From Flavobacteriales bacterium (GTDB lineage Bacteria; Bacteroidota; Bacteroidia; Flavobacteriales_C; GCA-002722245): DNA of 64,000 bases. Shown piece after piece: positions 1-64,000 of this stretch. Location of the stretch: contig JAHEZM010000009.1 of the NCBI GenBank assembly GCA_023251075.1, positions 25,394-89,393 of the forward strand, read 5' to 3'. The notes beneath the pieces are model-generated. The model searched no databases. It was not told where the DNA came from and worked only from the letters and a program-made list of their open reading frames with translations. The position numbers were made by a program, and so were the translations under genes. The first letter of the stretch is position 1; every line of letters starts with the position of its first letter.

Positions 1-1335
1 AAAAGTGATGTATTGGTTATGGGTATGTAAGCGATGATTTTTATCGAGAGTACTTTGATTCAATATATATTGATGATCGAAAGCTTTTTGAACATCACCT
101 GTACCTACCCCCACCATAGGGTCTTTTTCCACAATATCGAGTCCTGTTTTCCAGAAAACAAAACGCTGAGTTAAGGAGTTTCCGCTAGGGGAAGGATTGG
201 CAATATAGGCATCCGTTTCCCACATTAATTCTCGTATTCTTCTTCGCACCGGATTCATGTGAAGATTTAGCGCATTTGCATCTCCATTTTCAACATTATG
301 AATGTCTTCATCGCTCAGTTTGGCTAACGCTTCGGCATCTTTCTTCATTCCTAAAGAGGTGATGTATCGAATGAGCGTTTGCTCGAGAGGTTGATTTTTT
401 TTATCCGGTCCGTCGAAAAGGAGAGCGCTTCGTTTATTCCAGGCTTCTTTCAATTCTTGTCGGCAGATATAACGATTGATATAATATCCGTTTTCCTTTG
501 CGGTATTAGCCTCATTGTTGTAGTAGTAATTTCCTTTTGCCGTTTTCTGTATAGAAGCCATGCTTTCGTCTTTGGCAACAAAAATATCTCTTGCTTCAAC
601 AAAAAGATAAATAGCTACAACAGCGGCTAAAATGCTTGAAATATAAATGATTTTTGGCCCATCTTTTTTATACCGCCACCCCATTAACTTCATGAAAAGA
701 GGTAAGCCAATGATTAGCAAAATTCCTATTCCTGTAATGGATTCCATCATTACCAGATGTAAAAATAAAATGATGAAAGCTAAAAAGGAAAGCCAAAACG
801 ACAATAGTTTTTCTTTGTAGGCAACACAAAGGAGAGTGATAGAAAAACACGACATTAAACTAAAACGAATATGTGAAATGAAAGGAGAGAGATCGCGGAA
901 TTCACCCTTCCCCTCTATGTAATCGAGTTCCTGAAGAATAAATTTTCCTATACCTATCAATGCAACACACAAAGTGGCGAGTATAAAGAAGGAGAGTAAA
1001 TAGAGTAATTCTTTTTTGGTTAAGGGAGGTAAAGATCCTACTATGAAGGGGATAATGAAGAGAGGTAATTTAATTAAGATATCTCTTGAGGCATAATTGA
1101 AATCTTCGGTGTTGTAAAGAAAAACAAGATGTAAAAAAAGTAAAGCGCTTAGCCACCAAAGTATTCTATTTTTAATGAGCAGGGCTATTTTTTCTTTATA
1201 ATCGAAATGCAGTATCCAGGCCAAGCCTAAAACCATCTGCGAAATCGTCATGAAAGCCTTTGATAACGGGAGTGCTGCTGCAAATAAGCATAGTCCGAAA
1301 ATATAAAGATATCTGCTTACTGTTTTTAAATCCAT
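1..1335 (-). CDS. O-antigen ligase-like (Wzy_C family) polytopic membrane protein. The N-terminal ~445 codons are in the window and the gene continues past position 1.
   Basis: Manual minus-strand translation from ATG at 1335-1333 gives an uninterrupted frame to the window edge. About 8 hydrophobic helices are followed by a soluble loop and then '...GVGTGDVQKAFDHQYILNQSTLDKNHRLHTHNQYI', which resembles the HNxY(L/I) motif of O-antigen ligase/Wzy_C proteins. The gene is absent from the ORF track because it is truncated at the window edge. Confidence 0.5.
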   Translation of the reverse strand, partial: MDLKTVSRYLYIFGLCLFAAALPLSKAFMTISQMVLGLAWILHFDYKEKIALLIKNRILWWLSALLFLHLVFLYNTEDFNYASRDILIKLPLFIIPFIVGSLPPLTKKELLYLLSFFILATLCVALIGIGKFILQELDYIEGKGEFRDLSPFISHIRFSLMSCFSITLLCVAYKEKLLSFWLSFLAFIILFLHLVMMESITGIGILLIIGLPLFMKLMGWRYKKDGPKIIYISSILAAVVAIYLFVEARDIFVAKDESMASIQKTAKGNYYYNNEANTAKENGYYINRYICRQELKEAWNKRSALLFDGPDKKNQPLEQTLIRYITSLGMKKDAEALAKLSDEDIHNVENGDANALNLHMNPVRRRIRELMWETDAYIANPSPSGNSLTQRFVFWKTGLDIVEKDPMVGVGTGDVQKAFDHQYILNQSTLDKNHRLHTHNQYITF

Positions 1336-1350
1336 ACCCCTACTACGGTA

Positions 1351-3009
1351 TTATTTGTTGTAAGGATTTAAAACAGAGTTATATTTTTCTTGATTCAACA
1401 AAATATCGATGGCGGCTTTGATGTACTTGTCGTTTACCAAAGAGGCTTCCACTCTGCCTTTTTGGTAATAGTATCTACTCACAATTTCAGCCTTTAATAA
1501 TTCTTTGATTTCGTCTTTACAAAGATTCAAATCGTTGTTTTTTTGCGCTTGAAGTTTATGAATGAGTGCGTCGTATTCTAATTGTATAGCGTCCATGTAT
1601 TTTTCATCGCCTGCAGTTTTCTTGAAGTCGCTTAATACTTTTTCGCTGGTAGTAGAGTAGGAGTAGTCTTTATCGCTGATGTATTGCACAAATTCTTTGT
1701 ATAATTCTTCTGATATTTCAAATGTTTTAGCAGAACCTATAGTGCTGTGTTTTACGCAGTAGTCGGTAGCAAAATTAAAGATGTGATTCTTCTCTAATAA
1801 GGCGCCCAATAGGGGATTGTTTTTTTCTATTTCTATTTCAATGTCAGGTTTAATACCATCTCCATCTATCACTTCTCTCCCGTTTTTAGTTTTGAAAGTA
1901 GTTTTCAATGAATCGGCAATTTTTATTGCTTTCCCTTTGTCATCGCGGTGACCATAATCGATTTTCTGAATACATCTTCCGCTGGGAGTGTAGTATTTGG
2001 CAATAGTAACTTTAAGCATAGAATTGTAGCTTAAATTGTAAGTCCCTTGCACCAATCCTTTGCCGTAGGTTTTTTGTCCGATGATTACGGCTCTGTCTAA
2101 ATCTTGCAAACCACCGCTCACAATTTCCGATGCAGAAGCCGACCCGCCATCTACTAAAACAGTAAGTGGAAGTTTAGGCGCTATGGCTGAATTTAATGTT
2201 TTTCTTGATTCAGATAATTTCGTGTATTTGCCTTTAGTTTCAACGATGGTAGTACCTCTCTCCACAAAGAAATTTACAATATCAATCGACTCTCTCAATA
2301 ATCCACCGCCATTTCCGCGGAGGTCGAAAACCAATCCCTTCAATTCATTGTTTTTCATTAAATCCTGAAGAGCTTCTTTCACTTCTTTTCCTGCCTTTTC
2401 GGTAAATCCATTCAATTTAATGTATCCAATTCCATCTTTCAGCATAGCGTAGTAAGGAACACTTTTCACCTGAATTTCTTCCCTAATAATTTCAACGTCT
2501 AAAGGATTGTTAACGCCAGGGCGCTCGATTTTTACTTTCACTTTACTGCCCGGTTCGCCTTTCAATATTTTGCTAAGGTCTCCTACATTTTTTCCTTTGG
2601 CAGAAAGTCCGTTTACTTCCAATATTTTATCGCCCGCTTTTAACCCTGCTTTTTGTGCAGCGAATCCTTCGTAAGGTTCGGAGATCACGCAATAATCCCC
2701 AATTTTATGCACCGCCGATCCAATACCTCCATATTGTCCGGTTTGCATGAATTTATAGTCTTCAATTTCTGCTTCAGGGTAGTAGTTGGTGTAAGGATCC
2801 AATGATTCCAACATGGCGTCGATTCCGGTTTTCATTAATTTTCCCGGATCGGTTTCATCTACATAACGCATATTGAGTTCCCGGTAGAGAGAGGCAAAAA
2901 TGTCGAGGTTTTTAGATAATTCAAATTGATCGGTATTGTTTGTAAATGCTACTGTGGTGAGCATCACAATCACCGAAATTCCTATAAATATTTTTCTTTT
3001 CATCTTCAT
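1351..3009 (-). CDS. ctpA: S41-family carboxyl-terminal processing (tail-specific) protease with PDZ domain
   Basis: 552 aa with a signal peptide. It has a PDZ-like 'GLKAGDKILEVNGLS' segment and the S41 catalytic region 'GLVFDLRGNGGGLL...VLVDGGSASASEIVSGGLQD' plus 'TPSGRCIQKIDY'. Confidence 0.85.
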   Translation of the reverse strand: MKMKRKIFIGISVIVMLTTVAFTNNTDQFELSKNLDIFASLYRELNMRYVDETDPGKLMKTGIDAMLESLDPYTNYYPEAEIEDYKFMQTGQYGGIGSAVHKIGDYCVISEPYEGFAAQKAGLKAGDKILEVNGLSAKGKNVGDLSKILKGEPGSKVKVKIERPGVNNPLDVEIIREEIQVKSVPYYAMLKDGIGYIKLNGFTEKAGKEVKEALQDLMKNNELKGLVFDLRGNGGGLLRESIDIVNFFVERGTTIVETKGKYTKLSESRKTLNSAIAPKLPLTVLVDGGSASASEIVSGGLQDLDRAVIIGQKTYGKGLVQGTYNLSYNSMLKVTIAKYYTPSGRCIQKIDYGHRDDKGKAIKIADSLKTTFKTKNGREVIDGDGIKPDIEIEIEKNNPLLGALLEKNHIFNFATDYCVKHSTIGSAKTFEISEELYKEFVQYISDKDYSYSTTSEKVLSDFKKTAGDEKYMDAIQLEYDALIHKLQAQKNNDLNLCKDEIKELLKAEIVSRYYYQKGRVEASLVNDKYIKAAIDILLNQEKYNSVLNPYNK

Positions 3010-3020
3010 TAAAAATTATA

Positions 3021-3251
3021 TTATGGTACCGGGTCGAATCCTTTTCCTCCCCAGGGATGACAACTACCAAATCTCTTCGCCGATAGCCATGATCCTCGTA
3101 TAATACCGTGTTTATTCAGTGCTTCCACTGCATAATGCGAGCAAGTAGGTTCGTATCTGCACTTTGCTCCTAAATAAGGAGAAATCATGCCTTGGTACAA
3201 ACGAACCAATCCTATCAGCACTTTGAGAATGAATTTACGCAATAGTTTCAT
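3021..3251 (-). CDS. yidD: membrane protein insertion efficiency factor YidD
   Basis: 76 aa containing '[46 protein letters not shown]', the canonical YidD Cys/His motif. It overlaps rnpA by 17 bp, which is the conserved rnpA-yidD arrangement. Confidence 0.9.
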
Positions 3252-3621
3252 TTAATTGTTGAATCAGTTGAATCATTTTTTTTTCTAGTGCAACACTGTC
3301 CATATCTTCCTTCCCCACATAAATAAGTAAAATCGCTACATTAATGTTCTTTTCTTGTAAAGACGTATAAAGCAAAGATTTATTTTTTCTGTAAGCTTCT
3401 CGTATTTTTCTTTTTATGTAATTTCTATCGTGTGCTTTTTTGAAAGATCTTTTAGGAACAGTAATGCATATTTGTGCTGGAAATTTGGTGTTTAGATCTT
3501 CCTTCTGCCATAATATTTTGTAAGGATAGCAGGTTATTCCTTTGTTCTTTTGAAATAAAGAACTAATTGTTTTCCTACTAACTAACTTTTCGCTTTTGTG
3601 AAATGTTTGCATGTGCATCAT
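3235..3621 (-). CDS. rnpA: ribonuclease P protein component
   Basis: 128 aa basic protein with '[22 protein letters not shown]' (RnpA RNR-like motif). It lies directly upstream of yidD. Confidence 0.85.
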
Positions 3622-3675
3622 TCAAGATTACAAAATTTTAAACAGTTTTCTTTGGTTAGAAGGGAAAGAATAGAA

Positions 3676-4965
3676 TTATAGATTTAAAATATTATTTAGA
3701 ATTAATTCAGCTGCTTTATTCTGATAGTACCAAAGACCATTGGTTTGGCCAGTAAAGGAAGGTTCTCCTCCTGCGTTGGCTTTTGGAATGAATCCGGAAG
3801 CCAGTCCAACTCCAAATAAGTTGGGTATCAATTGCCCTTGCTCATTGAGTAGATTGCAATGATCGTTCACCCAATGAAAGGAAGTGCTGCCGTAATAATA
3901 AATAGGATCATGCGATTCATTATAGGTATCTACCATATTAAAACGATAACCTAATGCGTGGATAATTAGGTCGGCTGATTTTAGTTCTTCATTTAACTTG
4001 TGTGCTTGATTAGAAATTAAGTTAAAAGTCACTCTTTTTTCTATTTCTTCGTCACCTAATACAAGCATTTTACGGTAAAGCTGTCGACCATTCATTCGCA
4101 ACCCTGCAAGGCGAAAAACCCTGTGGGTAATCGGACAAATATCACTTTCTGTAAAGTCATCATATTGATCAATTTGTGCGTCTTCCTTGCTCAAATAGAA
4201 TAGTTTAGGTTTTGTGTTTGCCCAAATATGTACACTATTATCCTTTAAGTTCTTATTTGCTTTTATCAAATAGTCGGCGACAGAAAAGGCGCTATGACTT
4301 CCTCCCAATATTATTATTTTTGATTTGGACCTCATCTTTGCAATCAAATCGTTTGATTTTCCCTGAATGATATCATGTGCATTTATTGTTTTTTTTGAAT
4401 GTGCTTTTAAGTCAATGCCATCCCTAAAATTAAATTCGTCCTGCAATCCATTAACCGATATACCTCCCGTAGCGATGATTAGGTGTTTGGCACTAATTAT
4501 ACTTCCATTATTGAGAAAAACATCAAATTCATTGTTCTTTTTGATGACAATTTTTTGAGCAGTAGTGCGAAGAAATAGCTTGCATTGAACGTTAGTGGCG
4601 AAGAAATTCTCTATTAATTTTCCTAAAGATTGAAGGAAGGTGTGCAATGCATTCAATGGAATTGGTGACCCTGCATACTTTTTAATTTCTGTAATTTCAT
4701 TTTGCAGTTGAGCAAGAGGAAGGTAATTATTAGTAGATCCCTGAGTACATTCAAGAAAAACGTCGGAAAGCGTGTCGCTCTCCACCAAAAACTTTGTAAT
4801 TGAACCCACTAATAGGTCTGAGGAAGATTCCACTAAAGCTATTCCGCCATCAGCATATTCTTCAAAAGAATTGTCTTTCATAGCTTTTAGAATTGTTCCT
4901 GTGCCTGCTGGCCCGCCACCAATTATTGCTACTTTAACTTTGATACAAGTGGATACTTTGTTCAT
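3676..4965 (-). CDS. FAD/NAD(P)-binding oxidoreductase (Rossmann dinucleotide-binding fold, function unknown)
   Basis: 'KVAIIGGGPAGTGTILKAM' is a GxGxxG dinucleotide-binding motif at the N-terminus. The ORF track extends the start to 5007. An internal Met at 4965 directly abuts the upstream GT4 stop (4962), so I prefer 4965. Confidence 0.6.
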   Translation of the reverse strand: MNKVSTCIKVKVAIIGGGPAGTGTILKAMKDNSFEEYADGGIALVESSSDLLVGSITKFLVESDTLSDVFLECTQGSTNNYLPLAQLQNEITEIKKYAGSPIPLNALHTFLQSLGKLIENFFATNVQCKLFLRTTAQKIVIKKNNEFDVFLNNGSIISAKHLIIATGGISVNGLQDEFNFRDGIDLKAHSKKTINAHDIIQGKSNDLIAKMRSKSKIIILGGSHSAFSVADYLIKANKNLKDNSVHIWANTKPKLFYLSKEDAQIDQYDDFTESDICPITHRVFRLAGLRMNGRQLYRKMLVLGDEEIEKRVTFNLISNQAHKLNEELKSADLIIHALGYRFNMVDTYNESHDPIYYYGSTSFHWVNDHCNLLNEQGQLIPNLFGVGLASGFIPKANAGGEPSFTGQTNGLWYYQNKAAELILNNILNL

Positions 4966-6161
4966 TTGGTGATAATTTGCATTAAATTTTCGTTGTGAGC
5001 AGACCAAGAAAAATTTTGATGAATAAATTCAAAAGCTCTTTCTGCCAAATTATTTCTTGCTAAAGGATCTTCCAATAAAGTACTAATGTGTGCTGCAAGT
5101 TCTTCCGGACTTGATCCTATTAATAAAACGTTGGCGTGTTGGGCATTAATTCCTTTTGCCGCTTCAGGGGTAACAACTGTTGGCATTTTCATTGCCATAC
5201 TTTGTAACACTTTGTTTTGTAAACCAATACTTGTAATTACGGGAACAATGTTAATTAAACATTGAGCATATGCCTCGCTAATATGACTGAATTTACCTTC
5301 AACATAGATGTTTCTGCTTTGGAGCTTTAGTAGTTTTTTAGGGGGATTTACACCAGCTATTAACAGTTTGATGTTTGGGTCTTTTTTCAAGAGCAAAGGC
5401 AGTACTTGGGTAGCTGCAAAATTGGCTGCATCTCTGTTTGGAGGATAGCCCATGTTACCGGAAAAAAGCAAATCGTATTTTTTTTCGGCGTTGCTTGGTT
5501 TGTATAAACTGAAATCAACGCCATTGGGAATAACATGCATTTTTTCTAAGACGGGGTTAAAAGATAATTTGTCTTGCTCTGATATAATGATATGTTGATG
5601 AAAGTATGGATAGATATGATTTTCATAAGCAATCAATCGTTTGTATTCAAAGCGATACAGCCACGTTAGAAAGTGGTTAGATGAATTCTTAATCTTCAAT
5701 TCAAACCCTTTGGAAAAGCAATCCATATAATCAATTGTTTTTCTATGGACAGGAAAATCTTTAACGTATTCTGAAGTTCTAATTAAGTGACTATATATCA
5801 CATCGGGTTTAATTTCACGAATGTAAGTGGTAATTTTTTTCTTTGTTGCTGACGAATAAAAGTATTGAACCTGTAAAGGTCTTTTGTTTAAAAAGAAAAG
5901 AAATAAATTAAAAATGCGCTTAATCAAGGGGATAGTAAATACCTTAACCGAAGTAAGCGATTGAAATTGCAATAGATCTTCAGGTTTTGGTGGTGTTTCA
6001 TTAATTGCAATTAAGTTAACATCATGATGTTTAGCCAAAAAAAGTATTTGATGGTAGATGCGCAATTTATCTCCTTTTTCTAGGGGATACGGAAAGCGTG
6101 AAGTGATTATAACAATCCTAGCCAAAATTAGGTGTATTAGACAGCAGCTGCAATATATCAA
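4962..6161 (-). CDS. family-4 (GT-B, group 1) glycosyltransferase
   Basis: 399 aa with an N-terminal 'IVIITSRFPYPLEKGDKLRIYHQILFL' GT4 N-domain and a C-terminal 'GVNPPKK...EGKFSHISEAYAQC...TPEAAKGINAQHANVLL' retaining-GT signature region. Confidence 0.8.
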   Translation of the reverse strand: MIYCSCCLIHLILARIVIITSRFPYPLEKGDKLRIYHQILFLAKHHDVNLIAINETPPKPEDLLQFQSLTSVKVFTIPLIKRIFNLFLFFLNKRPLQVQYFYSSATKKKITTYIREIKPDVIYSHLIRTSEYVKDFPVHRKTIDYMDCFSKGFELKIKNSSNHFLTWLYRFEYKRLIAYENHIYPYFHQHIIISEQDKLSFNPVLEKMHVIPNGVDFSLYKPSNAEKKYDLLFSGNMGYPPNRDAANFAATQVLPLLLKKDPNIKLLIAGVNPPKKLLKLQSRNIYVEGKFSHISEAYAQCLINIVPVITSIGLQNKVLQSMAMKMPTVVTPEAAKGINAQHANVLLIGSSPEELAAHISTLLEDPLARNNLAERAFEFIHQNFSWSAHNENLMQIITK

Positions 6162-6280
6162 ATTTATTTATTTTGATATGCATAATAATTCTTGTCTAGT
6201 AATTCATCGTTCTGTAATTTGGTTTTTATCATAAAAAAATCAAACATTTATTATCTTAGCGCCACTCAAAAAAGAAAATT

Positions 6281-6988
6281 ATGGGAAGAGCATTTGAATT
6301 CCGCAAAGCGAGAAAATTTAAGCGTTGGGCTGCAATGGCCAAAACCTTTACGCGTATTGGTAAAGACATTGTAATGGCAGTAAAAGCCGGTGGACCGGAT
6401 CCTGAAACCAACTCACGTTTGCGTGCGATTATTCAAAATGCAAAGGCTGCAAACATGCCTAAAGACAATGTTCTCCGAGCAATAAAAAATGCTTCCGATA
6501 AAGATACAGCTGATTATAAAGAGATTGTTTACGAGGGATATGCCATGCATGGTATCGCGGTATTGGTGGAAACCGCTACCAACAATCATGTGAGAACTGT
6601 TGCGAACGTAAGAAGTTATTTCAATAAATGTGGCGGAACCTTTGGAACGACTGGTTCCGTGTCTTTTATGTTCGACCATAATTGCAATTTTAAAATCAAA
6701 AAAGACGGTTTAGATGCGGAGGAATTGGAGTTGGAATTGATCGATTTCGGAGCAGAAGAAGTTTTTGTGGAAGAAGATGGAATATTGATTTACGGCCCGT
6801 TTGAAAGCTTTGGAGCAATTCAAGGAGAGCTGGAAAAAAGAGGAATTGAAATTATTTCTTCGGGCTTTGAGCGTATTCCCAATATTACCAAAGAACTTAC
6901 AGAGGCAGAAGCGGAAGATGTAAGTAAATTAATAGAGAAAATTGAAGAGGATGACGATGTGCAGAATGTTTACACAACAATGGTTTAA
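6281..6988 (+). CDS. yebC: YebC/PmpR-family DNA-binding transcriptional regulator
   Basis: 235 aa. 'MGRAFEFRKARKFKRWAAMAKTFTRIGKDI...GGPDPETNSRLRAIIQNAKAANMPKDNVLRAIK' matches the highly conserved YebC N-terminus. Confidence 0.9.
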   Translation: MGRAFEFRKARKFKRWAAMAKTFTRIGKDIVMAVKAGGPDPETNSRLRAIIQNAKAANMPKDNVLRAIKNASDKDTADYKEIVYEGYAMHGIAVLVETATNNHVRTVANVRSYFNKCGGTFGTTGSVSFMFDHNCNFKIKKDGLDAEELELELIDFGAEEVFVEEDGILIYGPFESFGAIQGELEKRGIEIISSGFERIPNITKELTEAEAEDVSKLIEKIEEDDDVQNVYTTMV

Positions 6989-7456
6989 TTGATTTTTATG
7001 AGAAAAATTTTCTTTTTATTGAGTTTGGGTCTTACGTTTTTTGCTTGTTCTGAAACCAAGGAAAAGGCAAAAGAAACCATTAATGCAGGTGGTGAAATGG
7101 TAGGTAAAACAGTGGGGGAATTTAGTAAAGGAGTTTCTACAGGAGTGGACGAAACCTTTGAAATAAAAATTGATGCAGCCAAAGAATTGAGCGAGGAAGG
7201 ATTATCGTTGGGGAAAATTGAATTGAAATCAATTAATGGCGGCACCGATAATTTGGTAAATGCATATTTGATTTTTGGAAAAGATTTCAAGAAAACTTTG
7301 ATTTTAAAAGCATTTGACAGTAAGAATTTGGAGATGGGAAGAAGTGTTTTAAAAATTAAGGCCAATGCAAATGATGCTTCATTTTATGGCTTTGCTTTGG
7401 ATACCTTAACCAACATTGATGCAGATAGCAAACTTACCCTGGAGCTTGGGAAATAA
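6989..7456 (+). CDS. hypothetical lipoprotein
   Basis: 155 aa with a signal peptide and lipobox 'LTFFAC|SETK'. No recognisable catalytic motif. Confidence 0.5.
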   Translation: MIFMRKIFFLLSLGLTFFACSETKEKAKETINAGGEMVGKTVGEFSKGVSTGVDETFEIKIDAAKELSEEGLSLGKIELKSINGGTDNLVNAYLIFGKDFKKTLILKAFDSKNLEMGRSVLKIKANANDASFYGFALDTLTNIDADSKLTLELGK

Positions 7457-8238
7457 TGATTAAGCTCATCATCACCGATTTAGACGGCACTTTACTTAAC
7501 GACGAAAAAACGTTATCTCCTGTTTTTTGGGAAACAGAACAGTTAATTCACGATAAAGGAATTTTATTTTCTATCGCCAGTGGCCGCCAGTTTCACAATC
7601 TTTTAGAGAAGTTCGACCGCATTAAAGACCGCACGCTTTTTATTGCTGAAAATGGTACTTACGTTAGTTATCAAGGCAAAGAAATTTTTATAAATGCTTT
7701 AGGCAAAGCAGAGGCAAATCGCTTGACGGAGATAGGAAAAAAACTTTCCGGATCGCATATGATTTTGTGTGGTAAGAATTCAGCTTACACCGAAAGCGCT
7801 GATTCACGCTTCTTAGCAGAAGCCCGAAAGTATTATAGTCGTTTACAAATTGTAAATGATTTAAGCCTTGTTGAAGACGATGTTTTAAAAGTCACCATTT
7901 GCGATTTTAGCGGAGCAGAAAAACTTCGCGTTCATTTTCAACCCTATGAGAAAGAATATCAAATAGCATTGGCCACCAAAATATGGCTCGACTTCACGCA
8001 TCTCTCTGCCAACAAGGGAACTGCGATAGCTAAGGTTCAACAAGAATTAGAAATTTCTGTTGATGAAACAATGGTTTTTGGCGATTATTTGAACGACCTT
8101 GAAATGATGAAATCGGCGAAGCATTCATACGCCATGAAAAATGGACATCCACAAATTATTGAAGCAGCGAATTTTATAACTGAATTTGATAATAACAATG
8201 AAGGGGTGGAGAGAACGGTGAGAAAGGTGTGTTTGTAG
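7456..8238 (+). CDS. Cof-type HAD-IIB family hydrolase (sugar phosphatase-like)
   Basis: 260 aa. 'LIITDLDGTLL' is HAD motif I (DxDGT), 'SIASGRQ' is motif II, and the C-terminal 'FGDYLNDLEMM' is motif IV. Confidence 0.85.
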   Translation: MIKLIITDLDGTLLNDEKTLSPVFWETEQLIHDKGILFSIASGRQFHNLLEKFDRIKDRTLFIAENGTYVSYQGKEIFINALGKAEANRLTEIGKKLSGSHMILCGKNSAYTESADSRFLAEARKYYSRLQIVNDLSLVEDDVLKVTICDFSGAEKLRVHFQPYEKEYQIALATKIWLDFTHLSANKGTAIAKVQQELEISVDETMVFGDYLNDLEMMKSAKHSYAMKNGHPQIIEAANFITEFDNNNEGVERTVRKVCL

Positions 8239-8248
8239 CGAGTCTTTT

Positions 8249-8277
8249 TTCAATTGCCGTCGGTTTCAACCGACGGT
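8249..8277 (+). terminator. stem-loop downstream of the HAD hydrolase gene (putative terminator)
   Basis: 'attGccgtcgg-tttcaa-ccgacggTaat' forms a 10/11-bp stem with a 6-nt loop, 11 nt after the stop codon. There is no strong T-run, which is common in Bacteroidota. Confidence 0.4.
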
Positions 8278-8421
8278 AATTGATTGCCGGATTTGCCGCA
8301 AGAAATCAACAATTCCCAAAACTTTTCAACAGCCTTTAAAATACCGGCGTTTTAATTGAGATGCCCCGTGCTATTTTCGTAGCTTCGCACAGTATTTTCA
8401 ACAAAGACTAGCAATTTAAAA

Positions 8422-9945
8422 ATGAGTGAGTTAAGAAAAATTGAAGGGGCCTTGATTTCTGTGTTTGATAAAGATAATCTGGAGCCTATTGTTCGTGAGT
8501 TAAATCGTTTGGGAGTAACCATTTATTCTACAGGCGGAACACAAACTTTTATTGAGGAATTAGGCATCTCTGTGGTGCCAGTAGAAGATCTTACTTCTTA
8601 TCCTTCAATTTTAGGTGGTAGAGTGAAAACTTTGCATCCTAAAGTTTTCGGTGGAATTTTGGGAAGAAGAGAGTTGCAATCTGATATCGCTCAGTTGGAG
8701 CAGTATGAGATTCCTCCTCTCGATTTAGTGATTGTTGATTTATATCCATTTGAAAAAACTGTAGCTTCAGGTGCGTCACATAGCGATATCATCGAGAAAA
8801 TTGACATTGGTGGAATTTCTTTGATTCGTGCAGCAGCTAAAAATCATAAAGATGTGGTGATCGTTCCGTCGAAAGAGCAATATCCAACTTTGCTTTCATT
8901 GCTGAAAGACAAACAAGGAAATACAGATTTGGAAGACCGTAAAGCTTTGGCTAAATCGGCTTTCAACGTTAGTTCTCATTACGACACTGCTATTTTCAAT
9001 TATTTCAACAACGATGAAGAGCCTGTGTTGAAACAGTCTATTCAATCTTCGAAAGTGTTGCGTTATGGTGAAAATCCTCACCAAAAAGGAATTTTCTATG
9101 GCAAGCTCGAAGACATGTTCGAGCAAGTGCAAGGAAAAGAATTATCGTACAACAACTTGTTAGATGTTGATGCTGCGGTGAATCTTATCGCAGAATTTAA
9201 AGACACTACTTTCGCTATCTTGAAACACAATAATGCTTGTGGTGTTGCTACTCGTTCCACTGTGTTAGAAGCATGGAAAGTAGCTTTAGCTGGCGACCCT
9301 GTTTCTGCTTTTGGAGGAGTGTTAATCACCAATGCTAAAATTGATAAAGCAAGTGCCGAGGAGATCAGTAAGCTTTTCTTCGAAGTGGTGATTGCTCCTG
9401 CTTATGAAGAGGCTGCTATAGAGATTTTGAAAGCGAAGAAAAACAGAATCATCTTAATTCAAAAGCCTGTTGCTTTAAGTAAAAAAACAGTGCGTACTGC
9501 ATTGAATGGTGTGTTGGAACAAGATAAAGATGCGGTGATGGAAAGTGCTGCAGACTTAACTTCCGTGACGGACAGAAAACCAACAGAACAAGAAATTGCC
9601 GACTTATTATTTGCCGCTAAAATTTGCAAACACACGAAATCGAATACTATCGTTTTCGCGAAAGACAATACTTTGATTTCAAGTGGTACCGGACAAACTT
9701 CACGTGTTGACGCCTTGCGTCAGGCGGTTGTTAAAGCCAATGAGTTTGGCTTCAGTTTGCAAGGTGCTGCAATGGCATCGGATGCTTTTTTCCCTTTTCC
9801 CGATTGTGTGGAATTGGCCAAAAATGCCGGAATTACTGCGGTAATTCAACCAGGAGGTTCTATAAAAGATCAAGAGTCTATCGACTACTGCAACAAAAAT
9901 GGAGTAGCGATGGTGATGACAGGAATTAGACATTTTAAACATTAA
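8422..9945 (+). CDS. purH: bifunctional AICAR formyltransferase / IMP cyclohydrolase
   Basis: 507 aa. The N-terminal MGS-like domain 'ALISVFDKDNLEPIVRELNRLGVTIYSTGGT' and the AICARFT core 'LRYGENPHQ' are diagnostic. Confidence 0.95.
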   Translation: MSELRKIEGALISVFDKDNLEPIVRELNRLGVTIYSTGGTQTFIEELGISVVPVEDLTSYPSILGGRVKTLHPKVFGGILGRRELQSDIAQLEQYEIPPLDLVIVDLYPFEKTVASGASHSDIIEKIDIGGISLIRAAAKNHKDVVIVPSKEQYPTLLSLLKDKQGNTDLEDRKALAKSAFNVSSHYDTAIFNYFNNDEEPVLKQSIQSSKVLRYGENPHQKGIFYGKLEDMFEQVQGKELSYNNLLDVDAAVNLIAEFKDTTFAILKHNNACGVATRSTVLEAWKVALAGDPVSAFGGVLITNAKIDKASAEEISKLFFEVVIAPAYEEAAIEILKAKKNRIILIQKPVALSKKTVRTALNGVLEQDKDAVMESAADLTSVTDRKPTEQEIADLLFAAKICKHTKSNTIVFAKDNTLISSGTGQTSRVDALRQAVVKANEFGFSLQGAAMASDAFFPFPDCVELAKNAGITAVIQPGGSIKDQESIDYCNKNGVAMVMTGIRHFKH

Positions 9946-9951
9946 AATACT

Positions 9952-10980
9952 ATGGGCTTATTTAGCTTTTTAACGCAAGAAATTGCCATCGACTTAGGTA
10001 CAGCTAACACGCTGATTATCGAAAACGATAAAGTGGTGGTAGATGAACCTTCGATCATTGCGATGAACAGAATTACGGGTGAGGTGCAGGCAATCGGAAA
10101 AAGAGCGATGCAAATGCATGGTAAAACGCACGAGAACATCAAAACTATTCGTCCGCTTAAAGATGGTGTAATTGCCGACTTTAAAGCTGCCGAAGAAATG
10201 ATTCGTGGCTTCATCAAAATGATCAATGTGAACAAACGTAAAATGTTTGGTCCGAGCAACATTCGTATGGTAATCTGTATTCCATCCGGTATCACCGAGG
10301 TGGAGCGCCGTGCAGTAAAAGATTCTGCCGAACATGCCGGAGCGAAAGAAGTGCGCATGATTCAAGAGCCTATGGCTGCTGCGATTGGTATTGGTATCGA
10401 CGTGGAAGAGCCAATGGGCAACATGGTAATTGACATCGGTGGTGGAACAAGCGAGATCGCCGTTATCGCTTTGGGCGGTATCGTTTGCGATAAATCTATT
10501 CGTGTTGCTGGAGATGAGTTTACACAAGACATTGAAGATTATATGCGTCGTCAGCACAACATTTTGGTGGGTGAAAGAACTGCCGAAAGAATTAAAATTG
10601 AAGTAGGTTCTGCTTTGCCTGAACTGGACAATCCGCCACCTGATTTTGCCGTTCACGGACGAGATTTAATGACTGGTATTCCAAAAGAAATTACCATTTC
10701 TTATTCTGAAATTGCACACTGTTTAGATAAATCGATTTCTAAAATTGAAGCTGCTATTTTGAGTGCTCTAGAGATGACTCCTCCTGAGCTTTCTGCCGAT
10801 ATTTACCGTACAGGTATTTACCTTGCAGGTGGTGGTTCTTTGTTGAGAGGATTGGATAAGCGTATTTCTAAAAAAACAAAATTACCTGTGCACGTTGCTG
10901 AAGATCCGCTAAGAGCGGTGGCAAGAGGTACAGGTATTGCTTTGAAAAATTTCGACAGATTCCCATTCTTGATAAAATAA
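9952..10980 (+). CDS. mreB: rod shape-determining actin homolog MreB
   Basis: 342 aa with 'IAIDLGTANTLI' (phosphate-1), 'DIGGGTSEIAVI' (phosphate-2), and 'LAGGGSLLRGLD'. Confidence 0.95.
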   Translation: MGLFSFLTQEIAIDLGTANTLIIENDKVVVDEPSIIAMNRITGEVQAIGKRAMQMHGKTHENIKTIRPLKDGVIADFKAAEEMIRGFIKMINVNKRKMFGPSNIRMVICIPSGITEVERRAVKDSAEHAGAKEVRMIQEPMAAAIGIGIDVEEPMGNMVIDIGGGTSEIAVIALGGIVCDKSIRVAGDEFTQDIEDYMRRQHNILVGERTAERIKIEVGSALPELDNPPPDFAVHGRDLMTGIPKEITISYSEIAHCLDKSISKIEAAILSALEMTPPELSADIYRTGIYLAGGGSLLRGLDKRISKKTKLPVHVAEDPLRAVARGTGIALKNFDRFPFLIK

Positions 10981-11004
10981 TGGAAAAGGAGAATTAAATG
11001 TTTC

Positions 11005-11841
11005 ATGAAGAACTTATTTGCACTTCTCTATAAAAATCATTTATTTCTCCTTTTTCTTTTGTTGGAGATTTTATCTTTAACGCTTGCCATTCAGCACAAC
11101 GCTTTTCAACGTTCCACTTTTATTCATTCGGCACATTCCATTAGTGGCAATACTTACGACGTGATTAATAATTTTTCGTCGTACATGGATTTAAAAGAAA
11201 AGAATGCATTGTTAGCCGATTCTTTAGCCAAAGTAAGAACACAAAGTATGTTTTCTTTTTTGAAGAGAGACACTAATTTTACTAAAATTAATGATACATT
11301 ATACCAGCAACAATATGTTTTTGTATCGGCAGAAGTACTTCATTTAACTACACACAAAATCAATAATTATATCACTTTAAATAAAGGGTCGCATGATGGA
11401 ATAAAAAATGGAATGGCAGTGATTGGCACGAATGGAATTGTAGGCGTGGTGAATGGAACTACCGATAATTATTGTTCTGTTTTATCAGTGCTACATAGCC
11501 AATCTAGTATTCCTTGTCGCTTGAAAAAAAGTAAAAATATTGGTTTTCTTATTTGGAATAATCGTGATTTCGATTACCGTCATTGTTTGCTGAAAGATAT
11601 TCCGCTAACTGCAAAAATTGCGAAAGGAGATACGGTAGTAACTACTGAAAATTCAAATATTTTTCCAGGTGGAATTCCCGTAGGAAAAGTAGTGGAAGCT
11701 CATTTGGCCGACGAGAGCCAGTCGCAAGATGTTACAGTAGAATTGTTTCTCGATTACAACATTTTAGATCACGCTTTTATTATTCGTGATTTAATGAAAG
11801 ACCAAAAAGATTCTCTTCAAATTAAGTTTCAAAATGATTGA
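11005..11841 (+). CDS. mreC: rod shape-determining protein MreC
   Basis: 278 aa with an N-terminal TM/coiled region followed by a beta-rich domain. Its position immediately after mreB is the conserved mreBCD order. Confidence 0.75.
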   Translation: MKNLFALLYKNHLFLLFLLLEILSLTLAIQHNAFQRSTFIHSAHSISGNTYDVINNFSSYMDLKEKNALLADSLAKVRTQSMFSFLKRDTNFTKINDTLYQQQYVFVSAEVLHLTTHKINNYITLNKGSHDGIKNGMAVIGTNGIVGVVNGTTDNYCSVLSVLHSQSSIPCRLKKSKNIGFLIWNNRDFDYRHCLLKDIPLTAKIAKGDTVVTTENSNIFPGGIPVGKVVEAHLADESQSQDVTVELFLDYNILDHAFIIRDLMKDQKDSLQIKFQND

Positions 11842-12349
11842 GCAATTACCACGATATGCGCTGATATTTTTTTTACTGGTGGTTTCACAGGTTCTGGTAT
11901 TTAATAATATTTATGTGGGTAATTTCCTGAATGTTTTTCCTTACGTTTTGTTTATTTTTATTTTACCTAGTAATGCCAATCGAGCACTACAATTGGTGCT
12001 CGCTTTTTTAATTGGAATCACCATTGATTTGTTTTCTGATTCTGGTGGAATTCACGCTGCTGCCTGTGTTCCTGTTGCCTACATTCGATCTTTTATTTTA
12101 AGAACTACTGCTTCAGGAGAAAGTACTAACGATACTTTTGTGCCTGATGTTTATTATTTTGGTTTGCGACGATATTTGACCTACGCGGGGATTTTGATGG
12201 TGTTGCACCACAGTATTTTATTTTTTTTAGAAGCGTTCGAATTAGGACATTTTTTTAGTACTATTTTAAAAATTGCAGGAAGCACTTTAATGACCTTGAC
12301 TTTTATTGTTTTGATTCAATATATTTTTATAAAAAATAAAGAAAAGTGA
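11834..12349 (+). CDS. mreD: rod shape-determining protein MreD (polytopic membrane protein)
   Basis: 171 aa, very hydrophobic (about 5 TM). It overlaps mreC by 8 bp and mrdA by 4 bp, in the conserved position. Confidence 0.6.
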   Translation: MIEQLPRYALIFFLLVVSQVLVFNNIYVGNFLNVFPYVLFIFILPSNANRALQLVLAFLIGITIDLFSDSGGIHAAACVPVAYIRSFILRTTASGESTNDTFVPDVYYFGLRRYLTYAGILMVLHHSILFFLEAFELGHFFSTILKIAGSTLMTLTFIVLIQYIFIKNKEK

Positions 12350-14133
12350 ATCAAAATAAAGACAGGCAATATGTTATTATTGGTATCTTTTCTACCATCG
12401 CCCTTATTTTCATTTTTCGTTTGCTTTATTTACAAGTTCTCAATCCCGATTTTCGTGAAGATGCCATCAATATGGGGCGCAAGGTGGTGATTGAATTTCC
12501 CATGCGCGGAACTATTTACGATCGCAACGGAAAGATTTTAGCGCACAATGAAATAGCTTACGATTTAGTGGTTCTGCCTAAAGAAGTAGAGATTGATACA
12601 TTGGCTTTTTGCAAGTTGTTGAATATTGATACGGCTGAATTTAATCGAAGAATGAAGATCGCAAAAACGTATCCTAATGCTTCTTATAAAGAATCGGTTT
12701 TTCAGGAATTAATTAGTGTGGAAGATTACGCAAAAATTGCCGAGCAATTGAATCTTTTCAAAGGATTTCACGGCCAGAGAAGAAATGTACGATCTTATCC
12801 AAAACCTATAGCAGCGCATCTTCTGGGATATATGCAAAAGGTGAGTCCCAATGATAAACATCGCGATAAATATTATGTGAATGATGATTATATCGGTCGC
12901 AGTGGATTGGAAATGTTTTACGAAAAAGAATTGCGCGGAATTAAAGGAATTAAAAATTGGAGACGCGATAGAAGTAACAATGTAAAAGGGAAATATTTAG
13001 ATGGTGAACTGGATCAGAAATCTTTTCCCGGTAAAGATTTACATACTTCCATCGATGCCGATGTGCAGGAATATGCCGAGCAATTGATGCATGGAAAACG
13101 AGGAAGCATCATTGCTATTGATCCCAGCAATGGAGAAATTATTTGTATGGTATCTGCCCCAACTTACAATCCTAATGATTTGGTAGGAAGATATTTCAGC
13201 AAGAATTACGATACTATTTTTAATCAGGAAGGCCAGCCCTTATTTTTTAGAAGTATAGCCGCTACGCAGCCACCAGGATCAATTGTGAAAACCATGCAAT
13301 CGGCTATCGCATTAGATATGGGCGTGGCCAATGCCAACACCAAATATCCGTGTAATAAATCTTTGGTGGGTTGTCATGATCATCCCGGACCATTGAATTT
13401 GCCGCAGTCGGTTCAGAGCTCTTGTAATCCCTATTATTACATGTTGGTGAAAAGTATTTTATACAAAGATGGATCTATAGAAACTGGATTGAACAATTGG
13501 GAAAGCATTGTTAGAACCTTTGGTTTTGGAAATCCTTTGGGCGTTGATTTACCGGGAGAAAAAGATGGCAATGTGCCTGATTCGCGTGAGTACAATGCTA
13601 CTTATGGTAAAGGGCATTGGAATTATAGAACGGTTTATTCATTGAGTATCGGACAAGGAGAATTTGCGCTTACGCCTCTGCAAATGGCGAATTTAGCAGT
13701 AATTATGGCGAACAAAGGAAAATATTATACCCCTCATATTGTAAGATCATTGGACGATTCGGTGCTTAATTACAAAGATTCAGTGCATATGGTAAGAGTT
13801 GATCCAAAGCATTTTGATGTGGTGCAGGATGGAATGCAATGGGTGATTGAAGAACCTGGAGGAACGGCCAGCAGAGCGCGAATTGATAGCTTGCATTATT
13901 GCGGAAAAACAGGAACTTCTCAAAATCCACATGGAGAAGATCATTCGGTTTTTATTGCTTTTGCACCACGTGAAAATCCTAAAATTGCTATTTCTGTTTA
14001 TATTGAAAATGCAGGAAAGGGAGGTGTTTGGGCAGCACCTATCGCCAGTTTGGTAATTGAAAAATACTTGCGCGGAACCATCAGCAGAAAAGAGTTGGAA
14101 GAAACAATGCTGAAGGGGGTGATTAAGTATTGA
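12346..14133 (+). CDS. mrdA: penicillin-binding protein 2 (elongasome peptidoglycan D,D-transpeptidase)
   Basis: 595 aa with an N-terminal TM, 'SIVKT' as the SxxK active-site box (ATQPPGSIVKTM), 'SCN' for SxN, and 'KTGTS' for KTG. Confidence 0.9.
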   Translation: MNQNKDRQYVIIGIFSTIALIFIFRLLYLQVLNPDFREDAINMGRKVVIEFPMRGTIYDRNGKILAHNEIAYDLVVLPKEVEIDTLAFCKLLNIDTAEFNRRMKIAKTYPNASYKESVFQELISVEDYAKIAEQLNLFKGFHGQRRNVRSYPKPIAAHLLGYMQKVSPNDKHRDKYYVNDDYIGRSGLEMFYEKELRGIKGIKNWRRDRSNNVKGKYLDGELDQKSFPGKDLHTSIDADVQEYAEQLMHGKRGSIIAIDPSNGEIICMVSAPTYNPNDLVGRYFSKNYDTIFNQEGQPLFFRSIAATQPPGSIVKTMQSAIALDMGVANANTKYPCNKSLVGCHDHPGPLNLPQSVQSSCNPYYYMLVKSILYKDGSIETGLNNWESIVRTFGFGNPLGVDLPGEKDGNVPDSREYNATYGKGHWNYRTVYSLSIGQGEFALTPLQMANLAVIMANKGKYYTPHIVRSLDDSVLNYKDSVHMVRVDPKHFDVVQDGMQWVIEEPGGTASRARIDSLHYCGKTGTSQNPHGEDHSVFIAFAPRENPKIAISVYIENAGKGGVWAAPIASLVIEKYLRGTISRKELEETMLKGVIKY

Positions 14134-14153
14134 TATTCTTTATACAGGACGGT

Positions 14154-14245
14154 AGTTCCTTCGTGCCTCAGGATGACAACCACACCCAAACATAGAGTGA
14201 GAGTGAGTTTTGAGAGCGATTGTCATCCTGAGGCACGAAGGAACT
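14154..14245. repeat. palindromic intergenic repeat element, copy 1 (25-bp perfect inverted arms, 42-nt spacer)
   Basis: Left arm 14154-14178 is 'AGTTCCTTCGTGCCTCAGGATGACA'. Right arm 14221-14245 is its exact reverse complement. A near-identical element occurs at 29726-29807. It lies between convergent mrdA (+) and the SGNH-MBOAT gene (-). Confidence 0.85.
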
Positions 14246-14259
14246 AATGTCCTACAAAT

Positions 14260-17106
14260 TTAAAACTGAAAATAAATAAACGGTTGTATTCCTGCTGTTT
14301 TAAATTGAAAAATAATCACAATCATTATTGCAGTTACTATACTTAAAAATGGAACGTTTAATTTGCCTAAGCTCATTTCAATTTTTCTTTCCCATACCTG
14401 TGGGAAAGCGTGTGCCAGGAAACCTAATAGAATGATGGCAAAAATACCTTTGTAACTTTCAATGTAGGTTATGATTAAAGCAAGTGGTGCAATCGTTGCA
14501 TCTTTCGCTCCTGAGAAATTTTCGAAAATTTGATTGAACATATCGCCCATCATACTCATATCTTTTACTCTAAAAAGTATCCAGCAAAAGGCAACAAAAT
14601 GGAAAGTTAAAATGAGTCCGATAAACTTAGGCATCGTCCAACTAAATTTATCTTTCCACCATCTTTCCACAGCCAATGCACCGCCATGTAATCCGCCCCA
14701 AAGAATAAATTTAAAAGCGGCACCGTGCCATAATCCGCCAATGAGCATCGTGAGCAAAAGGTTGATATAAGTTCGCGCTTTCCCAAAACGATTTCCTCCT
14801 AAGGGGATGTATAAATAATCTTTCAGCCAGGTGGATAAAGAGATGTGCCACCGCTTCCAAAATTCTGTGATGCTGTGTGCTAAATATGGCGCGTTGAAAT
14901 TGAGCGGCAAAGTAAATCCCAGAAGCAAAGCAATACCTATAGCCATGTCGCTGTATCCTGAAAAATCACAATAAATTTGAATCGCATAACCATAAATACT
15001 CATCAGGTTTTCAAAGCCCGAATAACTCAATGGATTGTCGAAAACCCGATCTACAAAATTCACCGAAATAAAATCCGATATCACTACTTTTTTAAAGAGT
15101 CCGGTTAAAATCAGGAACATTGCCTTTCCAAAATCTTCTTGAGTTAGGCTGTATTTTTTTTTGATCTGTGGAAGGAAATCGGCAGCACGCACAATAGGTC
15201 CAGCAACCAGTTGCGGAAAGAAGGTGATGAAAAAACCAAAGTCCCAGATGTCTTCAGTAGGTTCAATTTTTCCGTAATAAATATCGATGGTATAGCTTAA
15301 GGTTTGAAAGGTGAAGAAAGAAATTCCTACAGGGAGAATTATTTTATCGATTGCTAGTGAGGTGCCGAAAACAGAATTCGATGCAATAGAGAAGAAATTG
15401 ACGGCTTTAAAATCAGTTTGAAAGATAAGGTTGATGTTGTCGATGATGAACTGAGAATATTTGAAAAAAGCGAGTAATCCTATATTGATAAATAAGCTGA
15501 TGAAGAGCATAGTTCTCTTCGTGGATTTTTTTTTTGAGTTGAATATTTTGAGGGATAGATAGTAATCGAGAATAGTAGAAAAAACGAGGAGGGCGAAAAA
15601 GAACCCTCCAGATTTGTAATAAAAAAATAAGCTAAAAACACTGAGGTAGAGAGCTCGTAATTTGAATTTGTTGTAGATAAAAACGTAGCCAATCATTAGT
15701 ATTAGAAAGAAAATCCAGAAACTATAATTACTGAATATCATAGGATCTTTCGGATCGGTATGAAAAATATCTTTGATCAACACCCAGAAAAAATTTTCTT
15801 TTTGATCATCAATCTTATGCACTTTCCATCCTTTGGTGTGATTGTCGTAACCTTCTATCAATGCATTGTAAAAAATGCTGCCCATAAAATGATACCCTTT
15901 TTCAGAAAGATGTACTTTATCGGCATTTCCCAATCCGTTCGCCAGCCATTGTTCAATGGAGTTTACACCGCCCATTATTTTAAGGAAATCCCAAATGGCA
16001 CAATTGTGTTTTTTAGCCAGAGCGATAATTGTTTTTCGTGCCAGTAAACTTCCTTTGATGGTAACTTTTCTATTTCTTTTGCAATCGCCCGGAGTAATTA
16101 AAACAATAGATGCTGTGGGCATTTTATTGCGAATGGCAGTGAGTAAACTATCGTAATGTTTGTAGAAAATAGAATCGTTAAAGTTGGTGGAATAAATGTC
16201 GTTGGTTCCTAAGGATAATACAATCAAATCGGGATTGTAATACTTTACCTGCTTCACCAAATTTTTGCAGGAAACAAAGGATCCCACTGCAGCACCATTA
16301 ACACCTACTTCACTGCAAACTATTCCCGGACGAGAGTTTTCGAGAATCAACCCTTGTAAAGAAAAAGGAATTTCTGATTGATTTGTTTTGTAGAAATTAA
16401 CGGTAATGGTATCGGTGAGTTTATTGAAAACAAAAGTTTGTATTCCTAAAATACTATCGTTGGTGGAAGAGATGAGGTAAGCCCCTTTTGATGAAACGGT
16501 GATGTTTCTTTTTCCTTTTGTTGGGTCGTATATAACAGAAATTTTATCGTGGTAATAAGTTTCAAAAGTTTTGTTGTTGCAATATACTTTTACAAAAAGA
16601 GAATCTTCGGGAGAAGAAACATTGATGCCTGAAAGTCCCCAATTACAAGCGGTATCAGGATAAATACATTTTTGAGCAGTCCATTTTCCATTGAATCGAA
16701 TACCATAATTTATGGGGCCATTGCTTTTCGCCATAGAATAGGGAAAAACAAAACCGCGTGCTGTGGTTCCGCAATCAAATTTGTTGTGAAAAAGCTCTCT
16801 GGTTTTACCTGTCCAGTAACCTGCTTGCACATGTGAATCACCAATGAACAATACTTTTACTTGTCCGGTTCTTTGCGATTCATAAGTCCATAATTTATTG
16901 TAGAAATTCTCTAAAGTGGTGCTGTCTTTGACGAGGATTTTATTCGATGCATAATCAATAAAGGGGTATTGTTGAATCGTATCAATAGTGTGTTGGGAGA
17001 ATAAGTTAAAAGTTAAAAGTAAAAAGCCAAAAAACACCCCAAGGGATTTTAGCTTATTGCTTTTAACTTTTAACTTTTTACTGTATTTCCAATTCTTTAT
17101 AATCAT
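14260..17106 (-). CDS. fusion protein with an N-terminal periplasmic SGNH/GDSL-like (AlgX/AlgJ/PatB-like) domain and a C-terminal MBOAT membrane O-acyltransferase (AlgI/PatA-like)
   Basis: 948 aa. The N-terminal half has 'VLFIGDSHVQAGYWTG' (SGNH block I, GDSx), 'LSLGTNDIYS' (block III, GxND), and 'DKVHLSEKGYHF' (block V, DxxH). The C-terminal ~480 aa is polytopic with MBOAT hallmarks: 'FWKRWHISLSTWLKDYLYIPLGG' and 'LWHGAAFKFILWG' (conserved His). Confidence 0.8.
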   Translation of the reverse strand: MIIKNWKYSKKLKVKSNKLKSLGVFFGFLLLTFNLFSQHTIDTIQQYPFIDYASNKILVKDSTTLENFYNKLWTYESQRTGQVKVLFIGDSHVQAGYWTGKTRELFHNKFDCGTTARGFVFPYSMAKSNGPINYGIRFNGKWTAQKCIYPDTACNWGLSGINVSSPEDSLFVKVYCNNKTFETYYHDKISVIYDPTKGKRNITVSSKGAYLISSTNDSILGIQTFVFNKLTDTITVNFYKTNQSEIPFSLQGLILENSRPGIVCSEVGVNGAAVGSFVSCKNLVKQVKYYNPDLIVLSLGTNDIYSTNFNDSIFYKHYDSLLTAIRNKMPTASIVLITPGDCKRNRKVTIKGSLLARKTIIALAKKHNCAIWDFLKIMGGVNSIEQWLANGLGNADKVHLSEKGYHFMGSIFYNALIEGYDNHTKGWKVHKIDDQKENFFWVLIKDIFHTDPKDPMIFSNYSFWIFFLILMIGYVFIYNKFKLRALYLSVFSLFFYYKSGGFFFALLVFSTILDYYLSLKIFNSKKKSTKRTMLFISLFINIGLLAFFKYSQFIIDNINLIFQTDFKAVNFFSIASNSVFGTSLAIDKIILPVGISFFTFQTLSYTIDIYYGKIEPTEDIWDFGFFITFFPQLVAGPIVRAADFLPQIKKKYSLTQEDFGKAMFLILTGLFKKVVISDFISVNFVDRVFDNPLSYSGFENLMSIYGYAIQIYCDFSGYSDMAIGIALLLGFTLPLNFNAPYLAHSITEFWKRWHISLSTWLKDYLYIPLGGNRFGKARTYINLLLTMLIGGLWHGAAFKFILWGGLHGGALAVERWWKDKFSWTMPKFIGLILTFHFVAFCWILFRVKDMSMMGDMFNQIFENFSGAKDATIAPLALIITYIESYKGIFAIILLGFLAHAFPQVWERKIEMSLGKLNVPFLSIVTAIMIVIIFQFKTAGIQPFIYFQF

Positions 17107-18526
17107 AATAATCTTTTAGGATAGCGTTGCCCAATTTATCACCTACAACATTCGCGCCTCTCCAATTAAAGTGTGTATAATCTTTTTCTGCTAAAGAAGG
17201 ATTTGCTTCCACCCATTGAGCCATTGAATTTTTACCACCCATTACCTCATACAAATCCCAGAAGGCACAACCAGTAAGGCGAGCAGCTTCTTTTTGTGCG
17301 TCTCTAATTTTTTCAATGTTGCCGTAAGATACAAATTCTGTTTCTTCTTTTTTACACATATCCGATACGCCCACAATGAGGATTGAAGCGTTGGGAGCCA
17401 TTTGTTTCAGATAGTTGATTTGTGATACAATCATGCGCATGTAAAAGTCGTAATTGTTCACTTCATTCGGCACCACATTTACTCCAAATTGATAAATAAT
17501 TAATCCTACATTGAGTTGTGAAATTTGTGCTTTCAATGTTTGTTTATTCATCTTAGTGAAGTCGGTTCCAGAGCTTCCGCGAAGGGAAATATTATCCACT
17601 GCGATACCACTTTTGCAATCCAAACTAACACCATAAATATCAGTTAGGTTATTTCCTGAAAAGGAGAATTGTATTTCTTTATTTTGAAAACCATTGTAGT
17701 TCCATGTTTGTTGGAAAGTTCCTGAATCCAGAGGCAAATTTGAATTGTGAATGATGTTGGTGTCACTACTTAGTTTACATAAAACAGGGTCTCCCTGATG
17801 GTGGTACATCAAAGATATTTGTTCGAATTTTTGTAGTTTGCTGTTGCTGGCTTTATTGGCTTTTATGTTAATGGTAGCCCCGGTATTTTTATTGTCGTTT
17901 ACCCAATGATAGTAAGAACCTAAAAATCCGTAATCGTTATGAGGAGGAGTATTTTCAGAGCGAACAACGCTGTATTTAGTCCAATTTTTTGATGCTGTTC
18001 TTTGTACATTTTTTCTTCCGTATCCGGGATCGCTCAACGGAATATAACCCACTCCGCAGCCACCAAATTTATTTTGTAACAAATCTCTCAACACCCCGCT
18101 AATTCTATCGCCTTCAATTTGTGAATCACCAAAATGCAGTACGCGTACTAATTTTCCATCTTCAATGCTTTCCAGTTTTTTATAGAAAAGCTCCATTGCA
18201 TTTTCCAAATCATTGGGCTGAATGATTTTTTCTGTAGCCGACACCATGATTTCTTCTTGAGGAATATCGCTATGATTAACAGAATCTTCAGAATAAGTGT
18301 TGTTTTTGTAGGTGCTTTTAATCTTTTCCACCACTACCGATTGTTCTGTTTTTTCTTTTCTTTTAAAATATTCTTTTGGGTTAGGTACCTTCACCACTAC
18401 ATCTTTGCCAATAGCAATTCCTTTTTCGGGGAAAGCCAGCCAAATACCAAATAAAACGGCATTTACCAGAAGTATCAACGCTAATATTTTTTTTGGATTC
18501 CCAAAGTCCGATTGCTGCATATCCAC
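17078..18526 (-). CDS. membrane-anchored SGNH/GDSL-like hydrolase or O-acetyltransferase (AlgX/PatB-like partner)
   Basis: 482 aa with an N-terminal TM. It carries 'VLHFGDSQIEGDRISG' (block I) and 'EKDYTHFNWRGANVVG' (DxxH-like block V). It overlaps the fusion gene by 29 bp, so the two are likely co-translated. Confidence 0.65.
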   Translation of the reverse strand: MDMQQSDFGNPKKILALILLVNAVLFGIWLAFPEKGIAIGKDVVVKVPNPKEYFKRKEKTEQSVVVEKIKSTYKNNTYSEDSVNHSDIPQEEIMVSATEKIIQPNDLENAMELFYKKLESIEDGKLVRVLHFGDSQIEGDRISGVLRDLLQNKFGGCGVGYIPLSDPGYGRKNVQRTASKNWTKYSVVRSENTPPHNDYGFLGSYYHWVNDNKNTGATINIKANKASNSKLQKFEQISLMYHHQGDPVLCKLSSDTNIIHNSNLPLDSGTFQQTWNYNGFQNKEIQFSFSGNNLTDIYGVSLDCKSGIAVDNISLRGSSGTDFTKMNKQTLKAQISQLNVGLIIYQFGVNVVPNEVNNYDFYMRMIVSQINYLKQMAPNASILIVGVSDMCKKEETEFVSYGNIEKIRDAQKEAARLTGCAFWDLYEVMGGKNSMAQWVEANPSLAEKDYTHFNWRGANVVGDKLGNAILKDYYDYKELEIQ

Positions 18527-18529
18527 TAA

Positions 18530-19450
18530 TTATTGAACCTTGAATTCGTACACCTTTTTGCGATCATCGCGAAAGAGTTGTGCTGCTTCTTTGGGAAGAT
18601 ATATTGCACGACTACTGCCAGCAGGAATAGCGTTGCCGTTTACTTGTGCGTTGAGCTTAGCCAAATCTTCTTTACTCACTTTTAATGCTCCTGCCATTTG
18701 AGACAGTGAGGTAGCCTGAACATGAACAGTATCAATTTGATCAAATTTATATCGGGGAGTAGCAGGGTTAATTCCAAAGAGTGAATAGTAAGTCATTACA
18801 TAACTTACAGCAAAGAATTTCGCCATATACTCTTGTGCGAAAGCAGGTAGATGAGTACGTATGGCCCAATAATCTTTTTTACCACCACTTTTTGCAATTA
18901 CTTTATCTAAAGTTCCGTGGCCTATTTGATAGGCTGTTATTGCCAATAACCAATCACCATACATTTTATACAGTTTTGTGAAATAAGCACAAACGGCTTG
19001 AGTGCTTTGAATGGGGTCTCTGCGGTTATCAATTAACCCATTGTTTTCCAATTTCATTATTTTACCTGTGCCATTGGTGATCTGCCACAAGCCCGCTGGA
19101 CCTCCTGATTTGCCTGCATGAGGATTAACACCCGACTCCATTACAGTGATGTATTTCAGTTCATCGGGTAATTTGTTTTTGGCCAGTTCCGCTTCAATAA
19201 GAGGGAAATACAATTGTCCGTTGGCTAAACAATTTGCGATCAGTTTTTTGTAGTTGCCATACTGCGTAATTTTAGCCTTAACCAAATCATTCAAAATAAA
19301 GTGAATGGCAGAAGCAGAATCTAATTTCTGCATGCGTTGTTTGGTGCTGGAAGAATCAGAGTTGGCAAAAGAGAAGGAAGGGAATAAAAGAGCGATTACC
19401 AATCCGAGAAATTGGAAGCAATAGCACAATTTTGGCGGGAAGCCCGTCAT
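18530..19450 (-). CDS. lytic murein transglycosylase (SLT domain)
   Basis: 306 aa with a signal peptide. 'ITVMESGVNPHAGKSGGPAGLWQI' matches the SLT catalytic ES...AxGLMQ motif. 'AYQIGHGTLDK' is also present. Confidence 0.8.
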   Translation of the reverse strand: MTGFPPKLCYCFQFLGLVIALLFPSFSFANSDSSSTKQRMQKLDSASAIHFILNDLVKAKITQYGNYKKLIANCLANGQLYFPLIEAELAKNKLPDELKYITVMESGVNPHAGKSGGPAGLWQITNGTGKIMKLENNGLIDNRRDPIQSTQAVCAYFTKLYKMYGDWLLAITAYQIGHGTLDKVIAKSGGKKDYWAIRTHLPAFAQEYMAKFFAVSYVMTYYSLFGINPATPRYKFDQIDTVHVQATSLSQMAGALKVSKEDLAKLNAQVNGNAIPAGSSRAIYLPKEAAQLFRDDRKKVYEFKVQ

Positions 19451-19479
19451 ATCCAGGGTTAAAGAATTTTGTTAGGGAT

Positions 19480-19503
19480 AAAAAAGGCCGCCGTGAGGCA
19501 GCC
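19480..19503 (-). terminator. rho-independent terminator of tatA
   Basis: The minus strand reads GGCTGCC-tcac-GGCGGCC followed by TTTTTT. This is a 7-bp GC-rich stem, 4-nt loop and U-tract, 6 nt after the tatA stop. Confidence 0.7.
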
Positions 19504-19508
19504 CTATG

Positions 19509-19685
19509 TTAATCTTTTTTTTGCTCTACGTTAGTAGCATCGGAAGTATTTCCGTCTTTAGCATCTTTAAATTCTTTGATGCCTTTTCCTAAACCTTTCA
19601 TTAGTTCAGGTATTTTTTTACCACCAAAAAGTAATAGTACTATTACCAAAATGATTAGGATTTCCATCCCGCCTAATTTTCCCAT
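19509..19685 (-). CDS. tatA: twin-arginine translocase subunit TatA/E (58 aa; below the ORF-track size cutoff)
   Basis: Manual translation gives '[58 protein letters not shown]'. It has a TM helix, the hinge 'FGGKK(I)P', and the amphipathic 'LGKGIKEFK' segment typical of TatA. Confidence 0.8.
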
Positions 19686-19809
19686 AATTAAAATTATTAG
19701 GCCCTAAAGGTAGTAAATTATTGGTATAGAGAAAGTTTTTAGAGCAGTTTAACAGTTTGTGGGACTATAATTTCCCGCAGATCCCGCAGATTTTCGCTAA
19801 GAAATAATG

Positions 19810-21018
19810 CTACTTACTCAACCACAATTGAGGGTCCATCACCACATTAGCCTTCCAGATCTCGAAGTGGAGTTCGGTTTTTCCATCTTCTGAATTGGTT
19901 TTAACTATACCAATTTCGCCTTTGGTTTCTACTTCATCGCCTTTCTTAACAGAAACCACATCGAGGTTTGAATACATAGTATAGTATTCGCCATGTTTAA
20001 TGAGCACAGCGTATTTATCGCCGGGTAATACTAAAACGGCAGTAACAGTTCCTTTGAAAATAGCACGTGCTTTGGTTCCTTTAGGCACTACCATATCAAT
20101 TCCGTTGTTGTGAATCATAACGGTTTCTAAAACAGGATGTTTGTGATCGCCAAAAGTTTGAGATACGGCTACATATTTTTCTACCGGCCACGGAAATTTT
20201 TTCTGATTTCCTGCGAAGTTTTGCGACAGCTCTTTTTCCTTGGGAGTAAGCGTAACTGCTCCGCCTGTTTTCGTGCTTGCCTTTTTCTGTTCTTCGGCAA
20301 TAATTCTTGAAATTTCAGCATCTCTTTTATCGGCTTCTTTTTTCTTCTCCTTAATTTCTTTTTTGATTTCTTCCTGTTTCTTTTTCAGTTCATCGTAAAG
20401 CGCTTCTTTTTCTTTTTTCTCGCTGGATAGTTTTTGTTTTTCCTGGTTTTCAGTGCTTAACAGTGCTTGTTTTCCGGCTTTAATTTCTTCTAATTTTACA
20501 ACCTCTCCTTTAATTTGTTCACGTTTTGAAGCAATGAGTTCTACTTGTTTCTGACGAAATTTATTGAGATCGCGTAAGTATTTCCAACGTTTGTAAGCAG
20601 TATTGAAACTATTGGCAGAAAGAATGAAAAGTAATTTATCGGTTGATTTTCTTGTTTTGTAAGCATAGCGCAACATTCGTGTGTATTGCACTTTAAGGTT
20701 GTTGAGATCTTTTTCAAGTTTGCGTACTACACTTTGCTGAGCATCGATATCACGGTTAACCAACCGGATTTCGTGATTGTAGTTATTGATTAGTTTTTCT
20801 CTGGCCTCAATTTTTTTACTGGTGATGAACATCGCCAGTTGTGTTTTTTGCTTATCGAGCTTAATCGTCTTTTCGTAGTCTTTTAGTTTTTTTAATTCCT
20901 CTTTTGTTTCATTATTTTTTTTATTCAAATCGCTTTGCTTGTCTTTTGTTTGCGCAAAAGTCAGCAAAGAAATAAGTACAAAAAGCAATGTAAGTTTACC
21001 TAAGTTTTTCATATCCAT
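19810..21018 (-). CDS. M23-family peptidoglycan metalloendopeptidase with a long N-terminal coiled coil (EnvC-like)
   Basis: 402 aa with a signal peptide. About 250 aa is K/E-rich coiled coil. The C-terminal LytM domain contains 'HNGIDMVVPKGT' and 'GDKYAVLIKHGEYYTMYSNLD'. Confidence 0.85.
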   Translation of the reverse strand: MDMKNLGKLTLLFVLISLLTFAQTKDKQSDLNKKNNETKEELKKLKDYEKTIKLDKQKTQLAMFITSKKIEAREKLINNYNHEIRLVNRDIDAQQSVVRKLEKDLNNLKVQYTRMLRYAYKTRKSTDKLLFILSANSFNTAYKRWKYLRDLNKFRQKQVELIASKREQIKGEVVKLEEIKAGKQALLSTENQEKQKLSSEKKEKEALYDELKKKQEEIKKEIKEKKKEADKRDAEISRIIAEEQKKASTKTGGAVTLTPKEKELSQNFAGNQKKFPWPVEKYVAVSQTFGDHKHPVLETVMIHNNGIDMVVPKGTKARAIFKGTVTAVLVLPGDKYAVLIKHGEYYTMYSNLDVVSVKKGDEVETKGEIGIVKTNSEDGKTELHFEIWKANVVMDPQLWLSK

Positions 21019-21817
21019 CAGGTATTATAATTTCAGTATCTAAACTAGTTTCTTGCGGTTCGGCTTTGGTGAAATCGAGGTGAATAATTTTTTCTTTTAA
21101 GTTTTTATCTTTCATGATCACCTGGGTGATTTTAGGGAATTTATATCCATCGTTGCTCCGGCTGATATAGCTGATATCCAAAATTACTTTTTTCAAGGGT
21201 TCCTGATAGTAAACTCTTTGCACATTGGAGCTGTCGCCATAAATCCAAATGGCATGTAAAGGTTGGCTAGTATTGGCAAAACTATTGTTTTGAATAGCAC
21301 TAGTGAGTAAAGCTTTTTCGGGGGTACAATACAATAGGTTAGGTGGCTCTACATACGATTGATAAACAGAATCATGAGCCATTGGGTAAAATTCGCCGAT
21401 GATAATGGATTGTACCAAAGCATAACTGATATTGGTTTTTAGCGAATCGTTAATGCGAGCGTAAGTACCACTGAAATACCTTCCGCTTCCGGTTTGATGG
21501 TCGATAATAATTACAGTGTCTTTGGTAAATAATAATTTAGCTACAGGAAAGCCCATCACGGATGCTGAAATCCATATAACACTGTCTTTTTTCATTCGTA
21601 AATTTGCATTCAATGAAAGAGGAATATCACTGCCTTCCATTGAAATATTTATTTTTCCTTTTAGCCAGGTAAATTGTGGATTATAGCTTTTCGCTTTTAA
21701 GGAAAGAGTATTTTCCTGATGCGTTTTGGTGCGTGTTTGTTTTCCTTTTTTCTTCGCCGTGCAGGCAAAGAAAGTGAGACTTAATACGATCATTAATATT
21801 TGCAACACAGCTCTCAT
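20996..21817 (-). CDS. DUF4292-like outer-membrane lipoprotein (LolA-like fold family); hypothetical
   Basis: 273 aa with lipobox 'LTFFAC|TAKKKG'. It sits in the conserved Bacteroidota dut-TPR-DUF4292-M23 block. Confidence 0.45.
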   Translation of the reverse strand: MRAVLQILMIVLSLTFFACTAKKKGKQTRTKTHQENTLSLKAKSYNPQFTWLKGKINISMEGSDIPLSLNANLRMKKDSVIWISASVMGFPVAKLLFTKDTVIIIDHQTGSGRYFSGTYARINDSLKTNISYALVQSIIIGEFYPMAHDSVYQSYVEPPNLLYCTPEKALLTSAIQNNSFANTSQPLHAIWIYGDSSNVQRVYYQEPLKKVILDISYISRSNDGYKFPKITQVIMKDKNLKEKIIHLDFTKAEPQETSLDTEIIIPDGYEKLR

Positions 21818-23535
21818 TCTACCACTTGTTTTCTTTGAATTTTCAAATCAATTTTATCACTTACATCACCTGCCGATTTTGCTTTTTTCCAATACTCCAG
21901 AGCTTTTTCAGTTTTTCCAGAGCGCGAGTAGGCATCGCCTAAATGTTCTAAGATAGTGCCGTTTTCCGCACCACCATGCGCTTCTGCTTTGTGCAGCCAT
22001 TCCAATGCATCTTCATATTTTTTTTGCTCATACAAGATCCATCCGTAAGTGTCTTCAAAAGAGGCATTGTCGGGAGAAAGTTCATTCGATTTTTTCGACA
22101 TATCGGCAGCCTTGTCCAAGGTTTCTTTTCTTAAAGACAAATAGTAAGAATAGTTGTTAAGCACATAAACATTTTTAGGATCGAGTTTTAAAGAAAGTTC
22201 GTAGTTTTCATCGGATTTAGGATAGTTTTTAATTTCATTGTAAATGTCTCCCAGGTAAGAATAAAATTGCGATTTCAATGCGTCGTTTCCACTCACTAAA
22301 TCCACTCCTCCTGAGAAGCCTTCAATGGCTTCTTCATGTTTTTTAAGTTGCATGGCTGAAATTCCTCTGTACCAGTACAATTCAGATTGTATGGGGAAGT
22401 ATTCAATAGCCTTACCAGCATCGTCGAAAACGTTTTGATATTCTTTCAGTTCTGTTTCTACTTCCAGCAATTGGCGCCATATTAGAAATTTATCTGATTC
22501 CATTTCCAATGCCTTTTTGTATTCTCTTTTTGCTTCACTCCATTTGCCATCTCTGCTGTAGAAATCACCACAAATGGTGTAGCTTTTAGCATCATCGGGA
22601 TGGCGATTTTTTGTAATCTCCAACAGATGGAAAACCTCTTTATTTAAAACAGAATCATTTTTGGAAGAGCGGTAATACTTTATCAGGATATCCACTTTAG
22701 TATCGATGCCCATCTCGGGGTTTTCGAAAGCCAATCCTAATTCATGAAATGCTTTTTCTATTTCTTTTTTCTGGTTGTAATAATCGAATAACGACAAGCG
22801 TGCATTGTAATTATTGGGATTGATGTTGAGTACTTCCTGGTATAAAATAGCAGCGTCATCCTCTTTGTTGATAGAATGATAATAATCGGCCAATTTGATT
22901 TTGTGTTTAAGCTCTTTGGAATCGTGCGCAATCAATTTTTTTAATTCATTAATAGCTTGTTCGCGTTTATTTAATCTATCGTACAGCGCGAACTTCTGCA
23001 TAGAGATATTTTCTTTTATTCCTGTTTTTTCTTCTGCTTTATCTAAAATATCAATGGCCTCCTGATATTTATTTTGATCGGTGTAAACTTCAGAAAGATC
23101 GAAATAGTAATCGATGGAAGTAGGGAATAATTTTATCAATTTTTGAAAGGTAGCTTCACATTCACTGTACTGTTGTGTTTCGCGTGTTAAATCAGCGTAG
23201 AACAGAAGTATCCATTTATTTTCACCATCTAGCTGAACTGCTTTTTTTGCGTTTGCTAATGCCCCTTTGTACTGACGGGTTGCCTCTTGCATCCCCGCTA
23301 TTTCATAGTAGCAACTAGAGCAATCGGGTTTAAGTTTAATAGCTTTCTCAAATTCAGAGAAGGCTTCATGGTATTTGCCTAAGATTTTATAGCGATTGGC
23401 TTCTACAAAATGAAACTGAAATTTCATTTCGTCATCATCGTCAACCCTATTTCCAGTGGGGGTCTTAAAAGTATGATTGCTTTTGCAGGCAGCAAAAGCA
23501 ATCAGTACAGTTAATATCATCAGACGATAATTCAT
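21814..23535 (-). CDS. tetratricopeptide-repeat lipoprotein
   Basis: 573 aa with lipobox 'AFAAC|KSN'. Numerous TPR units are present (W-LG-Y / A-F--A-P-N patterns throughout). Confidence 0.8.
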   Translation of the reverse strand: MNYRLMILTVLIAFAACKSNHTFKTPTGNRVDDDDEMKFQFHFVEANRYKILGKYHEAFSEFEKAIKLKPDCSSCYYEIAGMQEATRQYKGALANAKKAVQLDGENKWILLFYADLTRETQQYSECEATFQKLIKLFPTSIDYYFDLSEVYTDQNKYQEAIDILDKAEEKTGIKENISMQKFALYDRLNKREQAINELKKLIAHDSKELKHKIKLADYYHSINKEDDAAILYQEVLNINPNNYNARLSLFDYYNQKKEIEKAFHELGLAFENPEMGIDTKVDILIKYYRSSKNDSVLNKEVFHLLEITKNRHPDDAKSYTICGDFYSRDGKWSEAKREYKKALEMESDKFLIWRQLLEVETELKEYQNVFDDAGKAIEYFPIQSELYWYRGISAMQLKKHEEAIEGFSGGVDLVSGNDALKSQFYSYLGDIYNEIKNYPKSDENYELSLKLDPKNVYVLNNYSYYLSLRKETLDKAADMSKKSNELSPDNASFEDTYGWILYEQKKYEDALEWLHKAEAHGGAENGTILEHLGDAYSRSGKTEKALEYWKKAKSAGDVSDKIDLKIQRKQVVE

Positions 23536-23544
23536 TCCAATATT

Positions 23545-24546
23545 TTAGTTTTCGGTATTGTAATCACCCACGCTTAATTCGCGTGTACTGCCAGTAATTT
23601 CAGCATAGTTTCCTACCATAGAATTGCGAATATTTGAATTTGAAATTTTAGTGTTTTTTTGAACGATGCTGTTGCTGATAACGGAAGAAGTGATCTTGGT
23701 ATTGTCGCCTATAGAAGCATGCGGACCAACTACTGAATTCACCAATTCCACCCCGTTTCCAATGTAGCAAGGTTCAATGATTACAGAGTTTATCAATTTG
23801 AAAGATCCTTTCAACGAAGCATCTCCTTTTTTGAATTCCAAAACGCGTTGATTAGCATTTACAGTAGCGTTTTTGTTACCACAGTCTAACCACTCATCAA
23901 CAGCACCAGGAGTAAATTTCACCCCTTTTTGTTTCATTGTTTCCAATGCATTGGTTAATTGAAATTCTCCTTTGTCTTTTAAATCATTGTCGATTAGGTA
24001 CTGCATTTCTTTTCTCAACATCTCGCCGTCTTTCACATAGTAAATACCGATGATAGCCAAGTCACTCACAAAAGTTTCTGGTTTTTCAACGAAGTCGGTG
24101 ATATGGTTATTTTTATCAATTTTCACTACACCGTAAGCACGAGGATCTTCTACTTTATGCACCCAAATAATTCCATCGGCATTGTCGTCTAATTGGAAGT
24201 TTGCTTTAAACAAAGTGTCGGCAAAAGCGATGATAGTTTTGCCCACCAATAATTCCTGCGCACAAAGAATAGCGTGTGCTGTTCCCAGCGCTTCTTTTTG
24301 GTAATATATTTTCCCTTTAGCGCCTAAGCTTTCTGCAATTTTAATCAGTTCTTTCTCTACTTCTTTTCCGAAATCACCAATTACGAATCCAATTTCATCT
24401 ACCTTTTCTTTGCAAACACCCACGAGGTCTTCCACTAAGCTTTGAACTATTGATTTTCCTGCAACAGGAATTAATGGTTTAGGAGTTGTTAAGGTGTGCG
24501 GTCTCATTCTTTTACCCATACCTGCCATTGGAACGATAATCTTCAT
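23545..24546 (-). CDS. sugar-phosphate nucleotidyltransferase with a C-terminal left-handed beta-helix
   Basis: The NTP-transferase G-loop 'KIIVPMAGMGKRMRP...PKPLIPVAG' is present. The C-terminal hexapeptide repeats include 'IGDNTKITSSVISNSIVQKNTKISNSNIRNSMVGN'. The ORF-track start at 24600 would overlap dut, so I prefer the internal Met at 24546. Confidence 0.75.
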   Translation of the reverse strand: MKIIVPMAGMGKRMRPHTLTTPKPLIPVAGKSIVQSLVEDLVGVCKEKVDEIGFVIGDFGKEVEKELIKIAESLGAKGKIYYQKEALGTAHAILCAQELLVGKTIIAFADTLFKANFQLDDNADGIIWVHKVEDPRAYGVVKIDKNNHITDFVEKPETFVSDLAIIGIYYVKDGEMLRKEMQYLIDNDLKDKGEFQLTNALETMKQKGVKFTPGAVDEWLDCGNKNATVNANQRVLEFKKGDASLKGSFKLINSVIIEPCYIGNGVELVNSVVGPHASIGDNTKITSSVISNSIVQKNTKISNSNIRNSMVGNYAEITGSTRELSVGDYNTEN

Positions 24547-24571
24547 CTTTCTAATTTTTAGTTTATGTTTT

Positions 24572-25009
24572 TTACTTGTTTCCTGTATGTCCAAATCCAC
24601 CTTCTCCTCTAACAGTTGATTCTAATTCGCCTGTATTTTCCCATTCAATTTGTTTAAATTCTGCCACCACCATTTGTGCTACTCTTTCACCATCTTCTAC
24701 TACAAAATTCTGTGCCGATAAATTCACTAGTAAAACACCAATTTCACCTCTGTAATCGGCATCGATGGTGCCCGGAGAATTTAAAACAGTAATTCCTTTT
24801 TTAAATGCTAATCCGCTTCTCGGACGAATTTGTGCTTCACAATTTTGGGGCAATTGAATGAATAATCCGGTAGGAATTAAAGCTCTTTCCAAAGGTTTTA
24901 GCGTAATGGGTGAAGCAATATTGGCGCGCAAATCCATCCCTGCCGAAAACAGGGTTTCATATTTGGGCAAATCGTGCTTTGATTTATTGATTACTTTAAC
25001 TTTGGTCAT
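24572..25009 (-). CDS. dut: dUTP diphosphatase
   Basis: 145 aa with 'AGMDLRA', '[33 protein letters not shown]' and 'RVAQMVV', which are the five dUTPase motifs. Confidence 0.95.
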
Positions 25010-25039
25010 CGCTTAATATCTTGATTTTACAACGGTTTT

Positions 25040-26548
25040 CTAAGGTATTACTTTTTTCGGTTTTTCTAAAACATAGGCCATTCCTACGTAGCCCAAAAAT
25101 AAGGTAAAACCAAGGCTATATCTCAAAAGAGGAGTAAAATGTATGCTCACTAGCATGTCGAAAACTACCAAAGCACAAGCCAGTCCTAAATAAAACAGAA
25201 TTCGTTTTACAGGATAATCGATAGGATAATATTTTTGTCCGAGAAAATAAGAAATAATCACCATCACCAAATAACAGGAGAAATTGGTAATGGCACAACC
25301 TATATAACCTTTTCCCGGTGCTATTTTTTCGAAAACAGGAATCAGCATAAAATTTCCTACTAACGTAACTATACTTCCTAGTGCGGAAATTAATCCTCCG
25401 AAATAGGTTTTGTTGCTTAATTTATACCAGTTGGATAAGCTGTAATAAATGCCATAAAATATAGCTCCCATCATAATTAAAGGCAAAATAGTTAGCCCTT
25501 CTTTATATTCCGGTCTTTTAAGTAAAACCGTCATTAAAAGTTCTGCGGAGAGCATGATTCCCAAGAAGCCAATGCAAGTGATTAAGGTGAAATATTTAGC
25601 AATATCTGCAAAGGTTTTTTTTGCATCTATATCTTTACTTTTTTTAAAGAAAAAGGGTTCTGCTGCGTATTGATAGGCCTGAATAAAGAGGGTGATCATG
25701 ATAGATAATTTGAAAATGGCGCCATAAATTCCAATTTCTTTCAAGGCTATTTTTTCAGGAAGCAGGTAGTTGGTTACTAATTTATCGAAGTGTTGATTCA
25801 CTGCACCAGCCAAGCCTACAAAAAGCATTGGAGCAGAATAAGGAATTAATTTTTTCCAAAGCGGAATATCAAATTTCCATTTGTGTTTTAGCATTTCGGG
25901 AAGAAGTAATACAAAAGTTACCAAGCTGGCTACTAAGTTTGCAATGAAAACATAGCGAACACCTATATGTGGCGTGTAAACAGAATAAATAATTTTATTG
26001 AGCCAGGGGAAATTGTATTCGTTAGTGAGGTAGGGACAAATAACATAAAAGAAGAAATTTAAGGCAATGTTTATTCCCAGGGAAAACAAACGAATGAAAG
26101 CGAATTTTTTAGCTTTTTCTTTCATTCTTAATCCAGCAAAAGGGATGGCTGTTAGTGCATCAATCCCCACAATTATTCCCAGATAAACAATGAACTCTTT
26201 ATGCTGTGGATATTTCATGGCAACTGCAATGTCTTGTGCGAAATATAGAATTGCTCCCACCAATAAAATGGAAGAACCCAAAACAGAAATAAATGCGGTA
26301 GAAAACACTTCGTCTTTTCGGTCTTCATGAGCTGTAGCGTAGCGAAAAAATCCAGTTTCTAAACCATAGGTGAAGAAGATAATCATCATGGCCACCCATG
26401 AGTAGGTGTTGGTGATTACGCCAAATTGTTCAACAGAAAAAACACGTGCAAACAGGGGCGTTAATAGCAGGTAATTGGCCATTCTGCCCAATATACTGCT
26501 GAGTCCGTAAACGGCTGTTTGTCCTAGTAATTTCTTTATTGCACTCAT
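25040..26548 (-). CDS. oligosaccharide/polysaccharide flippase (Wzx/MOP superfamily)
   Basis: 502 aa with about 12-14 TM helices and the N-terminus 'LLGQTAVYGLSSILGRMANYLLLTPLFARVF', typical of the polysaccharide biosynthesis (PST) family. Confidence 0.75.
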   Translation of the reverse strand: MSAIKKLLGQTAVYGLSSILGRMANYLLLTPLFARVFSVEQFGVITNTYSWVAMMIIFFTYGLETGFFRYATAHEDRKDEVFSTAFISVLGSSILLVGAILYFAQDIAVAMKYPQHKEFIVYLGIIVGIDALTAIPFAGLRMKEKAKKFAFIRLFSLGINIALNFFFYVICPYLTNEYNFPWLNKIIYSVYTPHIGVRYVFIANLVASLVTFVLLLPEMLKHKWKFDIPLWKKLIPYSAPMLFVGLAGAVNQHFDKLVTNYLLPEKIALKEIGIYGAIFKLSIMITLFIQAYQYAAEPFFFKKSKDIDAKKTFADIAKYFTLITCIGFLGIMLSAELLMTVLLKRPEYKEGLTILPLIMMGAIFYGIYYSLSNWYKLSNKTYFGGLISALGSIVTLVGNFMLIPVFEKIAPGKGYIGCAITNFSCYLVMVIISYFLGQKYYPIDYPVKRILFYLGLACALVVFDMLVSIHFTPLLRYSLGFTLFLGYVGMAYVLEKPKKVIP

Positions 26549-26649
26549 TGAGCTTCGAAGATATATCTAATCTCTTATTTGTACTAAGAATTAGCAGAGG
26601 AAGTATTAAGGGCGAATTGTTTATATTTCTTAAAATATATTTATTCAAT

Positions 26650-26683
26650 AAAAAACCGGCAAGTAGAAATTTCTACTTGCCGG
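26650..26683 (-). terminator. rho-independent terminator of the T9SS cargo gene
   Basis: 'ccggcaagtagaa-at-ttctacttgccgg' is a 13-bp perfect stem. On the minus strand it is followed by TTTTTT (plus-strand A-run 26650-26655), 24 nt after the stop at 26707. Confidence 0.8.
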
Positions 26684-26706
26684 TCTTAATGGTACGGTAA
26701 TAAATT

Positions 26707-28782
26707 TTAGTTCTGTATAACCAATGGAATACTATTGCTTTGGTTGTTGTAAGAAATCTTTATAAAATAAAGTCCGTTACTCAACGATTCACAAGAAATA
26801 GGAATATTGTTTCCATTCATACCATTGGTAATAAAAGGCAGAAGCACTTCTTTTCCTACTGCATCATGAACGCTGATGGTTATATTTTGAGTTGATTCTA
26901 ATCCAGAGAGGATAATATTTGAACTTCCATTGCTTGGATTAGGATATACTTGGAATGAATAGGAAGAAGCATTAATATTTTCTGTGCCTGTACAAGTAAA
27001 GCTGTAGATATTAACGGTATCAGTACTAGTGCAAGAACCATCGGTAACTATCAGTTGAAAAACACCTGAATCGGAAACAGAAATAGAAGGTGCTGTAGAA
27101 ATAATTTGGTTAGTGGTTAGATTTTTCCACTGATAGGTGCTATGATTGTAGAGCGATCCAATTGTAATTGGTTGATTTTTACATATTGATGTATCGCCTT
27201 TATTGATATGAGCGCTGTTTGTATTTCCTAATGTTACATTTACTGAGTCACTGGCTTTACAACCTGAAGGATATGCAGCTTCAACGTAATAGCTACCACT
27301 ACTATACACCGTAGTAATTTTATTATACGAAATAATATTTGAGTTTTTCGACCAGATAGCGGATTGCACATTTCCAGCATCCAATACAGCATAATAGTAG
27401 CACGATTGCACATCAGGCAAATTTAATTTAGGAGCACTCACTTCAGTAATTACAGCAGAATCAGTAGCGCTACACCCCGCATTATTACTTACGGTTACTG
27501 AATAGTTGCCAGCACCTACGCGTATGCTAGAACTACTCGCACTATTGTTCCATAAAATAGAGTAAATTGTGGCATCGTAACCTGTGCTCAGGTAAATAGA
27601 ATCGCCAGTACAAATTATAGAGTCGCTAATATTTAAAGGCAAGGATTGGTTGTTGATGAAATTCACAGAATCTGACAAAGTACAGGTATTGCTGATAGCT
27701 ATTCTTGCTACATAAACACCCGGTGTTGATAGTGAAATAGATTGGTTTATTCCAATCAAATTATTATTCGAATACCATTCATAAGAAAGAAATCCATTTT
27801 GAGCAGTGTAAATGAAAGGGGTTTGAGAACAAACTAAAGTATCATGCATTTGACTCCCAAAATTTAGTGGGTTATAGTTGAGTGTTATTGTGGCGGAATC
27901 TTTTGTGATGCATCCACCAGGAGATGTAATGGTAAGATTATATTTCCCAGAGCTATGCATATAGATGTTTTTAGTGTATTCAAAACCATTAGGTGTTTGC
28001 CAAACAAAAGAACTGTTGTTCCCTCCTTGAATATTGGTTTGGATACCACCTGTACCACAAGTAGTGCTATCTTGCAAATCGTAGTTAAACCCATTGTTAG
28101 ATGAGACAACAAATTTACCAAGCACATTACAGCCATTATTTTGAGTAGTAAATAAATATTCACCCGCCGTATTAACTGTTAAATTTGAATCTACAACATT
28201 ATTCCCCCAATTCACTATTCCATTTCCACTTCGTAAAGTAATATTTTGTCCGTTACAAATGTTTGCAAATTGTGTATTTAAGTGAACTGTATCAACAACT
28301 ACAACAGTTACACTGTCTGTTGTTGAGCAACCTTCTTCTGTTGCCGTTACTATATAATCTCCACCCTTGTTTACCACTAAGGTACTATCGGTTCCACTTC
28401 CCGCTCCTGTCCATAGAAAGGACAAGTTGGTACTATTATAATCGAAATAATAATTAGGATGAAGGGTATAATTTTGACCATTACAAATACTAATCGTTTG
28501 TTGGGGCATACTAATAAGAGGCGCGTGTTTTATAATAATAGACATGGTAGCGCTATCATTACCTACCCGATATTTTATAAGGGGAGTACCAAAGGTAATA
28601 GAAGGGTCAAACGTTCCTGTAATTGGATTGGTAATACCGTTTCCACTCCAATATCCTCCAGTCTGACTCGCTGTGAGTGTTATTGGAGAGGCATTCCTGC
28701 AAATAGGATTTACCGGGGTGATGGACACTTGTGCCATCAGAGTTGAATTAATCGCAATGAGCAATAATAAAAGTTTTTTCAT
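26707..28782 (-). CDS. secreted multi-domain (Ig-like/beta-sandwich repeats) protein with a type-A T9SS C-terminal sorting domain
   Basis: 691 aa with a signal peptide and repeated Cys-containing roughly 80-aa modules. The C-terminus 'YSFQVYPNPSNGSSNIILSGLESTQNITISVHDAVGKEVL...GLYFIKISYNNQSNSIPLVIQN' matches the Por_Secre_tail (TIGR04183) pattern. Confidence 0.7.
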   Translation of the reverse strand: MKKLLLLLIAINSTLMAQVSITPVNPICRNASPITLTASQTGGYWSGNGITNPITGTFDPSITFGTPLIKYRVGNDSATMSIIIKHAPLISMPQQTISICNGQNYTLHPNYYFDYNSTNLSFLWTGAGSGTDSTLVVNKGGDYIVTATEEGCSTTDSVTVVVVDTVHLNTQFANICNGQNITLRSGNGIVNWGNNVVDSNLTVNTAGEYLFTTQNNGCNVLGKFVVSSNNGFNYDLQDSTTCGTGGIQTNIQGGNNSSFVWQTPNGFEYTKNIYMHSSGKYNLTITSPGGCITKDSATITLNYNPLNFGSQMHDTLVCSQTPFIYTAQNGFLSYEWYSNNNLIGINQSISLSTPGVYVARIAISNTCTLSDSVNFINNQSLPLNISDSIICTGDSIYLSTGYDATIYSILWNNSASSSSIRVGAGNYSVTVSNNAGCSATDSAVITEVSAPKLNLPDVQSCYYYAVLDAGNVQSAIWSKNSNIISYNKITTVYSSGSYYVEAAYPSGCKASDSVNVTLGNTNSAHINKGDTSICKNQPITIGSLYNHSTYQWKNLTTNQIISTAPSISVSDSGVFQLIVTDGSCTSTDTVNIYSFTCTGTENINASSYSFQVYPNPSNGSSNIILSGLESTQNITISVHDAVGKEVLLPFITNGMNGNNIPISCESLSNGLYFIKISYNNQSNSIPLVIQN

Positions 28783-28928
28783 AAGACGTAAATAATTAAT
28801 AGTTGATCTAATAGTTAATCAGTAGATGCAATCATCATAAATAGGTTGCATCGAAAAAACAACGTGTTTAATTATTTATCATAGAAAATGATTAATGCCA
28901 ACGATATGAGTGAGTGTAAAATAACAAA

Positions 28929-29702
28929 CTAAAAATTCGCCTTTCTTTTTTCCAAAAATGCAGTAGTTCCTTCCGTAAAATCTTTGGTGCCGAAGCATTC
29001 TCCGAATAATTTTATTTCTTCCGCAAAACCACTCACACCATCGGTGTAATTGGCATTTACCGCTTTAATGGCAGAACTTAATGCCATAGGAGAATTTTTG
29101 ATTATTTTTTTTGCGATGTCGTTCGCTTTAGTGAGCAATTCCAAAGAAGGAACAACATGATTCACCAAGCCATAATGCAAGGCTGTTTTCGAATCAATCA
29201 TTTCTGCAGTGAGAATCATTTCCATTGCTTTCGATTTCCCTATCAACTGTGGTAAACGCTGAGTTCCCCCATAACCAGGTATAACGCCTAATCCTACTTC
29301 AGGTAAGCCCATTTTTGCATTTTCAGATGCAATGCGAATATGACAAGCCATCGCCAATTCCAGTCCGCCGCCCAAGGCAAATCCGTTGATGGCAGCAATT
29401 ACAGGTTTTGTAAAATGGGCTACTTTATCGAATAACAATTCATGACCTTTTGCACTCAGTTGTTTTCCTTGTTCAGTGGAAAATTGCGCAAATTCTTTAA
29501 TGTCGGCACCTGCCACAAAAGCTTTTTCTCCTGCGCCTGTGATGATTAATACACGGCATGAATTATCGCTTTCCAAAGAAGTTAATACTGTATTTAATTC
29601 TTCAATGGTTTGTTTGTTGAGCGCATTGAGTTGTTGTGGACGGTTGATAGTGATGGTAGCAATTCCATCATTAATTTGTGAAAGAATGTTGGTGTAAGAC
29701 AT
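28929..29702 (-). CDS. enoyl-CoA hydratase/isomerase (crotonase) family protein
   Basis: 'ITINRPQQLNALN', 'LIITGAGEKAFVAGADIKE' and 'AAINGFALGGGLELAMACHIRIAS' are present. The ORF-track start at 29759 runs into the palindromic repeat ('MVVILRHEGT'). The internal ATG at 29702 is the likely true start. Confidence 0.85.
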   Translation of the reverse strand: MSYTNILSQINDGIATITINRPQQLNALNKQTIEELNTVLTSLESDNSCRVLIITGAGEKAFVAGADIKEFAQFSTEQGKQLSAKGHELLFDKVAHFTKPVIAAINGFALGGGLELAMACHIRIASENAKMGLPEVGLGVIPGYGGTQRLPQLIGKSKAMEMILTAEMIDSKTALHYGLVNHVVPSLELLTKANDIAKKIIKNSPMALSSAIKAVNANYTDGVSGFAEEIKLFGECFGTKDFTEGTTAFLEKRKANF

Positions 29703-29725
29703 AATTTTGGCTTTGATGTGTTGGG

Positions 29726-29807
29726 CAATAGTTCCTTCGTGCCTCAGGATGACAACCACAGTACAGACAAGTTTTGTATGTCATCCTGAGGCACGAAGGA
29801 ACTATTG
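29726..29807. repeat. palindromic intergenic repeat element, copy 2 (29-bp perfect inverted arms, 24-nt spacer)
   Basis: The left arm 'CAATAGTTCCTTCGTGCCTCAGGATGACA' (29726-29754) and right arm 29779-29807 are exact reverse complements. The core is identical to copy 1 at 14154-14245. It lies between the ROK kinase stop and the enoyl-CoA hydratase start. Confidence 0.85.
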
Positions 29808-29816
29808 TCCTGTATA

Positions 29817-30779
29817 TTATTTTCTTCCTTTTGAAACTTCTTCGGCTGCTAATGCTGCTGCACCAACAATGGCAGCATTGGGGCCAGGTAAAGTTGACTT
29901 CAATAATTTTACTTTCCCTTTCCACATGTGCAACATAAATTCGTTCATGTATTTTTCGGTTGGAACCAGCAATACTTCATTTGCTTTAACCATTCCACCA
30001 TAAAGAATAATGGCTTCCGGACGAGTTATCGCTACCAAGTTTGCCAAACCGATACCTAATTTCCTTGCTGTGAAATCAAATATTTCAATCGCCAATTGAT
30101 CACCATCTCTTGCTGCATCACCAATCATTTTTCCGGTTATATTTTCTTTACCTACTGCTTTTAAAGTTGAATTGCCTGTGTAGTTTTCAGCCATTTGTCG
30201 GGCAGTATTTACTAGGCCGGTAACAGAAGCATAAGTTTCCAAACAACCATATCTTCCGCAGTTGCAGAGGCGTCCGTTTTCTTCAATAATGATGTGTCCG
30301 AGTTCTCCGGCAAAGCCGTCGTGCCCGTAAACCATTTCATCGTTCACCACTACTCCTGAGCCCACTCCGGTGCCTAAAGTAATTACTGCGAAATCGCGCA
30401 TTCCTTTAGCAGCACCAAATAGTTTTTCTCCAATCGCTGCAGCATTGGCATCATTGGTAACATAAGTAGATAATCCTGTTCTTTTTTCAATTTCTTTTTT
30501 CAAAGGTAAATCACCTCTCCACAAGAGATTCACGGCTTCCTGAATCATCCCGTTATAGTAATTCGCGTTAGGTGCACCTATGCCAATACCTAAACATTCT
30601 TTGTCTTTGTTGGCGTTGATAATGGTTTTAATTTCGTCAGATAAAGTATCTACAAACATTTCAAAAACGGGATAGGCTTTTGTTGACAAATTTTTGTAAG
30701 CTACAACGTGTCCCTTTTCATCAACTAATCCAATTTCTGTGTTGGTTCCTCCAATGTCGATTCCGATAGTGTATTTCAT
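29817..30779 (-). CDS. ROK-family sugar kinase (glucokinase / N-acetylglucosamine kinase-like)
   Basis: 320 aa. 'IGIDIGGTNTEIGLV' is the ATP-binding motif. 'CNCGRYGCLETY' is the ROK zinc-binding CxCGxxGCxE motif. Confidence 0.85.
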   Translation of the reverse strand: MKYTIGIDIGGTNTEIGLVDEKGHVVAYKNLSTKAYPVFEMFVDTLSDEIKTIINANKDKECLGIGIGAPNANYYNGMIQEAVNLLWRGDLPLKKEIEKRTGLSTYVTNDANAAAIGEKLFGAAKGMRDFAVITLGTGVGSGVVVNDEMVYGHDGFAGELGHIIIEENGRLCNCGRYGCLETYASVTGLVNTARQMAENYTGNSTLKAVGKENITGKMIGDAARDGDQLAIEIFDFTARKLGIGLANLVAITRPEAIILYGGMVKANEVLLVPTEKYMNEFMLHMWKGKVKLLKSTLPGPNAAIVGAAALAAEEVSKGRK

Positions 30780-30788
30780 ATTTTGTTT

Positions 30789-33700
30789 TTATTGATCATT
30801 ATTATTGGGTAATTCAACAAAGAAAGTAGTTCCGATATTTTCGGTGCTTTCGAACCAAATTTTACCATCGATACCTTCAATCATTTTCTTCACCATAGCC
30901 AAACCTAAGCCCATGCCTGAATTCTTGGTGGTGAAATTAGGAATAAAAATTCTGTCTTTATCTTCTTCTGAAATTCCTTTTCCATTGTCCTGAATTTCAA
31001 CTAAAATTTTATCGTTAATATTTTTCAATTGTAAAGATATTTTCCCCGTTCTACCTTCAGGTATAGCTTGTATAGCATTTTTCACGAGGTTGTTAAACAC
31101 CCTCAACATTTGATCTTTATCTCCTTTTATTAAAGTATTTATTGCGTTATTTTCCACATAAATATTTACTTCTTCTTTATCGGAATATAGTTGTTGGCAA
31201 TTTTCTATAATGTTAAGCATATCTACTGTTTCGAGAATAGGATCGGGCATGCGTGCGAAGTTTGAAAATTCGGTAGCGATGTTAGAAAGCGTATCAATTT
31301 GGTCGATTAAACTTTTTGAAATTTTAGTGAGTCGTTCTTCAAATTCCTCTTTCGATATGTCGTTGTATAAGCGAGTTAAATATTGCACATTTAATTTCAT
31401 GGGGGTGAGCGGATTTTTTATTTCATGTGCCACCTGTTTTGCCATTTCACGCCATGCTCCTTCGCGTTCCGATTTTGCTAATTTCTCAGCACTTTCCGTA
31501 AGTTCTAAAACTTTTCTGTTGTATTCATTTACCAAATTCCCAATTTCATCATTGCTCTTCCACTCAATAATTTCATTGTGTTTTCCAATGGATATAGATT
31601 TTAATTTTTGTTGAATGAAGCTAAGTGGGCGCGTAATATAAGAAGAAACCAACAGTGCAGTAAGTAAAGAAAAAATCACTAAAATTCCATAAATGTTAAT
31701 GAGTGCAATCATAAAGGAAGAAATCTCATTGCTTAATTCATCGTGATGCGAAAAGTATGGTAAATTCAAGTATCCTACGAGTTCTCCTGAATCTTTGTGA
31801 AATGGATAATAGGCTGAAAGATATTCTAAACTTTCAATATTTTCTGTTTGTGTATAAACAGTTTTATTGTTGAAACGCATTTCCACAAAAGCCTGCGGAT
31901 TGATATTGGTAGATAGCAGCCCTTCAGAAAACAATTCATTTCTGGAGGAAGCAATAATTTTTCCCTTGGTATCGTACAGGTTAATATCGGTGAAAAATAC
32001 TTTCGAAAATCGATCTAAAGTTTCTCTAATAAATTCAGGGTTATCATAGGCTTTTTTTCTTGAAAGCCGCCTTTCTACTTCGAGGTTTACTGATTTTATT
32101 TTTTCAATAATATTGTCTGCATTTTTTTTGTCGTATTGTTTATTGATAAAGTAAACAGAACTAATTCCTATCAATGTTCCTGAGAAAAACAAAAGTGTAA
32201 GCATGCTAAATTGCAATCGACTTTTAAAGGAAGCCTGAGCAGTGTTTTTCGCTCTTATATAACTTACGGCATAAATACAAAGTGCGATAAAACTAAACAG
32301 CAAAAACAAAAAAGAATAGCTTGAAAAATAATGCCAAATGCCCCCCGATTCTTTAGAAAGAATTAAAATTGATCCGTTGTTTCTTTTGTGAAAAAGATGA
32401 TTGTAATCGTTGAATTCCTTCCATTGAAACTCGTTATGTAAGGTGTCGCTTAAAGAATTAAATATTTCGGGATAGGAATAATTTCCTTGTTGGTAAACCA
32501 ATTTGTTGTTGATGTATTTAGCTATAGAGTAAGCACGATCCAGTGTATTGTTTTCTGTTTGTTTATTTACCAGAAGTAGTGGATATCCTAAATCATCAGA
32601 AATATTTTTAGGAATCATTAATACAAAAACATTTTGTTTTCCGGTAGATTGTAAAATGCCGAAGTAAGCGGAAGCTCCTTGAATGTTTTCTGAATGAAAA
32701 AGATTTTTACGAATCATTTCCATGGAGTTCATCAAACTGTCGGTAGTAATATGAATATCATATTTCGCCCAATATTTTTCGAAGCAGGTGTTGTGAATGT
32801 ATTGTTCTAATTTTAAAGTGTCGTTTTCTAACTTAAGAAGAGTATCTGCGTTCAGTTTTTCTTGGATATTTGCAAATAAATATTCAGCAATAGGATCTCT
32901 CTCAGTAGCCATTAGTAAGGCTTTTTGTGTGCGCTTATCTTTTTCTTTTACATCAATATATTTTTCAATGGTTACCGATGTAAACAGGGATAGCAGTAGT
33001 AATAAGCCAATAGTAGAATTTAATTCAAAGGAAGAATGATTTTTGTAAACACGATAAATGATCACAGCAATTAAGGGAACCGAAAGCACTAAGCTATAAA
33101 CATCCTCTTTATCGCTATTCATTAAAAGCACAAAGAACACCGTGCATATGGCTACTAAAGTGGTAACAATGTTTTTCCATTCTATGTTTAATTCTTTTAA
33201 AATTTTTACTCCCCAGGTGAGTAATTGTGTGTAGGAATACAGAAGAATGATAATACATAAGAAAGCTAAAAAGCTGTATCCATCTAGAGTAAAAATTTGT
33301 TTAATGTCGAGCTGAACATTAGAGTTGAATACCAATAATTCTATTTGTTCAGCAACATTCCAGGAGGCAAAAAGAAATAGAAAGCAAAAACAAAAAGAAA
33401 AGAGATAAGTACGAGTTTTGCTAAGATTTTTTTCCTTTGGTAAATTAAATTTTTGGGAGAAAATAAATTGTACAAATACCAAAATAAAAATACTATGTAT
33501 AAAAAAATCTCCTAATGAAGGAAGCCAATTGGAATAGGCAAAAAACTCTGGATTCATCATCGAATGATTGTACCAGTGAAAAGGAAATGATAACCACAGC
33601 ATTCCGGCTCTCAGCGCAAATAGTACGATGGCCAAGGTAAGCGATTTCAGTACCGGATTTAATACACTTTGCTTAAAGTATAGGTATATCGCAAGAAGTA

Positions 33701-34406
33701 AAACGAGCAATGAAATGAATTCAATAACAAATAAGAAATTATCATTTTGATATTCATTTAAATTCGTATTGTTTTTTAGTTGAAGATAGTTTCCTGCTAA
33801 CGATTTTATTTCTGTTTTTCCTTTGCTTATTTCTACTTTCCACTGATGATCAATATTGTAATTATTTGCAAAATAGGGAGTGATATAAGAGTTCTCATAA
33901 CGATGTTCTTTTTTAATTAGAAGCAAGGCAATTATTTTTTTGCCTTTACCGGCATCTAAAGTATATTTTTCATAAAAGCCAGCAGCGTTTTGAAAGAACC
34001 CATCTTGCTGAGTAATAATATTTTCGGTGGGTTCAGAGTTGGTGCTCCATAATTTTAGTGAAGAATCTTGTACTACGAATAAAGAAAGTTGATGTTGTTT
34101 AAATAAACTTTTAAAGTGCGCAGAGTTGTTTTGAAATATCTCTTCGTAATTATTACTGCTTAGATTTTTTGAGAGTAGTATGCATTCTTCAACCACTAAC
34201 TTTTGTTCCTTTTTGAGTTGTGTGGAAAATTCATCTAATTTCCTGTTGAATTGCTGAACGTCATTATCCAGCCAAAAGGAAATGGATGCTATCAATAACC
34301 CGGCAATGGCAAGGACAAAGAGAATGTATATGTTTTTCTTTTTAACTTTCACATTGCTGTTTCCAACTAGTTGTTTTTGCCTTCCGGACGGAATGGATAA
34401 GCCCAC
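30789..34406 (-). CDS. large multi-TM sensor histidine kinase (periplasmic sensor + 7TM-like block + HAMP-like + HisKA + HATPase; no receiver domain)
   Basis: 1205 aa. The layout is an N-terminal TM, about 180 aa periplasmic, then about 8 TM helices, a second membrane block, and 'HEIKNPLTPMKLNVQYL' (H-box). The C-terminus has 'DNGKGISEEDKDRIFIPNFTTK...GMGLGL' (N/G1/G2 boxes). The start may be the GTG at 34353, since the ORF-track start overlaps the upstream gene by 40 bp. Confidence 0.85.
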   Translation of the reverse strand: MGLSIPSGRQKQLVGNSNVKVKKKNIYILFVLAIAGLLIASISFWLDNDVQQFNRKLDEFSTQLKKEQKLVVEECILLSKNLSSNNYEEIFQNNSAHFKSLFKQHQLSLFVVQDSSLKLWSTNSEPTENIITQQDGFFQNAAGFYEKYTLDAGKGKKIIALLLIKKEHRYENSYITPYFANNYNIDHQWKVEISKGKTEIKSLAGNYLQLKNNTNLNEYQNDNFLFVIEFISLLVLLLAIYLYFKQSVLNPVLKSLTLAIVLFALRAGMLWLSFPFHWYNHSMMNPEFFAYSNWLPSLGDFFIHSIFILVFVQFIFSQKFNLPKEKNLSKTRTYLFSFCFCFLFLFASWNVAEQIELLVFNSNVQLDIKQIFTLDGYSFLAFLCIIILLYSYTQLLTWGVKILKELNIEWKNIVTTLVAICTVFFVLLMNSDKEDVYSLVLSVPLIAVIIYRVYKNHSSFELNSTIGLLLLLSLFTSVTIEKYIDVKEKDKRTQKALLMATERDPIAEYLFANIQEKLNADTLLKLENDTLKLEQYIHNTCFEKYWAKYDIHITTDSLMNSMEMIRKNLFHSENIQGASAYFGILQSTGKQNVFVLMIPKNISDDLGYPLLLVNKQTENNTLDRAYSIAKYINNKLVYQQGNYSYPEIFNSLSDTLHNEFQWKEFNDYNHLFHKRNNGSILILSKESGGIWHYFSSYSFLFLLFSFIALCIYAVSYIRAKNTAQASFKSRLQFSMLTLLFFSGTLIGISSVYFINKQYDKKNADNIIEKIKSVNLEVERRLSRKKAYDNPEFIRETLDRFSKVFFTDINLYDTKGKIIASSRNELFSEGLLSTNINPQAFVEMRFNNKTVYTQTENIESLEYLSAYYPFHKDSGELVGYLNLPYFSHHDELSNEISSFMIALINIYGILVIFSLLTALLVSSYITRPLSFIQQKLKSISIGKHNEIIEWKSNDEIGNLVNEYNRKVLELTESAEKLAKSEREGAWREMAKQVAHEIKNPLTPMKLNVQYLTRLYNDISKEEFEERLTKISKSLIDQIDTLSNIATEFSNFARMPDPILETVDMLNIIENCQQLYSDKEEVNIYVENNAINTLIKGDKDQMLRVFNNLVKNAIQAIPEGRTGKISLQLKNINDKILVEIQDNGKGISEEDKDRIFIPNFTTKNSGMGLGLAMVKKMIEGIDGKIWFESTENIGTTFFVELPNNNDQ

Positions 34407-35041
34407 GAAGCCATAGGTGATGCCTTACGCGTTTGAATCCAAACTTTTCCTTCACCGCTGAATTTACAAACCAATCCTTCACCTGAAAAGAACAAGGATT
34501 TATATCCGCCAAATCGTGTAACACGATAACTTAAGCCACCGGTAAATGCAACAATATTTCCTGTATCTACTACATAAGAATCCTTTACATCAATTTCGAT
34601 GATGCCACCAAAAGAATTAAACCAAAGATCTCCTGTGCCTGTGCATTGTGCTAAAAATAAACTTTCACCGCTGAAGAAGCCTTTAAATCCCTGCCATTTA
34701 GAATCTACTTTTACAGTGGGCGCAGAAGCAACATAGCCTGAACTTTGCAAATACAAAGTTTCATTTCCATTGAGTTTATAATGTACCAAATCGCCAGGAG
34801 AAGCGGGTGCAATTTTAATTTCTGCATCGCCATTTTCTGCAGTGAAATCATTAATGAAAATAGATTCACCGGTTAAAAATCTACCGAAGCCACCTTTCAA
34901 CTTAGTTTTCATTTTAAGGTTGGTATCCATAGTAGCCATTGCCGATGCTTCCACATTTAATGTTTTTCCAGAAGGAATTTTAACGGTGAGCAGTGCGTAA
35001 TCGGGAGCGCCTTCAATATAATGTTCAAATGAGTTTTCCAT
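34367..35041 (-). CDS. AIM24/TIGR00266 (DUF124) family protein, paralog 3
   Basis: 224 aa. It contains 'TGESIFINDFTAENG', 'PGDLVHYKLNG', 'GESLFLAQCTGTGDLWFNSFGGI', 'VVDTGNIVAF' and 'GEGLVCKFSGEGKVWIQT'. This is the characteristic duplicated GES/GEG...GxGxV pattern of the AIM24 family. Confidence 0.8.
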   Translation of the reverse strand: MENSFEHYIEGAPDYALLTVKIPSGKTLNVEASAMATMDTNLKMKTKLKGGFGRFLTGESIFINDFTAENGDAEIKIAPASPGDLVHYKLNGNETLYLQSSGYVASAPTVKVDSKWQGFKGFFSGESLFLAQCTGTGDLWFNSFGGIIEIDVKDSYVVDTGNIVAFTGGLSYRVTRFGGYKSLFFSGEGLVCKFSGEGKVWIQTRKASPMASWAYPFRPEGKNN

Positions 35042-35068
35042 ATTATTCTAAATATTTTTTGTTTTGAA

Positions 35069-35746
35069 TTATCTTGGTTTTAATCCTGGAGTTAAATTGA
35101 AGCCAAATGAGCTTTCGTTGTGTGATTGGCACCAAACAGTTCCTTTTCCTTTGAAGCGACAAATTAATCCTTCACCACCAAAGTAGGAATTGATCCATGA
35201 GGAGCCAGCAGTACCGATACTAAAATTCAATGTTTCCTGAAAGGCAACAATATGGCCGGTATCCACCACATATTCACCATCTACTTCTATAGGATAAATG
35301 GCGCCAAATGAATTTAAAATTACTGTTCCTTTTCCTGATGCGCTCAGCCAAAAAGAGCTTTCACCAGAGAATAAAGATTTAAATCCTTGCCAGTTAAAAT
35401 CAATATTTACATCATGATCAGAGGCAACATAAGAACCTGCCTGCACAATTAATTTATCTCCATTTAATTCGTAAGTGAACATATCTCCCGGCAATGTAGT
35501 TCCTAAGTAAACTTCACCTGCCTGAGCTCCTGCGGTAAAATGATTTAAGAAGAAACTTTCTCCTGATAACATTCTTTTTAATGCCTTGATAATTCCTCTC
35601 TGATCTTTTTTATGCGTAGTGGTTTGTACTTGTAAATTATCACTCATAGCAATCATTGCACCTGCTTCTGCAGTGAATGATTCTCCTGCCTGCAAAGTAA
35701 CTTTTGCCGATGCAGCACCTGGTCCTTTTTCTATTTTTACGTTCAT
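35069..35746 (-). CDS. AIM24/TIGR00266 (DUF124) family protein, paralog 2
   Basis: 225 aa. It contains 'SGESFFLNHFTAGAQ', 'GESSFWLSASGKGTVILNSFGAI', 'VVDTGHIVAF' and 'GEGLICRFKGKGTVWCQS'. Confidence 0.8.
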   Translation of the reverse strand: MNVKIEKGPGAASAKVTLQAGESFTAEAGAMIAMSDNLQVQTTTHKKDQRGIIKALKRMLSGESFFLNHFTAGAQAGEVYLGTTLPGDMFTYELNGDKLIVQAGSYVASDHDVNIDFNWQGFKSLFSGESSFWLSASGKGTVILNSFGAIYPIEVDGEYVVDTGHIVAFQETLNFSIGTAGSSWINSYFGGEGLICRFKGKGTVWCQSHNESSFGFNLTPGLKPR

Positions 35747-35756
35747 AATTTTTTGA

Positions 35757-36416
35757 TTAAAAGAATTTATTCAACCATTTGGTTAACCCGCTAACACTTC
35801 TAGATTGAATGATTATTTTTCCTTTTCCTTCCACACGGGTAACGAGTCCTTCCCCTCCAAAAAAGCTGGAGAAAATGCCTCCCGATAATTGCATTTTCAA
35901 TTTCATTTGAGGTTCGTAGCCTACTAAATGACTAGAATCTACAATGTATTCACCATCAATTTCTTTTTCAATCAATGCGCCATATGCACCATAAATTACT
36001 TTTCCGCTTCCGCTTACCTGAAGTTTGAATAAGCCTTCTCCTCCTACGAATGAAGCGATTCCAGCCCATTTAACACCTAGTTTTATGCCGGGTGTAGAAG
36101 CAACATAACTTCCACCTTGTAAACAATAACTTCCGTCATTCAATTCCAATACCCTCATGTCGCCGGGAGTAGGTTGTGTTAGAGTTACTCTTTTTACCTG
36201 ATTGCTGGTGTTGGTGATATGATTTACGAAGAAACTTTCTCCACCTACATATTTTTTCACCAGTCCGCCAATAATGCCACCATTGGTTTTGGCCGTCATT
36301 TGTAATTCTGCAGCCATACTGGCCATAGCATCGGCTTCTGCAATAATTGTTTCACCGGGTTGTAGCTCTACATTGATGTAGGTAAACGCGGGTTGTCCTG
36401 CTAAATTGATTTCCAT
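35757..36416 (-). CDS. AIM24/TIGR00266 (DUF124) family protein, paralog 1
   Basis: 219 aa. It contains 'GGESFFVNHITNTS', 'GEGLFKLQVSGSGKVIYGAYGAL', 'IVDSSHLVGY' and 'GEGLVTRVEGKGKIIIQS'. Confidence 0.8.
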   Translation of the reverse strand: MEINLAGQPAFTYINVELQPGETIIAEADAMASMAAELQMTAKTNGGIIGGLVKKYVGGESFFVNHITNTSNQVKRVTLTQPTPGDMRVLELNDGSYCLQGGSYVASTPGIKLGVKWAGIASFVGGEGLFKLQVSGSGKVIYGAYGALIEKEIDGEYIVDSSHLVGYEPQMKLKMQLSGGIFSSFFGGEGLVTRVEGKGKIIIQSRSVSGLTKWLNKFF

Positions 36417-36417
36417 A

Positions 36418-37536
36418 TTAATCTTTATCTAAATCTGTTTTTAAGCGCTTTTTAAAAGTATCAAAAGAATTTTTAAAAGTGATGAATTCTTGATTTTTTA
36501 ATTCATTTTTCTTTTTACTTAGCAGTTCAATTCTTTCTCCAATGGCGGGGTGACTACTCACCAACGAAGTGAGCTCTTCGGTATCTTTATCTTCAGGATA
36601 TTCTTTTTGCAATTTTTTAAACATACCAATCATTCCCTCGGGATTGATTTTGGCTTTCAGTAAATATTCCCAACCCGTTTCATCTGATTCGGTTTCGTAT
36701 TCTCTGCTTGTTTTCAAAGAAGTTAACGATCCGCTTGCCTGAGCTAGGGTTCCCATAATGGCGCTGGCATCACCTACAAAAGAGGAGAGCACTACGTAAA
36801 TGCCTAAGTTGGAAATGATACTGCGAACATGATGGCGTTGTGTGCAATGAGAAAGTTCATGCGCTAAAACACCCATTAATTCTTCCCATGAAGCTGCCTT
36901 TTGAATAATGCCAGAGTGAATTACCACATTTCCTCCGGGCATGGCAAAAGCGTTCATGGTGGGATTGTTGGCAATGTAAAATTTAAAATGAAAGGAAGTA
37001 TCGCCTACTGCATTTACCAATGGTTGTAAGGTTTGTGTGAGCTCAGCAATTAAGGCTGAATCTTCAATGAGTTTGTATTCTGCTTTTACTTGTAAAAAAA
37101 GTTTATCACCAATTTCTCTTTCCCACGATTGTGGCACTTGGTTCGCCACTCCTTTAACCATTACTTTTCTGAAAATAAAAATGCATAAAATAACGGCGAC
37201 AAAAAAGCCTATAATACTTAACCAGATGGTCCAGTTAATCGCTCGTTTTTTATTCACTTGCTTTACTCCACTTTTTGCATGATCGTGGTAATGTAAATTG
37301 GGATCTTTCAGTATTTTTTTGTCGGTAGTATAAAAGGAGATATCAGGATAATTAGGATGTTTAAAATAGATTAATCTATCGGAAGCTCCACCAATACTAA
37401 TTTCTGTTTGTGCTAGGGAGAATCGAATTCTTTCTTCATCGAATTTGAAAACAAGGTCACTTAACCCAATTTCAATTTCTACACTTTTTCTTCCCGAAGG
37501 AAATCGATTAGAGATTGCAATTCCTTGATATATCAT
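36418..37536 (-). CDS. M48-family zinc metalloprotease with an N-terminal roughly 100-aa cytoplasmic domain and a single TM anchor
   Basis: 372 aa with 'VLAHELSHCTQRHH' (HExxH) and a downstream 'ETESDETG' glutamate. A TM helix 'WTIWLSIIGFFVAVILCIFIF' follows a soluble N-terminal domain of unknown function. The stop codon is 2 nt from the next gene's start. Confidence 0.8.
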   Translation of the reverse strand: MIYQGIAISNRFPSGRKSVEIEIGLSDLVFKFDEERIRFSLAQTEISIGGASDRLIYFKHPNYPDISFYTTDKKILKDPNLHYHDHAKSGVKQVNKKRAINWTIWLSIIGFFVAVILCIFIFRKVMVKGVANQVPQSWEREIGDKLFLQVKAEYKLIEDSALIAELTQTLQPLVNAVGDTSFHFKFYIANNPTMNAFAMPGGNVVIHSGIIQKAASWEELMGVLAHELSHCTQRHHVRSIISNLGIYVVLSSFVGDASAIMGTLAQASGSLTSLKTSREYETESDETGWEYLLKAKINPEGMIGMFKKLQKEYPEDKDTEELTSLVSSHPAIGERIELLSKKKNELKNQEFITFKNSFDTFKKRLKTDLDKD

Positions 37537-37657
37537 AGTGATTTTGCGGTTGGCTTAAACTTCTGGTGCAATGATAGTTAATTTATGTTGTGCAAGAAAT
37601 ATACATTATGCTAAAATATGTTGAATTAGGTGTTAAATTCGCAACAAAATTATTGTA

Positions 37658-39106
37658 GTGCAGCAAAACAAACGAATTTATTTTTTTAGCATTTTACTTT
37701 TTGTAATTACCGCTTATTTCTCGGTGGGCTCTTTTGAATATGATGAGCATACGCAGGTTTTAGAGTTTGGGGGAATGAAGCTGGGAATAGTGGATGAAAG
37801 TACATTATCGTGGGAGTATGCTGCTAAAATGCGACCATCGATTCAGCCTTTGATGGTGTACTGTACACACAAAATTTTAGCGGTGGTGGGGGCAGATAAT
37901 CCTTTCACAGTGCCTTTTGTTTTACGACTTTTTGCGGCGGCACTTTCTCTTTTAAGTATTCATCTTTTACTCAAAGCTTTTCAAGATAAATTTACTGGAG
38001 AGAAAGCGCGATGGAATTTTTTTCTGCTCTCTTTTTTCCTTTGGTTTTCTGTTTATCATGCTGTACGATTCTCTTCTGAAAACCTTTCTGGCAGAACTTT
38101 TGTCATTGCCTTTGCTTTGTTTTTTCTGTGGAAAGAAAAAAACTTAAAACAGCATTTTTTTATTGGATTGATTTTAGGGTTCTCGTTTTTATTTAGATAT
38201 CAAACCGGATTTTTGATCGCTGGATTTATGGCGTGGATGCTGTTTATCAATAAAACAAAATGGCGTGAATTATTTTCAATAATGTTGGGAATATTAGCTG
38301 TTTTTGCCTTGGGAGTTGTGATCGATTATTGGTTTTATAACGAGTGGGTTTTAAGCACTTGGGAATACTTCAGGCAAAATATCATTTTAGATAAAGCTTC
38401 CGGATTTGGCCGCGATCCGTGGTATTATTATTTGGTTCAGATTTTTAACAGAGGAATTCCTCCTTTTAGTTTACTTTATTTATTGCCTGTTGTGCTGCTG
38501 TTTTTCAAGCCTAAAAATGTTTTATTGTGGATCATTTTACCTTTTCTATTGTTGCATTTTTATATCCCTCATAAAGAACTTCGATTCTTCTTTCCACTGA
38601 TAGGGTTCATTCCTTTGCTGATCATGGAATCGGGCGAAATAATAAAGGAAAAATGGAATATTCTCCACAGCAAATTTTTTAAAGTAGCCAATGTTTTATT
38701 TTGGATTCACAACTTTGTTTTTCTGGCCATCATCTCTCTCAAATCGGCCGATGCTCAGGTTCCTATGTATGAATTAATATATAATAAATACACTGAGCCT
38801 ACGGTGATTTATTATGTGGAGCACAATCCTTATTCAAGAGCCAGAGAGGTATATTATTATAAAAGAAAAAACCTAGAAGTGCGAAAAGTAAATTCTATCA
38901 ATGAAGTAAAATCTTTGGCTGATACTACTGTTTTATTCGCTACTATCAATACCGAAGAAGCCAAACAAATGGATGCAACTCAAACTTTAATTTATTCTGC
39001 CTTGCCCAATTGGCTTAAGCATTTCAATGTTTTCAATTGGGTAGAGCGTACTAAATTTTGGAAGGTTTACCAGGTGGATAAAAAAGTTGAAGTGAATACA
39101 AAATAA
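37658..39106 (+). CDS. GT-C fold membrane glycosyltransferase, GT22-like (Alg9/PIG-B-type mannosyltransferase family)
   Basis: 482 aa with about 11 TM helices. The first-loop motif 'FEYDEHTQVLEF' matches the GT22 'DEHxQxLE' signature. Confidence 0.65.
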   Translation: MQQNKRIYFFSILLFVITAYFSVGSFEYDEHTQVLEFGGMKLGIVDESTLSWEYAAKMRPSIQPLMVYCTHKILAVVGADNPFTVPFVLRLFAAALSLLSIHLLLKAFQDKFTGEKARWNFFLLSFFLWFSVYHAVRFSSENLSGRTFVIAFALFFLWKEKNLKQHFFIGLILGFSFLFRYQTGFLIAGFMAWMLFINKTKWRELFSIMLGILAVFALGVVIDYWFYNEWVLSTWEYFRQNIILDKASGFGRDPWYYYLVQIFNRGIPPFSLLYLLPVVLLFFKPKNVLLWIILPFLLLHFYIPHKELRFFFPLIGFIPLLIMESGEIIKEKWNILHSKFFKVANVLFWIHNFVFLAIISLKSADAQVPMYELIYNKYTEPTVIYYVEHNPYSRAREVYYYKRKNLEVRKVNSINEVKSLADTTVLFATINTEEAKQMDATQTLIYSALPNWLKHFNVFNWVERTKFWKVYQVDKKVEVNTK

Positions 39107-39137
39107 AAATGCTCCCCGGGGAGGAGAGCACTTTATC
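39105..39137. terminator. bidirectional stem-loop terminator between convergent genes
   Basis: 'aaaaaTGCTCcccggggaggaGAGCActttat' is an A-tract, a hairpin centred on the CCCGGGG palindrome, then a T-tract. It lies right after the GT-C stop (39106) and downstream of the 39232 minus-strand gene. Confidence 0.6.
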
Positions 39138-39231
39138 ACCTAAAACTTAAACTATGAAAAAACTAACTTTACTAACTAACTATACTGGTTGAACGCTATT
39201 GAGAAAGTAAAGGTTTCATTTTTCTAAAAAA

Positions 39232-39816
39232 TTATTTTATTATTTCTTGAAGATCAATAGTGACGCTGCTTATAGCCGACTCAAAATTTTCGCTGTTGGA
39301 CAAATAACTCGGATTATTTCTTATTCCTAAAACGAAATTCTGTTTTTTCGAGCCCTGAGCATTCCAGATATAGTACCTATCCATACCATTAAATCCTTTT
39401 CCCAAGTGTGATGAATAATAATACAAAAGATCTTCATATAGATTTTTTCCTATGCTGTCATTGTCTACGTAAACGTCAATTGACGCACTCATAAGAACTT
39501 GGTTCTTATCAAAGAGGTATTCACTGAAAATACTATTATTTCCTAAAAATTGTTTGTATCCATCGGCAGATTTACCCTTAATGTAACGATCTCCTTTTTC
39601 TCTTAAAAAAACGCTGTCTTTATGATCTCCTATTTCAATACCTCTGATGGTTTTGGAGATTTTATTCTTTAAATCACTTACCACAGCGTAGAATAATGGT
39701 CCGCTTTTGTAAATGTGTTTTTCTGAGCTTTTGTTCAGCGTATTTTTTTTATCGGCATCTTCATTAGAACAGGAAATGAAAAATCCTATCAACAATATAA
39801 CTAGGAGGTTGCGCAT
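39232..39816 (-). CDS. hypothetical lipoprotein
   Basis: 194 aa with lipobox 'GFFISC|SNED'. No known motifs. Confidence 0.5.
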   Translation of the reverse strand: MRNLLVILLIGFFISCSNEDADKKNTLNKSSEKHIYKSGPLFYAVVSDLKNKISKTIRGIEIGDHKDSVFLREKGDRYIKGKSADGYKQFLGNNSIFSEYLFDKNQVLMSASIDVYVDNDSIGKNLYEDLLYYYSSHLGKGFNGMDRYYIWNAQGSKKQNFVLGIRNNPSYLSNSENFESAISSVTIDLQEIIK

Positions 39817-39820
39817 AAAC

Positions 39821-40990
39821 TTATTTAATCTTTAACATATCAAATGTTGCATTTAAGTAGAGGAAAAAATCATCTGGTAATTTGTGTTCAGGATTTGAAA
39901 TCCTTTCCCTACCTAAGCGAACAATAATGATATCTAAATCAGGAATGCAAATTACATATTGTCCGTTCAAGCCAATCGGACTAAATACTTTGTGGCCTCT
40001 AAATTCTCCCAACCACCATCCATAGCCATAGCGGGTGGTAGGCTTGTTGTCTAATTCATCAATAATGGGTGCGGGTTGTACAGAAGCAGTCATATAATCT
40101 AAAGCAACAATCGTTTTTCCATTCACTTTTCCGCTATCCATATACAGTTTACCTAATCGTGCAAAATCTCTTGCGGTAGCATAAAAGCTACTGAATGATT
40201 TTTCATCACCATCTTCATGATCCAAATTCCATAAAGCAAAATGTTCTGCGTGAATTTCATTCCACAATTTTTGTTCGCAGTAGGTGGATATTTTCATTCC
40301 TAATGCTTTTTCTAAAACGAAGGAGAGAATTAAGGTATTTCCACTTCTGTATTCAAAAGTTTTTCCAGGTTCTTTTACCACTTCATAATGAGTTACCAAT
40401 TCTTTTAAATTATCGCCATAATAAGCTTTTGCTGGTGAACCAAAAGGATCTTTATAGGGTTCATCAAAATTGAATCCACTACTCATGGTTACTAAATTTT
40501 TGATAGTTAATTTAGCGGCAAATCCTTCTTTGTATTCAGGTAAAAAATCACTTACCGGTTGATCCAATGATTTTATTTTTCCTTCTTTTAATGCTATTCC
40601 TAGCAAAACACTCACTACCGTTTTACCCATTGAAAAGGAATTTGAAATAGTGTCTTCATTGTAAACTTCCCAATACTTTTCAAACAACAAAGAGTCTTTT
40701 CTAAAAACCAGAAAAGCGCATGATTTCAAAGCTTCGGCGGAGTCGAGGTATTTTTTTGACAAACTATGTTTATTAAATTCTTTGGAAACCGGCCAGGGTT
40801 TAGGATCATTGGCGTTGATCTTTCTATTGTAAAAAATTTCATATTCATCGATGGTTGGACCAGTTTTTCCGGTAAAGTAGGTGTTTACCAAACCCTTGTA
40901 TAAATGAGTGTTATAGGTAGCTACCAACACTATATGGATCACTAAAAATACAGCTGCTATTATGGCTACAATTTTTAAAAAACGCTTCAT
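39821..40990 (-). CDS. serine hydrolase of the beta-lactamase/transpeptidase-like superfamily (class C/PBP4-like)
   Basis: 389 aa with an N-terminal TM/signal. 'FSMGKTVVSVLLGIAL' contains the SxxK active-site motif. 'YRSGN' resembles the Y(S)xN second motif. Confidence 0.7.
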   Translation of the reverse strand: MKRFLKIVAIIAAVFLVIHIVLVATYNTHLYKGLVNTYFTGKTGPTIDEYEIFYNRKINANDPKPWPVSKEFNKHSLSKKYLDSAEALKSCAFLVFRKDSLLFEKYWEVYNEDTISNSFSMGKTVVSVLLGIALKEGKIKSLDQPVSDFLPEYKEGFAAKLTIKNLVTMSSGFNFDEPYKDPFGSPAKAYYGDNLKELVTHYEVVKEPGKTFEYRSGNTLILSFVLEKALGMKISTYCEQKLWNEIHAEHFALWNLDHEDGDEKSFSSFYATARDFARLGKLYMDSGKVNGKTIVALDYMTASVQPAPIIDELDNKPTTRYGYGWWLGEFRGHKVFSPIGLNGQYVICIPDLDIIIVRLGRERISNPEHKLPDDFFLYLNATFDMLKIK

Positions 40991-41111
40991 ATTATTGATT
41001 TGTTTGCTTTACGGTTGATTTTGTTTTATTGTTGCTTAAATTTAAAGATACTTTATTTTCGCAATGCAGTAACATTGTATAAAAAAGCAGATCTTAACAA
41101 AAAACTACGGT

Positions 41112-41858
41112 ATGAGAAAATCAATTTTTGCTTGCCTTTTGCTTGCTTTTCTAGTCATCTTTAATGGCTGTATGATGAACAAAAAGGAAATGACTAAAGT
41201 TCATAAAATAGCCATTGTGTCGTTGTCATGCGACAAAAGCTTGTATCAAAGTAATCCCAATTTTTTGAATCTATTGGTTAGTGGTTTGATGAGTGATTCT
41301 ATAAAATTACATGCTTACGCAGAGAGGTTAAGAAATCGAGCCAATACAGAAATGTTTTCTAGCTTAAGAGCCTCAGTTATTCCACTCGATTCAGTAAGCA
41401 ACCAAAAAAATTATCTTTCTCTAAAGAATTTTATAACGGGCTCTTATAGTGGGTACAATTGGGATATTACTTGCCCGAAGGGATCTAAAATGACAGATAA
41501 TTATGCCTTAAATAATTACAATATTTTGAATGAAATGTATCCCGATGTTAATGCTTATGTTTTTATTCGAGTTCATTATCAAATTCAAGTAATGGCAGGG
41601 ATGGGTAAGAGTTTTGTTCAAGTTGGTTTAGCCAAAATTATTGCTGTTTACGATGTATCGATTCACAATAGGGATGGAAAAAGAATATTTTACGAGCAAA
41701 TGAGAGGTTATAGTCATGATACTTTTCCTTACCTCATAACACCTTGTTTTAATGAAGATAGCAGAGTTCCTTTGCAACAGGCAGATGAAAGGGCTTATAA
41801 AAGGGTGACTGAATTTCTCACAAAGAAATTCGGATCAATCTATACTGCATCCAAATAA
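41112..41858 (+). CDS. hypothetical lipoprotein
   Basis: 248 aa with lipobox 'VIFNGC|MMNKKE'. Confidence 0.5.
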   Translation: MRKSIFACLLLAFLVIFNGCMMNKKEMTKVHKIAIVSLSCDKSLYQSNPNFLNLLVSGLMSDSIKLHAYAERLRNRANTEMFSSLRASVIPLDSVSNQKNYLSLKNFITGSYSGYNWDITCPKGSKMTDNYALNNYNILNEMYPDVNAYVFIRVHYQIQVMAGMGKSFVQVGLAKIIAVYDVSIHNRDGKRIFYEQMRGYSHDTFPYLITPCFNEDSRVPLQQADERAYKRVTEFLTKKFGSIYTASK

Positions 41859-42533
41859 TTCGCTCAAATGTTTTTTTAGTTTTTTAGCTACTTCGCTCAT
41901 TTCAACGGGTTGTTTTAATTCGAGATGAAGTGAAGTCACTTTTTTATCATTGATACCGCAAGGAATGATATTGTTGAAATAATGTAAATCAGAATTCACA
42001 TTTAAAGCAAAGCCGTGCATGGTAATCCATCTGCTGCAACGAACGCCCATTGCGCAAATTTTTCGTGCTTTAAACGGGTCTTGATAATCTAACCAAACAC
42101 CCGTTAATCCTTCAATTCTTCCGCTTTCAATGTTGTATTCTTTAAGCGTTAGAATAACGGCTTCTTCTAAATAACGAAGGTATTTATGAATGTCGGTGAA
42201 GAATTGATCGAGGTCTAAAATAGGATAGCCTACTAATTGTCCCGGACCATGATAAGTAATATCCCCACCCCGATTTATTTTATAGAAAGTAGCTTTATTT
42301 TCCTCTAGTTCTTCCTGATTGATAAGAAGGTGACTACTATCGCCGCTTTTACCCAAAGTATAAACGTGAGGATGCTCGCAAAAAAGCAAATGGTTTTTAA
42401 TTTCTTTTTGGTCTTCGGGGTTTTTGCGATTGTACAATTTCAACTCGGTTGATTCATTGAAAAGCTTTTCTTGAAAGTCCCAAGCAGCTTTATAATCAAT
42501 GAGTCCGAGATTTTGGAAAAGTACCTTTGGCAT
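41835..42533 (-). CDS. lipB: lipoyl(octanoyl) transferase
   Basis: 232 aa with 'HPHVYTLGKSG', 'RGGDITYHGPGQLVGYPILDL' and 'KICAMGVRCSRWITMHGFALNV', which are the LipB catalytic Lys/Cys region motifs. Confidence 0.9.
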   Translation of the reverse strand: MPKVLFQNLGLIDYKAAWDFQEKLFNESTELKLYNRKNPEDQKEIKNHLLFCEHPHVYTLGKSGDSSHLLINQEELEENKATFYKINRGGDITYHGPGQLVGYPILDLDQFFTDIHKYLRYLEEAVILTLKEYNIESGRIEGLTGVWLDYQDPFKARKICAMGVRCSRWITMHGFALNVNSDLHYFNNIIPCGINDKKVTSLHLELKQPVEMSEVAKKLKKHLSELFGCSID

Positions 42534-42609
42534 GTGCTAAAGATACGAAAGGAAATAATTAAATGATGAGCCTCTGTAGGTATTTATATTCTACCCCCAC
42601 ACATTCAGT

Positions 42610-42963
42610 TTATTTTTGTTTGCATAATTCTCCTTTTTTAATTTGAATTTTTTCGTTGTTGTTAAATTTATCTGTTACTTTTTTTTCCAATTGATCCAGG
42701 CATTTTTGTTCATTCGATTGAATACAAATATCTTTTTCACCTTCTCTTCCCCAGTTTACAATGTTGTAGCTTACCTCACATTTTTTAAATTCTTCCATCA
42801 TTTTTTTTATCTCACTAAAAGCTTTGCTGTCAATACCACTTCCTTTGCTGATAAAGGAAATAGTGAGGTGAGAAGCTTCTGTTTTTGCTTGTGCAGTTTC
42901 GCTATTTTTTTTTGTAGAATGGCAGGCAAAAAAAAATAAAAGCAAAATAGTATACAACTTCAT
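42610..42963 (-). CDS. small hypothetical lipoprotein
   Basis: 117 aa with lipobox 'FFFAC|HSTKK'. Cys-containing and K/E-rich. Confidence 0.45.
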   Translation of the reverse strand: MKLYTILLLFFFACHSTKKNSETAQAKTEASHLTISFISKGSGIDSKAFSEIKKMMEEFKKCEVSYNIVNWGREGEKDICIQSNEQKCLDQLEKKVTDKFNNNEKIQIKKGELCKQK

Positions 42964-42967
42964 ATCG

Positions 42968-44215
42968 TTATTTTATAACGGTTAAAGGTTGTGATACGAT
43001 ACCCGAATCACTTATTATGGAAACAATATAGAACCCATTGTTTAAAGCAGACACATTAAGTAGGATTGTATTTTCGTTGGTAGCCATATCTTTTTTTGTA
43101 AGCACTTCTTTTCCGTTTACATCATAAACATGCACTTCGATGTAACGCGTGTTAGAAGAGGCATTAATGTTCACAATGTTTTCAGCGGGATTAGGGTAAA
43201 TAGTAATTCCTTTTTCACTCAGAGTATTCAAACTTGTAGCATTTGCGCACACATTTGCAGTTAGCAATGAGGCTCTGCTTCCTGTTAAAGCAGCCCTCAT
43301 TCGGTCTTTTTGCCCTTTGGTAAACATGGCCATACAATTGTCGTCGGAGTAGTCGAGATAATTCATAAACATTTCCCCATTTGCTCCGCTACATCCGTTG
43401 TTCGGATTACTGGGAAATGTTGGACAACCAGCGCTTTCTGCTTTCTGAGGCTCTGTGTCGGCAACCAGGTCATCTCCACAGTCGGCATCTCCCCAAATAT
43501 GTGCTAAGTCTAAATAATGACCAATTTCGTGAGTTGCGGTTCTGCCCAGGTTAAAAGGGGCGTTTCCTGATAACCCAAAATTATTTGCGGCAATTACAAC
43601 GCCATCTGTGGCATCGTTCGTTCCGGGCATTGTTGCATATCCTAGCGTAGAAGCGTCGTTGCCTTCAAAAGTGGTGACCCAGATATTTAGATATTTGGTG
43701 CGATCCCATGCGGTGGAGGGTTTCACTTGAGTATCGAAGTTATCTACAGTCCAAGCGGCTTTTCCCATATTGTGACGAGTAATACCAGTGGATGCGTTTC
43801 CATTGGGATCTTTATTTACCAGACAGAATTCTATTTCACAATCGGCCGTTACACTATAGAATGCATGATTGTTTGGTAAAGCATTGGTATTGAGTAATCG
43901 ATAATCCTGATTTATTACATCAATCTGTGATTTAATTTGTGCGTCAGAAATATTTTGTCCGTTACCCACTGCTTCGCCATTGTGAATTACGTGAACTACT
44001 ACTGGGATAGTTAATATATTTCCTGAACGATAATCATTTTGGGCTTTGTAGTTTTGTGTAGCGCTTTCAATCGCTTGTCGGTTTTGGACATACGCAACAT
44101 CATTTTTCATTTTTTTTAAATGTAATTCATGACTTGCACACTTTCGTTTTTGATTTTGTCCGAAAGAGCAAATGCTTATAACAAGCATCAGAATAGATAA
44201 AGAAATTACTCGCAT
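42968..44215 (-). CDS. secreted M43-like (pappalysin/cytophagalysin-type) zinc metalloprotease with a type-A T9SS C-terminal sorting domain
   Basis: 415 aa with a signal peptide. 'TATHEIGHYLDLAHIWGD' fits HExxHxxxxxH. The C-terminus 'GITIYPNPAENIVNINASSNTRYIEVHVYDVNGKEVL...GFYIVSIISDSG' matches the Por_Secre_tail pattern. Confidence 0.75.
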   Translation of the reverse strand: MRVISLSILMLVISICSFGQNQKRKCASHELHLKKMKNDVAYVQNRQAIESATQNYKAQNDYRSGNILTIPVVVHVIHNGEAVGNGQNISDAQIKSQIDVINQDYRLLNTNALPNNHAFYSVTADCEIEFCLVNKDPNGNASTGITRHNMGKAAWTVDNFDTQVKPSTAWDRTKYLNIWVTTFEGNDASTLGYATMPGTNDATDGVVIAANNFGLSGNAPFNLGRTATHEIGHYLDLAHIWGDADCGDDLVADTEPQKAESAGCPTFPSNPNNGCSGANGEMFMNYLDYSDDNCMAMFTKGQKDRMRAALTGSRASLLTANVCANATSLNTLSEKGITIYPNPAENIVNINASSNTRYIEVHVYDVNGKEVLTKKDMATNENTILLNVSALNNGFYIVSIISDSGIVSQPLTVIK

Positions 44216-44377
44216 AATTTAACGTTTAATAAGTTAATAAATATGCAGCAGTACAGCAGTTTGAAAACCAATATAAGGATATTAAAGTGCTTGACGAAAA
44301 TAATTTTTTGAATAAATGTAGAAGCAGAAGTCTAGTCGGTCATACTGGATAAGTTCGTTTTGCTAAACTCATGTCAA

Positions 44378-45379
44378 TTATTTTAAAATCGCCAACGCCT
44401 CTTTTAACTCATCAATCACTGCAATTTCAATTGGGTCAATCGCTCTTTTTTCTGCGATTAAAACAGAAGCCCAGTCGCCTAAATGAATGAAGTAAATTGA
44501 CTTTTCGAGCATATTGTTTCCTTTTGAATATAACTCGGTAACAGAACTCACCAAAGGTTTTAGTTTGCTTATAACGAAATCGGTTCTTTTAGCTGTTCTG
44601 TAAAAATCTTCTTCGTTTCTAAAAACAACTAAAGCTGTGTTTTTATGTTCTTCAGTCCAGCCTACAATTTCATTGTGGCACAACTCCGGAAGTTTATGGT
44701 GCCAGCACAACATTTTAGAATTTTCGTTGATTTGTTGACGGAAGCGAATGGCTATACCTTCGTAATTATCGGCACTGTAAATTACAGGAATCTTATTCAA
44801 TAATTTCTCTGCCAACGCATCAGCAGTTCTAATGATATTTTCTTTTTCAGCCAACAATAGATCTGCTGCAGTACCAACCTGTTCGGTGTATTTAGAAGAA
44901 ATGAGATTGTATTTTTCTAGAATGAATAACTGTTGTGTTAAAGAGTAACCCATGGTAGAACGTGGAGGCATTCCCGGAGGGTTGATGATGTGGTTGTAGC
45001 CGTGTTGCTTACAAATTTCTAAAACTTTTCCGCCGGTAGTTACTGCTGCAATTTCTGCGTTGGCTTTAATAGCCTGTTCTATAGTAAATAATGTTTCTTC
45101 TGTATTTCCAGAGTAAGAGGAAGCGATCACTAAAGTGTTTTCGTTTACGAAAGCAGGAATGTGATAATCGTTGCAAGTTAAAATAGGAACTTTGCATTCA
45201 TTGCCCACAATCTGACTCACCACCGTTCCGCCAATACCCGAACCACCCAAACCGCAAATCAACACATTTTTAATTTCGTTTTTTGCCGGTTTAAAAGTTG
45301 CGGCTTTGCCTATTTCAATTGCTTTTTTAAGTTGCGCAGGAAATTTTTCTACTAAAGTCTTCATGATGTTATTTTTCAA
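44378..45379 (-). CDS. bifunctional phosphoglucose/phosphomannose isomerase family protein (double SIS domain)
   Basis: 333 aa with 'VLICGLGGSGIGG' (SIS phosphosugar-binding loop) and a second SIS-like half. Confidence 0.7.
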   Translation of the reverse strand: MKNNIMKTLVEKFPAQLKKAIEIGKAATFKPAKNEIKNVLICGLGGSGIGGTVVSQIVGNECKVPILTCNDYHIPAFVNENTLVIASSYSGNTEETLFTIEQAIKANAEIAAVTTGGKVLEICKQHGYNHIINPPGMPPRSTMGYSLTQQLFILEKYNLISSKYTEQVGTAADLLLAEKENIIRTADALAEKLLNKIPVIYSADNYEGIAIRFRQQINENSKMLCWHHKLPELCHNEIVGWTEEHKNTALVVFRNEEDFYRTAKRTDFVISKLKPLVSSVTELYSKGNNMLEKSIYFIHLGDWASVLIAEKRAIDPIEIAVIDELKEALAILK

Positions 45380-45511
45380 TAAGGATGTGGCTAAAGTAAA
45401 TCATTTCTGCAATATTTTCCAATGGGCGTTATTTCATATAGCCTTTGCTACCTGGAAATTTGAGTTTTACTCCTTAAAAACGTATGTTTGTTTTCAATAA
45501 AAAGAGGAAAT

Positions 45512-47239
45512 ATGTCAATTGAACTATCAGAACAAGAATTAGTAAGAAGAGAGAATTTAAAGAAAGCCATTGATGCAGGAATTAATCCTTATCCTGCCGA
45601 GCTTTTCGAGGTAAATTGTTCAGCCAAAGAGATTCATGAAAATTACAACAATGATAAATTAGGCTACAAGAATATTAGCATTGCCGGGCGATTGATGCGT
45701 CAGCGTATTATGGGAAAGGCTTCTTTTGCTGAGTTGCAGGATTCATCGGGAAGAATTCAACTGTATATCAACAGAGATGATTTGTGCCCGGGAGAAGATA
45801 AATTCCTTTATAATGATTTCTTCAAAAAGATTTTAGATATAGGCGATATTATTGGCATCAAAGGTTATGTTTTCACAACTCAAGTAGGTGAAATTTCTAT
45901 TCACGTTACCGAGATTACATTACTAAGTAAAACTTTGCGCAACCTGCCAATGCCGGTAGAAGATGCGGAAGGAAAAGTGCATGATGCATTTACTGATACT
46001 GAGCAAAGATATCGTCAGCGTTATGTAGATTTAATTGTGAATCCGCAGGTGAAAGATGCGTTTATCAAAAGAACTCAATTAACGAATTCAATGCGTTCGT
46101 TCTTAAACAATAGAGGTTACCTAGAAGTAGAAACTCCTATTCTTCAACCTTTGTATGGGGGAGCTGCAGCGCGTCCGTTTAAAACACACCACAACACTTT
46201 AGATCAAACTTTGTATTTGCGAATTGCGAATGAGTTGTATTTGAAAAGATTGATTGTGGGTGGATTCGACGGAGTTTATGAATTTGCAAAAGATTTTAGA
46301 AACGAAGGAATGAGCCGTTTTCACAATCCTGAGTTTACACAAATGGAGCTGTATGTTGCTTACAAAGATTATGCTTGGATGATGGATATGGTGGAAGAGA
46401 TGGTGGAGAAAATTGCTTTAGATTTGCACGATTCAACAGAAATAAAAGTAGGTGAAAATGTAATCAACTTCGAGCGACCGTGGAAGAGATATACGATGTT
46501 TGAAGCGATTAAAGAATTTACAGGAATTGATATTACCGCCTTAGACGAAGCGGGCTTGCGTGAAGCAGCGCAAAAATCGGGAGTTGAAGTTGATGATACC
46601 ATGGGTAAAGCAAAATTGATTGATGAGATTTTTGGAATGCATTGCGAACCAAAATTAATTCAACCTACTTTCATTACCGACTATCCTGTGGAGATGTCGC
46701 CATTGGCTAAAAAGCACCGTTCCAAAGAAGGCTTGGTGGAGCGTTTTGAGTGTATCTGTAACGGAAAAGAAATATGTAATGCTTATTCTGAGTTGAACGA
46801 TCCTATCGATCAGCGCGCTCGTTTTGAAGAGCAATTGGAATTAGGAAAAAGAGGGGATGAGGAAGCAATGATGCTGGATGAAGATTTTCTTCGCGCTATT
46901 GAATACGGCATGCCACCAACGGCAGGATTAGGAATTGGTATCGATCGTTTGTCGATGATCATGACCAACTCCAATTCAATTCAAGATGTGTTGTTCTTCC
47001 CGCAAATGCGTCCGGAGAAAAAAGAGAAACAGGCATCTCCTGAGGAGTATAAGGCAGTAGGTATTGCAGCTACATGGGTGCCGGCGTTGCAAAAAGCAGG
47101 ATACAAAACCATTGAATTGCTGAAAGCAGCTAACCCCAATAAACTGCACCAAGAAATTGCGGGCTTCAGAAAGAAAAATAAAATTGAAGAAGTACTTCCA
47201 ACTTTAGATGAGGTTAAGGCGTGGACAAAATCAGAGTGA
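45512..47239 (+). CDS. lysS: lysine--tRNA ligase (class II) with a C-terminal extension
   Basis: It contains '[13 protein letters not shown]' and 'FEIGKDFRNEG'-like '[26 protein letters not shown]' (motif 2), plus '[12 protein letters not shown]' (motif 3). The ORF-track start 45488 is a TTG. The first ATG is at 45512. Confidence 0.9.
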
Positions 47240-47261
47240 GAGTGGGAGTGAGAAAACAGAC

Positions 47262-48257
47262 ATGAAGACAAGATCAATAGGAATACTAGGAGGAGGAAGC
47301 TGGGCAACAGCGTTAAGCAAAATATTGCTGAATAATGTAGAACACTTGAACTGGTGGATGCGTGATCTCGCTTCTATTGAAAATGTTCGTGAGTTTGGTC
47401 ATAATCCGAAATATTTAAGAGATGTTGAATTCAATGTTTCTAAGTTGAGTTTGAATGACAATATTCGTGAGGTAATAGCTCAATCGGAAATATTGGTAGT
47501 GGCTATTCCATCTGCCTTTTTGCACGATGCTTTGAAGGATTGCAGTAAAGACGATTTCAAAGGAAAATTGATTGTATCGGCTATAAAGGGAATTATCCCT
47601 CAATACAATTTAGTTCCTGCCGATTATTTCTCACAGCATTGGGATGTAAATATTAATGATATTGGAATTATTGCCGGACCTTGCCACGCCGAAGAAGTAG
47701 CCTTAGAGCGCCTTTCATACCTTACGGCAGCTTTCATGGAAGAAAGCAAAGCGATAGAATTCACTAGTTTTTTAAAATGTCGCTACATCAATGTTTCTTA
47801 TAATGATGATTTAATTGGCACCGAATATTGTGCAGTACTTAAAAACGTATATGCCATTGCCAATGGTATTTGTAACGGTTTAGGCTATGGAGATAATTTT
47901 CAGGCCGTGTTGGTTTCCAACGCCATTCGCGAAGCGGAATTTTTGCTGGACAAAGTGAGTCCGAAACATCGGGATGTAAAAAGTTCGGCTTATCTAGGAG
48001 ATCTTCTAGTGACTTGCTATTCTCAATTCAGTCGCAATAGAACTTTCGGGAACATGATAGGAAAAGGGTATTCTGTAAAGAACACCATGATGGAAATGAA
48101 CATGGTTGCTGAAGGTTATTATGCTACAAAATGTATAGAAGAAATTCGTGTAGCACACGCTGTAGAAATGCCCATTTTTCAAGCGGTATTTGATATCCTA
48201 TACCAAAACAGAAATGCGAAGAAGACGATGATTGGCTTGCAGGATAAGCTTATTTAG
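47262..48257 (+). CDS. gpsA: NAD(P)H-dependent glycerol-3-phosphate dehydrogenase
   Basis: 'IGILGGGSWATALSKIL' is the NAD-binding motif. 'AIKGI' and 'NVSYNDDLIGTEYCAVLKNVYAIANGI' are present. The ORF-track start 47208 overlaps the lysS 3' end. The ATG at 47262 follows 'gaaaacagac'. Confidence 0.9.
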   Translation: MKTRSIGILGGGSWATALSKILLNNVEHLNWWMRDLASIENVREFGHNPKYLRDVEFNVSKLSLNDNIREVIAQSEILVVAIPSAFLHDALKDCSKDDFKGKLIVSAIKGIIPQYNLVPADYFSQHWDVNINDIGIIAGPCHAEEVALERLSYLTAAFMEESKAIEFTSFLKCRYINVSYNDDLIGTEYCAVLKNVYAIANGICNGLGYGDNFQAVLVSNAIREAEFLLDKVSPKHRDVKSSAYLGDLLVTCYSQFSRNRTFGNMIGKGYSVKNTMMEMNMVAEGYYATKCIEEIRVAHAVEMPIFQAVFDILYQNRNAKKTMIGLQDKLI

Positions 48258-48273
48258 TATTTCGTTTAGAAAG

Positions 48274-48322
48274 AATCATCACCGATATTATGCAATTCAT
48301 TTGCATAATATCGGTGATGATT
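48274..48322 (+). terminator. 22-bp perfect inverted repeat hairpin 17 nt after the gpsA stop (putative terminator or protein-binding palindrome)
   Basis: 'aatcatcaccgatattatgcaa-ttcat-ttgcataatatcggtgatgatt' is followed by 'ttgtatatttg'. The stem is unusually long and perfect. Confidence 0.6.
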
Positions 48323-48338
48323 TTGTATATTTGAAATT

Positions 48339-49496
48339 ATGATAGAGCGTTTTGTATCAGGAAAATTAAAAAGCTTGTTGGGTTATTTTCCAGTAACGGC
48401 GATAGTTGGACCACGACAGGTGGGCAAAACCACATTGGCTCGACTCATTGTAAAATCAATAAAGAAAGAGAGTATTTACATTGATTTGGAAAACGATAAA
48501 GATAGAGCAAAGCTAGAAGACCCTATTTTATTTTTTGAGAATAACATGCATAAATGTGTGATTTTAGATGAAATTCAACGTATGCCTGAACTCTTTCCTA
48601 CACTACGATCGATGATCGACCAGAAAAGAGAGGCGGGAAGATTTGTGGTTTTGGGTTCTGCCTCGCCCGATTTAATTAGAGACTCATCAGAATCATTAGC
48701 AGGAAGAATAGCCTATATTGAATTATCGCCATTTAATATTTCAGAGCTACCTAAAAGAAAGGAAAAACAACAAATTCATTGGCTAAGAGGCGGTTTTCCC
48801 GATGCTTATTTAGCGCCTTCAGATGAACTTTGTTCTGATTGGCAAATGAATTTCATTAAGACTTATGTTGAACGCGATTTGCCTGCTTTAGGGTTAAATG
48901 TAGATAGAAATATTTTGCGGAAATTATGGCAAATGATTGCCCATTCTCATGGCAGTATTTTGAATATGGCGAACCTAGGAAAATCATTGGAGTTAAGTAT
49001 AAATACCATTAAGCGTTATCTTTCTTTGATGGAAGCGGCTTTTTTAATTCGTCAGCTACAACCCTATTCTACCAACATGAAAAAGCGATTGGTTAAATCG
49101 CCTAAAATATTTGTGAGGGATAGCGGAATATTGAATCATTTATTGAATATTAATAGTTGGGAAGAAATGGAAGGTCACCCTATGTTGGGAAATTCGTGGG
49201 AAGGATATGTGATAGAGCAGATAATACAGAAATTACCAAAAAACACAGAAGCCTATTTCTACCGAACCCATGATGGAAGTGAAATGGATTTGGTTTTGGT
49301 TCAAGCCAATAAAGTAGTGAATAGTATAGAGATTAAATATGCTTCTATACCTCAATTAACGAAAGGTAATTTATTGGCTTTTGAAGATTTGAAAGCAAAA
49401 AATAACTTTGTGATTACACCAAATAGCGACGATTACTTAATAAGTAAAAATATACGTGTTTGTAGTTTACAGACTTTTATTGGTGAGTATCTGTAG
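48339..49496 (+). CDS. AAA-family ATPase with DUF4143 C-terminal domain ('ATP-binding protein')
   Basis: 385 aa. 'AIVGPRQVGKTTL' is the Walker A motif. 'VILDEIQ' is Walker B. The C-terminal half resembles the DUF4143 region. Confidence 0.75.
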   Translation: MIERFVSGKLKSLLGYFPVTAIVGPRQVGKTTLARLIVKSIKKESIYIDLENDKDRAKLEDPILFFENNMHKCVILDEIQRMPELFPTLRSMIDQKREAGRFVVLGSASPDLIRDSSESLAGRIAYIELSPFNISELPKRKEKQQIHWLRGGFPDAYLAPSDELCSDWQMNFIKTYVERDLPALGLNVDRNILRKLWQMIAHSHGSILNMANLGKSLELSINTIKRYLSLMEAAFLIRQLQPYSTNMKKRLVKSPKIFVRDSGILNHLLNINSWEEMEGHPMLGNSWEGYVIEQIIQKLPKNTEAYFYRTHDGSEMDLVLVQANKVVNSIEIKYASIPQLTKGNLLAFEDLKAKNNFVITPNSDDYLISKNIRVCSLQTFIGEYL

Positions 49497-49516
49497 CGAT
49501 ATATTTTGTAGTATAA

Positions 49517-50083
49517 ATGAATAAACCAAGTAATATGACTAACACCCGCAAAATTTACAATCCTATTCAAAAGGATTATGTTACGTTTTTGAAAACCTCG
49601 GAAGAAACCAATGGAGAATACACTTTGGTAGAAGTGGAACTTAGTGATGGAGGAGGTGTAGGCTTACATTATCATAAAACATATTCCGAAAAATTTGAAT
49701 GCATAGAAGGGGAAGTGCAAGTTGGCTTAGGCAAAAACATACACACTTTAAAGCCCGGAGAATCAGCTACAGCTGAACCTAACATCAATCATCTTTTTAG
49801 AAATAGAAGTGGACAAACCTGCAAATTCAGAGTGGAGCTTCGGCCCGCAAGTAGAGGCTTTGAGCAGTCGTTGCAAATTGGTTATGGACTTGCTAGCGAT
49901 GGACTTTGTAAATCAAATGGTTTTCCTAAAGATAAATTGGCATTGGCCTGGCTTTTTGAAATAAGCGAAAGTAATCTGCCAGGATGGATGAGTGTGTTTG
50001 AATTCATTCTCCGAAAACAATCTAAAAAGGCAAAACAAAAAGGAGTAGATAAAGCTCTTGTTGAAAAATACGTTCGATTTTAA
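49517..50083 (+). CDS. cupin-domain protein
   Basis: 188 aa. 'GGGVGLHYHKTYSEKFECIEGEVQV' is the cupin G(x)5HxH...E motif 1. 'PNINHLFRN' is motif 2. Confidence 0.7.
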   Translation: MNKPSNMTNTRKIYNPIQKDYVTFLKTSEETNGEYTLVEVELSDGGGVGLHYHKTYSEKFECIEGEVQVGLGKNIHTLKPGESATAEPNINHLFRNRSGQTCKFRVELRPASRGFEQSLQIGYGLASDGLCKSNGFPKDKLALAWLFEISESNLPGWMSVFEFILRKQSKKAKQKGVDKALVEKYVRF

Positions 50084-50120
50084 TTTATTTGAGCATTGAT
50101 GATGATTGATTTTTTGCTCT

Positions 50121-50861
50121 TTATTTTTGTATAGCAAATTCAGATATTTTTGTGGTATAGAATTCTCCAATGTCAAGTTTTATCCATCCCATCCTTTCAC
50201 TTCCAGAATCTTTAAATTTAAACCCTATATAGCTAATTTCTTGTTTTGGTAGCATATGGCATGCATCATCAATATAATAATGATTACTAATAATGGTGTC
50301 GTTTATTGTTTGGGTGGTTCCAATTTTGGTGAGTAAAGATGTTGTATAAAGAATAATTGTTTTTGAATGAAATTCATCGCTTGAATTTAAAATATCTTCT
50401 TCCTTTTTAGGGTTTATTTTTATTAGTCCATCTGTTATTTTTATAATGGAATCAGATGCATCTTGTCTCCAGCAGCTATTAGTAAATGTGTTGATAATGT
50501 TTACTTTTGATCCGTTAATGAGTTGAAAAATCCTTTTTTGCAAAAAAGTAGTATCCTTTATTGATAGCGAAAGAATCATAGATTCTTCATTTAAACATTC
50601 TATTCTAAGAGATGGAGAAGAAGCTCCTGCTGGACCTTTAGTAGAGGAAAAAGCAATCCTGAAATCATTTGTTTTATCTTCATTGACATCTATATCATAA
50701 AGTGACGTTAGCTGAACATTACAAGAGGTTTTATTTACTTTTTCCTCAGTACCAATAATAAGTTTATCACTATAGATAGGTGTATCGATTTGTTTTTTAC
50801 ACGAGAAAAAAACAGAGATCGCAAAACATACAACAAAGCGAAGTATAGATTTCAAATACAT
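50121..50861 (-). CDS. hypothetical lipoprotein
   Basis: 246 aa with lipobox 'SVFFSC|KKQ'. Confidence 0.5.
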   Translation of the reverse strand: MYLKSILRFVVCFAISVFFSCKKQIDTPIYSDKLIIGTEEKVNKTSCNVQLTSLYDIDVNEDKTNDFRIAFSSTKGPAGASSPSLRIECLNEESMILSLSIKDTTFLQKRIFQLINGSKVNIINTFTNSCWRQDASDSIIKITDGLIKINPKKEEDILNSSDEFHSKTIILYTTSLLTKIGTTQTINDTIISNHYYIDDACHMLPKQEISYIGFKFKDSGSERMGWIKLDIGEFYTTKISEFAIQK

Positions 50862-50944
50862 AGCAGAGCTAGTTTAGAGGTCTAACCTAAGGTAATAATT
50901 AATTCTATTGAATAAAAGAATTTTAATTGTGATTTTGCGATATT

Positions 50945-51688
50945 CTACTCTTCAATTTTATGCTGCAAATTTACCTCAGCGGTGTGTTTAATCATGTCGT
51001 GTGAAACCTCTTCACCGAGGTATTTGTCAATTAAATAATGCACCAAATAAATTAAGGGAATGATGGAAATAGCAATTAAAATTTTGAATGCGTAGCCATA
51101 AGAAGCATTGTGTAAAAGTTCATCCATGGTCCATTTCCCAGGCAACACAAAAGCAATAAATTGAACTACGAAGGTGTCTACCAGCTGACTGATTAAAGTA
51201 GATCCTGTAGCGCGCAACCAAATTTGTTTCTTACCGGTTTTGTTTCGTAGCGCCCAAAAGATATAACTATCCATCAGTTGCGAAGTAATGAAGGCGATGA
51301 TGCTTCCTGCTATAATCCACATCGATTGTCCGAAAACAATTTGAAAATTTTCATCATTCACTGGAGAAAAAGGAACTGCAGGGATATTCATGCAAATAAA
51401 AAGAATCAGGAATGCGAATCCAATTAATGCAACGGTGAGATAAGATAATTTTTTTACGCCCGATTGGCCATAATATTCATTTACCAGATCGGTAGTAATA
51501 AACACTACTGGCCATAGCACAATTCCAATGCTTTGTACAAAGGTTCCAAAAAATTCAATGAGTTTTCCGCCAATCAATTCAGCAACAATGGCATTGGTGA
51601 TAAAGAATCCAGCAAGGATTAAAAAAACAATATCTTTTTTATTGTTTAGGTTCATTTTGATCGATAGAAGTAACTCCTCCCGAAACAA
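50945..51688 (-). CDS. yhhQ: queuosine-precursor transporter, YhhQ/VUT (DUF165) family
   Basis: 'WPVVFITTDLVNEYYG' aligns with E. coli YhhQ 'FPFIFLATDLTVRIFG'. 'RATGSTLISQLVDTFVVQFIAF' is also present. About 6 TM helices. The likely start is the internal Met at 51655. Confidence 0.75.
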   Translation of the reverse strand: MFREELLLSIKMNLNNKKDIVFLILAGFFITNAIVAELIGGKLIEFFGTFVQSIGIVLWPVVFITTDLVNEYYGQSGVKKLSYLTVALIGFAFLILFICMNIPAVPFSPVNDENFQIVFGQSMWIIAGSIIAFITSQLMDSYIFWALRNKTGKKQIWLRATGSTLISQLVDTFVVQFIAFVLPGKWTMDELLHNASYGYAFKILIAISIIPLIYLVHYLIDKYLGEEVSHDMIKHTAEVNLQHKIEE

Positions 51689-52250
51689 TGAATTTCATTA
51701 CATCGGCAGATTTTGCATCTAATACTTTTATGTTCTTGGTTTCTACTATAAATAAGTTACCGGAAAATGCATAAGAATGAGGAAAATAAACGGCGGTGAA
51801 TTCTTTTCCTAGTCCAAGTTTTTCAAGATTTTCTTGTGTGATAAAACCCAATCGGTATAAATTATCTCCCTCCATTTTTACCATCACAGGATGTGTAAAT
51901 TTTTTTTCTTTCCCCACGAAAGCACCTAAAAGATCTTTTACAGAAGTATAGATGACTTTTATTAATGGAGCTCTGTTCAAAGCCTTTTTAAAATAGTTCA
52001 TGAATGGCTCGGCAATGAAAGTATTTCCTAAGAAGCCAAGTACAGTTAAGCTCAATAACAATGTAAGGATGCCTATTCCTGGAATCGATCCCACACTGGT
52101 TTCACCAACAACAGGAAGGGTGAGGGGAATGAAATTATCGGGGATGATATTGTCGATCCAGCTAAGGATTTTAATGATAACAACAACGGTAATAGCAAGA
52201 GGAACAACAAGTAAAATTCCTTGAAGTAAGTATTTCAGCAATCTATTCAT
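51639..52250 (-). CDS. DUF502 family membrane protein
   Basis: 203 aa with an N-terminal TM pair. 'IPGIGILTLLLSLTVLGFLG' and 'APLIKVIYTSVKDL' are typical of DUF502. Confidence 0.6.
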   Translation of the reverse strand: MNRLLKYLLQGILLVVPLAITVVVIIKILSWIDNIIPDNFIPLTLPVVGETSVGSIPGIGILTLLLSLTVLGFLGNTFIAEPFMNYFKKALNRAPLIKVIYTSVKDLLGAFVGKEKKFTHPVMVKMEGDNLYRLGFITQENLEKLGLGKEFTAVYFPHSYAFSGNLFIVETKNIKVLDAKSADVMKFIVSGGVTSIDQNEPKQ

Positions 52251-52259
52251 GAGAGAAAA

Positions 52260-54488
52260 TTATTCGGTGTAAATAATTTCGCTGTATTTGTCGATTTGCC
52301 CTATAATTCGAAACTCAGTTCGTCGATTTTTTTGACGACCTTCAGGATCATCAGACCCATCTGGCTTGTCGTTAGGAGCAATGAATCTAGTTTCGCCATA
52401 ACCTTTAGCACGTAAACGTTTAGGGTCAATTTTTTTAGAAATTAAGTAATTTACTACCGATTCTGCTCTTTTTTGCGACAGCACTATGTTGTACTCATCA
52501 CTACCACGCGCATCTGTATGAGAACCAATTTCGGCAATTATATCAGGATTTTCTACTAAGATTTTATAGATTGTAGTATCGATAGTTATGGTACTTTCAG
52601 GTGTAAGATTTGCTTTGTCGTATTCATAGTAAATATTTGGAATAACAATAGGTTGTTTAGAGATATTATGTAAGCCAACTGGTTGAAATATTGTGTCGGA
52701 TTTTATCATTTTCTTTGTTGAAAATTCAAATGCATTGGAGAAATATCCTGGTCGAGAAACAACAAATCTGTACTTTTCATCTTCTTCTAGTGTTAAAAGA
52801 AGCTGGCCATTTTTATCAACAGGAATCTCTCTAACAAAAATCTCGCCCCCACTATTGCTATCATTTAAAACAAACAATTTCACGACGGTTGAATCCATTG
52901 TTGTTCTGGTAACATATTCATTTTTATTATGATCAAAAACCTCTTTAATCTCATGTTTTTTATCGCTTTTATACACAAATAAATCTATAGCTAAATGCAA
53001 TGTTTTTTTATGTTGGTATAAATCAAAACAGCAATATTCATGTTTAAGCGCAATGCTGGGTTTTCTATTGGAAGAAAGAAATCCTTCGTCACCTTTTTCA
53101 TTTACTATGTAGTAGATATCATCAACATGCGTGTTGATTGGGGCTTTTAAATTGCTTGGCGCACTTAATTTTGCTGTTTCGCCAAAAGACTTAAAGATGT
53201 CTAGTCCTCCCATTCCAGGCCATCCATCTGAACTGAAATACAATATCTTATTAACATTGTCGTAAAATGGGGTGAGTTCATCGCCGACAGTATTTATTTT
53301 GCTACCGGCATTTTTAGGATTTGAATATTTTTTCTTCGCTTCGTCATAATTTGAATACCAGATATCGTAGCCTCCTTTGCTTCCTTTTTTATCTGAGCAA
53401 AAATACAGTACTTCAGCTTCAGTGCTCGATTCATATCCTATTGCAGGCATGGTGGCATTAAATCCCGGAATGTTTATGACATCTGGTAGTTTAACGGGAA
53501 TTTGCCAAGCACCATCTACCTTTTTTGAAACATATATTCTATGCAATTTTTTTTGAATTTGAGGGTCGTATTCTTTTAATGTAAAAAAGAACTTGTCTTT
53601 TTCTGCATTAAAACAACCATTTTCAACATTAGAGCTATCTACATTAAATGAATCGTTGAAAGGCATACTATCAGTCCAAACATCTTTGTGTCTATTTCCC
53701 ATATAAAATCTTGTAAGAGGGGGAAGTGGGTCGGGAAGAGGTTTTCTAAGTTCAAGTGCTGTATCGGTTTTAAACGGAGCATATTGAAAATTCGTGAACT
53801 GGGATGTTCTTTTAAAATACAATAAGGTATCGGCTTTTAACGACACATAAATGAATGAATTTTTATCGTAAAGAATAGGAGATACATCCATATATGCTTT
53901 ATTGATAGAGGTGTCTAAATGTGTAATTTCTAGTGAACTTCCTTTGTTCGTGAAAAGGTTCATACTGTCAATCCCGAGGATTTGTATTTTCACTAATTTT
54001 TTACGCGCAGCAGCACCAGGACTTTTATCAAATTTGCTGTTTTTTTTATATTTCTCTAAAGTTTCTTTTGCTGCAGTAATATCTCCCAGCATTTTTTGCA
54101 TTACTCCTTGGTAATAAAGCGCCTTGATTAATTTTTTCGGTTTAAGATCATAGGCTTGTTTGTAGTAATGCTCAGCATTTTTATAGTCGTTAGCTTTTCT
54201 GTAAGCGTCGGCCAATTCAAAGGTCACTTTAGGTTTGGCGAAGATGTAGTTGGGCCAGGTTGGTTTGTGATTGATGTAATACTTATAGTATTCAATTGCA
54301 TTATAATCTTTTTCAGCAGCTGTTAGTCGAGCAATTCTTTTCATCGAAAAAAACCACCTTTTAAAAATTGCGGTATCCACTTCTTCCTGTGCAAAAGAAG
54401 TAGCGTTACACAATACAAAAACGACTATTAAATACTTAATATATTTCACAAGGAATGGTATATTTTGAAGGGGTTGGATGCGGTGCAA
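52260..54488 (-). CDS. OmpA-family outer-membrane protein with N-terminal TPR and TolB-like beta-propeller repeats and a C-terminal OmpA peptidoglycan-binding domain
   Basis: 742 aa with a signal peptide, TPR units in the first ~150 aa, and 'YFSSDGWPGMGGLDIFKS' (WD40-like/TolB repeat). The C-terminus has 'IAEIGSHTDARGSDEYNIVLSQKRAESVVNYL...GYGETR' (the OmpA motif). Confidence 0.8.
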   Translation of the reverse strand: MHRIQPLQNIPFLVKYIKYLIVVFVLCNATSFAQEEVDTAIFKRWFFSMKRIARLTAAEKDYNAIEYYKYYINHKPTWPNYIFAKPKVTFELADAYRKANDYKNAEHYYKQAYDLKPKKLIKALYYQGVMQKMLGDITAAKETLEKYKKNSKFDKSPGAAARKKLVKIQILGIDSMNLFTNKGSSLEITHLDTSINKAYMDVSPILYDKNSFIYVSLKADTLLYFKRTSQFTNFQYAPFKTDTALELRKPLPDPLPPLTRFYMGNRHKDVWTDSMPFNDSFNVDSSNVENGCFNAEKDKFFFTLKEYDPQIQKKLHRIYVSKKVDGAWQIPVKLPDVINIPGFNATMPAIGYESSTEAEVLYFCSDKKGSKGGYDIWYSNYDEAKKKYSNPKNAGSKINTVGDELTPFYDNVNKILYFSSDGWPGMGGLDIFKSFGETAKLSAPSNLKAPINTHVDDIYYIVNEKGDEGFLSSNRKPSIALKHEYCCFDLYQHKKTLHLAIDLFVYKSDKKHEIKEVFDHNKNEYVTRTTMDSTVVKLFVLNDSNSGGEIFVREIPVDKNGQLLLTLEEDEKYRFVVSRPGYFSNAFEFSTKKMIKSDTIFQPVGLHNISKQPIVIPNIYYEYDKANLTPESTITIDTTIYKILVENPDIIAEIGSHTDARGSDEYNIVLSQKRAESVVNYLISKKIDPKRLRAKGYGETRFIAPNDKPDGSDDPEGRQKNRRTEFRIIGQIDKYSEIIYTE

Positions 54489-55470
54489 TGTAAGTTAATG
54501 AAATCTCGAAAGCACCTTTATAAAAGGTAGATGTGGAAAGTTTTGAAACGTTTACATCGTAGGCAAATCCATATCTGTAATTTTTGGTTTCAGCACCAAA
54601 AATAAAAGCAATAGCATCTATATTTCTTGAAACTCCACCTCTGTAGGCTAAACCTGCAAATAAAACAGAAAGGTTGGTTTTGTTGGGTGCTAATCTGTAG
54701 TTATAATGAGCAGCTAAAAGTAAATCGGAAGCTTTCTTTTTATACATATATAAAGCGTGTCCGGTGATATAAGATTTAGCATTAATATTGTAATTTGAAC
54801 CTCCGCTGAATACGTAGCGAGGAGGAACTTTTGTATTGATTGAAGTAAAATTTTCTGATGGCCAGTTGAAATGGAACATTGATAAACCTCCTTCAACTAT
54901 CCATTTTTCATTTAATCTGTTTTTGTAGTTGAAACCAATATTCATATCTAAATAATTGCTGTTGTTCACAGCAAAACTTTCTCCACTAGAAAAGCTGGTA
55001 TTGAAACCACCAATGGTGTTATCAAACTGCCCTGGAAAAGATAAACTGGAATAATTTAAAGACCGTTTGTTAAAGCCTATTGATGAACCTAAACTGAACT
55101 GTTGGTAACCAATTGCTTTATGCCAAGCGGCTGAAAGCATAAGCTTATTCATATATAATGTTTGATCGGCAGATTGATCAAAAGCATAAAATCCTCCTAA
55201 ACCAACCGTTTGACCAAGAAACTGTAATTGGTAGTCGAAAGAAACTGCTGAGGTTACGTACGGTTTAACGATTGATCCCCATTGATTTCTGAAATTTGCA
55301 TTTACTCTCCAATCCCCAATAAACCTTCCGGTATTAGAGGGATTCAATGTTAATTGTGGTTCATAGAATTGCGTGAAATGAATGTCTTGTCCGGAAAGGG
55401 ATAAACACGAAAAAAGCAACATTAAAGCTGTTGCGATTCTTTTTACGTATGCCTTAATAACAACTACCAC
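54436..55470 (-). CDS. type IX secretion system membrane protein PorP/SprF family
   Basis: 344 aa with a signal peptide. 'QDIHFTQFYEPQLTLNPSNTG' matches the conserved PorP/SprF N-terminal motif. The protein is beta-barrel-like with alternating hydrophobicity throughout. Confidence 0.75.
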   Translation of the reverse strand: MVVVIKAYVKRIATALMLLFSCLSLSGQDIHFTQFYEPQLTLNPSNTGRFIGDWRVNANFRNQWGSIVKPYVTSAVSFDYQLQFLGQTVGLGGFYAFDQSADQTLYMNKLMLSAAWHKAIGYQQFSLGSSIGFNKRSLNYSSLSFPGQFDNTIGGFNTSFSSGESFAVNNSNYLDMNIGFNYKNRLNEKWIVEGGLSMFHFNWPSENFTSINTKVPPRYVFSGGSNYNINAKSYITGHALYMYKKKASDLLLAAHYNYRLAPNKTNLSVLFAGLAYRGGVSRNIDAIAFIFGAETKNYRYGFAYDVNVSKLSTSTFYKGAFEISLTYIAPHPTPSKYTIPCEIY

Positions 55471-56294
55471 AGATAATTTCTTTTGGTTTTAAACATTAAT
55501 AGCATCCTGTTAAATTGTTCGGGGGTGAATGATTTTGCACAACCGGTTTGGTATCTGCTCATATGATTACAAATGGGTGGAGTGTAGTATTCACCATTTC
55601 CATCTTTTAAATTTTTGTTATTGATATGACATTGCGGATCGGAGGCATCATTAGGATCGGCTTCTGTGTCGCACATTAAATCCCCTGTGGTGGCACAGTT
55701 GGTACCACTCGCCAATTCATTTCCAAACTGGGTGTCAAAAGTATCATACAAACCAAAGTAGTGTCCCATTTCATGAGTTATAGCAGAAATATCATTGTAA
55801 TTGATCAGCATAAAATCTCTAAGTACTGTGTCGCTCATTGTGGCCACATCATTGGCGGAAACAGTTACACCATAGCCACCGTCCAAACTTCCCCAAAGCG
55901 GAGTTACAGAAGCAGAGTAATAAACATTGATCGTATTGGGAACGTTGTATTTAGTGGTGATTTCTTTTACGTAATTCAACCCAGTTTTTACATTATATAT
56001 AGATTCGTAAACAGTATCATATCTGCAAATTTTAAACTGAACGCACATTGCTTTAAATGAGTTATTTAATGTGGTTATAGAGTTTTGTATCATTACAGGT
56101 GTTGCACTTGCTATACCCGCAGTATCCAACACAACATGAATAGACAAAGAAATTGTTTTATTTGGACACTCATTTACATCAACAATATTAGTCGCCATTT
56201 GTGCATTCATTTGCACAGCAAAAAAAGTTAATAAAACGAATATTAGTTGACGAATCATGAAACGAAAATAACTAAAAAATAATAAGACAAACAA
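55464..56294 (-). CDS. secreted zinc metalloprotease-like protein (HExxHxxGxxD, snapalysin/M43-like zincin)
   Basis: 276 aa with a signal peptide. 'ITHEMGHYFGLYDTFD' is present, and a Cys-rich C-terminus. It overlaps the porP/sprF start by 7 bp, so it is the first gene of that operon. No T9SS CTD is recognisable. Confidence 0.6.
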   Translation of the reverse strand: MFVLLFFSYFRFMIRQLIFVLLTFFAVQMNAQMATNIVDVNECPNKTISLSIHVVLDTAGIASATPVMIQNSITTLNNSFKAMCVQFKICRYDTVYESIYNVKTGLNYVKEITTKYNVPNTINVYYSASVTPLWGSLDGGYGVTVSANDVATMSDTVLRDFMLINYNDISAITHEMGHYFGLYDTFDTQFGNELASGTNCATTGDLMCDTEADPNDASDPQCHINNKNLKDGNGEYYTPPICNHMSRYQTGCAKSFTPEQFNRMLLMFKTKRNYLW

Positions 56295-56356
56295 TTAAAG
56301 TTTCAATAAAAAAGATTTTTCTTCGATTTATTTATTTCATTATCTTCACCCTTATA

Positions 56357-59300
56357 ATGACAATATCTGTGTGTAAAAATTTAACGCTTATCGAAAAAAC
56401 AAAAAGAATTGGCTTGTTGCTTTTTTTCTTTTTAGTTGCTCAGTTTTCTTATTCACAAATCACTGCCGATGTTACTGATGGATGTGCTCCTTTAACAGTA
56501 AAATTTACCCATATTACGGGCGCAAGTAATGACTCTTGGCAGTTTGGTGATGCTTCTTCATCAAACTTACCAACACCAACGCATATTTATTCGGTTCCCG
56601 GAACATACACCGTTAATTATACCGGTACTAATGGTGGTGCAGTTAGTGGTTCGATGACTATTACAGTTCATCCAAAGCCTACCGCAAAATTTACGGCCGT
56701 ACCGACCCATGGATGTATTCCTTTAGCAGTACAATTTACCGATCAATCAACGGGTGGAGGTGGTAGCGCTGTTACAGGATGGCAATGGACTTATGGCGAC
56801 GGAGGTAGCAACAATACCACTCAAAATCCTCTTTATAGTTTTTCTTTGGTGGGTAGCTTTAATGTGATTTTAATTGCTACCGATGCAAATGGTTGTAGTG
56901 ATGATACTGTTTGGACTACTCCGATTGTAACTACTAATAATCCTCCTAATGCGAACTTTACCGCATCTGCAACTCAATCTTGTACAGCGCCACTTACGGT
57001 TACATTTAATAGCACTTCTACTAATGGTAATGGAGGTGTGTTAAGTTGGAACTGGGATTTTGGAAATGGAACTACTTCTACTTTGGAACACCCTGCTGCT
57101 GTAACTTACAATACTGTAGGGAATTATTTTGCAAAATTAGTGGTATCAGAATCTAACGGATGTTCAGATTCTCTTACAGTTCCAATTATTGTGAATAAAC
57201 CGCTGGCTTCTTTTTCCATGACCAATGATACTATATGTCCGTTTTTCGGTTATCAGTTCACTAATTTAAGTTTAGGTGCAACGTCTTATGCTTGGGATTT
57301 TGGAAATGGTAAAGTGTCCAATCAAATTAATCCTGTAACGGGGTATTCAGTTCCCGGAACTTATAATGTGAAACTTACTGCCAGTGCTAATGGATGTTCA
57401 GATGATACTACGATAGCCGTTGTGGTTGAAAATGTAGTTGCAAATTTTAGCAGGGTTCCTTCTTATTATTGTGATTTTCCAATGAATGTGCAATACACCG
57501 ATTTATCTTCTCCTGATATTATTTCATGGGCATGGACTTTTGGTGATACTAAAACCAGTAATCAACAAAACCCAAGTCATTCATTTCAAAAACCTGATGG
57601 TAGTGAATATACTGTTTACGATCCTATTCATGAAAACAATGAGTTGATTGTTACAAGTGCCCAGGGTTGTAAAGACACTATTGTAAAAACAGATACGATA
57701 TGGCCAATTGTTGGAAGATTACAACCTGATGTTGCAGAAGGTTGTGTTCCGCTCACGGTAAATTTTTCTGATTCTAGCAGATCGAAAGAACCAATTACTG
57801 CTTACAAATGGCGCTTTGGTGATGGAGATACTTCTATAGTACAAAACCCAACCCATACTTATGTGGCTGTTGGTGAATATAAAGTTACTGTTGATGTCAC
57901 TAATTCCGCAGGCTGCAGAGATACCAGTTACGAGATAGTGATTAGGGTGGGCGAACCAACGAGTCCTAATTTTTCTATTTCACCGGCAACAGTTTGTCCG
58001 CAAGATACAGTCACTTTAACCAATTTAACTACACACGATTCAACCGATACATGGCATTATACTGCTGACGCTTCCAATCTTTCTTCTTGTCCTGGAGACG
58101 CTAGTGTTAAATGGCTTTTTGGTTCTGTTACCGGTCCGCAAGATATTACTTTAACTACTGGATTTAACGGTTGTTATGCTGATACAACCATTCAAAATGC
58201 CGTAATGGTAAATGGTCCTATTGCTCATTTGAAATTCAGTGCTCTTTGTGTTGCTCCAATGGACTATACTTTTGTTGCTGATACGTCTGATGCTGATTCA
58301 TGGACTTGGATTTTTGGAGAAGGTGGAGTGGGTGATACCATAAAAAACTCTACCGATACCTTGGTTACCCATACTTATGCTGGTTCAGGTAATTACTGGG
58401 CAAGAATTATTGCTCATAACAACACTTCTGGTTGCGCGGATTTTGTAGATAGCGTATTGGTAAAAGTAAGAGATATCAAAGCTTTAATAACTCAGGATTC
58501 TGTGATTTGCGAAAAGGTACCTCATACTTTTAATGCAGCCGGATCAAGTGATGTTTTTTCAGCATGTAATAATGGTTATCGTTGGGATTGGGGTGATGGA
58601 TCTCCTCCTGATTTAAATGGTATAAACACTTATACTCATACCTATGCAGATACCGGAGTGTATTCCATTCGTTTAATTACCACAGCGGAAACAGGATGTA
58701 AGGACACTAATTTCTTTGATGTTAAAGTATTTGGAATTAAAGCTGATTTCTTGGCAGATAAAATCACCGGTTGTCTTCCGTTGACGGTTAATTTCACTGA
58801 TCAATCTGTTTCAGATACTACGGTAACTCAATGGACTTGGAAGTGGGCGGATGGAACGCTTAACGGAACAACTCAAAATCCTTCACATACCTACTTTGGC
58901 GGCTCCCCAAGTTATACCGTTAAATTAATTGCTCAGGATGCTTTGGGTTGTATTGATAGTACTACAAAAGTGATTACACCATACTATCCTGCACCTAATT
59001 TTACAGGTCCAACTCAAGTTTGTACCGGAACACCTCATGCTACTGTTTTTAATGCTACAGGAACGAATTTAGCATCTTATTCCTGGAATTTTAATGACGG
59101 TACAGGTTTGCAAAGTGGTAATAATATTACACATGCATTTAGTCCTGCAGGTTCTTATGCCGTAAAATTAGTGGTAACGGATACTCACGGTTGTATGGAT
59201 TCGATCACTAAAAACAATTATGTTCAGGTACAAGATTATCCGGTAGCTGCTTTTACTTCTGATGCTGATAATGTTTCTCCTTTATGTTACCCTAAACAGA

Positions 59301-60742
59301 TTTCATTTACTGATATTTCTACAGGAAATGTGGCTTCCAGAAGCTGGGATTTAGCCAATGGTTCTCCAACTTTACCTGTGGTTACGGTATCAACTACTTA
59401 CAATGCGCCAGGAGTTTATAATGCTAAACTAACAGTAACTTCTTCTTTTGGTTGTGCTGATGATACCATTCGTCCGTTTAATGTGGTTGGCCCAGTTGCC
59501 GATTTCACTTTATCGAAATCTTTAATTTGTGTGGGTGATGATGTTACTTTAACAATGACTGGTCAGGTGGATGTAGATTCATGGGAATGGGATTTTGGTG
59601 GTGTGGTTGAACAAGGAGGTAATCCTAAAACACATAAATTCGATTTTTATCCTCCAGGTGGAGTAAACAATGTTACTTTAGTTGTTTATTCTTTAGGTAA
59701 AGCTTGTTTTTATCCTATCATTAAACCTTTAAATTTCCACGCAACACACGCCAATTTTGGGTTAAGTGATACCACTTTGTGTGTTGGTCAAACATTAACT
59801 GTAACTGATTCATCTGCCGGAGCCGATACTTATCAATGGGTTGTAACACCAGGCTCAACTTATAGTAGTCAGAATTTCCCTGCTCAAAGTTTTGCTACAG
59901 CAGGAAATTATACTATATCATCAAGAGTTTCAGATGTTCCTTTTGGCTGTAAAGATACCATGACTAAAAGTTTTGTGGTAAATCCTCTCCCTTCATTTAC
60001 AGTGAATAATGCTACTATTTGTCAGGGAGCATCAGCTACATTAACGGCTACTAATAATGTGGCTTATACTTATAGCTGGACTCCTACTACCAATTTATCA
60101 GCGCCAACATCTTCCACCACTTTAGCTTCTCCTCCTTCAACACAGGTTTATACTGCAACTGTAACGGTTGCTGCAACAGGTTGTACAGATAGCAAGAATT
60201 CTACGGTTACCGTTTACGGCCCTATTACTAATTTCCCTTTTGATACCGCATGTATTGCGGGTGGTCAAACGATTACTTTAGGGCAAGATTTAGGTCCGAA
60301 TTATGTGTATTCTTGGACAACAGGAACTACCAAGGGGTTGAGCTGTACGGATTGCCCGATAACGAAAGCAAAAATTACAGAAGATGCTACCTTTAAATTT
60401 GTGGTAACAGATGTGAACTCTTGTTATTCCAGCACTTCAACTTATGTTATTTGCATCTTACCGGATCATACTTTAGATGTACCCTCTGCCTTTACTCCAA
60501 ATGATGATGGTGTAAATGATGTGGTTTATGCTGATGGTTGGGGTGTAGAAAAGTTATTGCATTTCCGAATTTTTAATCGCTGGGGCGAATTAATCTTTGA
60601 AACGGATGATATAAAAGTAGGCTGGAATGGTAATTATAAAGGTTCACCACAACCCAATGATTCTTATGTTTATCAGGTAGATGCTGTTTTTTATGGTGGA
60701 GAAACCAAAACCAAAACAGGTTCTATCACTTTGATTAGATAA
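56357..60742 (+). CDS. giant PKD-repeat cell-surface protein with a type-B T9SS / gliding-motility-associated C-terminal domain
   Basis: 1461 aa with a signal peptide and at least 12 PKD-like repeats ('F.D.S.G....W.WDFGDG..S..QNP.H.Y...G.Y.V.L.V....GC.D'). The C-terminus 'VPSAFTPNDDGVNDVVYADGWGVEKLLHFRIFNRWGELIFE...GWNGNYKG...YVYQV' matches the gliding-motility CTD (TIGR04131) pattern. Confidence 0.85.
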   Translation: MTISVCKNLTLIEKTKRIGLLLFFFLVAQFSYSQITADVTDGCAPLTVKFTHITGASNDSWQFGDASSSNLPTPTHIYSVPGTYTVNYTGTNGGAVSGSMTITVHPKPTAKFTAVPTHGCIPLAVQFTDQSTGGGGSAVTGWQWTYGDGGSNNTTQNPLYSFSLVGSFNVILIATDANGCSDDTVWTTPIVTTNNPPNANFTASATQSCTAPLTVTFNSTSTNGNGGVLSWNWDFGNGTTSTLEHPAAVTYNTVGNYFAKLVVSESNGCSDSLTVPIIVNKPLASFSMTNDTICPFFGYQFTNLSLGATSYAWDFGNGKVSNQINPVTGYSVPGTYNVKLTASANGCSDDTTIAVVVENVVANFSRVPSYYCDFPMNVQYTDLSSPDIISWAWTFGDTKTSNQQNPSHSFQKPDGSEYTVYDPIHENNELIVTSAQGCKDTIVKTDTIWPIVGRLQPDVAEGCVPLTVNFSDSSRSKEPITAYKWRFGDGDTSIVQNPTHTYVAVGEYKVTVDVTNSAGCRDTSYEIVIRVGEPTSPNFSISPATVCPQDTVTLTNLTTHDSTDTWHYTADASNLSSCPGDASVKWLFGSVTGPQDITLTTGFNGCYADTTIQNAVMVNGPIAHLKFSALCVAPMDYTFVADTSDADSWTWIFGEGGVGDTIKNSTDTLVTHTYAGSGNYWARIIAHNNTSGCADFVDSVLVKVRDIKALITQDSVICEKVPHTFNAAGSSDVFSACNNGYRWDWGDGSPPDLNGINTYTHTYADTGVYSIRLITTAETGCKDTNFFDVKVFGIKADFLADKITGCLPLTVNFTDQSVSDTTVTQWTWKWADGTLNGTTQNPSHTYFGGSPSYTVKLIAQDALGCIDSTTKVITPYYPAPNFTGPTQVCTGTPHATVFNATGTNLASYSWNFNDGTGLQSGNNITHAFSPAGSYAVKLVVTDTHGCMDSITKNNYVQVQDYPVAAFTSDADNVSPLCYPKQISFTDISTGNVASRSWDLANGSPTLPVVTVSTTYNAPGVYNAKLTVTSSFGCADDTIRPFNVVGPVADFTLSKSLICVGDDVTLTMTGQVDVDSWEWDFGGVVEQGGNPKTHKFDFYPPGGVNNVTLVVYSLGKACFYPIIKPLNFHATHANFGLSDTTLCVGQTLTVTDSSAGADTYQWVVTPGSTYSSQNFPAQSFATAGNYTISSRVSDVPFGCKDTMTKSFVVNPLPSFTVNNATICQGASATLTATNNVAYTYSWTPTTNLSAPTSSTTLASPPSTQVYTATVTVAATGCTDSKNSTVTVYGPITNFPFDTACIAGGQTITLGQDLGPNYVYSWTTGTTKGLSCTDCPITKAKITEDATFKFVVTDVNSCYSSTSTYVICILPDHTLDVPSAFTPNDDGVNDVVYADGWGVEKLLHFRIFNRWGELIFETDDIKVGWNGNYKGSPQPNDSYVYQVDAVFYGGETKTKTGSITLIR

Positions 60743-60749
60743 TAAAAAA

Positions 60750-60779
60750 CCTTCCGGTGAATTTCTTCAAACCGGAAGG
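60750..60779 (+). terminator. stem-loop 8 nt after the PKD gene stop
   Basis: 'ccttccggt-gaatttcttcaa-accggaagg' is a 9-bp stem flanked by A-runs on both sides. Confidence 0.5.
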
Positions 60780-60833
60780 CCAAAAAACAGAATACTTCTT
60801 CAAAAGCTTTTCAAAAGTTATGCCAGCATATTA

Positions 60834-60841
60834 TACCTTTG
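60834..60841 (+). promoter_or_regulatory. candidate Bacteroidota sigma-A -7 element (TAnnTTTG) for the MBOAT gene
   Basis: 'TAccTTTG' sits 15 nt upstream of the 60856 start codon. The -33 TTG element is not clearly identifiable. Confidence 0.3.
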
Positions 60842-60855
60842 CAACTGATTTGTAA

Positions 60856-62235
60856 TTGAATATGTTGTTAGTTGTTATTTTGTTTCTCGTATTCTTAGTT
60901 CTGTCATTAGAGCTGTTTTACCATAGCAAATTCCGTTTACAAACTTTATTTATTTCTTCTATAGTTTTTCTTGCATTCATTGAATGGATGGCTGTTGTGG
61001 TGCTACTCATCAATATCTGTATAGCATTTTTATTTGCTCAAAAAATAGAAAAAGATAAATGGAAAGACGTCTGGTTTTTTGTTGGAATTGCACTTATATT
61101 ATTTCAGTTGATTGGTATAAAATGGTGGGCGGGTAATATTTCTTTTTCATTTCATTGGATTAGTATTTCTATTGGTTTATCGTTTTATGCTTTGCAAAAT
61201 ATCAGTTATTTGATAGATGTGCGAGCCAAGAAAATAGTGGCAGAAACTAATCTTTTATACTTTTCGATTTTCAATAGTTTTTTCCCTAAAATTCTTTGTG
61301 GCCCCATTATGAAATACCAGGAATTTAAACCGCAATTGCTTACACTTTCTAACTACAAAGAAGAAAATTTGATTTCAGGAATCAATAGGTTTATTTGGGG
61401 TTTAACTAAGAAAATAGTGTTGGCTGATCATTTGGCTTTGATGGTAAAAGAAGTGTTTGATACAACGGAAGAAACACACGGCTTCACGACCTTGATAGCT
61501 GCTTTTATTTTTACGCTTCAGGTGTATATTGATTTTTCTTCCTATACCGATATGGCCATAGGAATTTCAAGAATGTTTGGGTTCAATATACCAGAGAATT
61601 TTGCCTATCCTTTCAGCTCAAAAAGTTTTACTGAATTTTGGAGAAGATGGAATATCACACTCATGAAATGGTTGAATCAGCATTTGTATTTTCCCATTTT
61701 ATTTGTATTCCGGAAGAATATGAAAAAAGCCACTTTTATAGCCATAGCAGTCACTTTACTTTTCTCGGCTTTATGGCATGGTGTAGGGGCAACTTTTATT
61801 TATTGGGGCATAAGTCATATAGCTTTTATTTCTATTGAAATGCTGCTGAGAAATAGGGAAATCAAGGTGAATAAGAATTTACGTGCATTCATTACTATTG
61901 CCGGAATTTCTTTCGCTAACATCTTTTTTCGTGCAAAAGATGTTTCTTCCGCAAAAAAAATGATGAGCGAAATATTTTCTATAAGTGATTTTTTACCGCA
62001 TGATTTTCTTTCTGGCTTTATTAGTGTTTTTGCCAGTGGAGGAGAGCAAATAGATTTCTTTAATTTTATTGTTGTGATGCTTCTTACGCTATTGTTTTTT
62101 GTATTCGAAAGAAGAATTATGGAAAAATTGGTGATCGATAAATTAAATATCACTTGGTTATTTTTCTTGATTGCAATATTGTTGGTGTTTGGTGTGTTTT
62201 CAACTGGCGAAGAATTTATTTATGCCCGATTTTAA
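60856..62235 (+). CDS. MBOAT-family membrane O-acyltransferase (AlgI/DltB-like)
   Basis: 459 aa, polytopic. 'FTEFWRRWNITLMKWLNQHLYFP' and 'LWHGVGATFIYWG' (the conserved MBOAT His) are present. Confidence 0.85.
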   Translation: MNMLLVVILFLVFLVLSLELFYHSKFRLQTLFISSIVFLAFIEWMAVVVLLINICIAFLFAQKIEKDKWKDVWFFVGIALILFQLIGIKWWAGNISFSFHWISISIGLSFYALQNISYLIDVRAKKIVAETNLLYFSIFNSFFPKILCGPIMKYQEFKPQLLTLSNYKEENLISGINRFIWGLTKKIVLADHLALMVKEVFDTTEETHGFTTLIAAFIFTLQVYIDFSSYTDMAIGISRMFGFNIPENFAYPFSSKSFTEFWRRWNITLMKWLNQHLYFPILFVFRKNMKKATFIAIAVTLLFSALWHGVGATFIYWGISHIAFISIEMLLRNREIKVNKNLRAFITIAGISFANIFFRAKDVSSAKKMMSEIFSISDFLPHDFLSGFISVFASGGEQIDFFNFIVVMLLTLLFFVFERRIMEKLVIDKLNITWLFFLIAILLVFGVFSTGEEFIYARF

Positions 62236-63176
62236 TGAGAAGAAAGCTAATCATATTACTCCTCTCTATCTTTCTGTTTTGCTTTGCATTAAATAGCTGG
62301 TATAAAATAGGAATTGCCAATAATTTGAATTTAAAAAGCAGTTATGTTGCTATTGATTCAATCAATGCCAATGTGCTTTTTCATGGACCGTGTGAACCTC
62401 TTTATACTATAGATTCGAAGTATATGGATTCTTTGCTTCACAAAAAAGTGTACAATTTAGGAATGGATCATTCTGATTTTGCAGACAATTATCTGAGTCT
62501 CTATTTGTATTTGCAGAATAATAAAACGCCTGAATGTGTTTATTTATATGTTACTCCTGAATCTTTTGATGAAAGTGTAAATACTTTTCATACTTATCGT
62601 TATGTGCCTTTTTCCGATGATTCTCTAGTTGCATCAGTGATAAACGATTGCGACTCCAGCTATAGAGGATGGAGCCATTTACCTCTATTAAAATATACCT
62701 ATTTCAGTAATCGTTCAACTTTTTTGGCCTTGCAAGGATGGAAGCATTTATTGACTGGTAAAAGCGAGCCTTATTTCCCAGATGGGTATATTCCGTATGA
62801 ATCCCCATCACCAAGATTTATGAGCGAAGAAGACACTATAAAATCCTTCAAGCCCAAAGGTGATTTTACTTGGTCGGTGAATCGCGAAAAGTATTTTATA
62901 AAAACTTTGGAATTGGCTCAACAACGAAAAATGAAAATGGTGATTTATGAATCACCTTCTCTTTCTGAAGTGGTGGAGTGGAGCAGCAATCGTTTAGAAT
63001 TTCTTCAAAAAATAAGAAAAATCGGAAGAAAGCATGGAGTTGAATATTGGATTTTTGATTACGCCGATTTATCTCTTAGCAGTTCTAATTTTATTTCTCC
63101 TCAAATCACTAATATCAAAGCTTCCAGAGTGTTCATGGATATCCTCTATGAGAAGATAAAAGAAATTCATAAATAA
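62235..63176 (+). CDS. membrane-anchored accessory protein translationally coupled to the MBOAT (AlgJ/DltD-like candidate)
   Basis: The start ATG overlaps the MBOAT stop (TAATG at 62233-62237). It has the N-terminal TM 'LIILLLSIFLFCFALNSWYKIG' followed by a soluble domain. The ORF-track start at 62154 is an in-frame upstream extension inside the MBOAT gene. Confidence 0.6.
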   Translation: MRRKLIILLLSIFLFCFALNSWYKIGIANNLNLKSSYVAIDSINANVLFHGPCEPLYTIDSKYMDSLLHKKVYNLGMDHSDFADNYLSLYLYLQNNKTPECVYLYVTPESFDESVNTFHTYRYVPFSDDSLVASVINDCDSSYRGWSHLPLLKYTYFSNRSTFLALQGWKHLLTGKSEPYFPDGYIPYESPSPRFMSEEDTIKSFKPKGDFTWSVNREKYFIKTLELAQQRKMKMVIYESPSLSEVVEWSSNRLEFLQKIRKIGRKHGVEYWIFDYADLSLSSSNFISPQITNIKASRVFMDILYEKIKEIHK

Positions 63177-63235
63177 ATTCAATCGTCACCAATAATTGTA
63201 ATACCTTTGCCTCGCAAACCTTGGGATTGTCATGA

Positions 63236-64000
63236 GTGAAGCTATAAAACATGAGTGCGGTATCGTATTGATACGCTTGTTAAAACCACTAGATTTCTAC
63301 TTGGAGAAGTATGGAAGCACTACCTACGGCCTAAATAAGCTGTGGTTATTGATGGAAAAACAACACAATCGAGGGCAGGATGGTGCAGGTGTTGCTACTA
63401 TAAAATTAGATACCGATCCAGGCAAGAGATACATCAGCAGATATCGTTCAAATTCTCCCCAACCTATCAAAGATATTTTCGAAAAAATAAATTCCTATTT
63501 CCATACACTTCAAGATAAAGCACCTGAAAGATTGCGCGATGCACAATGGATGAAAAACAATGTGCCTTTTATTGGTGAGTTGTTACTAGGCCATTTACGA
63601 TACGGTACTTTTGGTGGAAATAGCGTAGAATATTGTCATCCTTTTTTACGTCAGAATAACTGGAAAACAAGAAATTTGGTTTTAGCAGGAAATTTCAATT
63701 TAACCAATGTTGATGAGCTTTTCGACTTGTTGGTGAAATTAGGGCAACATCCTAAGGAAAAATCAGATACCGTTACGGTGATGGAGAAGATTGGTCATTT
63801 TTTAGATGACATGAATCAAGACCTGTTTCAGAAATATAAGAGCGAGAAAAAAACAAACGAAGACATTTCTAGGTTGATTGCTGATGAGTTAGACGTTCAA
63901 ACTATTCTTTCACGCGCAACCAAGGAGTTTGATGGCGGATATGCCATGGTGGGAATGATAGGACATGGTGATGCTTTTGTATTGAGAGATCCGGCCGGAA
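63236..64000 (+). CDS. purF: amidophosphoribosyltransferase, long Bacteroidota type. Only the N-terminal 255 codons are in the window.
   Basis: 'MSEAIKHECGIVLIRLL' contains the N-terminal nucleophile Cys of a class-II glutamine amidotransferase. 'HNRGQDGAGVAT' and 'LGHLRYGTFG' are present. The gene continues beyond the window. Confidence 0.8.

Follow-up and report, generated by a model that had tools for sequence, protein, structure and literature searches.

Two intergenic palindromes in a Flavobacteriales genome are probably doublets of a GTC-tagged hairpin from a variant Ssn-type repeat system

Two palindromes lie between genes in the 64-kb stretch of Flavobacteriales DNA that was analysed (64,000 nucleotides, in the following the window). 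They are probably doublets of a small GTC-tagged hairpin, a Bacteroidota/cyanobacterial variant of the CGTC-tagged REP family (SRM), a reading to which we assign a probability of roughly 70%. Because the hairpin unit brackets a small GIY-YIG nuclease gene in related genomes, the repeat marks an undescribed variant of the Ssn nuclease/hairpin-repeat system, and not a classical transposon or terminator.

Results

Sequence and fold of the two palindromes

The perfect arms of copy 1 (14154-14178 and 14221-14245) are exact reverse complements around a 42-nt spacer, which confirmed the 25-bp inverted arms at 14154-14245 given by the initial annotation of this DNA. Its second copy at 29726-29807 was likewise recovered, with perfect 29-nt arms (29726-29754 and 29779-29807) and a 24-nt spacer, and the genes named on either side were found as described: PBP2/mrdA and SGNH-MBOAT at copy 1, ROK kinase and enoyl-CoA hydratase at copy 2. 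The features of both sites are:

12346..14133, plus strand: PBP2 gene (mrdA), assigned by Pfam, flanking copy 1
14146..14253, no strand: copy 1, whole element, an imperfect extended palindrome with 45-nt arms, 87% complementary
14155..14177, minus strand: copy 1 left unit, GTCATCCTGAGGCACGAAGGAAC, exact match, GTC tag towards the spacer
14179..14220, plus strand: copy 1 spacer, 42 nt, AACCACACCCAAACATAGAGTGAGAGTGAGTTTTGAGAGCGAT, spacer type C (..CAGAGTGAGAGTGAGTTTTGAGAGTGGTT)
14222..14244, plus strand: copy 1 right unit, GTCATCCTGAGGCACGAAGGAAC, exact match
14260..17106, minus strand: SGNH-MBOAT acyltransferase gene, flanking copy 1
28929..29702, minus strand: enoyl-CoA hydratase gene, true ATG at 29702, a 257-aa homologue being 100% identical from this ATG
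29723..29810, no strand: copy 2, whole element, 32-nt arms, 97%
29731..29753, minus strand: copy 2 left unit, exact 23-mer match
29755..29778, plus strand: copy 2 spacer, 24 nt between the perfect arms, ACCACAGTACAGACAAGTTTTGTA, spacer type A
29780..29802, plus strand: copy 2 right unit, exact 23-mer match
29817..30779, minus strand: ROK-family kinase gene, upstream of the hydratase on the same strand

The 23-mer GTCATCCTGAGGCACGAAGGAAC occurred four times in the window with 0 mismatches and was absent from 100 shuffles, and the left part common to both copies spans 32 nt (TAGTTCC...GACAACCACA). As the likeness between the copies is confined to the arms and their flanks are unrelated, they do not represent a segmental duplication, the case that had been named as speaking against a dispersed family. 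Copy 1 fills nearly the whole 126-nt gap from the mrdA stop (14133) to the SGNH-MBOAT stop (14260), and copy 2 lies between the stop of the ROK kinase (29817) and the ATG of the enoyl-CoA hydratase (29702), both genes being on the minus strand. Folding predicted RNA hairpins of -62 to -73 kcal/mol (z -10 to -12) for the two copies and of about -37 to -38 kcal/mol when they were folded as DNA. Further GTC hairpins with perfect stems were not found above chance in the window (generic finder: 2 observed vs 9.5 in shuffles). A mechanical GTG start at 29759 inside copy 2 adds the spurious peptide VILRHEGT to the hydratase (28929..29759), and the spurious mechanical ORFs 29671..29925 and 29707..30003 also arise at this copy, all of them present as first reported.

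The repeat unit is a covarying hairpin

Within each arm lies a 23-nt unit, GTC-ATCCT-GA-G[GCA]C-GA-AGGAA-C, a small hairpin tagged with GTC at its 5' end; the family unit reads (T/C)GTC-ATCCT-GA-G..C-GA-AGGA(A/T)-C-TA. In its fold, a stem of 5 bp is followed by a tandem G.A/A.G mismatch, a distal helix of 1-2 bp and a loop of 3-4 nt (3 nt in the window, 4 nt in relatives). Compensated stems of the types TCCT/AGGA, TTCT/AGAA, TGCT/AGCA, TCCC/GGGA, TCTC/GAGA and TTTC/GAAA were detected, with 19 fully complementary non-TCCT stems among 126 anchor matches compared to about 2 in permutations. The distal pair 12-19, which played no part in selecting the 27 sequences, was paired in 26 of them and showed five double-sided changes. 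The first A-T stem pair is A.A in the lineage of the window and AU in 18/27 units. A single unit is weak alone, with -1.4 to -2.5 kcal/mol and no advantage over shuffles.

The 27 distinct units all carry G2, T3 and C4, and at least 90% of them carry C27; the GTC tag and the 3' C were also kept in partner arms found with up to six errors, and both are conserved across phyla together with the tandem GA. The tag reads TGTC in most units and CGTC or GGTC in other phyla, the exception to GTC being the Roseivirga units (TTCAT or CTTTT), and the 3' tail is CTA, CTC or CTG. Beyond the unit, the outer arm follows the family consensus TATTGYCCTAcAc.T.AAAt, and the information content peaks in the inner unit and decays outward along the arm. 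A likeness of the 'CUGA...GA' sequence to hammerhead and C/D-box (k-turn) motifs was dropped by inspection, as the core positions misfit and no bulge is present. That the arm is a structured GTC-tagged unit with a covarying stem, which flanks Ssn-like GIY-YIG genes in relatives, had been overlooked in the initial annotation.

Dispersal and gene context

Members of the family occupy many unrelated intergenic sites at gene 3' ends within a clade of uncultured Flavobacteriales. An exact 20-mer was found at 22 loci in species-representative genomes, covering six Bacteroidota genera and four other phyla and usually accompanied by a degenerate inverted partner, and a metagenome scan led to 93 loci with 86 doublets at 56 distinct sites, so that the proposed dispersed REP-like palindromic family stands, with its members at gene 3' ends. 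Total element length is 100-160 bp. In the metagenome set the tags point inward in 75/78 doublets and both arms share the same loop type in 66/78. Five spacer types recur at unrelated sites, among them both window spacers: type C of copy 1 was seen again at six unrelated sites (L077, L083, L085, L063, L062 and L114), and type A of copy 2 is the commonest in metagenomes (15/53 sites). The 'AGTTTTG' noted in both spacers and the (GAGTGA)2 of spacer 1 are indeed present, as parts of conserved spacer types and not as local quirks. An inverted pair and its spacer, of which there are about five conserved types, behave in evolution like a single entity; in other taxa the unit also occurs singly or in different arrangements.

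All elements lie at gene 3' ends, 24 between convergent and 16 between tandem genes and none between divergent ones (0/40). Their density is low, with 2 copies per 64 kb in the window and none in the roughly 84 kb covered at other relative loci. In viral contigs neither the exact 23-mer (0 matches) nor relatives of the GIY-YIG proteins described below (0 confirmed) were detected, and full-text literature searching with the repeat and similar strings yielded nothing but unrelated primers.

The two sites differ in their history. Synteny with relatives stops 3 nt past the mrdA stop codon, and relatives are without an element at the 3' end of SGNH-MBOAT. In relatives copy 1 is missing from both orthologous gene ends, and in the window it occupies a new site at a lineage-specific synteny breakpoint. 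At copy 2 the gene order HK-ROK-ECH is conserved, and the ROK-ECH site was occupied in all relatives examined (L026-L031), with conserved arms and a freely varying spacer. The spacer type of copy 2 differs from that of these orthologues, and the copy is about 91% identical to the non-orthologous elements L007, L012 and L019, to which it is closer than to its orthologues. One orthologue (L028) carries the same A-to-C change in both arms, and in another (L026) the diverged left arm still pairs internally (CCC/GGG), though arm-arm pairing is broken.

Small GIY-YIG genes are flanked by the units

An all-against-all BLASTP of the flanking ORFs showed no recurring protein family beside the elements except for orthologous site pairs; it did not group the GIY genes, which were found by a GIY-YIG motif regex and tblastn. 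Units flank GIY-YIG ORFs on both sides within 100 nt at L005, L113, L084, L003 and L016 (two genes), the units of L113, which is the same locus as L069, being identical to the window arms. A GIY-YIG gene flanked by tandem-GA units was also observed on a Spirosoma plasmid (L130) and a Planktothrix plasmid (L131), giving eight independent loci with a unit-flanked gene in Flavobacteriales, Parasediminibacterium, Roseivirga, Spirosoma and Planktothrix. All seven GIY-YIG genes (six independent) in 1.04 Mb of repeat-bearing loci are flanked by units, an association that is partly ascertainment-biased because most REP loci were selected for carrying the repeat and only the four plasmid-collection loci are unbiased. 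When loci were picked by protein similarity alone, GTC-tagged hairpins flanked the gene in 4/4 inspected, with tandem-GA units at the Spirosoma and Planktothrix loci, CGTC-3-type units at a Sinorhizobium locus and NTS at a Neisseria gonorrhoeae locus.

The encoded proteins of 91-114 aa matched PF01541 with E-values of 1e-13 to 1e-18, and GIY-YIG was their only Pfam domain. The L005 protein and gonococcal SsnA are 35% identical in a 92-aa alignment, with an E-value of 1e-17 in the pairwise comparison and of 3e-9 by tblastn against a database of 7.3 Gb. The nearest solved structures to the GIY-YIG proteins are the UPF0213 proteins 1zg2 and 1ywl. Judged by sequence, the unit-flanked single-domain GIY-YIG genes of about 100 codons are homologues of Neisseria SsnA and candidate members of its clade (CDD cd10448). 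The 64-kb window itself holds no GIY-YIG gene, so a nuclease of the source organism is putative and the unit-flanked gene is known from relatives only.

Discussion

Alternative explanations

A host-selected RNA element, in which the hairpin is kept for termination or for protection or processing of mRNA 3' ends (e.g. as an RNase III/exonuclease barrier) and the nuclease link is incidental, would agree with the restriction to 3' ends, with conserved arms around a free spacer, with the long stem kept by matching arm changes (L028; the shared loop type in most doublets) and with the very stable RNA hairpin. Yet promoter and terminator scans gave 0 terminator-like sites at both loci, and no U-tract follows the stem on either strand; the terminator or stabiliser role suggested by the initial annotation is favoured solely by the location at 3' ends. 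Rfam assigned no family, with 0 matches in the window at the gathering threshold and only sub-threshold generic miRNA-precursor hairpins at E-value thresholds. Moreover, covariation keeps the weak intra-unit hairpin even where arm-arm pairing breaks (L026), and the conservation of the GTC tag, the tandem GA and the 3' C across phyla goes beyond what a generic stem would need. We consider this explanation unlikely, while an RNA function is compatible with doublets of an Ssn-type hairpin as a secondary role.

Still less probable is a REPIN-RAYT system, i.e. REP doublets copied by a REP-associated Y1 (HUH) tyrosine transposase whose single gene lies elsewhere in the genome. The doublet architecture, the long vertical persistence at an orthologous site and the homogeneity within a genome are all features of such a system, and hairpins likewise built of a stem, tandem GA, 2 bp and a tetraloop flank TnpA-Y1 genes of class 3, and one of subclass 2.6, in Legionella and Planctomyces limnophilus (PMC6006769 supplement). 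The subclass 2.6 REPs listed for Bacteroidetes have other sequences (Quentin et al., PMC6006769). A six-frame motif regex, which is a weak detector, found 0 HUH...Y ORFs in the window and in the 1.04 Mb of repeat-bearing loci, the same loci that yielded the seven unit-flanked GIY-YIG genes; the tag is (T/C)GTC in place of a GT[AG]G foot, and Di Nocera and colleagues found in their survey no tyrosine transposase with CGTC repeats on its flanks (BMC Genomics 2013, PMC3733652). A classical MITE, the type of element offered by the initial annotation and taken here as a deletion derivative of a DDE-transposase IS moved via its approximately 46-nt terminal inverted repeats, can hardly be upheld. Long inverted repeats around a short variable core, a total length of 100-160 bp and the new site of copy 1 would be expected for such an element, but no direct repeat of at least 3 nt, as left by target-site duplication, was found at symmetric boundaries (offsets 0-35, 49 sites). 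Conservation peaks in the inner unit and declines towards the ends, the reverse of transposase-bound TIR tips, no transposase family recurs beside the elements, and the unit also occurs singly and in other arrangements in other taxa.

Proposed mechanism and implications

By homology to SsnA and NTS, the cognate nuclease of the Ssn-type hairpin would bind the unit only when the DNA is single-stranded, as in replication, transformation or conjugation, would use the GTC 5' and the C 3' of the stem, and would nick a few nucleotides upstream of the unit, a position inside the spacer of tag-inward doublets. Its access is uncertain because a single-stranded doublet would fold as one long hairpin burying the GTC tag. 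Repair of the break from other copies, with the arms of about 46 nt as homology, may homogenise the arms within a genome and swap the spacers, which would explain why copy 2 has the arms of copy 1 and a spacer type different from that of its orthologues. From the comparative pattern, ectopic recombination between copies may also take place and would explain copy 1 at a synteny breakpoint. As RNA, the doublet would form a 30-bp hairpin located at the end of transcription units, which may stabilise or process 3' ends, and it would be tolerated only where promoters are not disrupted.

A more far-reaching and tentative proposal is that the tag-inward doublets are REPIN-like replicators that owe their spread and homogenisation to an Ssn-like GIY-YIG nuclease instead of a transposase, by spacer nicking and recombinational repair, and that in Bacteroidota and cyanobacteria the tandem-GA hairpin stands for a new class of Ssn specificity. 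If true, a non-coding element would undergo gene conversion of the homing type, by which spacers are swapped, arms stay identical within a genome and rearrangements are seeded. CGTC-type REPs have long been described as being without a dedicated enzyme, and an Ssn-like pairing with a distinct hairpin in Flavobacteriales, Chitinophagales, Cytophagales and a cyanobacterium extends the range of the system. The hairpin, with its tandem G.A mismatch and inward tags, is missed by the published motif, and the pairing points to a new recognition specificity, which could serve tools for single-stranded DNA. The data also bear on repeat evolution (spacer swapping at an orthologous site, arm homogenisation, an element at a synteny breakpoint) and on annotation, where the elements generate false ORFs and false N-terminal extensions such as VILRHEGT.

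Comparison with known systems

Long intergenic palindromes are also known as Correia/NEMIS elements in Neisseria and as ERIC/BIME in enterobacteria, which are co-transcribed with their neighbours and are possible RNase targets or mRNA stabilisers; the elements described here show no sequence relation to them, and those have TA duplications or IHF sites. With REPIN-RAYT systems (Bertels and Rainey, 2011; Nunvar, 2010; Quentin, 2018) they share inverted doublets evolving as a unit, vertical persistence and a partner gene flanked by its own repeats, with the difference that the partner is a GIY-YIG nuclease and not a HUH/Y1 transposase and that a GTAG foot is missing.

The resemblance to the CGTC-tagged REP super-family, which includes dRS3 of Neisseria and RPE-4/RPE-6 of Rickettsia (PMC3733652), comprises the terminal CGTC/TGTC tag, a stem opening with A-T/T-A, a short 3' tail, frequent inverted dimers with spacers of 20-100 bp, the avoidance of divergent intergenic regions and the lack of a neighbouring tyrosine transposase. 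The tail is CTA/CTC/CTG here compared to the published CCA (PMC3733652), and spurious peptides arise in the same reading frame, VIPAKAGI and VIAGLDPAIH from CGTC-tagged REPs and VILRHEGT here. Those REPs have perfect stems of 8-9 bp, loops of 4-5 nt and mostly HH dimers with tags outside (PMC3733652), whereas the present units have 5 bp, G.A/A.G and 1-2 bp with loops of 3-4 nt, and 75/78 dimers are TT with tags inside. Gramella forsetii is the one Bacteroidetes species identifiable in the strain list of that survey (PMC3733652).

The link between Ssn and CGTC-type repeats was made only in 2025, with experiments mainly in Neisseria (Chenal et al., Nat Commun 2025, PMC11893778). The published SRM pattern HGTCWYN(0-2)YYVSBRHN(0-5)WNVSBRGN(0-2)RNCYNB matched neither the window units nor three family variants, and its five matches in the 1.04 Mb were all unrelated. 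By hand inspection its ends (HGTCWY, G..RNCYNB) fit the units and its G/C-rich stem part does not; the pattern fails because the stem has an invariant tandem G.A mismatch and is A/T-richer. The doublets also differ from the gonococcal locus, where tags point outward, in their inward tags and conserved spacers, the copy number appears low compared to the hundreds of NTS copies in Neisseria, and the hosts are Bacteroidota, which are absent from the main text of PMC11893778. SsnA binds and cuts NTS as single-stranded DNA only, cutting being dependent on the GTC and binding on the C that follows the palindrome; cleavage is site-specific, a few nucleotides upstream of the motif, and the ssn gene, encoding a single-domain GIY-YIG protein of about 94 aa, is flanked by its own repeats (PMC11893778). 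Ssn/NTS/SRM and the present family have in common a GTC-tagged hairpin of some 26-30 nt in which a conserved C immediately follows the palindrome; as in Ssn/NTS, the units are dispersed in intergenic DNA and flank a GIY-YIG gene for about 95-115 aa on both sides.

Palindromic elements of the window

The 23-mer GTCATCCTGAGGCACGAAGGAAC has four exact matches in the window, arranged as two inverted pairs, and none in 100 shuffles. This bore out the two copies with 100% identical arms noticed in the initial annotation, and Pfam confirmed the neighbouring genes.

14154-14178 and 14221-14245: copy 1, perfect 25-nt arms around a 42-nt spacer; between PBP2/mrdA (+) and the convergent SGNH-MBOAT gene
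29726-29754 and 29779-29807: copy 2, perfect 29-nt arms around a 24-nt spacer; between the ROK kinase and enoyl-CoA hydratase genes, both on the minus strand

The palindromic element is therefore real and non-random. Outwards, both palindromes continue imperfectly, over 14146-14253 (87%) and 29723-29810 (97%). According to a repeat finder their left parts share 32 nt (TAGTTCC...GACAACCACA), and as the copies are alike only in the arms, a segmental duplication, raised beforehand as the counter-explanation, does not account for them. Very stable RNA hairpins (-62 to -73 kcal/mol, z -10 to -12) and DNA hairpins of about -37 to -38 kcal/mol are predicted for both copies. Suspected annotation artefacts were also found: ORFs 29671-29925 and 29707-30003 of the mechanical ORF list are generated by the repeat, and the hydratase ORF 28929-29759 (minus strand) begins at a GTG within copy 2. 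Homologues of the hydratase, 257 aa long and 100% identical, begin with the ATG at 29702, and the false extension caused by copy 2 amounts to 19 codons. Pfam also detected a T9SS sorting domain in the window, the best protein matches of which are Flavobacteriales MAGs; both mark the source as an uncultured member of this order.

Other repeats were seen in the window. An inverted repeat at 48259-48337, with 37-nt arms (84% complementary; ATTTCGTTTAGAAAGAATCATCACCGATATTATGCAA / TTGCATAATATCGGTGATGATTTTGTATATTTGAAAT) and a 5-nt loop, is separate from and unrelated in sequence to the palindromes. An A/T-rich inverted repeat at 17000-17082 (33-nt arms, 88%), made of AAAAGTTAAAAG motifs, overlaps the SGNH-MBOAT ORF at its 5' end (listed ATG 17106). 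Diverged direct repeats at 34439-36132 with a period of ~680-695 nt (repeat-finder families D1, D3, D11 and D12) look like tandem domain repeats in a coding region.

Structure of the repeat unit

The 20-mer CATCCTGAGGCACGAAGGAA, scanned once against species-representative genomes, led to 22 loci, in Flavobacterium, Chryseobacterium-labelled MAGs, Pedobacter, Spirosoma, Roseivirga and Parasediminibacterium on the Bacteroidota side, and in MAGs of Thermomicrobiales, Verrucomicrobia, Chthoniobacterales, Chthonomonadales and Desulfobacteraceae, the host genomes having 33-68% G+C. An inverted partner lies beside the match in nearly all 22 loci, with the stem changed on both sides (TCCT/AGGA, TTCT/AGAA, TGCT/AGCA, TCCC/GGGA, TCTC/GAGA, TTTC/GAAA), while GTC 5' of the stem, GA...GA within it and C 3' of it are fixed. 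With TCCT/AGGA stems left out, the bare anchor GTCA-N4-GA-N(3-8)-GA-N4 had 126 matches, of which 19 were fully complementary vs ~2 in permutation. Alignment of 27 distinct units gave double-sided changes in four of six pairs; the unselected distal pair is paired in 26 of the 27 sequences, as G-C, C-G or A-U, whereas the percentage paired at pairs 6-9 is circular because these were selected for complementarity. From the coordinated stem changes and the fixed positions, each arm therefore contains a structured unit and not merely half a palindrome: (T/C)GTC - A T C C T - G A - G[loop]C - G A - A G G A (A/T) - C - T A, with a 5-bp stem, tandem G.A/A.G, a distal helix of 1-2 bp and a loop of 3-4 nt. 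A single unit is predicted to fold weakly (-1.4 to -2.5 kcal/mol, not better than shuffles), which argues for a unit read by a protein instead of folding autonomously.

Doublets in metagenomes

Searching metagenomes with GTCATCCTGAG-N(3-9)-CGAAGGAACTATTG gave 93 loci with 86 doublets, i.e. inverted unit pairs around a spacer, at 56 distinct sites, and together with the 22 genomic loci this substantiates the proposed dispersed repeat family. The tags (GTC) point toward the spacer in 75 of 78 doublets, as in both window copies, and the loop type is equal in both arms in 66 of 78. About five spacer types each recur at unrelated sites; copy 2 carries the commonest, type A (26 nt, AACCACAGTA..TT.GTAT), and copy 1 type C, with (GAGTGA)2 and GTTTTGAGAG. 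AGTTTTG and GAGTGA, pointed out initially in both spacers and in the copy 1 spacer, respectively, are thus present, but as pieces of conserved spacer families and not as local features. Beyond the unit the arm continues as TATTGYCCTAcAc.T.AAAt, to ~46 nt per arm in all, and on one side GTGGTT directly precedes the GTC. The family is confined to gene 3' ends: both neighbours could be called at 40 sites, which comprise 24 convergent, 16 tandem and no divergent ones, and the smaller genome set agrees with this placement.

The repeat is therefore a dispersed, structured, GTC-tagged hairpin that occurs in doublets with inward tags and spacers of conserved types. Its earlier reading as a classical MITE was rejected, as no direct repeats of at least 3 nt were found at the symmetric element boundaries and conservation fades outwards, the information content of the arm declining gradually. 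An intrinsic terminator was likewise discarded, no U-tract being found at copies 1 and 2. For a REP/RAYT system, the window and 1.04 Mb of loci carrying the repeat contained 0 HUH...Y ORFs. No Rfam family was found for the repeat.

A second repeat family adjoins some doublets (L019 ~5680-5730 and ~5830-5880; L012 ~6400-6450; flanks in L057 and L073). It reads GTC-ATTGC-GA-GATTTTTG-TACC-CAAAAAT-GA-AGCAAT-CTC, with ...GAGATTGCTTCATTTTTGGGTACAAAAATCTCGCAATGAC as a form seen, and has the tag, stem and GA...GA design of the doublet units but a long distal helix.

History of the two copies

Relatives were fetched via the PBP2, hydratase and MBOAT proteins. Around copy 2, the order HK-ROK-ECH is conserved, and the ROK-ECH gap is occupied by an element in all relatives examined (L026/27, L028/29, L030/31; hydratase identity 85-89%). 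Arms are conserved at this site, with an identical A-to-C change in both arms of L028 and a diverged left arm with internal pairing kept (CCC/GGG) in L026, while the spacer varies in sequence and length, three types being found. The element thus persists at an orthologous site with spacer turnover. In the relatives' units there, the loop is longer by 3 nt (GAGG-TACC-CCGA), whereas both arms of copy 2 have the short GGCAC form of copy 1, and over arms plus spacer copy 2 shares ~91% identity with elements of other genomes that lie at non-orthologous sites (L007, L012, L019). From these sequences, copy 2 looks like a replacement through conversion by another copy.

Copy 1 lies exactly at a synteny breakpoint (14134-14259). 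In relatives, the purH-mreB-mreC-mreD-mrdA block runs on into rodA, directly or with a fatty-acid hydroxylase gene intervening; in the window, copy 1 and the convergent SGNH-MBOAT gene come next after mrdA. As nucleotide homology to relatives ends at 14136, 3 nt beyond the mrdA stop codon, as relatives have no element at the SGNH-MBOAT 3' end, where genes abut, and as rodA is absent from the 64-kb window, copy 1 occupies a lineage-specific junction made by rearrangement.

GIY-YIG genes flanked by the units

Small GIY-YIG ORFs in all loci amounted to seven genes, six of them independent, and all seven have window-type units on both sides within 100 nt. The proteins are GIY-YIG-only, 91-114 aa long and 54-85% identical to each other. 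For a repeat-independent test, a plasmid collection was searched with the L005 protein, and GTC-tagged hairpins flank the gene in all four matches inspected.

GIY-YIG genes and their flanking units
L005: Flavobacteriales clade
L113 (= L069 locus): Flavobacteriales clade; three units, all identical to the window arms
L084: one gene
L003: Parasediminibacterium
L016: Roseivirga, two genes
Spirosoma oryzicola (plasmid collection): TGTC-ATCCC-GA-GGAAC-GA-GGGAT-C
Planktothrix agardhii (plasmid collection): TGTC-ATTCT-GA-GTGAAAC-GA-AGAAT-C
Sinorhizobium meliloti (plasmid collection): classical CGTC-3
Gonococcal chromosome (plasmid collection): nine NTS copies around an ssnA homologue

Across several phyla, Ssn-like GIY-YIG genes are thus tightly linked to the same unit design. 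L005 and the gonococcal protein share 35% identity over 92 aa (pairwise E 1e-17, tblastn E 3e-9); the gonococcal N-terminus used for the pairwise alignment was a guess, the aligned part being the true translation.

The bona fide NTS-flanked ssnA locus (L129) comes from PLSDB entries NZ_CP119142.1 and NZ_CP119140.1, labelled Neisseria gonorrhoeae plasmids but actually nearly unannotated 2.17-Mb chromosomes; in this strain the ATG upstream of the aligned ssnA frame lies one base out of frame. On the Planktothrix plasmid (NZ_LR882964.1, 18253-19704), the Ssn-like gene and its tandem-GA units lie within a defence island, between an MmeI-type restriction-modification gene and DISARM drmA, with a short tandem array of three copies of ttctcctgtgctgtcattctgag downstream.

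Comparison with known systems

Ssn is a ~94-aa single-domain GIY-YIG protein whose genes are flanked by the dRS3-containing NTS (CGTCATTCCCGCGMAVGCGGGAATCYRG) and related SRM hairpins; it binds the hairpin as ssDNA only and cuts a few nucleotides upstream, with cleavage depending critically on GTC and binding on the C that follows the palindrome (Chenal et al., 2025, PMC11893778). No GIY-YIG gene lies in the 64-kb window, and the source organism presumably encodes a cognate nuclease outside it. By homology to Ssn, this nuclease would nick single-stranded copies just 5' of GTC, i.e. within the spacer of these doublets; repair templated by other copies could homogenise arms and swap spacers, and ectopic recombination among copies could create junctions such as copy 1. 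A putative function in RNA, be it as a 3' stem-loop, as a stabiliser or as an RNase III site, would fit as well.

The layout resembles that of the CGTC-tagged REP super-family, which has a CGTC/TGTC tag, a stem opening with A-T/T-A and a 3-nt tail, includes Neisseria dRS3 and Rickettsia RPEs, and was reported without an associated transposase (Di Nocera et al., 2013, PMC3733652). Spurious peptides such as VIPAKAGI lie in the same frame as VILRHEGT of the window, but CGTC-REP dimers are described as mostly head-to-head with tags outside, whereas those of the window family have tags inside. Hairpins beside some Y1 (TnpA-REP-like) genes, namely Legionella class 3 and Planctomyces limnophilus subclass 2.6 (CCGC-GA-CC-GTAA-GG-GA-GCGG; CTCTGAGG-TCCT-CCGAAGGG; PMC6006769 supplement), share the design of stem, tandem G.A, 2 bp and tetraloop, so that unrelated nucleases may have settled more than once on the tandem-G.A motif for recognising ssDNA hairpins. 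Against full Ssn/SRM membership, the published SRM pattern fails to match window-family units, the closest solved structures to the GIY-YIG proteins are UPF0213 proteins, copies seem sparse (2 in the 64 kb of the window, 0 in ~84 kb of other relative loci), and the long doublet hairpin would hide the tag in single strands. The element is best filed as of the CGTC-REP / Ssn-related-motif kind, distinct by its tandem-GA stem and tag-inward doublets in Bacteroidota; this extends the Ssn-type system of 2025 to further phyla and a different hairpin design, and supplies comparative evidence on the evolution of such repeats.

Follow-up and report, generated by a model that had tools for sequence, protein, structure and literature searches.

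A stretch of 64,000 nucleotides from a Flavobacteriales bacterium (here called the window) carries a gene for a lytic transglycosylase, a gene for an SGNH protein and a gene in which another SGNH domain is continuous with an MBOAT acyltransferase. This raises the question of which glycan such a module serves and what the fused SGNH domain does in it. The module most likely adds acetyl to the cell wall and manages it.

Layout of the operon and its surroundings

The features of the locus, with positions counted from the first letter of the window, are the following.

19509-19685, minus strand: tatA, 58 aa (PF02416 at 1.6e-17)
19505-19484, minus strand: terminator-like hairpin after tatA (9 pairs, 6 GC, followed by a T-run)
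18530-19450, minus strand: SLT-family (MltD-like) lytic transglycosylase, 306 aa, signal peptide; first gene of the operon
17078-18526, minus strand: S-type SGNH protein (Ape1b-like), 482/480 aa, GDSQ...DYTHF, N-terminal TM helix
14260-17106, minus strand: SGNH::MBOAT fusion, 948 aa (signal peptide, Ape1-like SGNH of N-type or Ape1c lineage, short linker, PatA-like MBOAT)
16993-17106, minus strand: aa 1-38 of the fusion, a signal peptide or an anchor, ...LGVFFGFLLLTFNLFSQ
15832-16989, minus strand: Ape1-like SGNH domain of the fusion, aa 40-425
16339-16704, minus strand: beta-sandwich insert (CBM35-like), aa 135-256, between SGNH blocks I and II
15772-15831, minus strand: fusion linker, aa 426-445, GWKVHKIDDQKENFFWVLIK
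14263-15771, minus strand: PatA-like MBOAT domain, aa 446-948
14263-14280, minus strand: acyl-shuttle hexapeptide FIYFQF (FxYxxF) at the C-terminal end; Tyr945 is codon 14272-14274
14146-14253, no strand: REP-like palindrome, a dispersed element, where the mrdA and fusion genes converge; does not belong to the module

The three operon genes are co-directional, and the fusion gene overlaps the second SGNH gene by 29 bp. The fusion, the membrane-anchored second SGNH protein, the adjoining SLT gene (PF01464) and the overlap were all found where a sequence-only reading of this DNA had placed them. Public collections hold an identical 948-aa protein, and the database copy of the S-type protein has 480 aa because its start is the ATG two codons further on. 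The tatA gene with its hairpin (19484 to 19685) is the probable upstream limit of the operon; terminator-like sites show no enrichment over shuffled sequences, and the hairpin is weak evidence for this boundary.

On the other side, purH-mreB-mreC-mreD-mrdA (8422-14133, plus strand) converge on the fusion gene. The palindromic repeat noticed earlier at the 126-bp mrdA/fusion junction is indeed there and fills it. The repeat is near-perfect, with exact arms of 25 nt (14155-14179 and 14220-14244), an RNA fold of −61.8 kcal/mol (z = −9.7) and a second copy, an inverted pair, at 29731-29802, where the number of matches expected by chance is 0. It is likely a bidirectional terminator or hairpin. A second MBOAT pair, different from the fusion module, lies at 60856-63176.

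The two SGNH modules and the MBOAT half

Each of the two SGNH modules is homologous over the full length to Ape1, the peptidoglycan O-acetylesterase, inserted beta-sandwich included. The fused N-type domain aligned in phmmer from aa 40 to 415 with Ape1 residues 9-367 (4K3U, E 7.6e-19), and Foldseek matched it to NmApe1 (E 1.6e-17, TMt 0.83) and CjApe1 (TMt 0.76-0.79). The S-type protein matched 4K3U at 2.4e-14 as a single sequence and at 7.2e-28 as a family profile, and its fold matched NmApe1 (E 2.7e-22, TMt 0.81) and CjApe1 (TMt 0.73-0.76). These two peptidoglycan esterases were the only close structures. The "AlgX/PatB-like" label given earlier to the SGNH domain was thus mistaken, and such an identity is ruled out by the whole-length sequence and fold matches (TM ~0.8). 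Neither PatB nor AlgX/AlgJ was among the PDB sequence and fold matches of either domain, with AlgX, AlgJ, WssI and PatB1 all outside the top 50 fold matches. The Pfam search gave no AlgX/ALGX and no DUF459 match, and returned Lipase_GDSL and GDSL_2 instead. Ape1 is an enzyme specific for peptidoglycan.

In the fusion, Lipase_GDSL (3.8e-13) and GDSL_2 (3e-12) matched aa 267-410, and the anticipated SGNH blocks are present as GDSH (aa 89-92), GVNGA (268-272), GTND (300-303) and DKVH (396-399), retaining the Ape1 signatures GDSH, G-x-N-G-A, G-T-N-[DE] and D-x-V-H. The predicted catalytic residues are Ser91 (codon 16834-16836), Gly271, Asn302, Asp396 and His399; G89, D90, S91, N302, D396 and H399 are unchanged across 25 fusions. 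The insert is all-beta in the AF2 model and matches the inserted domain of Ape1 by alignment. The first 38 residues, with a hydrophobic segment from aa 19, show low conservation and a pLDDT below 50; unfused N-type relatives have a typical cleavable-looking signal peptide at this position. The linker (pLDDT below 50 at aa 429-437) is flanked by the conserved C-terminus of the N-type domain (..A[FL]L..YD..) and the equally conserved MBOAT N-terminal motif (F.Y...P.IF[ST]..FW.FF). The pTM of the fusion model is 0.54, and its SGNH/MBOAT docking geometry is of low confidence.

The S-type protein begins with a conserved TM anchor (aa 11-31), followed by a linker of ~75 aa modelled at low confidence and an Ape1-fold SGNH domain (GDSL_2 at 1.9e-07) with the beta-sandwich inserted at aa ~174-303; its AF2 model has a pLDDT of 80 and a pTM of 0.77. 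Predicted catalytic residues are Ser135 (codon 18122-18124), Asn350, Asp449 and His452, and G133, D134, S135, Q136, R316, G317, S318, N350, D449 and H452 are unchanged in 25 homologues. All catalytic residues are unchanged in both SGNH clades.

The MBOAT half, identified as such by PF03062 (E 4.1e-31, aa 625-846), is PatA-like. Simple hydropathy gives ~8 hydrophobic segments, and the model shows more helices. It carries the motifs WKRWH (His754) and WHG (His794, codon 14725-14727); H754, H794 and H807 are unchanged across 25 fusions. TIGR04091 (DltB) aligned over positions 3-376 of 380 (E 2.5e-48) with a score of 165, far under the cutoff of 375, and the DltB structure 8JEM matched at 1.7e-24 (Foldseek TMt 0.67-0.72). 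The C-terminal P942-F-I-Y-F-x-F948 is unchanged across the 25 fusions, and almost all of 80 related MBOAT ORFs have the same ending. The FIYFQF tail has a pLDDT below 50 and in the model is likely flexible. In work from 2025, the Tyr of FxYxxF was shown to be auto-acetylated by PatA from acetyl-CoA and to donate to the SGNH partner (PMC12148441).

Substrate and division of roles

Among the fetched loci, 28 have S-type, N-type and MBOAT genes together and 12 have S-type and MBOAT. In most relatives all three genes are separate, with N-type and MBOAT genes often overlapping by a few bases. Elsewhere each paralogue also occurs as the only SGNH partner of the MBOAT, in some cases fused to it; the S-type is fused to MBOAT in L004, L014 and L086. 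The duplicated SGNH component, previously described as unusual, is the usual layout in Bacteroidetes (ape1b, ape1c and pat; PMC1199599). For the fusion the same description holds in part: it is uncommon, but it recurs, with 78 fused proteins of two paralogous types retrieved. The only uncommon feature is thus an Ape1-like domain fused to the membrane acetyl-carrier protein, the rest being the known Bacteroidetes system of 2005.

The transglycosylase (PF01464 at E 4.5e-22; NF008050 MltD at 4.8e-32, under its cutoff) has the catalytic-type "MES" Glu motif in ITVMESGVNP and no LysM repeats. It is a real and recurrent partner, as proposed: SLT and/or LysM genes lie directly upstream in about one third of related loci, and a homologous SLT(+LysM) gene precedes the SGNH gene in L001, L002, L004, L009, L010, L013-L015, L019, L023, L028, L040, L045, L082 and L086. 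LysM (15) and SLT (13) were the top families among 79 upstream neighbours; the 88 downstream neighbours showed no enriched family, with GT2 found only twice. LysM domains are also present on some relatives of the N-type domain (P0044-46). Both SLT and LysM are peptidoglycan-specific. Consistent residence of homologues in capsule or EPS loci had been named as one refuting case, and no such context, nor any glycosyltransferase, Wza or Wzy cluster, was found among the neighbours of related loci. For a lytic transglycosylase working with an Ape enzyme there is a precedent in the LtgA-Ape1 complex (PMC7083599).

The operon probably represents the O-acetylpeptidoglycan (OAP) cluster in its Bacteroidota (FCB-group) form, and we infer that it very probably acts on peptidoglycan. 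This substrate, also that of the sequence-only reading, is the best supported because of the Ape1 homology and the recurrent SLT/LysM gene upstream. The MBOAT half would take acetyl from cytoplasmic acetyl-CoA, and a conserved His (H794/H754) would load it onto Tyr945 in the flexible periplasmic tail, from which the catalytic Ser of an Ape1-fold SGNH domain would pick it up for transfer to the C6-OH of MurNAc in peptidoglycan. Lytic transglycosylases are blocked by O-acetyl groups, and the endogenous activity gated in this way would be that of the co-transcribed SLT enzyme. The place of the PatB-type (DUF459) transferase, which has no gene in the cluster, would be taken by two Ape1-fold paralogues: the S-type, membrane-anchored and separate, and the N-type, normally secreted to the periplasm and here joined by ~20 residues to the N-terminus of the MBOAT on the periplasmic side. 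Such a fusion is topologically legal because the PatA N-terminus is predicted to be periplasmic (PMC12148441).

The direction of acetyl flow, and which SGNH domain writes and which erases, are roles that we infer. We lean slightly towards the fused domain as acetyl acceptor and transferase. It would accept acetyl in cis from Tyr945, making the 948-aa protein a single-chain O-acetyltransferase, and the S-type protein would be either another transferase supplied by the MBOAT or the system's de-O-acetylase. Judging from gene content, the N-type domain must be the working MBOAT partner in L087, L089, L090 and L011, because no S-type gene is found there: in the first three, N::MBOAT fusions stand alone within 5-8 kb, and L011 has N-type and MBOAT only.

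The roles could be opposite, a tentative alternative in which the S-type protein is the PatB-equivalent O-acetyltransferase docking on the MBOAT and the fused domain the Ape1-equivalent esterase, so that the fusion only tethers eraser beside writer. It would have arisen by stop-codon loss between adjacent, translationally coupled genes with compatible topology, and at the junction two complete proteins simply follow one another end to end, their unfused genes often overlapping. By homology alone the fused domain looks like an esterase, because it keeps every catalytic and substrate-binding signature of Ape1 (GDSH, NGA, GTN[DE], DxVH) and a rough NJ tree places NmApe1 with the N clade; it also has the block II Gly, a residue replaced in the PatB and OatA transferases (PMC12148441). 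Unfused N-type signal peptides look cleavable, as in soluble Ape1. The S-type sequence has diverged (GDSQ, an unchanging Arg ahead of the block II Gly, G-x-N, D-[YF]-[TI]-H), has a conserved TM helix and long linker as in PatB, and is the constant partner, present in nearly all clusters and the sole or fused SGNH in 12 loci; the gene composition mirrors patA-patB-ape1. With these roles, however, the four loci named above would combine an acetyl donor and an eraser with no writer nearby, and an esterase ~20 residues from the acetyl-Tyr shuttle would risk a futile cycle burning acetyl-CoA. Moreover, Ape1-fold proteins apparently can serve as MBOAT partners, because alphaproteobacterial loci have one Ape1-like SGNH protein and an MBOAT with no PatB detected beside them. 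An esterase function of the fused domain is possible but doubtful, and cis transfer remains our preferred reading.

That another envelope glycan (exopolysaccharide, capsule, LPS or glycoprotein glycan) is acetylated in an AlgI/J/X- or WssH/I-like manner is improbable. FxYxxF-tailed MBOAT+SGNH pairs do act on alginate, cellulose and secondary wall polymers (PMC12148441), relatives are annotated "AlgI" or "DltB" in databases, and a Wzx-like flippase (Polysacc_synt) and a sugar nucleotidyltransferase (NTP-transferase) are encoded 4-7 kb upstream, both in the window and in one 69%-identical relative. Between flippase and operon, however, stand the housekeeping genes dut, TPR, lolB1, M23 and tatA and the terminator-like site, the second MBOAT pair is available for another polymer, and both the Ape1-only matches and the neighbourhood argue against it. 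A functional tie to the elongasome, with the module in the rodA position downstream of mrdA, is very improbable. A scan of every multi-TM ORF confirmed that SEDS/RodA is missing from the 64-kb window, all being something else, and in two loci from outside the Bacteroidota (L073, L074) a related MBOAT lies 7-8 kb from mreB/mreC/mrdA. Yet the genes are convergent, not co-transcribed, with a dispersed element between them, and relatives with 69-77% identical proteins conserve the upstream block TPR-LolB1-M23-TatA-SLT-SGNH-fusion next to ATP synthase/bactofilin or a response regulator in place of mrdA. Among 80 loci no Bacteroidota locus had mre genes nearby, nor did the flanks of any of ~45 FCB-type loci. 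The argument from placement beside mreBCD-mrdA therefore fails; that adjacency and the missing rodA are, to judge from gene order, a local synteny break. Least probable, to the point of being negligible, is an assembly or frameshift artefact: one indel could merge genes that in relatives are mostly separate with few-base overlaps, but 46 independent N::MBOAT fusions (883-1054 aa), full-length homologues of the same architecture at 42-77% identity, come from many samples and assemblers, and all align continuously over the junction.

Comparison with known systems

The closest known system is the ape1b-ape1c-pat cluster of B. thetaiotaomicron, B. fragilis and P. gingivalis (Weadge, Pfeffer & Clarke 2005, PMC1199599), which shares the phylum and has the same order and strand: an Ape1-like protein with insert, a second Ape1-like protein and an AlgI-like MBOAT. 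That description was purely bioinformatic and called both SGNH proteins esterases, leaving no transferase in the cluster; the host genera do have O-acetylated peptidoglycan, O-acetylation having been measured at 27-69% in the two Bacteroides species, and the link of the cluster to O-acetylated peptidoglycan is correlative (PMC1199599). Ape1c was described without insert (PMC1199599), and the Bacteroidaceae N-type orthologues L021 and L022 lack it too, whereas here the middle gene keeps the beta-sandwich and continues in frame into the MBOAT, and an SLT gene heads the operon.

With PatA/PatB/Ape1 of Neisseria and Campylobacter (PMC12148441; PDB 4K3U, 8GKD, 7TJB) the module shares the MBOAT catalytic His, the acetyl-Tyr shuttle (FIYANF in NgPatA, FIYFQF here), SGNH partners with Ser-His-Asp, the Ape1 fold with inserted CBM and the lytic transglycosylase link. 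It differs in lacking a PatB/DUF459-type SGNH, both domains being Ape1-type with canonical block II Gly and CBM-like insert, in the covalent joining of one of them to the MBOAT N-terminus, and in the reversed gene order, with SGNH genes upstream of the MBOAT. The Gram-positive AT3-SGNH peptidoglycan O-acetyltransferase OatA likewise combines a membrane acetyl translocator and an extracytoplasmic SGNH domain in one chain and uses an acetyl-Tyr intermediate. Here, however, the membrane domain is an MBOAT, unrelated to AT3, and the SGNH domain, which is N-terminal and not C-terminal, is of Ape1/GDSL_2 type and contains the inserted beta-sandwich.

AlgI/AlgJ/AlgX (alginate) and WssH/WssI (cellulose) also pair an MBOAT with periplasmic SGNH-like proteins, in the Alg case with two partners, membrane-anchored AlgJ and soluble AlgX with a CBM, an arrangement that could serve as a model for a relay, or for two transferases, in the present module. 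They differ in family, as no AlgX/AlgJ-type sequence or fold match was obtained, and in context, the present operon having peptidoglycan enzymes as neighbours and no polysaccharide synthase or export genes. DltB of the teichoic acid D-alanylation system DltB/DltX/DltD is the closest solved MBOAT structure (8JEM, 6BUG), and both systems have the FxYxxF shuttle motif. In this Gram-negative organism, which has no DltA or DltC genes at the locus and whose MBOAT scores far under the DltB cutoff, the shuttle is carried by the MBOAT itself, on extra C-terminal helices, and not by a DltX microprotein.

The probable operon and the kinship of its domains

The SGNH-MBOAT fusion, the second SGNH protein and the SLT gene that the sequence-only reading had placed side by side were confirmed in the window, with their domains found by Pfam. 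The features of this region are as follows.

8422-14133, + strand: purH-mreBCD-mrdA, convergent on the fusion gene
14260-17106, - strand: SGNH::MBOAT fusion, 948 aa (Lipase_GDSL 3.8e-13; GDSL_2 3e-12, aa 267-410; PF03062 4.1e-31)
17078-18526, - strand: S-type, a TM-anchored SGNH protein (GDSQ...DYTHF), 29-bp overlap with the fusion gene
18530-19450, - strand: SLT lytic transglycosylase, MltD-like (PF01464 4.5e-22)
19509-19685: tatA, then a terminator-like hairpin, preceding the SLT gene

Since tatA and the terminator-like hairpin precede the SLT gene, the SLT, S-type and fusion genes probably form a single operon.

The N-terminal half of the fusion (N-type, together with its relatives) holds the SGNH blocks GDSH (aa 89-92), GVNGA (268-272), GTND (300-303) and DKVH (396-399). 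Its residues 40-415 align to residues 9-367 of Neisseria meningitidis Ape1, NmApe1 (phmmer, E 7.6e-19; PDB 4K3U/4K40/4K7J), and the alignment takes in the module inserted in Ape1 after SGNH block I and before block II. Ape1 is an O-acetylpeptidoglycan esterase. The AF2 model of the fusion (pLDDT 79.6) has an all-beta insert at aa 135-256 within the SGNH fold, and Foldseek with the N-terminal half returned NmApe1 (E 1.6e-17, TMt 0.83) and Campylobacter Ape1, CjApe1 (TMt 0.76-0.79). The S-type protein is a paralogue of this domain, about 25% identical and of the same fold, which matches Ape1 with E 2.4e-14 as a single sequence and 7.2e-28 as a family profile; its TMt to 4K3U was 0.81, and the CjApe1 range for both modules was 0.73-0.79. 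The triad and oxyanion hole are invariant or nearly so in the fusion (S91, G271, N302, D396, H399) and in the S-type (S135, G317, N350, D449, H452). Both modules show the blocks I, II, III and V, the inserted beta-sandwich and the full-length similarity that mark the Ape1 family.

The SGNH domain had been read as AlgX/PatB-like. This identity was ruled out, given that Ape1 structures alone match. Neither SGNH protein gave a Pfam match to DUF459 (E≤0.01) or to PF16822 (AlgX/AlgJ). PatB structures were absent from the PDB sequence matches (E≤10) and top 50 fold matches of both, AlgX and AlgJ from the Foldseek PDB top 50 of either model, and WssI, PatB1 and OatA structures from the Foldseek top 50 of the fusion model. 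The PatB/DUF459 type has two wing beta-hairpins and no CBM, whereas both window SGNH proteins carry the beta-sandwich insert. A PatB-like N-terminal layout is seen only in the S-type, with a TM helix at aa 11-31 (pLDDT 82-85) and a linker at about aa 34-110 (pLDDT <50 over 54-88).

The MBOAT half is complete, covering positions 3-376 of the 380 of TIGR04091/DltB, and Foldseek of this C-terminal half of the AF2 model retrieved DltB (TMt 0.67-0.72). It has the conserved catalytic His, as the His of its WHG motif (His794) aligns to that of DltB, and 25 homologues all keep H754, H794 and H807. At its C-terminus the protein reads ...PFIYFQF*, so that an FxYxxF hexapeptide lies on the MBOAT itself; all 25 fusions compared share this motif, and almost all of the 80 related MBOAT ORFs listed have it too. 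In PatA, FxYxxF is the “acyl shuttle”: the enzyme acetylates this Tyr by itself, with acetyl-CoA as the source, and the acetyl-Tyr peptide (FIYANF in N. gonorrhoeae) then passes the acetyl group to the SGNH partner (PMC12148441). By domain, His residues and tail, the MBOAT half appears to belong with these PatA-type acyl-shuttle MBOATs. The PatA N-terminus is predicted to be periplasmic (PMC12148441), the very topology that a secreted domain fused to this end would need. In the window protein, about 20 aa separate the first MBOAT helix from a secreted SGNH domain that has a signal peptide. Two independent SGNH types are fused at this end, and we infer that the MBOAT N-terminus of the fusion is likewise periplasmic (N-out).

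Relation to O-acetylpeptidoglycan clusters and occurrence of the fusion

O-acetylpeptidoglycan (OAP) clusters were described in 2005 by Weadge, Pfeffer and Clarke, in the order ape1b, ape1c, pat in Bacteroides thetaiotaomicron, B. fragilis and Porphyromonas gingivalis; in Ape1b, but not in Ape1c, motif I is followed by about 100 inserted aa (PMC1199599). Peptidoglycan O-acetylation amounts to 27% and 69% in the two Bacteroides species among these (PMC1199599), the only hosts in which it has been measured, the window organism being an uncultured Flavobacteriales-like MAG.

A scan of species-representative genomes with the fusion profile listed at least 80 loci, which were then parsed at ORF level; the closest relatives of the window lie outside these and were recovered separately, through contigs encoding similar proteins. 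At least 28 loci have three separate genes, S-type then N-type then MBOAT, co-directional as in the window, and their hosts are Bacteroidota (among them Flavobacterium, Formosa, Alistipes and Bacteroidaceae), Cloacimonas, Chlorobiota and Fibrobacter. S-type plus MBOAT only was seen in at least nine loci, S-type::MBOAT fusions in at least two (three with the separately found locus L086), and N-type plus MBOAT only in a single one of those listed, L011, with gcvP upstream.

The window has the OAP-cluster order, S-type followed by N-type::MBOAT. Bacteroidaceae N-type orthologues (loci L021 and L022) lack precisely the beta-sandwich insert and so correspond to Ape1c, which points to the window cluster being of the Bacteroidetes ape1b-ape1c-pat type, with the ape1c-lineage gene fused to pat and the natural SGNH::MBOAT fusion as its new feature. 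The duplicated SGNH component, earlier regarded as unusual, was overstated as such, the two-SGNH order being standard in Bacteroidetes.

The fusion is real and recurrent. Its junction is a plain end-to-end join, in which the conserved N-type C-terminus and the conserved N-terminal MBOAT motif are both intact with about 20 residues between them. We retrieved 46 N::MBOAT proteins (883-1054 aa, identity down to 42%) and 32 in which an S-type or other domain is fused to the MBOAT, all of them ending in FIY(F/L)xF. About 30 of the best 150 cluster representatives (50% identity, library of 1.84 billion proteins) span both domains. MBOAT systems are described as using a separate SGNH protein, fusions being reserved for AT3-SGNH enzymes (PMC12148441, PMC9558356, PMC9487903). 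In the literature searched, neither single-chain MBOAT-SGNH enzymes nor PatB-less O-acetylation by Ape1-fold proteins was found described. The present labels of these proteins (“AlgI,” “DltB/lysophospholipase,” “hypothetical”) are all misleading.

Other arrangements were also observed. In four loci of Pseudomonadota, Myxococcota or unclassified origin, a related MBOAT is accompanied by two SGNH genes of divergent Ape1-like type. Both are upstream of the MBOAT in L035, whereas in L058, L073 and L076 they come after it and one of them is on the opposite strand. Immediately before the stand-alone N::MBOAT genes of two further loci (L087, 4218-7994; L090, 1229-5026) lies the gene of a regulator, about 1260 aa long, with Y_Y_Y / Reg_prop, guanylate-cyclase and HD domains; in L090 the two genes share 26 bp. 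For that lineage the arrangement hints that control of the acetyltransferase is linked to cyclic nucleotides.

Genomic neighbourhood and substrate

Peptidoglycan O-acetylation governs autolysins and lysozyme resistance. Both SGNH modules have peptidoglycan O-acetylesterases as their only close relatives, in sequence as in structure, and some N-type relatives themselves contain LysM domains. LysM (15) and SLT (13) were the commonest Pfam families among the 79 upstream neighbours of about 43 listed loci, usually in one MltD-like protein directly 5' of the S-type gene; among the 88 downstream neighbours no enrichment was found, with GT2 in just 2. The suggested link to a lytic transglycosylase is thus recurrent, and it has a precedent in Neisseria, where LtgA complexes with Ape1 with mutual stimulation (PMC7083599). 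Homologs do not reside consistently in capsule or EPS loci, a context ruled out by the Pfam census, which gave no such enrichment across the 167 flanking ORFs. Ape1 kinship, the O-acetylated genera and the SLT/LysM neighbours together support peptidoglycan as the probable substrate, in agreement with the cell-wall role first suggested. A DUF5683 gene is found in 6 of the 79 upstream neighbours (in L086 and five other loci), and that of L086 (5816-6430) has parB on one side and, on the other, the SLT/LysM gene at the head of the cluster.

The argument from position beside the elongasome genes, by contrast with that from the lytic transglycosylase, failed. Fusion relatives of 77% and 69% identity retain the order TPR-LolB1-M23-TatA-SLT-SGNH-fusion, and in place of mrdA they have downstream either the ATP synthase operon together with bactofilin and a hypothetical gene, or a response regulator. 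A relative of 49% identity has neither block, and no mre genes occur in the flanks of the listed loci of FCB type (Bacteroidota, Chlorobiota, Fibrobacter and relatives). Synteny in close and distant relatives therefore rules out an elongasome or rodA-position link. In two non-FCB loci, L073 and L074, mreB-mreC-mrdA lies 7-8 kb away. The TPR-LolB1-M23 block that is kept together with tatA and the OAP operon in the 69-77% relatives occupies 19810-23535 (- strand) in the window and encodes a TPR protein, LolB1 (NF053559, 1.8e-33) and an M23 peptidase/EnvC-like protein.

In the window, mrdA (12346-14133, + strand; TIGR03423, 1.6e-136) is complete and is not followed by rodA. No SEDS/RodA protein was found among all multi-TM ORFs of the 64 kb, so rodA must be elsewhere in the genome. 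The 126-bp mrdA/fusion junction is filled by a strong palindrome (14146-14253; dG -61.8, z -9.7). It has a second copy at 29731-29802, which makes it a dispersed REP-like element; the arm TTGTCATCCTGAGGCACGAAGGAAC occurs in 4 copies versus 0 expected. The synteny break coincides with the palindrome, one copy lying exactly at the convergent junction. The palindrome, the mrdA junction and the lack of rodA mark the breakpoint of a local rearrangement and carry no functional signal.

A second, separate MBOAT system lies at 60856-63176 (+ strand). Its 459-aa MBOAT (PF03062, 1.2e-27) also ends in an FxYxxF tail, FIYARF, and has WRRWN, not WRRWH, as its first His motif. It overlaps a downstream TM-anchored protein of 313-340 aa (62235-63176) with no Pfam, NCBIfam or PDB match, which may represent a distinct and so far undescribed family of partners that serves another envelope polymer. 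At 34367-36416 (- strand) lie three AIM24-family paralogues in tandem (224, 225 and 219 aa, each PF01987 <1e-57), next to an M48 peptidase and to a histidine kinase of 1205 aa (30789-34406) that has 12 hydrophobic segments.

Roles of the two SGNH proteins

It was not until 2025 that the Gram-negative mechanism, with transfer to PatB from the acetyl-Tyr of PatA, was worked out, in Proteobacteria (PMC12148441). Bacteroidota, including gut Bacteroides with heavily O-acetylated walls, have the present cluster without PatB and with two Ape1-like paralogues instead. Each paralogue is the only partner of an MBOAT in some loci and is fused to one in others. Most simply read, this means that the MBOAT tail can pass acetyl to Ape1-fold proteins of this lineage. 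Alphaproteobacterial loci that pair a single Ape1-like SGNH protein with an MBOAT also argue for such a partnership.

As to which paralogue writes and which erases, we lean slightly toward the fused N-type accepting acetyl in cis on Ser91, with the S-type as a second transferase or a de-O-acetylase. This role of the N-type is suggested by its gene always being MBOAT-adjacent, and fused in the window, by the stand-alone N::MBOAT genes of L087, L089 and L090, which have no S-type within 5-8 kb, and by the N-type plus MBOAT pair of L011. Moreover, an esterase tethered by about 20 residues to the acetyl-Tyr shuttle would risk futile hydrolysis.

Reversed roles, with the S-type as transferase and the fused N-type as esterase, would agree with the N-type retaining all Ape1 signatures (GDSH, G-x-N-G-A, G-T-N-[DE], D-x-V-H), clustering with NmApe1 in an NJ tree and, where unfused, having cleavable-looking signal peptides as soluble Ape1 does. 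The S-type, for its part, shows changes specific to its family (GDSQ, an Arg that invariably precedes the Gly of block II, D-[YF]-[TI]-H). Like PatB, it has a conserved TM helix and then a disordered linker, here about 75 aa long, and it is the sole SGNH protein in at least 12 loci. We nevertheless consider the reversal less likely, as the N-type occurs in four loci with no S-type nearby. Mirror-tree correlation with the MBOAT did not discriminate (r = 0.86 for N-type, 0.84 for S-type). In PatB/OatA transferases the block II Gly is replaced by Ser/Asn (type I turn) (PMC12148441). The N-type G-x-N-G-A is conserved in 34/34 sequences, and in 41/42 S-type sequences the aligned Gly is present within R-G-S-S-G, an alignment-based comparison that is less certain for the S-type; because both paralogues keep this Gly, the rule is uninformative on roles. 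For docking of the SGNH and MBOAT domains, the AF2 model of the full fusion gave a pTM of only 0.54 and did not separate the two assignments either.

From the loci in which an Ape1-fold protein is the sole partner, we argue that some members may act as transferases. Natural SGNH::MBOAT proteins give direct genetic support to the view that the SGNH partner acts at the N-terminal, probably periplasmic, face of the MBOAT, and they offer a stoichiometric, covalently joined complex for cryo-EM and reconstitution. With separate PatA and PatB, PatA yields were low and transfer to PatB could not be reconstituted (PMC12148441).

More tentatively, and at somewhat less than even confidence, we propose that in the FCB group Ape1-fold SGNH proteins, not PatB, carry out the O-acetyltransferase step, and that SGNH::MBOAT fusions are self-contained single-chain O-acetyltransferases, in which the C-terminal acetyl-Tyr tail would feed the N-terminal SGNH domain in cis. 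If true, the “esterase” Ape1 scaffold, with its canonical block II Gly and CBM, can work as a transferase, and the dichotomy between “MBOAT + separate SGNH” and “AT3-SGNH fusion” is broken. SGNH::MBOAT fusions would then correspond to OatA, with an MBOAT as the membrane part, and would exist as two independent types, N::MBOAT (that of the window) and S::MBOAT.

What the first reader, a model, noticed from the sequence alone, without database searches (positions are those of the whole stretch)
30789..37536. Uncharacterised operon: cytoplasmic-domain M48 protease + three tandem AIM24/TIGR00266 paralogs + 1205-aa orphan multi-TM histidine kinase
Five minus-strand genes are packed with 2-27-nt gaps or overlaps from 37536 to 30789. 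In order they are the M48 protease, AIM24 paralog 1, paralog 2, paralog 3, and the histidine kinase, so they are very likely co-transcribed. The three AIM24/DUF124 proteins are clearly paralogous but diverged. Each keeps the duplicated 'GES.F...' / 'GEGL.....GKG.VW.Q' half-motifs. They are only about 30% identical to one another, which argues for an old triplication rather than a recent duplication. The M48 protease has an extra roughly 100-aa cytoplasmic N-terminal domain before its single TM. The kinase has a large periplasmic domain plus about 8 TM helices, no receiver domain, and no response regulator anywhere in the window. Bacterial AIM24 proteins have no established function, and I know of no described system combining AIM24 with an M48 protease and a kinase. 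A divergently transcribed GT22-like mannosyltransferase sits just upstream at 37658. The whole cluster could be an envelope-stress or signal-processing module.
Basis: partly seen in the sequence, partly recalled or inferred. Interest (0 to 1): 0.7.

Follow-up and report, generated by a model that had tools for sequence, protein, structure and literature searches.

The report
Conserved M48 protease–three-AIM24 gene cassette
The real unit is a four-gene cassette, a membrane-anchored zinc protease plus three distinct AIM24 proteins of unknown function, kept together across many bacterial phyla, while the neighbouring histidine kinase is an unrelated neighbour.

Summary
All five ORFs and their domains are real. 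Comparison with about 85 related loci splits the proposed operon in two.

**The conserved unit.** M48–AIM24(A1)–AIM24(A2)–AIM24(A3) keeps the same order and strand in 65 of 71 testable loci. These come from Bacteroidota, Gamma- and Betaproteobacteria, Verrucomicrobiota and other phyla. The three AIM24 genes form clean, ancient orthogroups with 58–65% median identity across phyla.

**The kinase.** It follows the cassette only in the four closest relatives. Its own family sits in unrelated housekeeping contexts elsewhere. It is not part of the system, and neither are GT22, ROK or ECH.

**The protease.** It has a cytoplasmic PH-like domain found only in this M48 subfamily, one TM helix, and a BepA-like domain with intact catalytic residues that is predicted to be periplasmic. 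The AIM24 proteins have no signal peptide or TM segment, so they can reach the protease only through the PH-like domain.

**Best reading (inferred).** A hetero-oligomeric AIM24 scaffold on the inner face of the membrane partners with the protease, like other protease–scaffold membrane quality-control pairs.

**Status.** No published function for bacterial AIM24 was found, and databases give only generic names. The cassette is a good experimental handle on this family.

The parts
36418..37536 (-). M48 zinc metalloprotease, 372 aa: PH-like domain, one TM helix, then a BepA-like protease domain
37297..37536 (-). Cytoplasmic PH-like N-terminal domain (about residues 1-80, motif GGASDRLIFFxHP)
37171..37227 (-). 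Single transmembrane helix (residues 104-122), N-in / C-out
   Evidence: Kyte-Doolittle score 2.97 and the only hydrophobic segment in the protein. Across 64 orthologs the N-flank has more K/R in 54, equal in 7 and fewer in 3. By net charge it is more positive in 58, equal in 6 and never less positive.
36421..37131 (-). M48 catalytic domain, predicted periplasmic
   Evidence: HExxH (H226, E227, H230) and distal E281 are invariant in 34 homologs. The fold matches soluble M48 peptidases 3c37 and BepA.
36847..36861 (-). HExxH zinc-binding motif (residues 226-230)
   Evidence: Invariant columns in alignment A1.
35757..36416 (-). AIM24/TIGR00266 subunit A1 (219 aa)
   Evidence: PF01987 at 194.6 bits, TIGR00266 at 196 bits. 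Its own orthogroup has median 58-59% identity across phyla. No hydrophobic segment.
35069..35746 (-). AIM24/TIGR00266 subunit A2 (225 aa), with a group-specific insertion TTTHKK at residues 42-48
34367..35041 (-). AIM24/TIGR00266 subunit A3 (224 aa). Its orthologs in other phyla carry N-terminal extensions.
   Evidence: PF01987 at 214 bits. Orthogroup median identity 65%. Extensions: GYF_2 in Verrucomicrobia, a Ribosomal_L12-C-like region in Proteobacteria, and a Pro-rich repeat in Holophagales.
37537..37657 (.). Divergent intergenic region upstream of M48, the likely promoter region of the cassette
   Evidence: This is the only sizeable non-coding gap at the 5' end of the cassette. A TAATTTTG sequence lies near 37645-37652, read directly. 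It resembles a Bacteroidota -7 box from my own knowledge and was not tested. The sigma-70 scan found no enrichment.
30789..34406 (-). NOT part of the conserved unit: a multi-TM sensor histidine kinase of 1205 aa (or about 1187 aa). It is a lineage-specific downstream neighbour that may be co-transcribed here.
   Evidence: HisKA plus HATPase_c. Downstream of A3 only in L001-L004. Its family of about 1200-aa Bacteroidota kinases lies in unrelated contexts. No receiver domain in the window.

Best explanation
The functional unit is a four-gene cassette. The kinase is an incidental neighbour.

Shown here:
- The cassette encodes a membrane-anchored M48 zinc protease and three distinct, anciently diverged AIM24 proteins.
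- The four genes are inherited together, in fixed order, across many bacterial phyla.
- The protease has intact catalytic residues, a single TM helix, and an N-terminal PH-like domain found only in this M48 subfamily.
- The AIM24 proteins have no signal peptide or TM segment.

Inferred:
- Topology is N-in / C-out. The PH-like domain faces the cytoplasm and the BepA-like protease domain faces the periplasm.
- The three AIM24 paralogs assemble into a hetero-oligomer, most simply a 1:1:1 ring like the homotrimer modelled on bacterial AIM24 crystal templates.
- This complex sits at the cytoplasmic face of the inner membrane. It may use its three conserved but flexible GGE(S/G)(F/L) loops there.
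- It contacts the PH-like domain and so anchors, stabilises or gates the periplasmic protease.
- Overall it would be a protease-plus-oligomeric-scaffold module for membrane or envelope protein quality control. This is analogous in logic to SPFH/NfeD or HflKC/FtsH, and to eukaryotic AIM24 proteins that stabilise membrane complexes (MICOS and respiratory supercomplexes, Hrd1 ERAD).
For: Synteny:
- M48-A1-A2-A3 has the same order and strand in 65 of 71 loci with enough upstream sequence.
- It also occurs in Holophagales, Leptospiraceae, Lentisphaeraceae and Flammeovirga.
- No other neighbour recurs in more than 12 of 78 loci.

Unit inheritance:
- Pairwise-identity matrices of the four genes correlate at r 0.84-0.93.
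- Median gaps between genes are 2-10 nt.

Three subunits:
- The orthogroups are clean, with at least 46% identity within a group and at most 47% between groups.
- Median identity across phyla is 58-65%, against 35% for M48.
- This pattern fits non-interchangeable subunits under strong constraint.

Independent pairing:
- A 29%-identical M48 with the same N-domain-plus-TM layout lies directly downstream of a single AIM24 gene (sequence).

Protease:
- HExxH and E281 are invariant.
- The N-domain is restricted to M48 fusions.
- The positive-inside rule holds in 58 of 64 orthologs and is never reversed.

AIM24:
- No hydrophobic segments.
- The fold equals 1pg6 and 1yox.
- The conserved motifs coincide with low-pLDDT loops.
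- A homotrimer with a flat face was modelled from the bacterial templates, and PAWH stabilises Hrd1 (PMC6677890).

Not a mobile element:
- No PADLOC system matched.
- It is essentially absent from phages, and the triplet occurs on only two large non-mobilisable replicons.
Against: - No direct evidence for any physical interaction. A multimer prediction could not be run with the tools available.
- The triplet occurs without an adjacent M48 in 6 of 71 loci and in L086. An M48 of this type also occurs without adjacent AIM24 genes. The partnership is therefore not obligatory in cis.
- The PH-like domain is much less conserved (median 30%) than the AIM24 subunits (58-65%). This is not what a tight co-evolving interface predicts. 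The main constraint on AIM24 may come from another, more universal partner.
- The protease domain and the AIM24 proteins are predicted to lie in different compartments.
- Topology rests on the positive-inside rule only. In the window protein itself the bias is weak, at 4 versus 3 K/R.
- The oligomeric state of AIM24 comes from a modelling statement in a paper and was not verified here.
Confidence: 0.45

Rival explanations
1. The AIM24 triplet is an autonomous cytoplasmic or membrane-peripheral complex whose essential partner is something else, such as lipids, a housekeeping membrane complex, or a small ligand. M48 is only a frequently co-regulated accessory responding to the same condition and does not contact AIM24.
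For: - The triplet stands alone in 6 of 71 loci and in L086.
- AIM24 is far more conserved than M48 and its PH-like domain.
- A3 acquires different N-terminal adaptor domains in different phyla: GYF_2, L12-C-like and Pro-rich. This points to other partners.
- A related M48 occurs alone.
Against: - 92% co-localisation in fixed order, with gaps of a few nucleotides, across many phyla.
- An independent single-AIM24-plus-M48 pairing.
- The PH-like domain is unique to this M48 subfamily, and it is the only part of the protease in the same compartment as AIM24.
Confidence: 0.3
2. One reading: a five-gene envelope-stress or signal-processing operon in which the multi-TM histidine kinase works with M48 and the AIM24 proteins.
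For: - The kinase overlaps or abuts A3 on the same strand, with no terminator-like site between them in the scan. Co-transcription in this organism is therefore plausible.
- The arrangement is kept in four close relatives, L001-L004.
- Two Ser/Thr kinases follow the cassette in a Holophagales contig.
Against: - The kinase is absent next to the cassette in L005-L007 (AIM24 genes 82-86% identical to the window's) and in all other lineages.
- Members of the kinase family lie in unrelated housekeeping contexts.
- No response regulator is in the window.
- ROK and ECH are packed just as tightly downstream, so spacing is uninformative.
- In L001-L004 the kinase is 52-55% identical while its flanking genes are 84-98% identical.
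Confidence: 0.05
3. The cassette is a horizontally spreading stress or defence island, for example a protease-activated effector or a Ter-like chemical-stress module, in which the AIM24 proteins are effectors rather than scaffolds.
For: - AIM24 identity of 60-66% between distant phyla could reflect horizontal transfer.
- AIM24 genes have been reported next to TerD in ter clusters (PMC5822837, citing Anantharaman et al. 2012).
- A1 has a weak match to a PADLOC PycC model, E 4e-4.
- The cassette sits in different neighbourhoods in different genomes.
Against: - No PADLOC system matched.
- There are no Ter or other recurrent neighbours.
- It is essentially absent from phages and mobilisable plasmids.
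- The window shows no GC anomaly across the cassette.
- M48 identity shows some phylogenetic signal: 37-42% within Bacteroidota against 29-35% to Proteobacteria.
- The predicted periplasmic protease cannot reach cytoplasmic AIM24 proteins to cleave them.
Confidence: 0.08

Closest known systems
E. coli BepA (YfgC) and Geobacter sulfurreducens M48 peptidase Q74D82 (PDB 6ait/6sar, 3c37)
   Different: No TPR domain. The NCBIfam BepA equivalog scores 110 bits against a cutoff of 570. This protein is anchored by an N-terminal TM helix and has a cytoplasmic PH-like domain that BepA lacks. BepA is not encoded with AIM24 genes (own knowledge).
DUF7092-M48 peptidases (for example Janthinobacterium P0046)
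   Same: Same architecture: a small N-terminal domain, one TM helix, then an M48 domain. Recovered as distant homologs at 24-27% identity.
   Different: The window's N-domain does not match the DUF7092 HMM even at E<=10. The Janthinobacterium gene is paired with DUF898, not AIM24.
Structural-genomics AIM24 proteins SpyM3_0169 (1PG6) and PA3696 (1YOX)
   Different: Those entries are named only 'hypothetical protein' in the PDB and have no assigned function. Here there are three diverged paralogs in fixed order with a protease.
Eukaryotic AIM24 proteins: yeast Aim24 (MICOS and respiratory supercomplexes), Arabidopsis PAWH1/2 (Hrd1 ERAD complex)
   Same: Same domain family. They are membrane-associated factors that stabilise membrane protein complexes, and PAWH acts in a protein-degradation machine (PMC6677890; PMC10203443).
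   Different: The eukaryotic proteins are single genes or gene pairs, some with C-terminal TM helices. Their partner is a ubiquitin ligase or MICOS, not an M48 protease. The literature search found only co-mentions of AIM24 and Oma1 and no reported link.
Bacterial and archaeal protease-scaffold operons: SPFH (stomatin)/NfeD and HflKC-FtsH (own knowledge, not tested)
   Same: Same logic: a membrane protease encoded with an oligomeric membrane-face scaffold.
   Different: Unrelated folds. AIM24 is a triple TRAP-like beta-sandwich, not SPFH. The protease is M48, not a ClpP-like or AAA+ protease. The interaction here is hypothetical.
TerD-associated AIM24 genes of ter (tellurite-resistance) clusters
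   Same: Same AIM24 family. This is the only earlier genome-context prediction for bacterial AIM24 that I found (reported in PMC5822837).
   Different: No Ter or any other recurrent neighbour around the triplet. The original paper could not be read.

Membership tests
AIM24 / TIGR00266 (PF01987) | HMM score above the curated cutoff over the full domain | tested here: met
   PF01987 at 195-226 bits (cutoff 25.7). TIGR00266 at 195-211 bits (cutoff 96.6) for all three proteins.
AIM24 / TIGR00266 (PF01987) | Triple beta-sandwich (TRAP-like repeat) fold as in 1PG6 and 1YOX | tested here: met
Peptidase family M48 | HExxH plus a downstream Glu zinc ligand, and the M48 fold | tested here: met
BepA (beta-barrel assembly-enhancing protease) equivalog | Full-length NCBIfam equivalog score and a C-terminal TPR domain | tested here: not met
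   110 bits against a cutoff of 570. Only profile positions 45-261 of 483 are matched, and there is no TPR region.
HtpX | Equivalog score and a multi-TM topology with a cytoplasmic protease domain | tested here: not met
   At most 33 bits against cutoffs of 245-422. A single TM helix and a predicted extracytoplasmic protease domain.
DUF7092-M48 peptidases | N-terminal PF23368 (DUF7092) domain | tested here: not met
   No PF23368 match at E<=10 for residues 1-150, while P0046 and P0041 do match it. The architecture is the same, so a remote relationship is not excluded.
PH-like domain superfold | Seven-stranded beta-sandwich capped by a C-terminal helix | tested here: met
Two-component system operon (kinase functionally linked to the cassette) | Conserved linkage of the kinase with the cassette, and a cognate response regulator nearby | tested here: not met
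   The kinase is next to the cassette only in L001-L004. Kinase relatives lie in unrelated contexts. No receiver domain in 64 kb.
Known anti-phage defence systems (PADLOC) | Match to a defence-system protein model | tested here: not met
   No significant matches. The only hit is A1 against PycC at E 4e-4 over 67 residues.
Ter stress-response cluster | TerD, TerB, TerC or similar genes next to AIM24 | tested here: not met
   No neighbour family other than M48 recurs in more than 12 of 78 loci. TerD was not searched for explicitly in the window.
Protease-scaffold pairs (SPFH/NfeD, HflKC/FtsH) | SPFH-domain scaffold physically bound to its protease | not testable with these tools
   AIM24 is not an SPFH fold, so this is not a member. 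The analogy is functional only, and the interaction could not be tested.

The most novel reading that the evidence does not exclude
The three AIM24 paralogs form an obligate heterotrimeric ring that docks on the PH-like domain of a dedicated M48 protease. This would be a previously undescribed, phylogenetically widespread transmembrane proteolytic quality-control or signalling machine. It would give the first function for bacterial AIM24 (at least about 8,000 90%-identity clusters) and a prokaryotic precedent for the eukaryotic AIM24 scaffolds of MICOS and ERAD.
Probability: 0.3. Interest if true: 0.75.

Novelty: new variant of a known kind. Interest (0 to 1): 0.6.

Why it matters
AIM24/TIGR00266 is a very large family, with 7,984 clusters in a capped search. 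[quoted passage not shown] A 2019 paper states that nothing is known about the function of any bacterial member (PMC6677890), and archaeal members are listed among conserved "dark matter" (PMC6393860).

A strictly conserved operon ties three non-interchangeable AIM24 subunits to a catalytically intact, membrane-anchored M48 protease with a unique cytoplasmic PH-like domain. This gives concrete, testable hypotheses: a hetero-oligomer, docking on the PH-like domain, and control of periplasmic proteolysis. Cultured hosts are available, including Flammeovirga, Cellvibrio, Undibacterium and Breznakibacter.

It could also shed light on why eukaryotic AIM24 proteins stabilise membrane complexes in mitochondria and the ER.

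Tried and rejected
1. Hetero-oligomer modelling of A1-A2-A3 was not run. MAFFT would stack all single-domain homologs onto one repeat of a concatenated query. Paired rows taken from loci are not admissible to the structure tool, and a single-sequence run would be uninformative.
2. The 2012 Anantharaman/Iyer/Aravind Ter paper is not held, whether requested by DOI or by PMC id.
3. Pfam on the M48 N-domain at E<=10 gave nothing relevant, including DUF7092.
4. The small ORFs flanking the M48-less triplet in L086 were tested as possible stand-alone PH-like domains. There was no support (blastp E 0.99, no Pfam match).
5. The sigma-70 promoter and terminator scan of 26000-39500 showed no enrichment over shuffles. 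It is not suited to Bacteroidota promoters.
6. Rfam at gathering thresholds found nothing in the window.
7. The literature search for a link between AIM24 and Oma1 returned only co-mentions by title and abstract.
8. The PADLOC defence scan was negative.
9. The mobile-element idea was checked against plasmids and phages and rejected.
Full report
**Observation.**
- The five minus-strand ORFs are at the stated coordinates. They were called identically on the source contig by an independent gene caller.
- Pfam and NCBIfam confirm the domains: an M48 peptidase (36418-37536), three AIM24/TIGR00266 proteins (A1 35757-36416, A2 35069-35746, A3 34367-35041), and a 1205-aa kinase with C-terminal HisKA and HATPase_c domains (30789-34406).
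- Gaps between genes are 1, 10 and 27 nt. The kinase either overlaps A3 by 40 nt or starts 14 nt after it, at an in-frame GTG at 34352.
  - The paralogs are 35-40% identical.
  - The conserved motif occurs three times, not twice. This matches the three beta-sandwich repeats of the fold (PMC6677890).
  - The kinase has about 12 hydrophobic segments.
  - Tight same-strand packing continues into a ROK glucokinase (9-nt gap) and an enoyl-CoA hydratase, so spacing does not define a five-gene unit.
- No receiver domain is detectable in the 64 kb, and there are no further AIM24 or M48 copies.

- A scan of one genome per species with A2 returned 78 loci. tblastn mapping of the window's proteins onto them shows M48-A1-A2-A3 in the same order and orientation in 65 loci.
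- Seven more loci are cut off upstream by the contig end. Six really lack M48: L020, L023, L024, L041 and L078 (Verrucomicrobia-like) and L076 (Flavobacteriales).
- By record title the carriers include Flavobacteriales, Flammeovirga, Breznakibacter, Chitinophagaceae, Cellvibrio, Teredinibacter, Undibacterium, Niveibacterium, Verrucomicrobiota, and MAGs labelled Planctomycetota, Fibrobacter and Pseudobdellovibrionaceae.
- Neighbourhood look-ups added Holophagales, Leptospiraceae and Lentisphaeraceae, all with the full cassette. They also added one Bacteroidota genome with the triplet alone. A curated Flammeovirga record annotates the four genes only as "M48 family metallopeptidase" and "TIGR00266 family protein".
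- All-against-all clustering of every ORF in the 78 loci found no other neighbour in more than 12 loci.

**The kinase.**
- It follows A3 only in L001-L004, the closest relatives, together with ROK and ECH. In L005-L007, where the AIM24 genes are still 82-86% identical to the window's, a PorP/SprF gene on the other strand follows A3.
- GT22 is next to the cassette in no other locus.
- A search with the kinase's sensor region found a Bacteroidota family of kinases of about 1200-1250 aa. Three members on long contigs sit beside YbeY/GidA, rhomboid/SPOUT methyltransferase, or ATP synthase/PGI genes. None has an AIM24, M48 or receiver gene nearby.
- The kinase is therefore an incidental, lineage-specific neighbour. 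It may still be co-transcribed here.

**The AIM24 triplet.**
- Orthologs of A1, A2 and A3 form three clean groups. Identity within a group has a median of 59-65% and a minimum of 46%. Identity between groups has a median of 34-37% and a maximum of 47%. The triplication therefore predates the spread across phyla, and each copy is strongly constrained.
- M48 orthologs are only about 35% identical, yet the pairwise-identity matrices of all four genes correlate at r 0.84-0.93. Median gaps between genes are 2-10 nt. The cassette is inherited as one unit.
- The AIM24 proteins have no hydrophobic segment.
- The three most conserved motifs lie in the three lowest-confidence short helix/loop segments of the model. 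That pattern is typical of elements that become ordered on binding a partner or a membrane (inference).
- PMC6677890 reports that modelling on the bacterial templates suggests a homotrimer with a flat face. It also states that nothing is known about the function of any bacterial AIM24.
- The family is very large, with 7,984 clusters in a capped search, all named only "TIGR00266 family protein".

**The protease.**
- HExxH (H226, E227, H230) and E281 are invariant in 34 homologs, so the enzyme should be active.
- The AF2 model (pLDDT 84.9) shows seven strands plus a helix (residues 1-80), one long helix containing the only TM segment (104-122), and an M48 domain.
- The protein is not a BepA or HtpX equivalog, and its N-domain does not match DUF7092.
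- An exhaustive search with the N-domain alone found only 155 representative clusters among 1.84 billion proteins. All ten sampled hits are M48 fusions.
- In the window protein the charge bias around the TM helix is weak. Across 64 orthologs the N-terminal flank has more K/R in 54, and a higher net charge in 58 with no reversals. I infer that the PH-like domain is cytoplasmic and the protease domain periplasmic.

**Additional links.**
- A 29%-identical M48 with the same N-domain-plus-TM layout lies directly downstream of a single 319-aa AIM24 gene. This is an independent AIM24-M48 pairing.
- A DUF7092-type M48 pairs with DUF898 instead.
- One Verrucomicrobiota M48 of this type stands alone.

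**Mechanism (inferred).**
- AIM24 proteins are cytoplasmic, and the only cytoplasmic part of the protease is a PH-like domain unique to this subfamily. The simplest model is that an A1/A2/A3 hetero-oligomer at the inner face of the membrane contacts that domain. It would anchor, stabilise or gate the periplasmic protease.
- This would be a protease-plus-scaffold quality-control module. It parallels SPFH/NfeD and HflKC/FtsH (own knowledge), and eukaryotic AIM24 proteins that stabilise MICOS or respiratory supercomplexes and the Hrd1 ERAD complex (PMC6677890).
- Points against the model:
  - The triplet exists without M48 in about 8% of testable loci.
  - The PH-like domain (30% median identity) is far less conserved than AIM24.
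  - No interaction was tested.
- The main rival is that AIM24 has another primary partner and M48 is a co-regulated accessory.
- The mobile or defence-island idea is disfavoured:
  - No PADLOC system matched.
  - It is essentially absent from phages, and the triplet occurs on only two large non-mobilisable replicons.
  - The window shows no GC anomaly.
  - There are no Ter neighbours.

**Novelty.**
- Full-text searches for AIM24, DUF124, TIGR00266, PF01987, and AIM24 with TerD or with Oma1 found no description of this cassette or of any bacterial AIM24 function.
- The only earlier context prediction I found is an association with TerD.
- The component families are known. Their conserved association, the three-subunit organisation and the PH-like domain on the protease appear undescribed in the literature I could search.
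- I rate it a new variant of a known kind (a protease-scaffold module), interest 0.6.

Noticed in passing
L078:10704-11636, L020:10684-11604, L016:10697-11632, L055:10696-11754, L083:3335-4226: A3 orthologs carry lineage-specific N-terminal extensions that are absent in the window. Verrucomicrobia loci lacking M48 have a GYF_2 domain. Proteobacteria have a 90-130-aa region weakly resembling the C-terminal domain of ribosomal protein L12. Holophagales have an open frame of about 297 aa of PGAPQPG-type proline-rich repeats. GYF domains bind Pro-rich peptides in eukaryotes (own knowledge), so the complementarity is curious.
   Followed up: partly
L080:5030-7125 and L081:3145-5240: A single 319-aa AIM24 gene, with N- and C-terminal low-complexity tails, lies directly upstream of a distantly related M48 (29% identity) that has the same N-domain-plus-TM layout. 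This is a minimal two-gene version of the association.
   Followed up: partly
L079:4934-7026: A DUF7092-M48 peptidase in Janthinobacterium is translationally coupled to a DUF898 membrane protein (3-nt gap). This looks like a parallel pairing of a small N-domain/TM/M48 protease with a partner.
   Followed up: no
window 30789-34406; L001-L004: The kinase is only 52-55% identical to its orthologs in L001-L004, while the flanking AIM24, ROK and ECH genes are 84-98% identical. So the sensor evolves fast. Its family of about 1200-aa multi-TM Bacteroidota kinases had no adjacent response regulator in the three contexts examined.
   Followed up: partly
window 34352-34406: The kinase start is uncertain. 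The GTG at 34406 overlaps A3 by 40 nt. An in-frame GTG at 34352 would give MKVKKKN... followed directly by the first TM helix, with a 14-nt gap after the A3 stop.
   Followed up: no
window 35069-35746 (A2 residues 45-65, 121-130, 181-190): The most conserved AIM24 motifs, GGE(S/G)(F/L) repeated three times, coincide with the lowest-pLDDT short helix/loop segments of the model. They may be partner- or membrane-binding elements.
   Followed up: partly
window 35757-36416 (A1 residues 32-98): Weak match to the PADLOC PycC (Pycsar cyclase) model at positions 213-280, E 4e-4. Probably spurious, or a shared beta-rich segment.
   Followed up: no
L083:5118-8722; L085:3150-3821: Two Ser/Thr protein kinase genes follow the cassette in a Holophagales contig. 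A 223-aa protein with weak similarity to Kdo/WaaP-type kinases precedes M48 in Lentisphaeraceae. This is too sparse to call an association.
   Followed up: no
window 26707-28782 (minus strand): A 691-aa Cys- and Asn-rich repeat protein has a C-terminus that looks like a type IX secretion sorting domain. I read this from the translation and did not test it. It fits a Bacteroidota (Flavobacteriales) origin, as do the record titles of L001-L007.
   Followed up: no
L076:7984-9117: In one Flavobacteriales MAG the gene upstream of the triplet is a MoxR-type AAA+ ATPase (AAA_3, AAA_lid_2) instead of M48.
   Followed up: no
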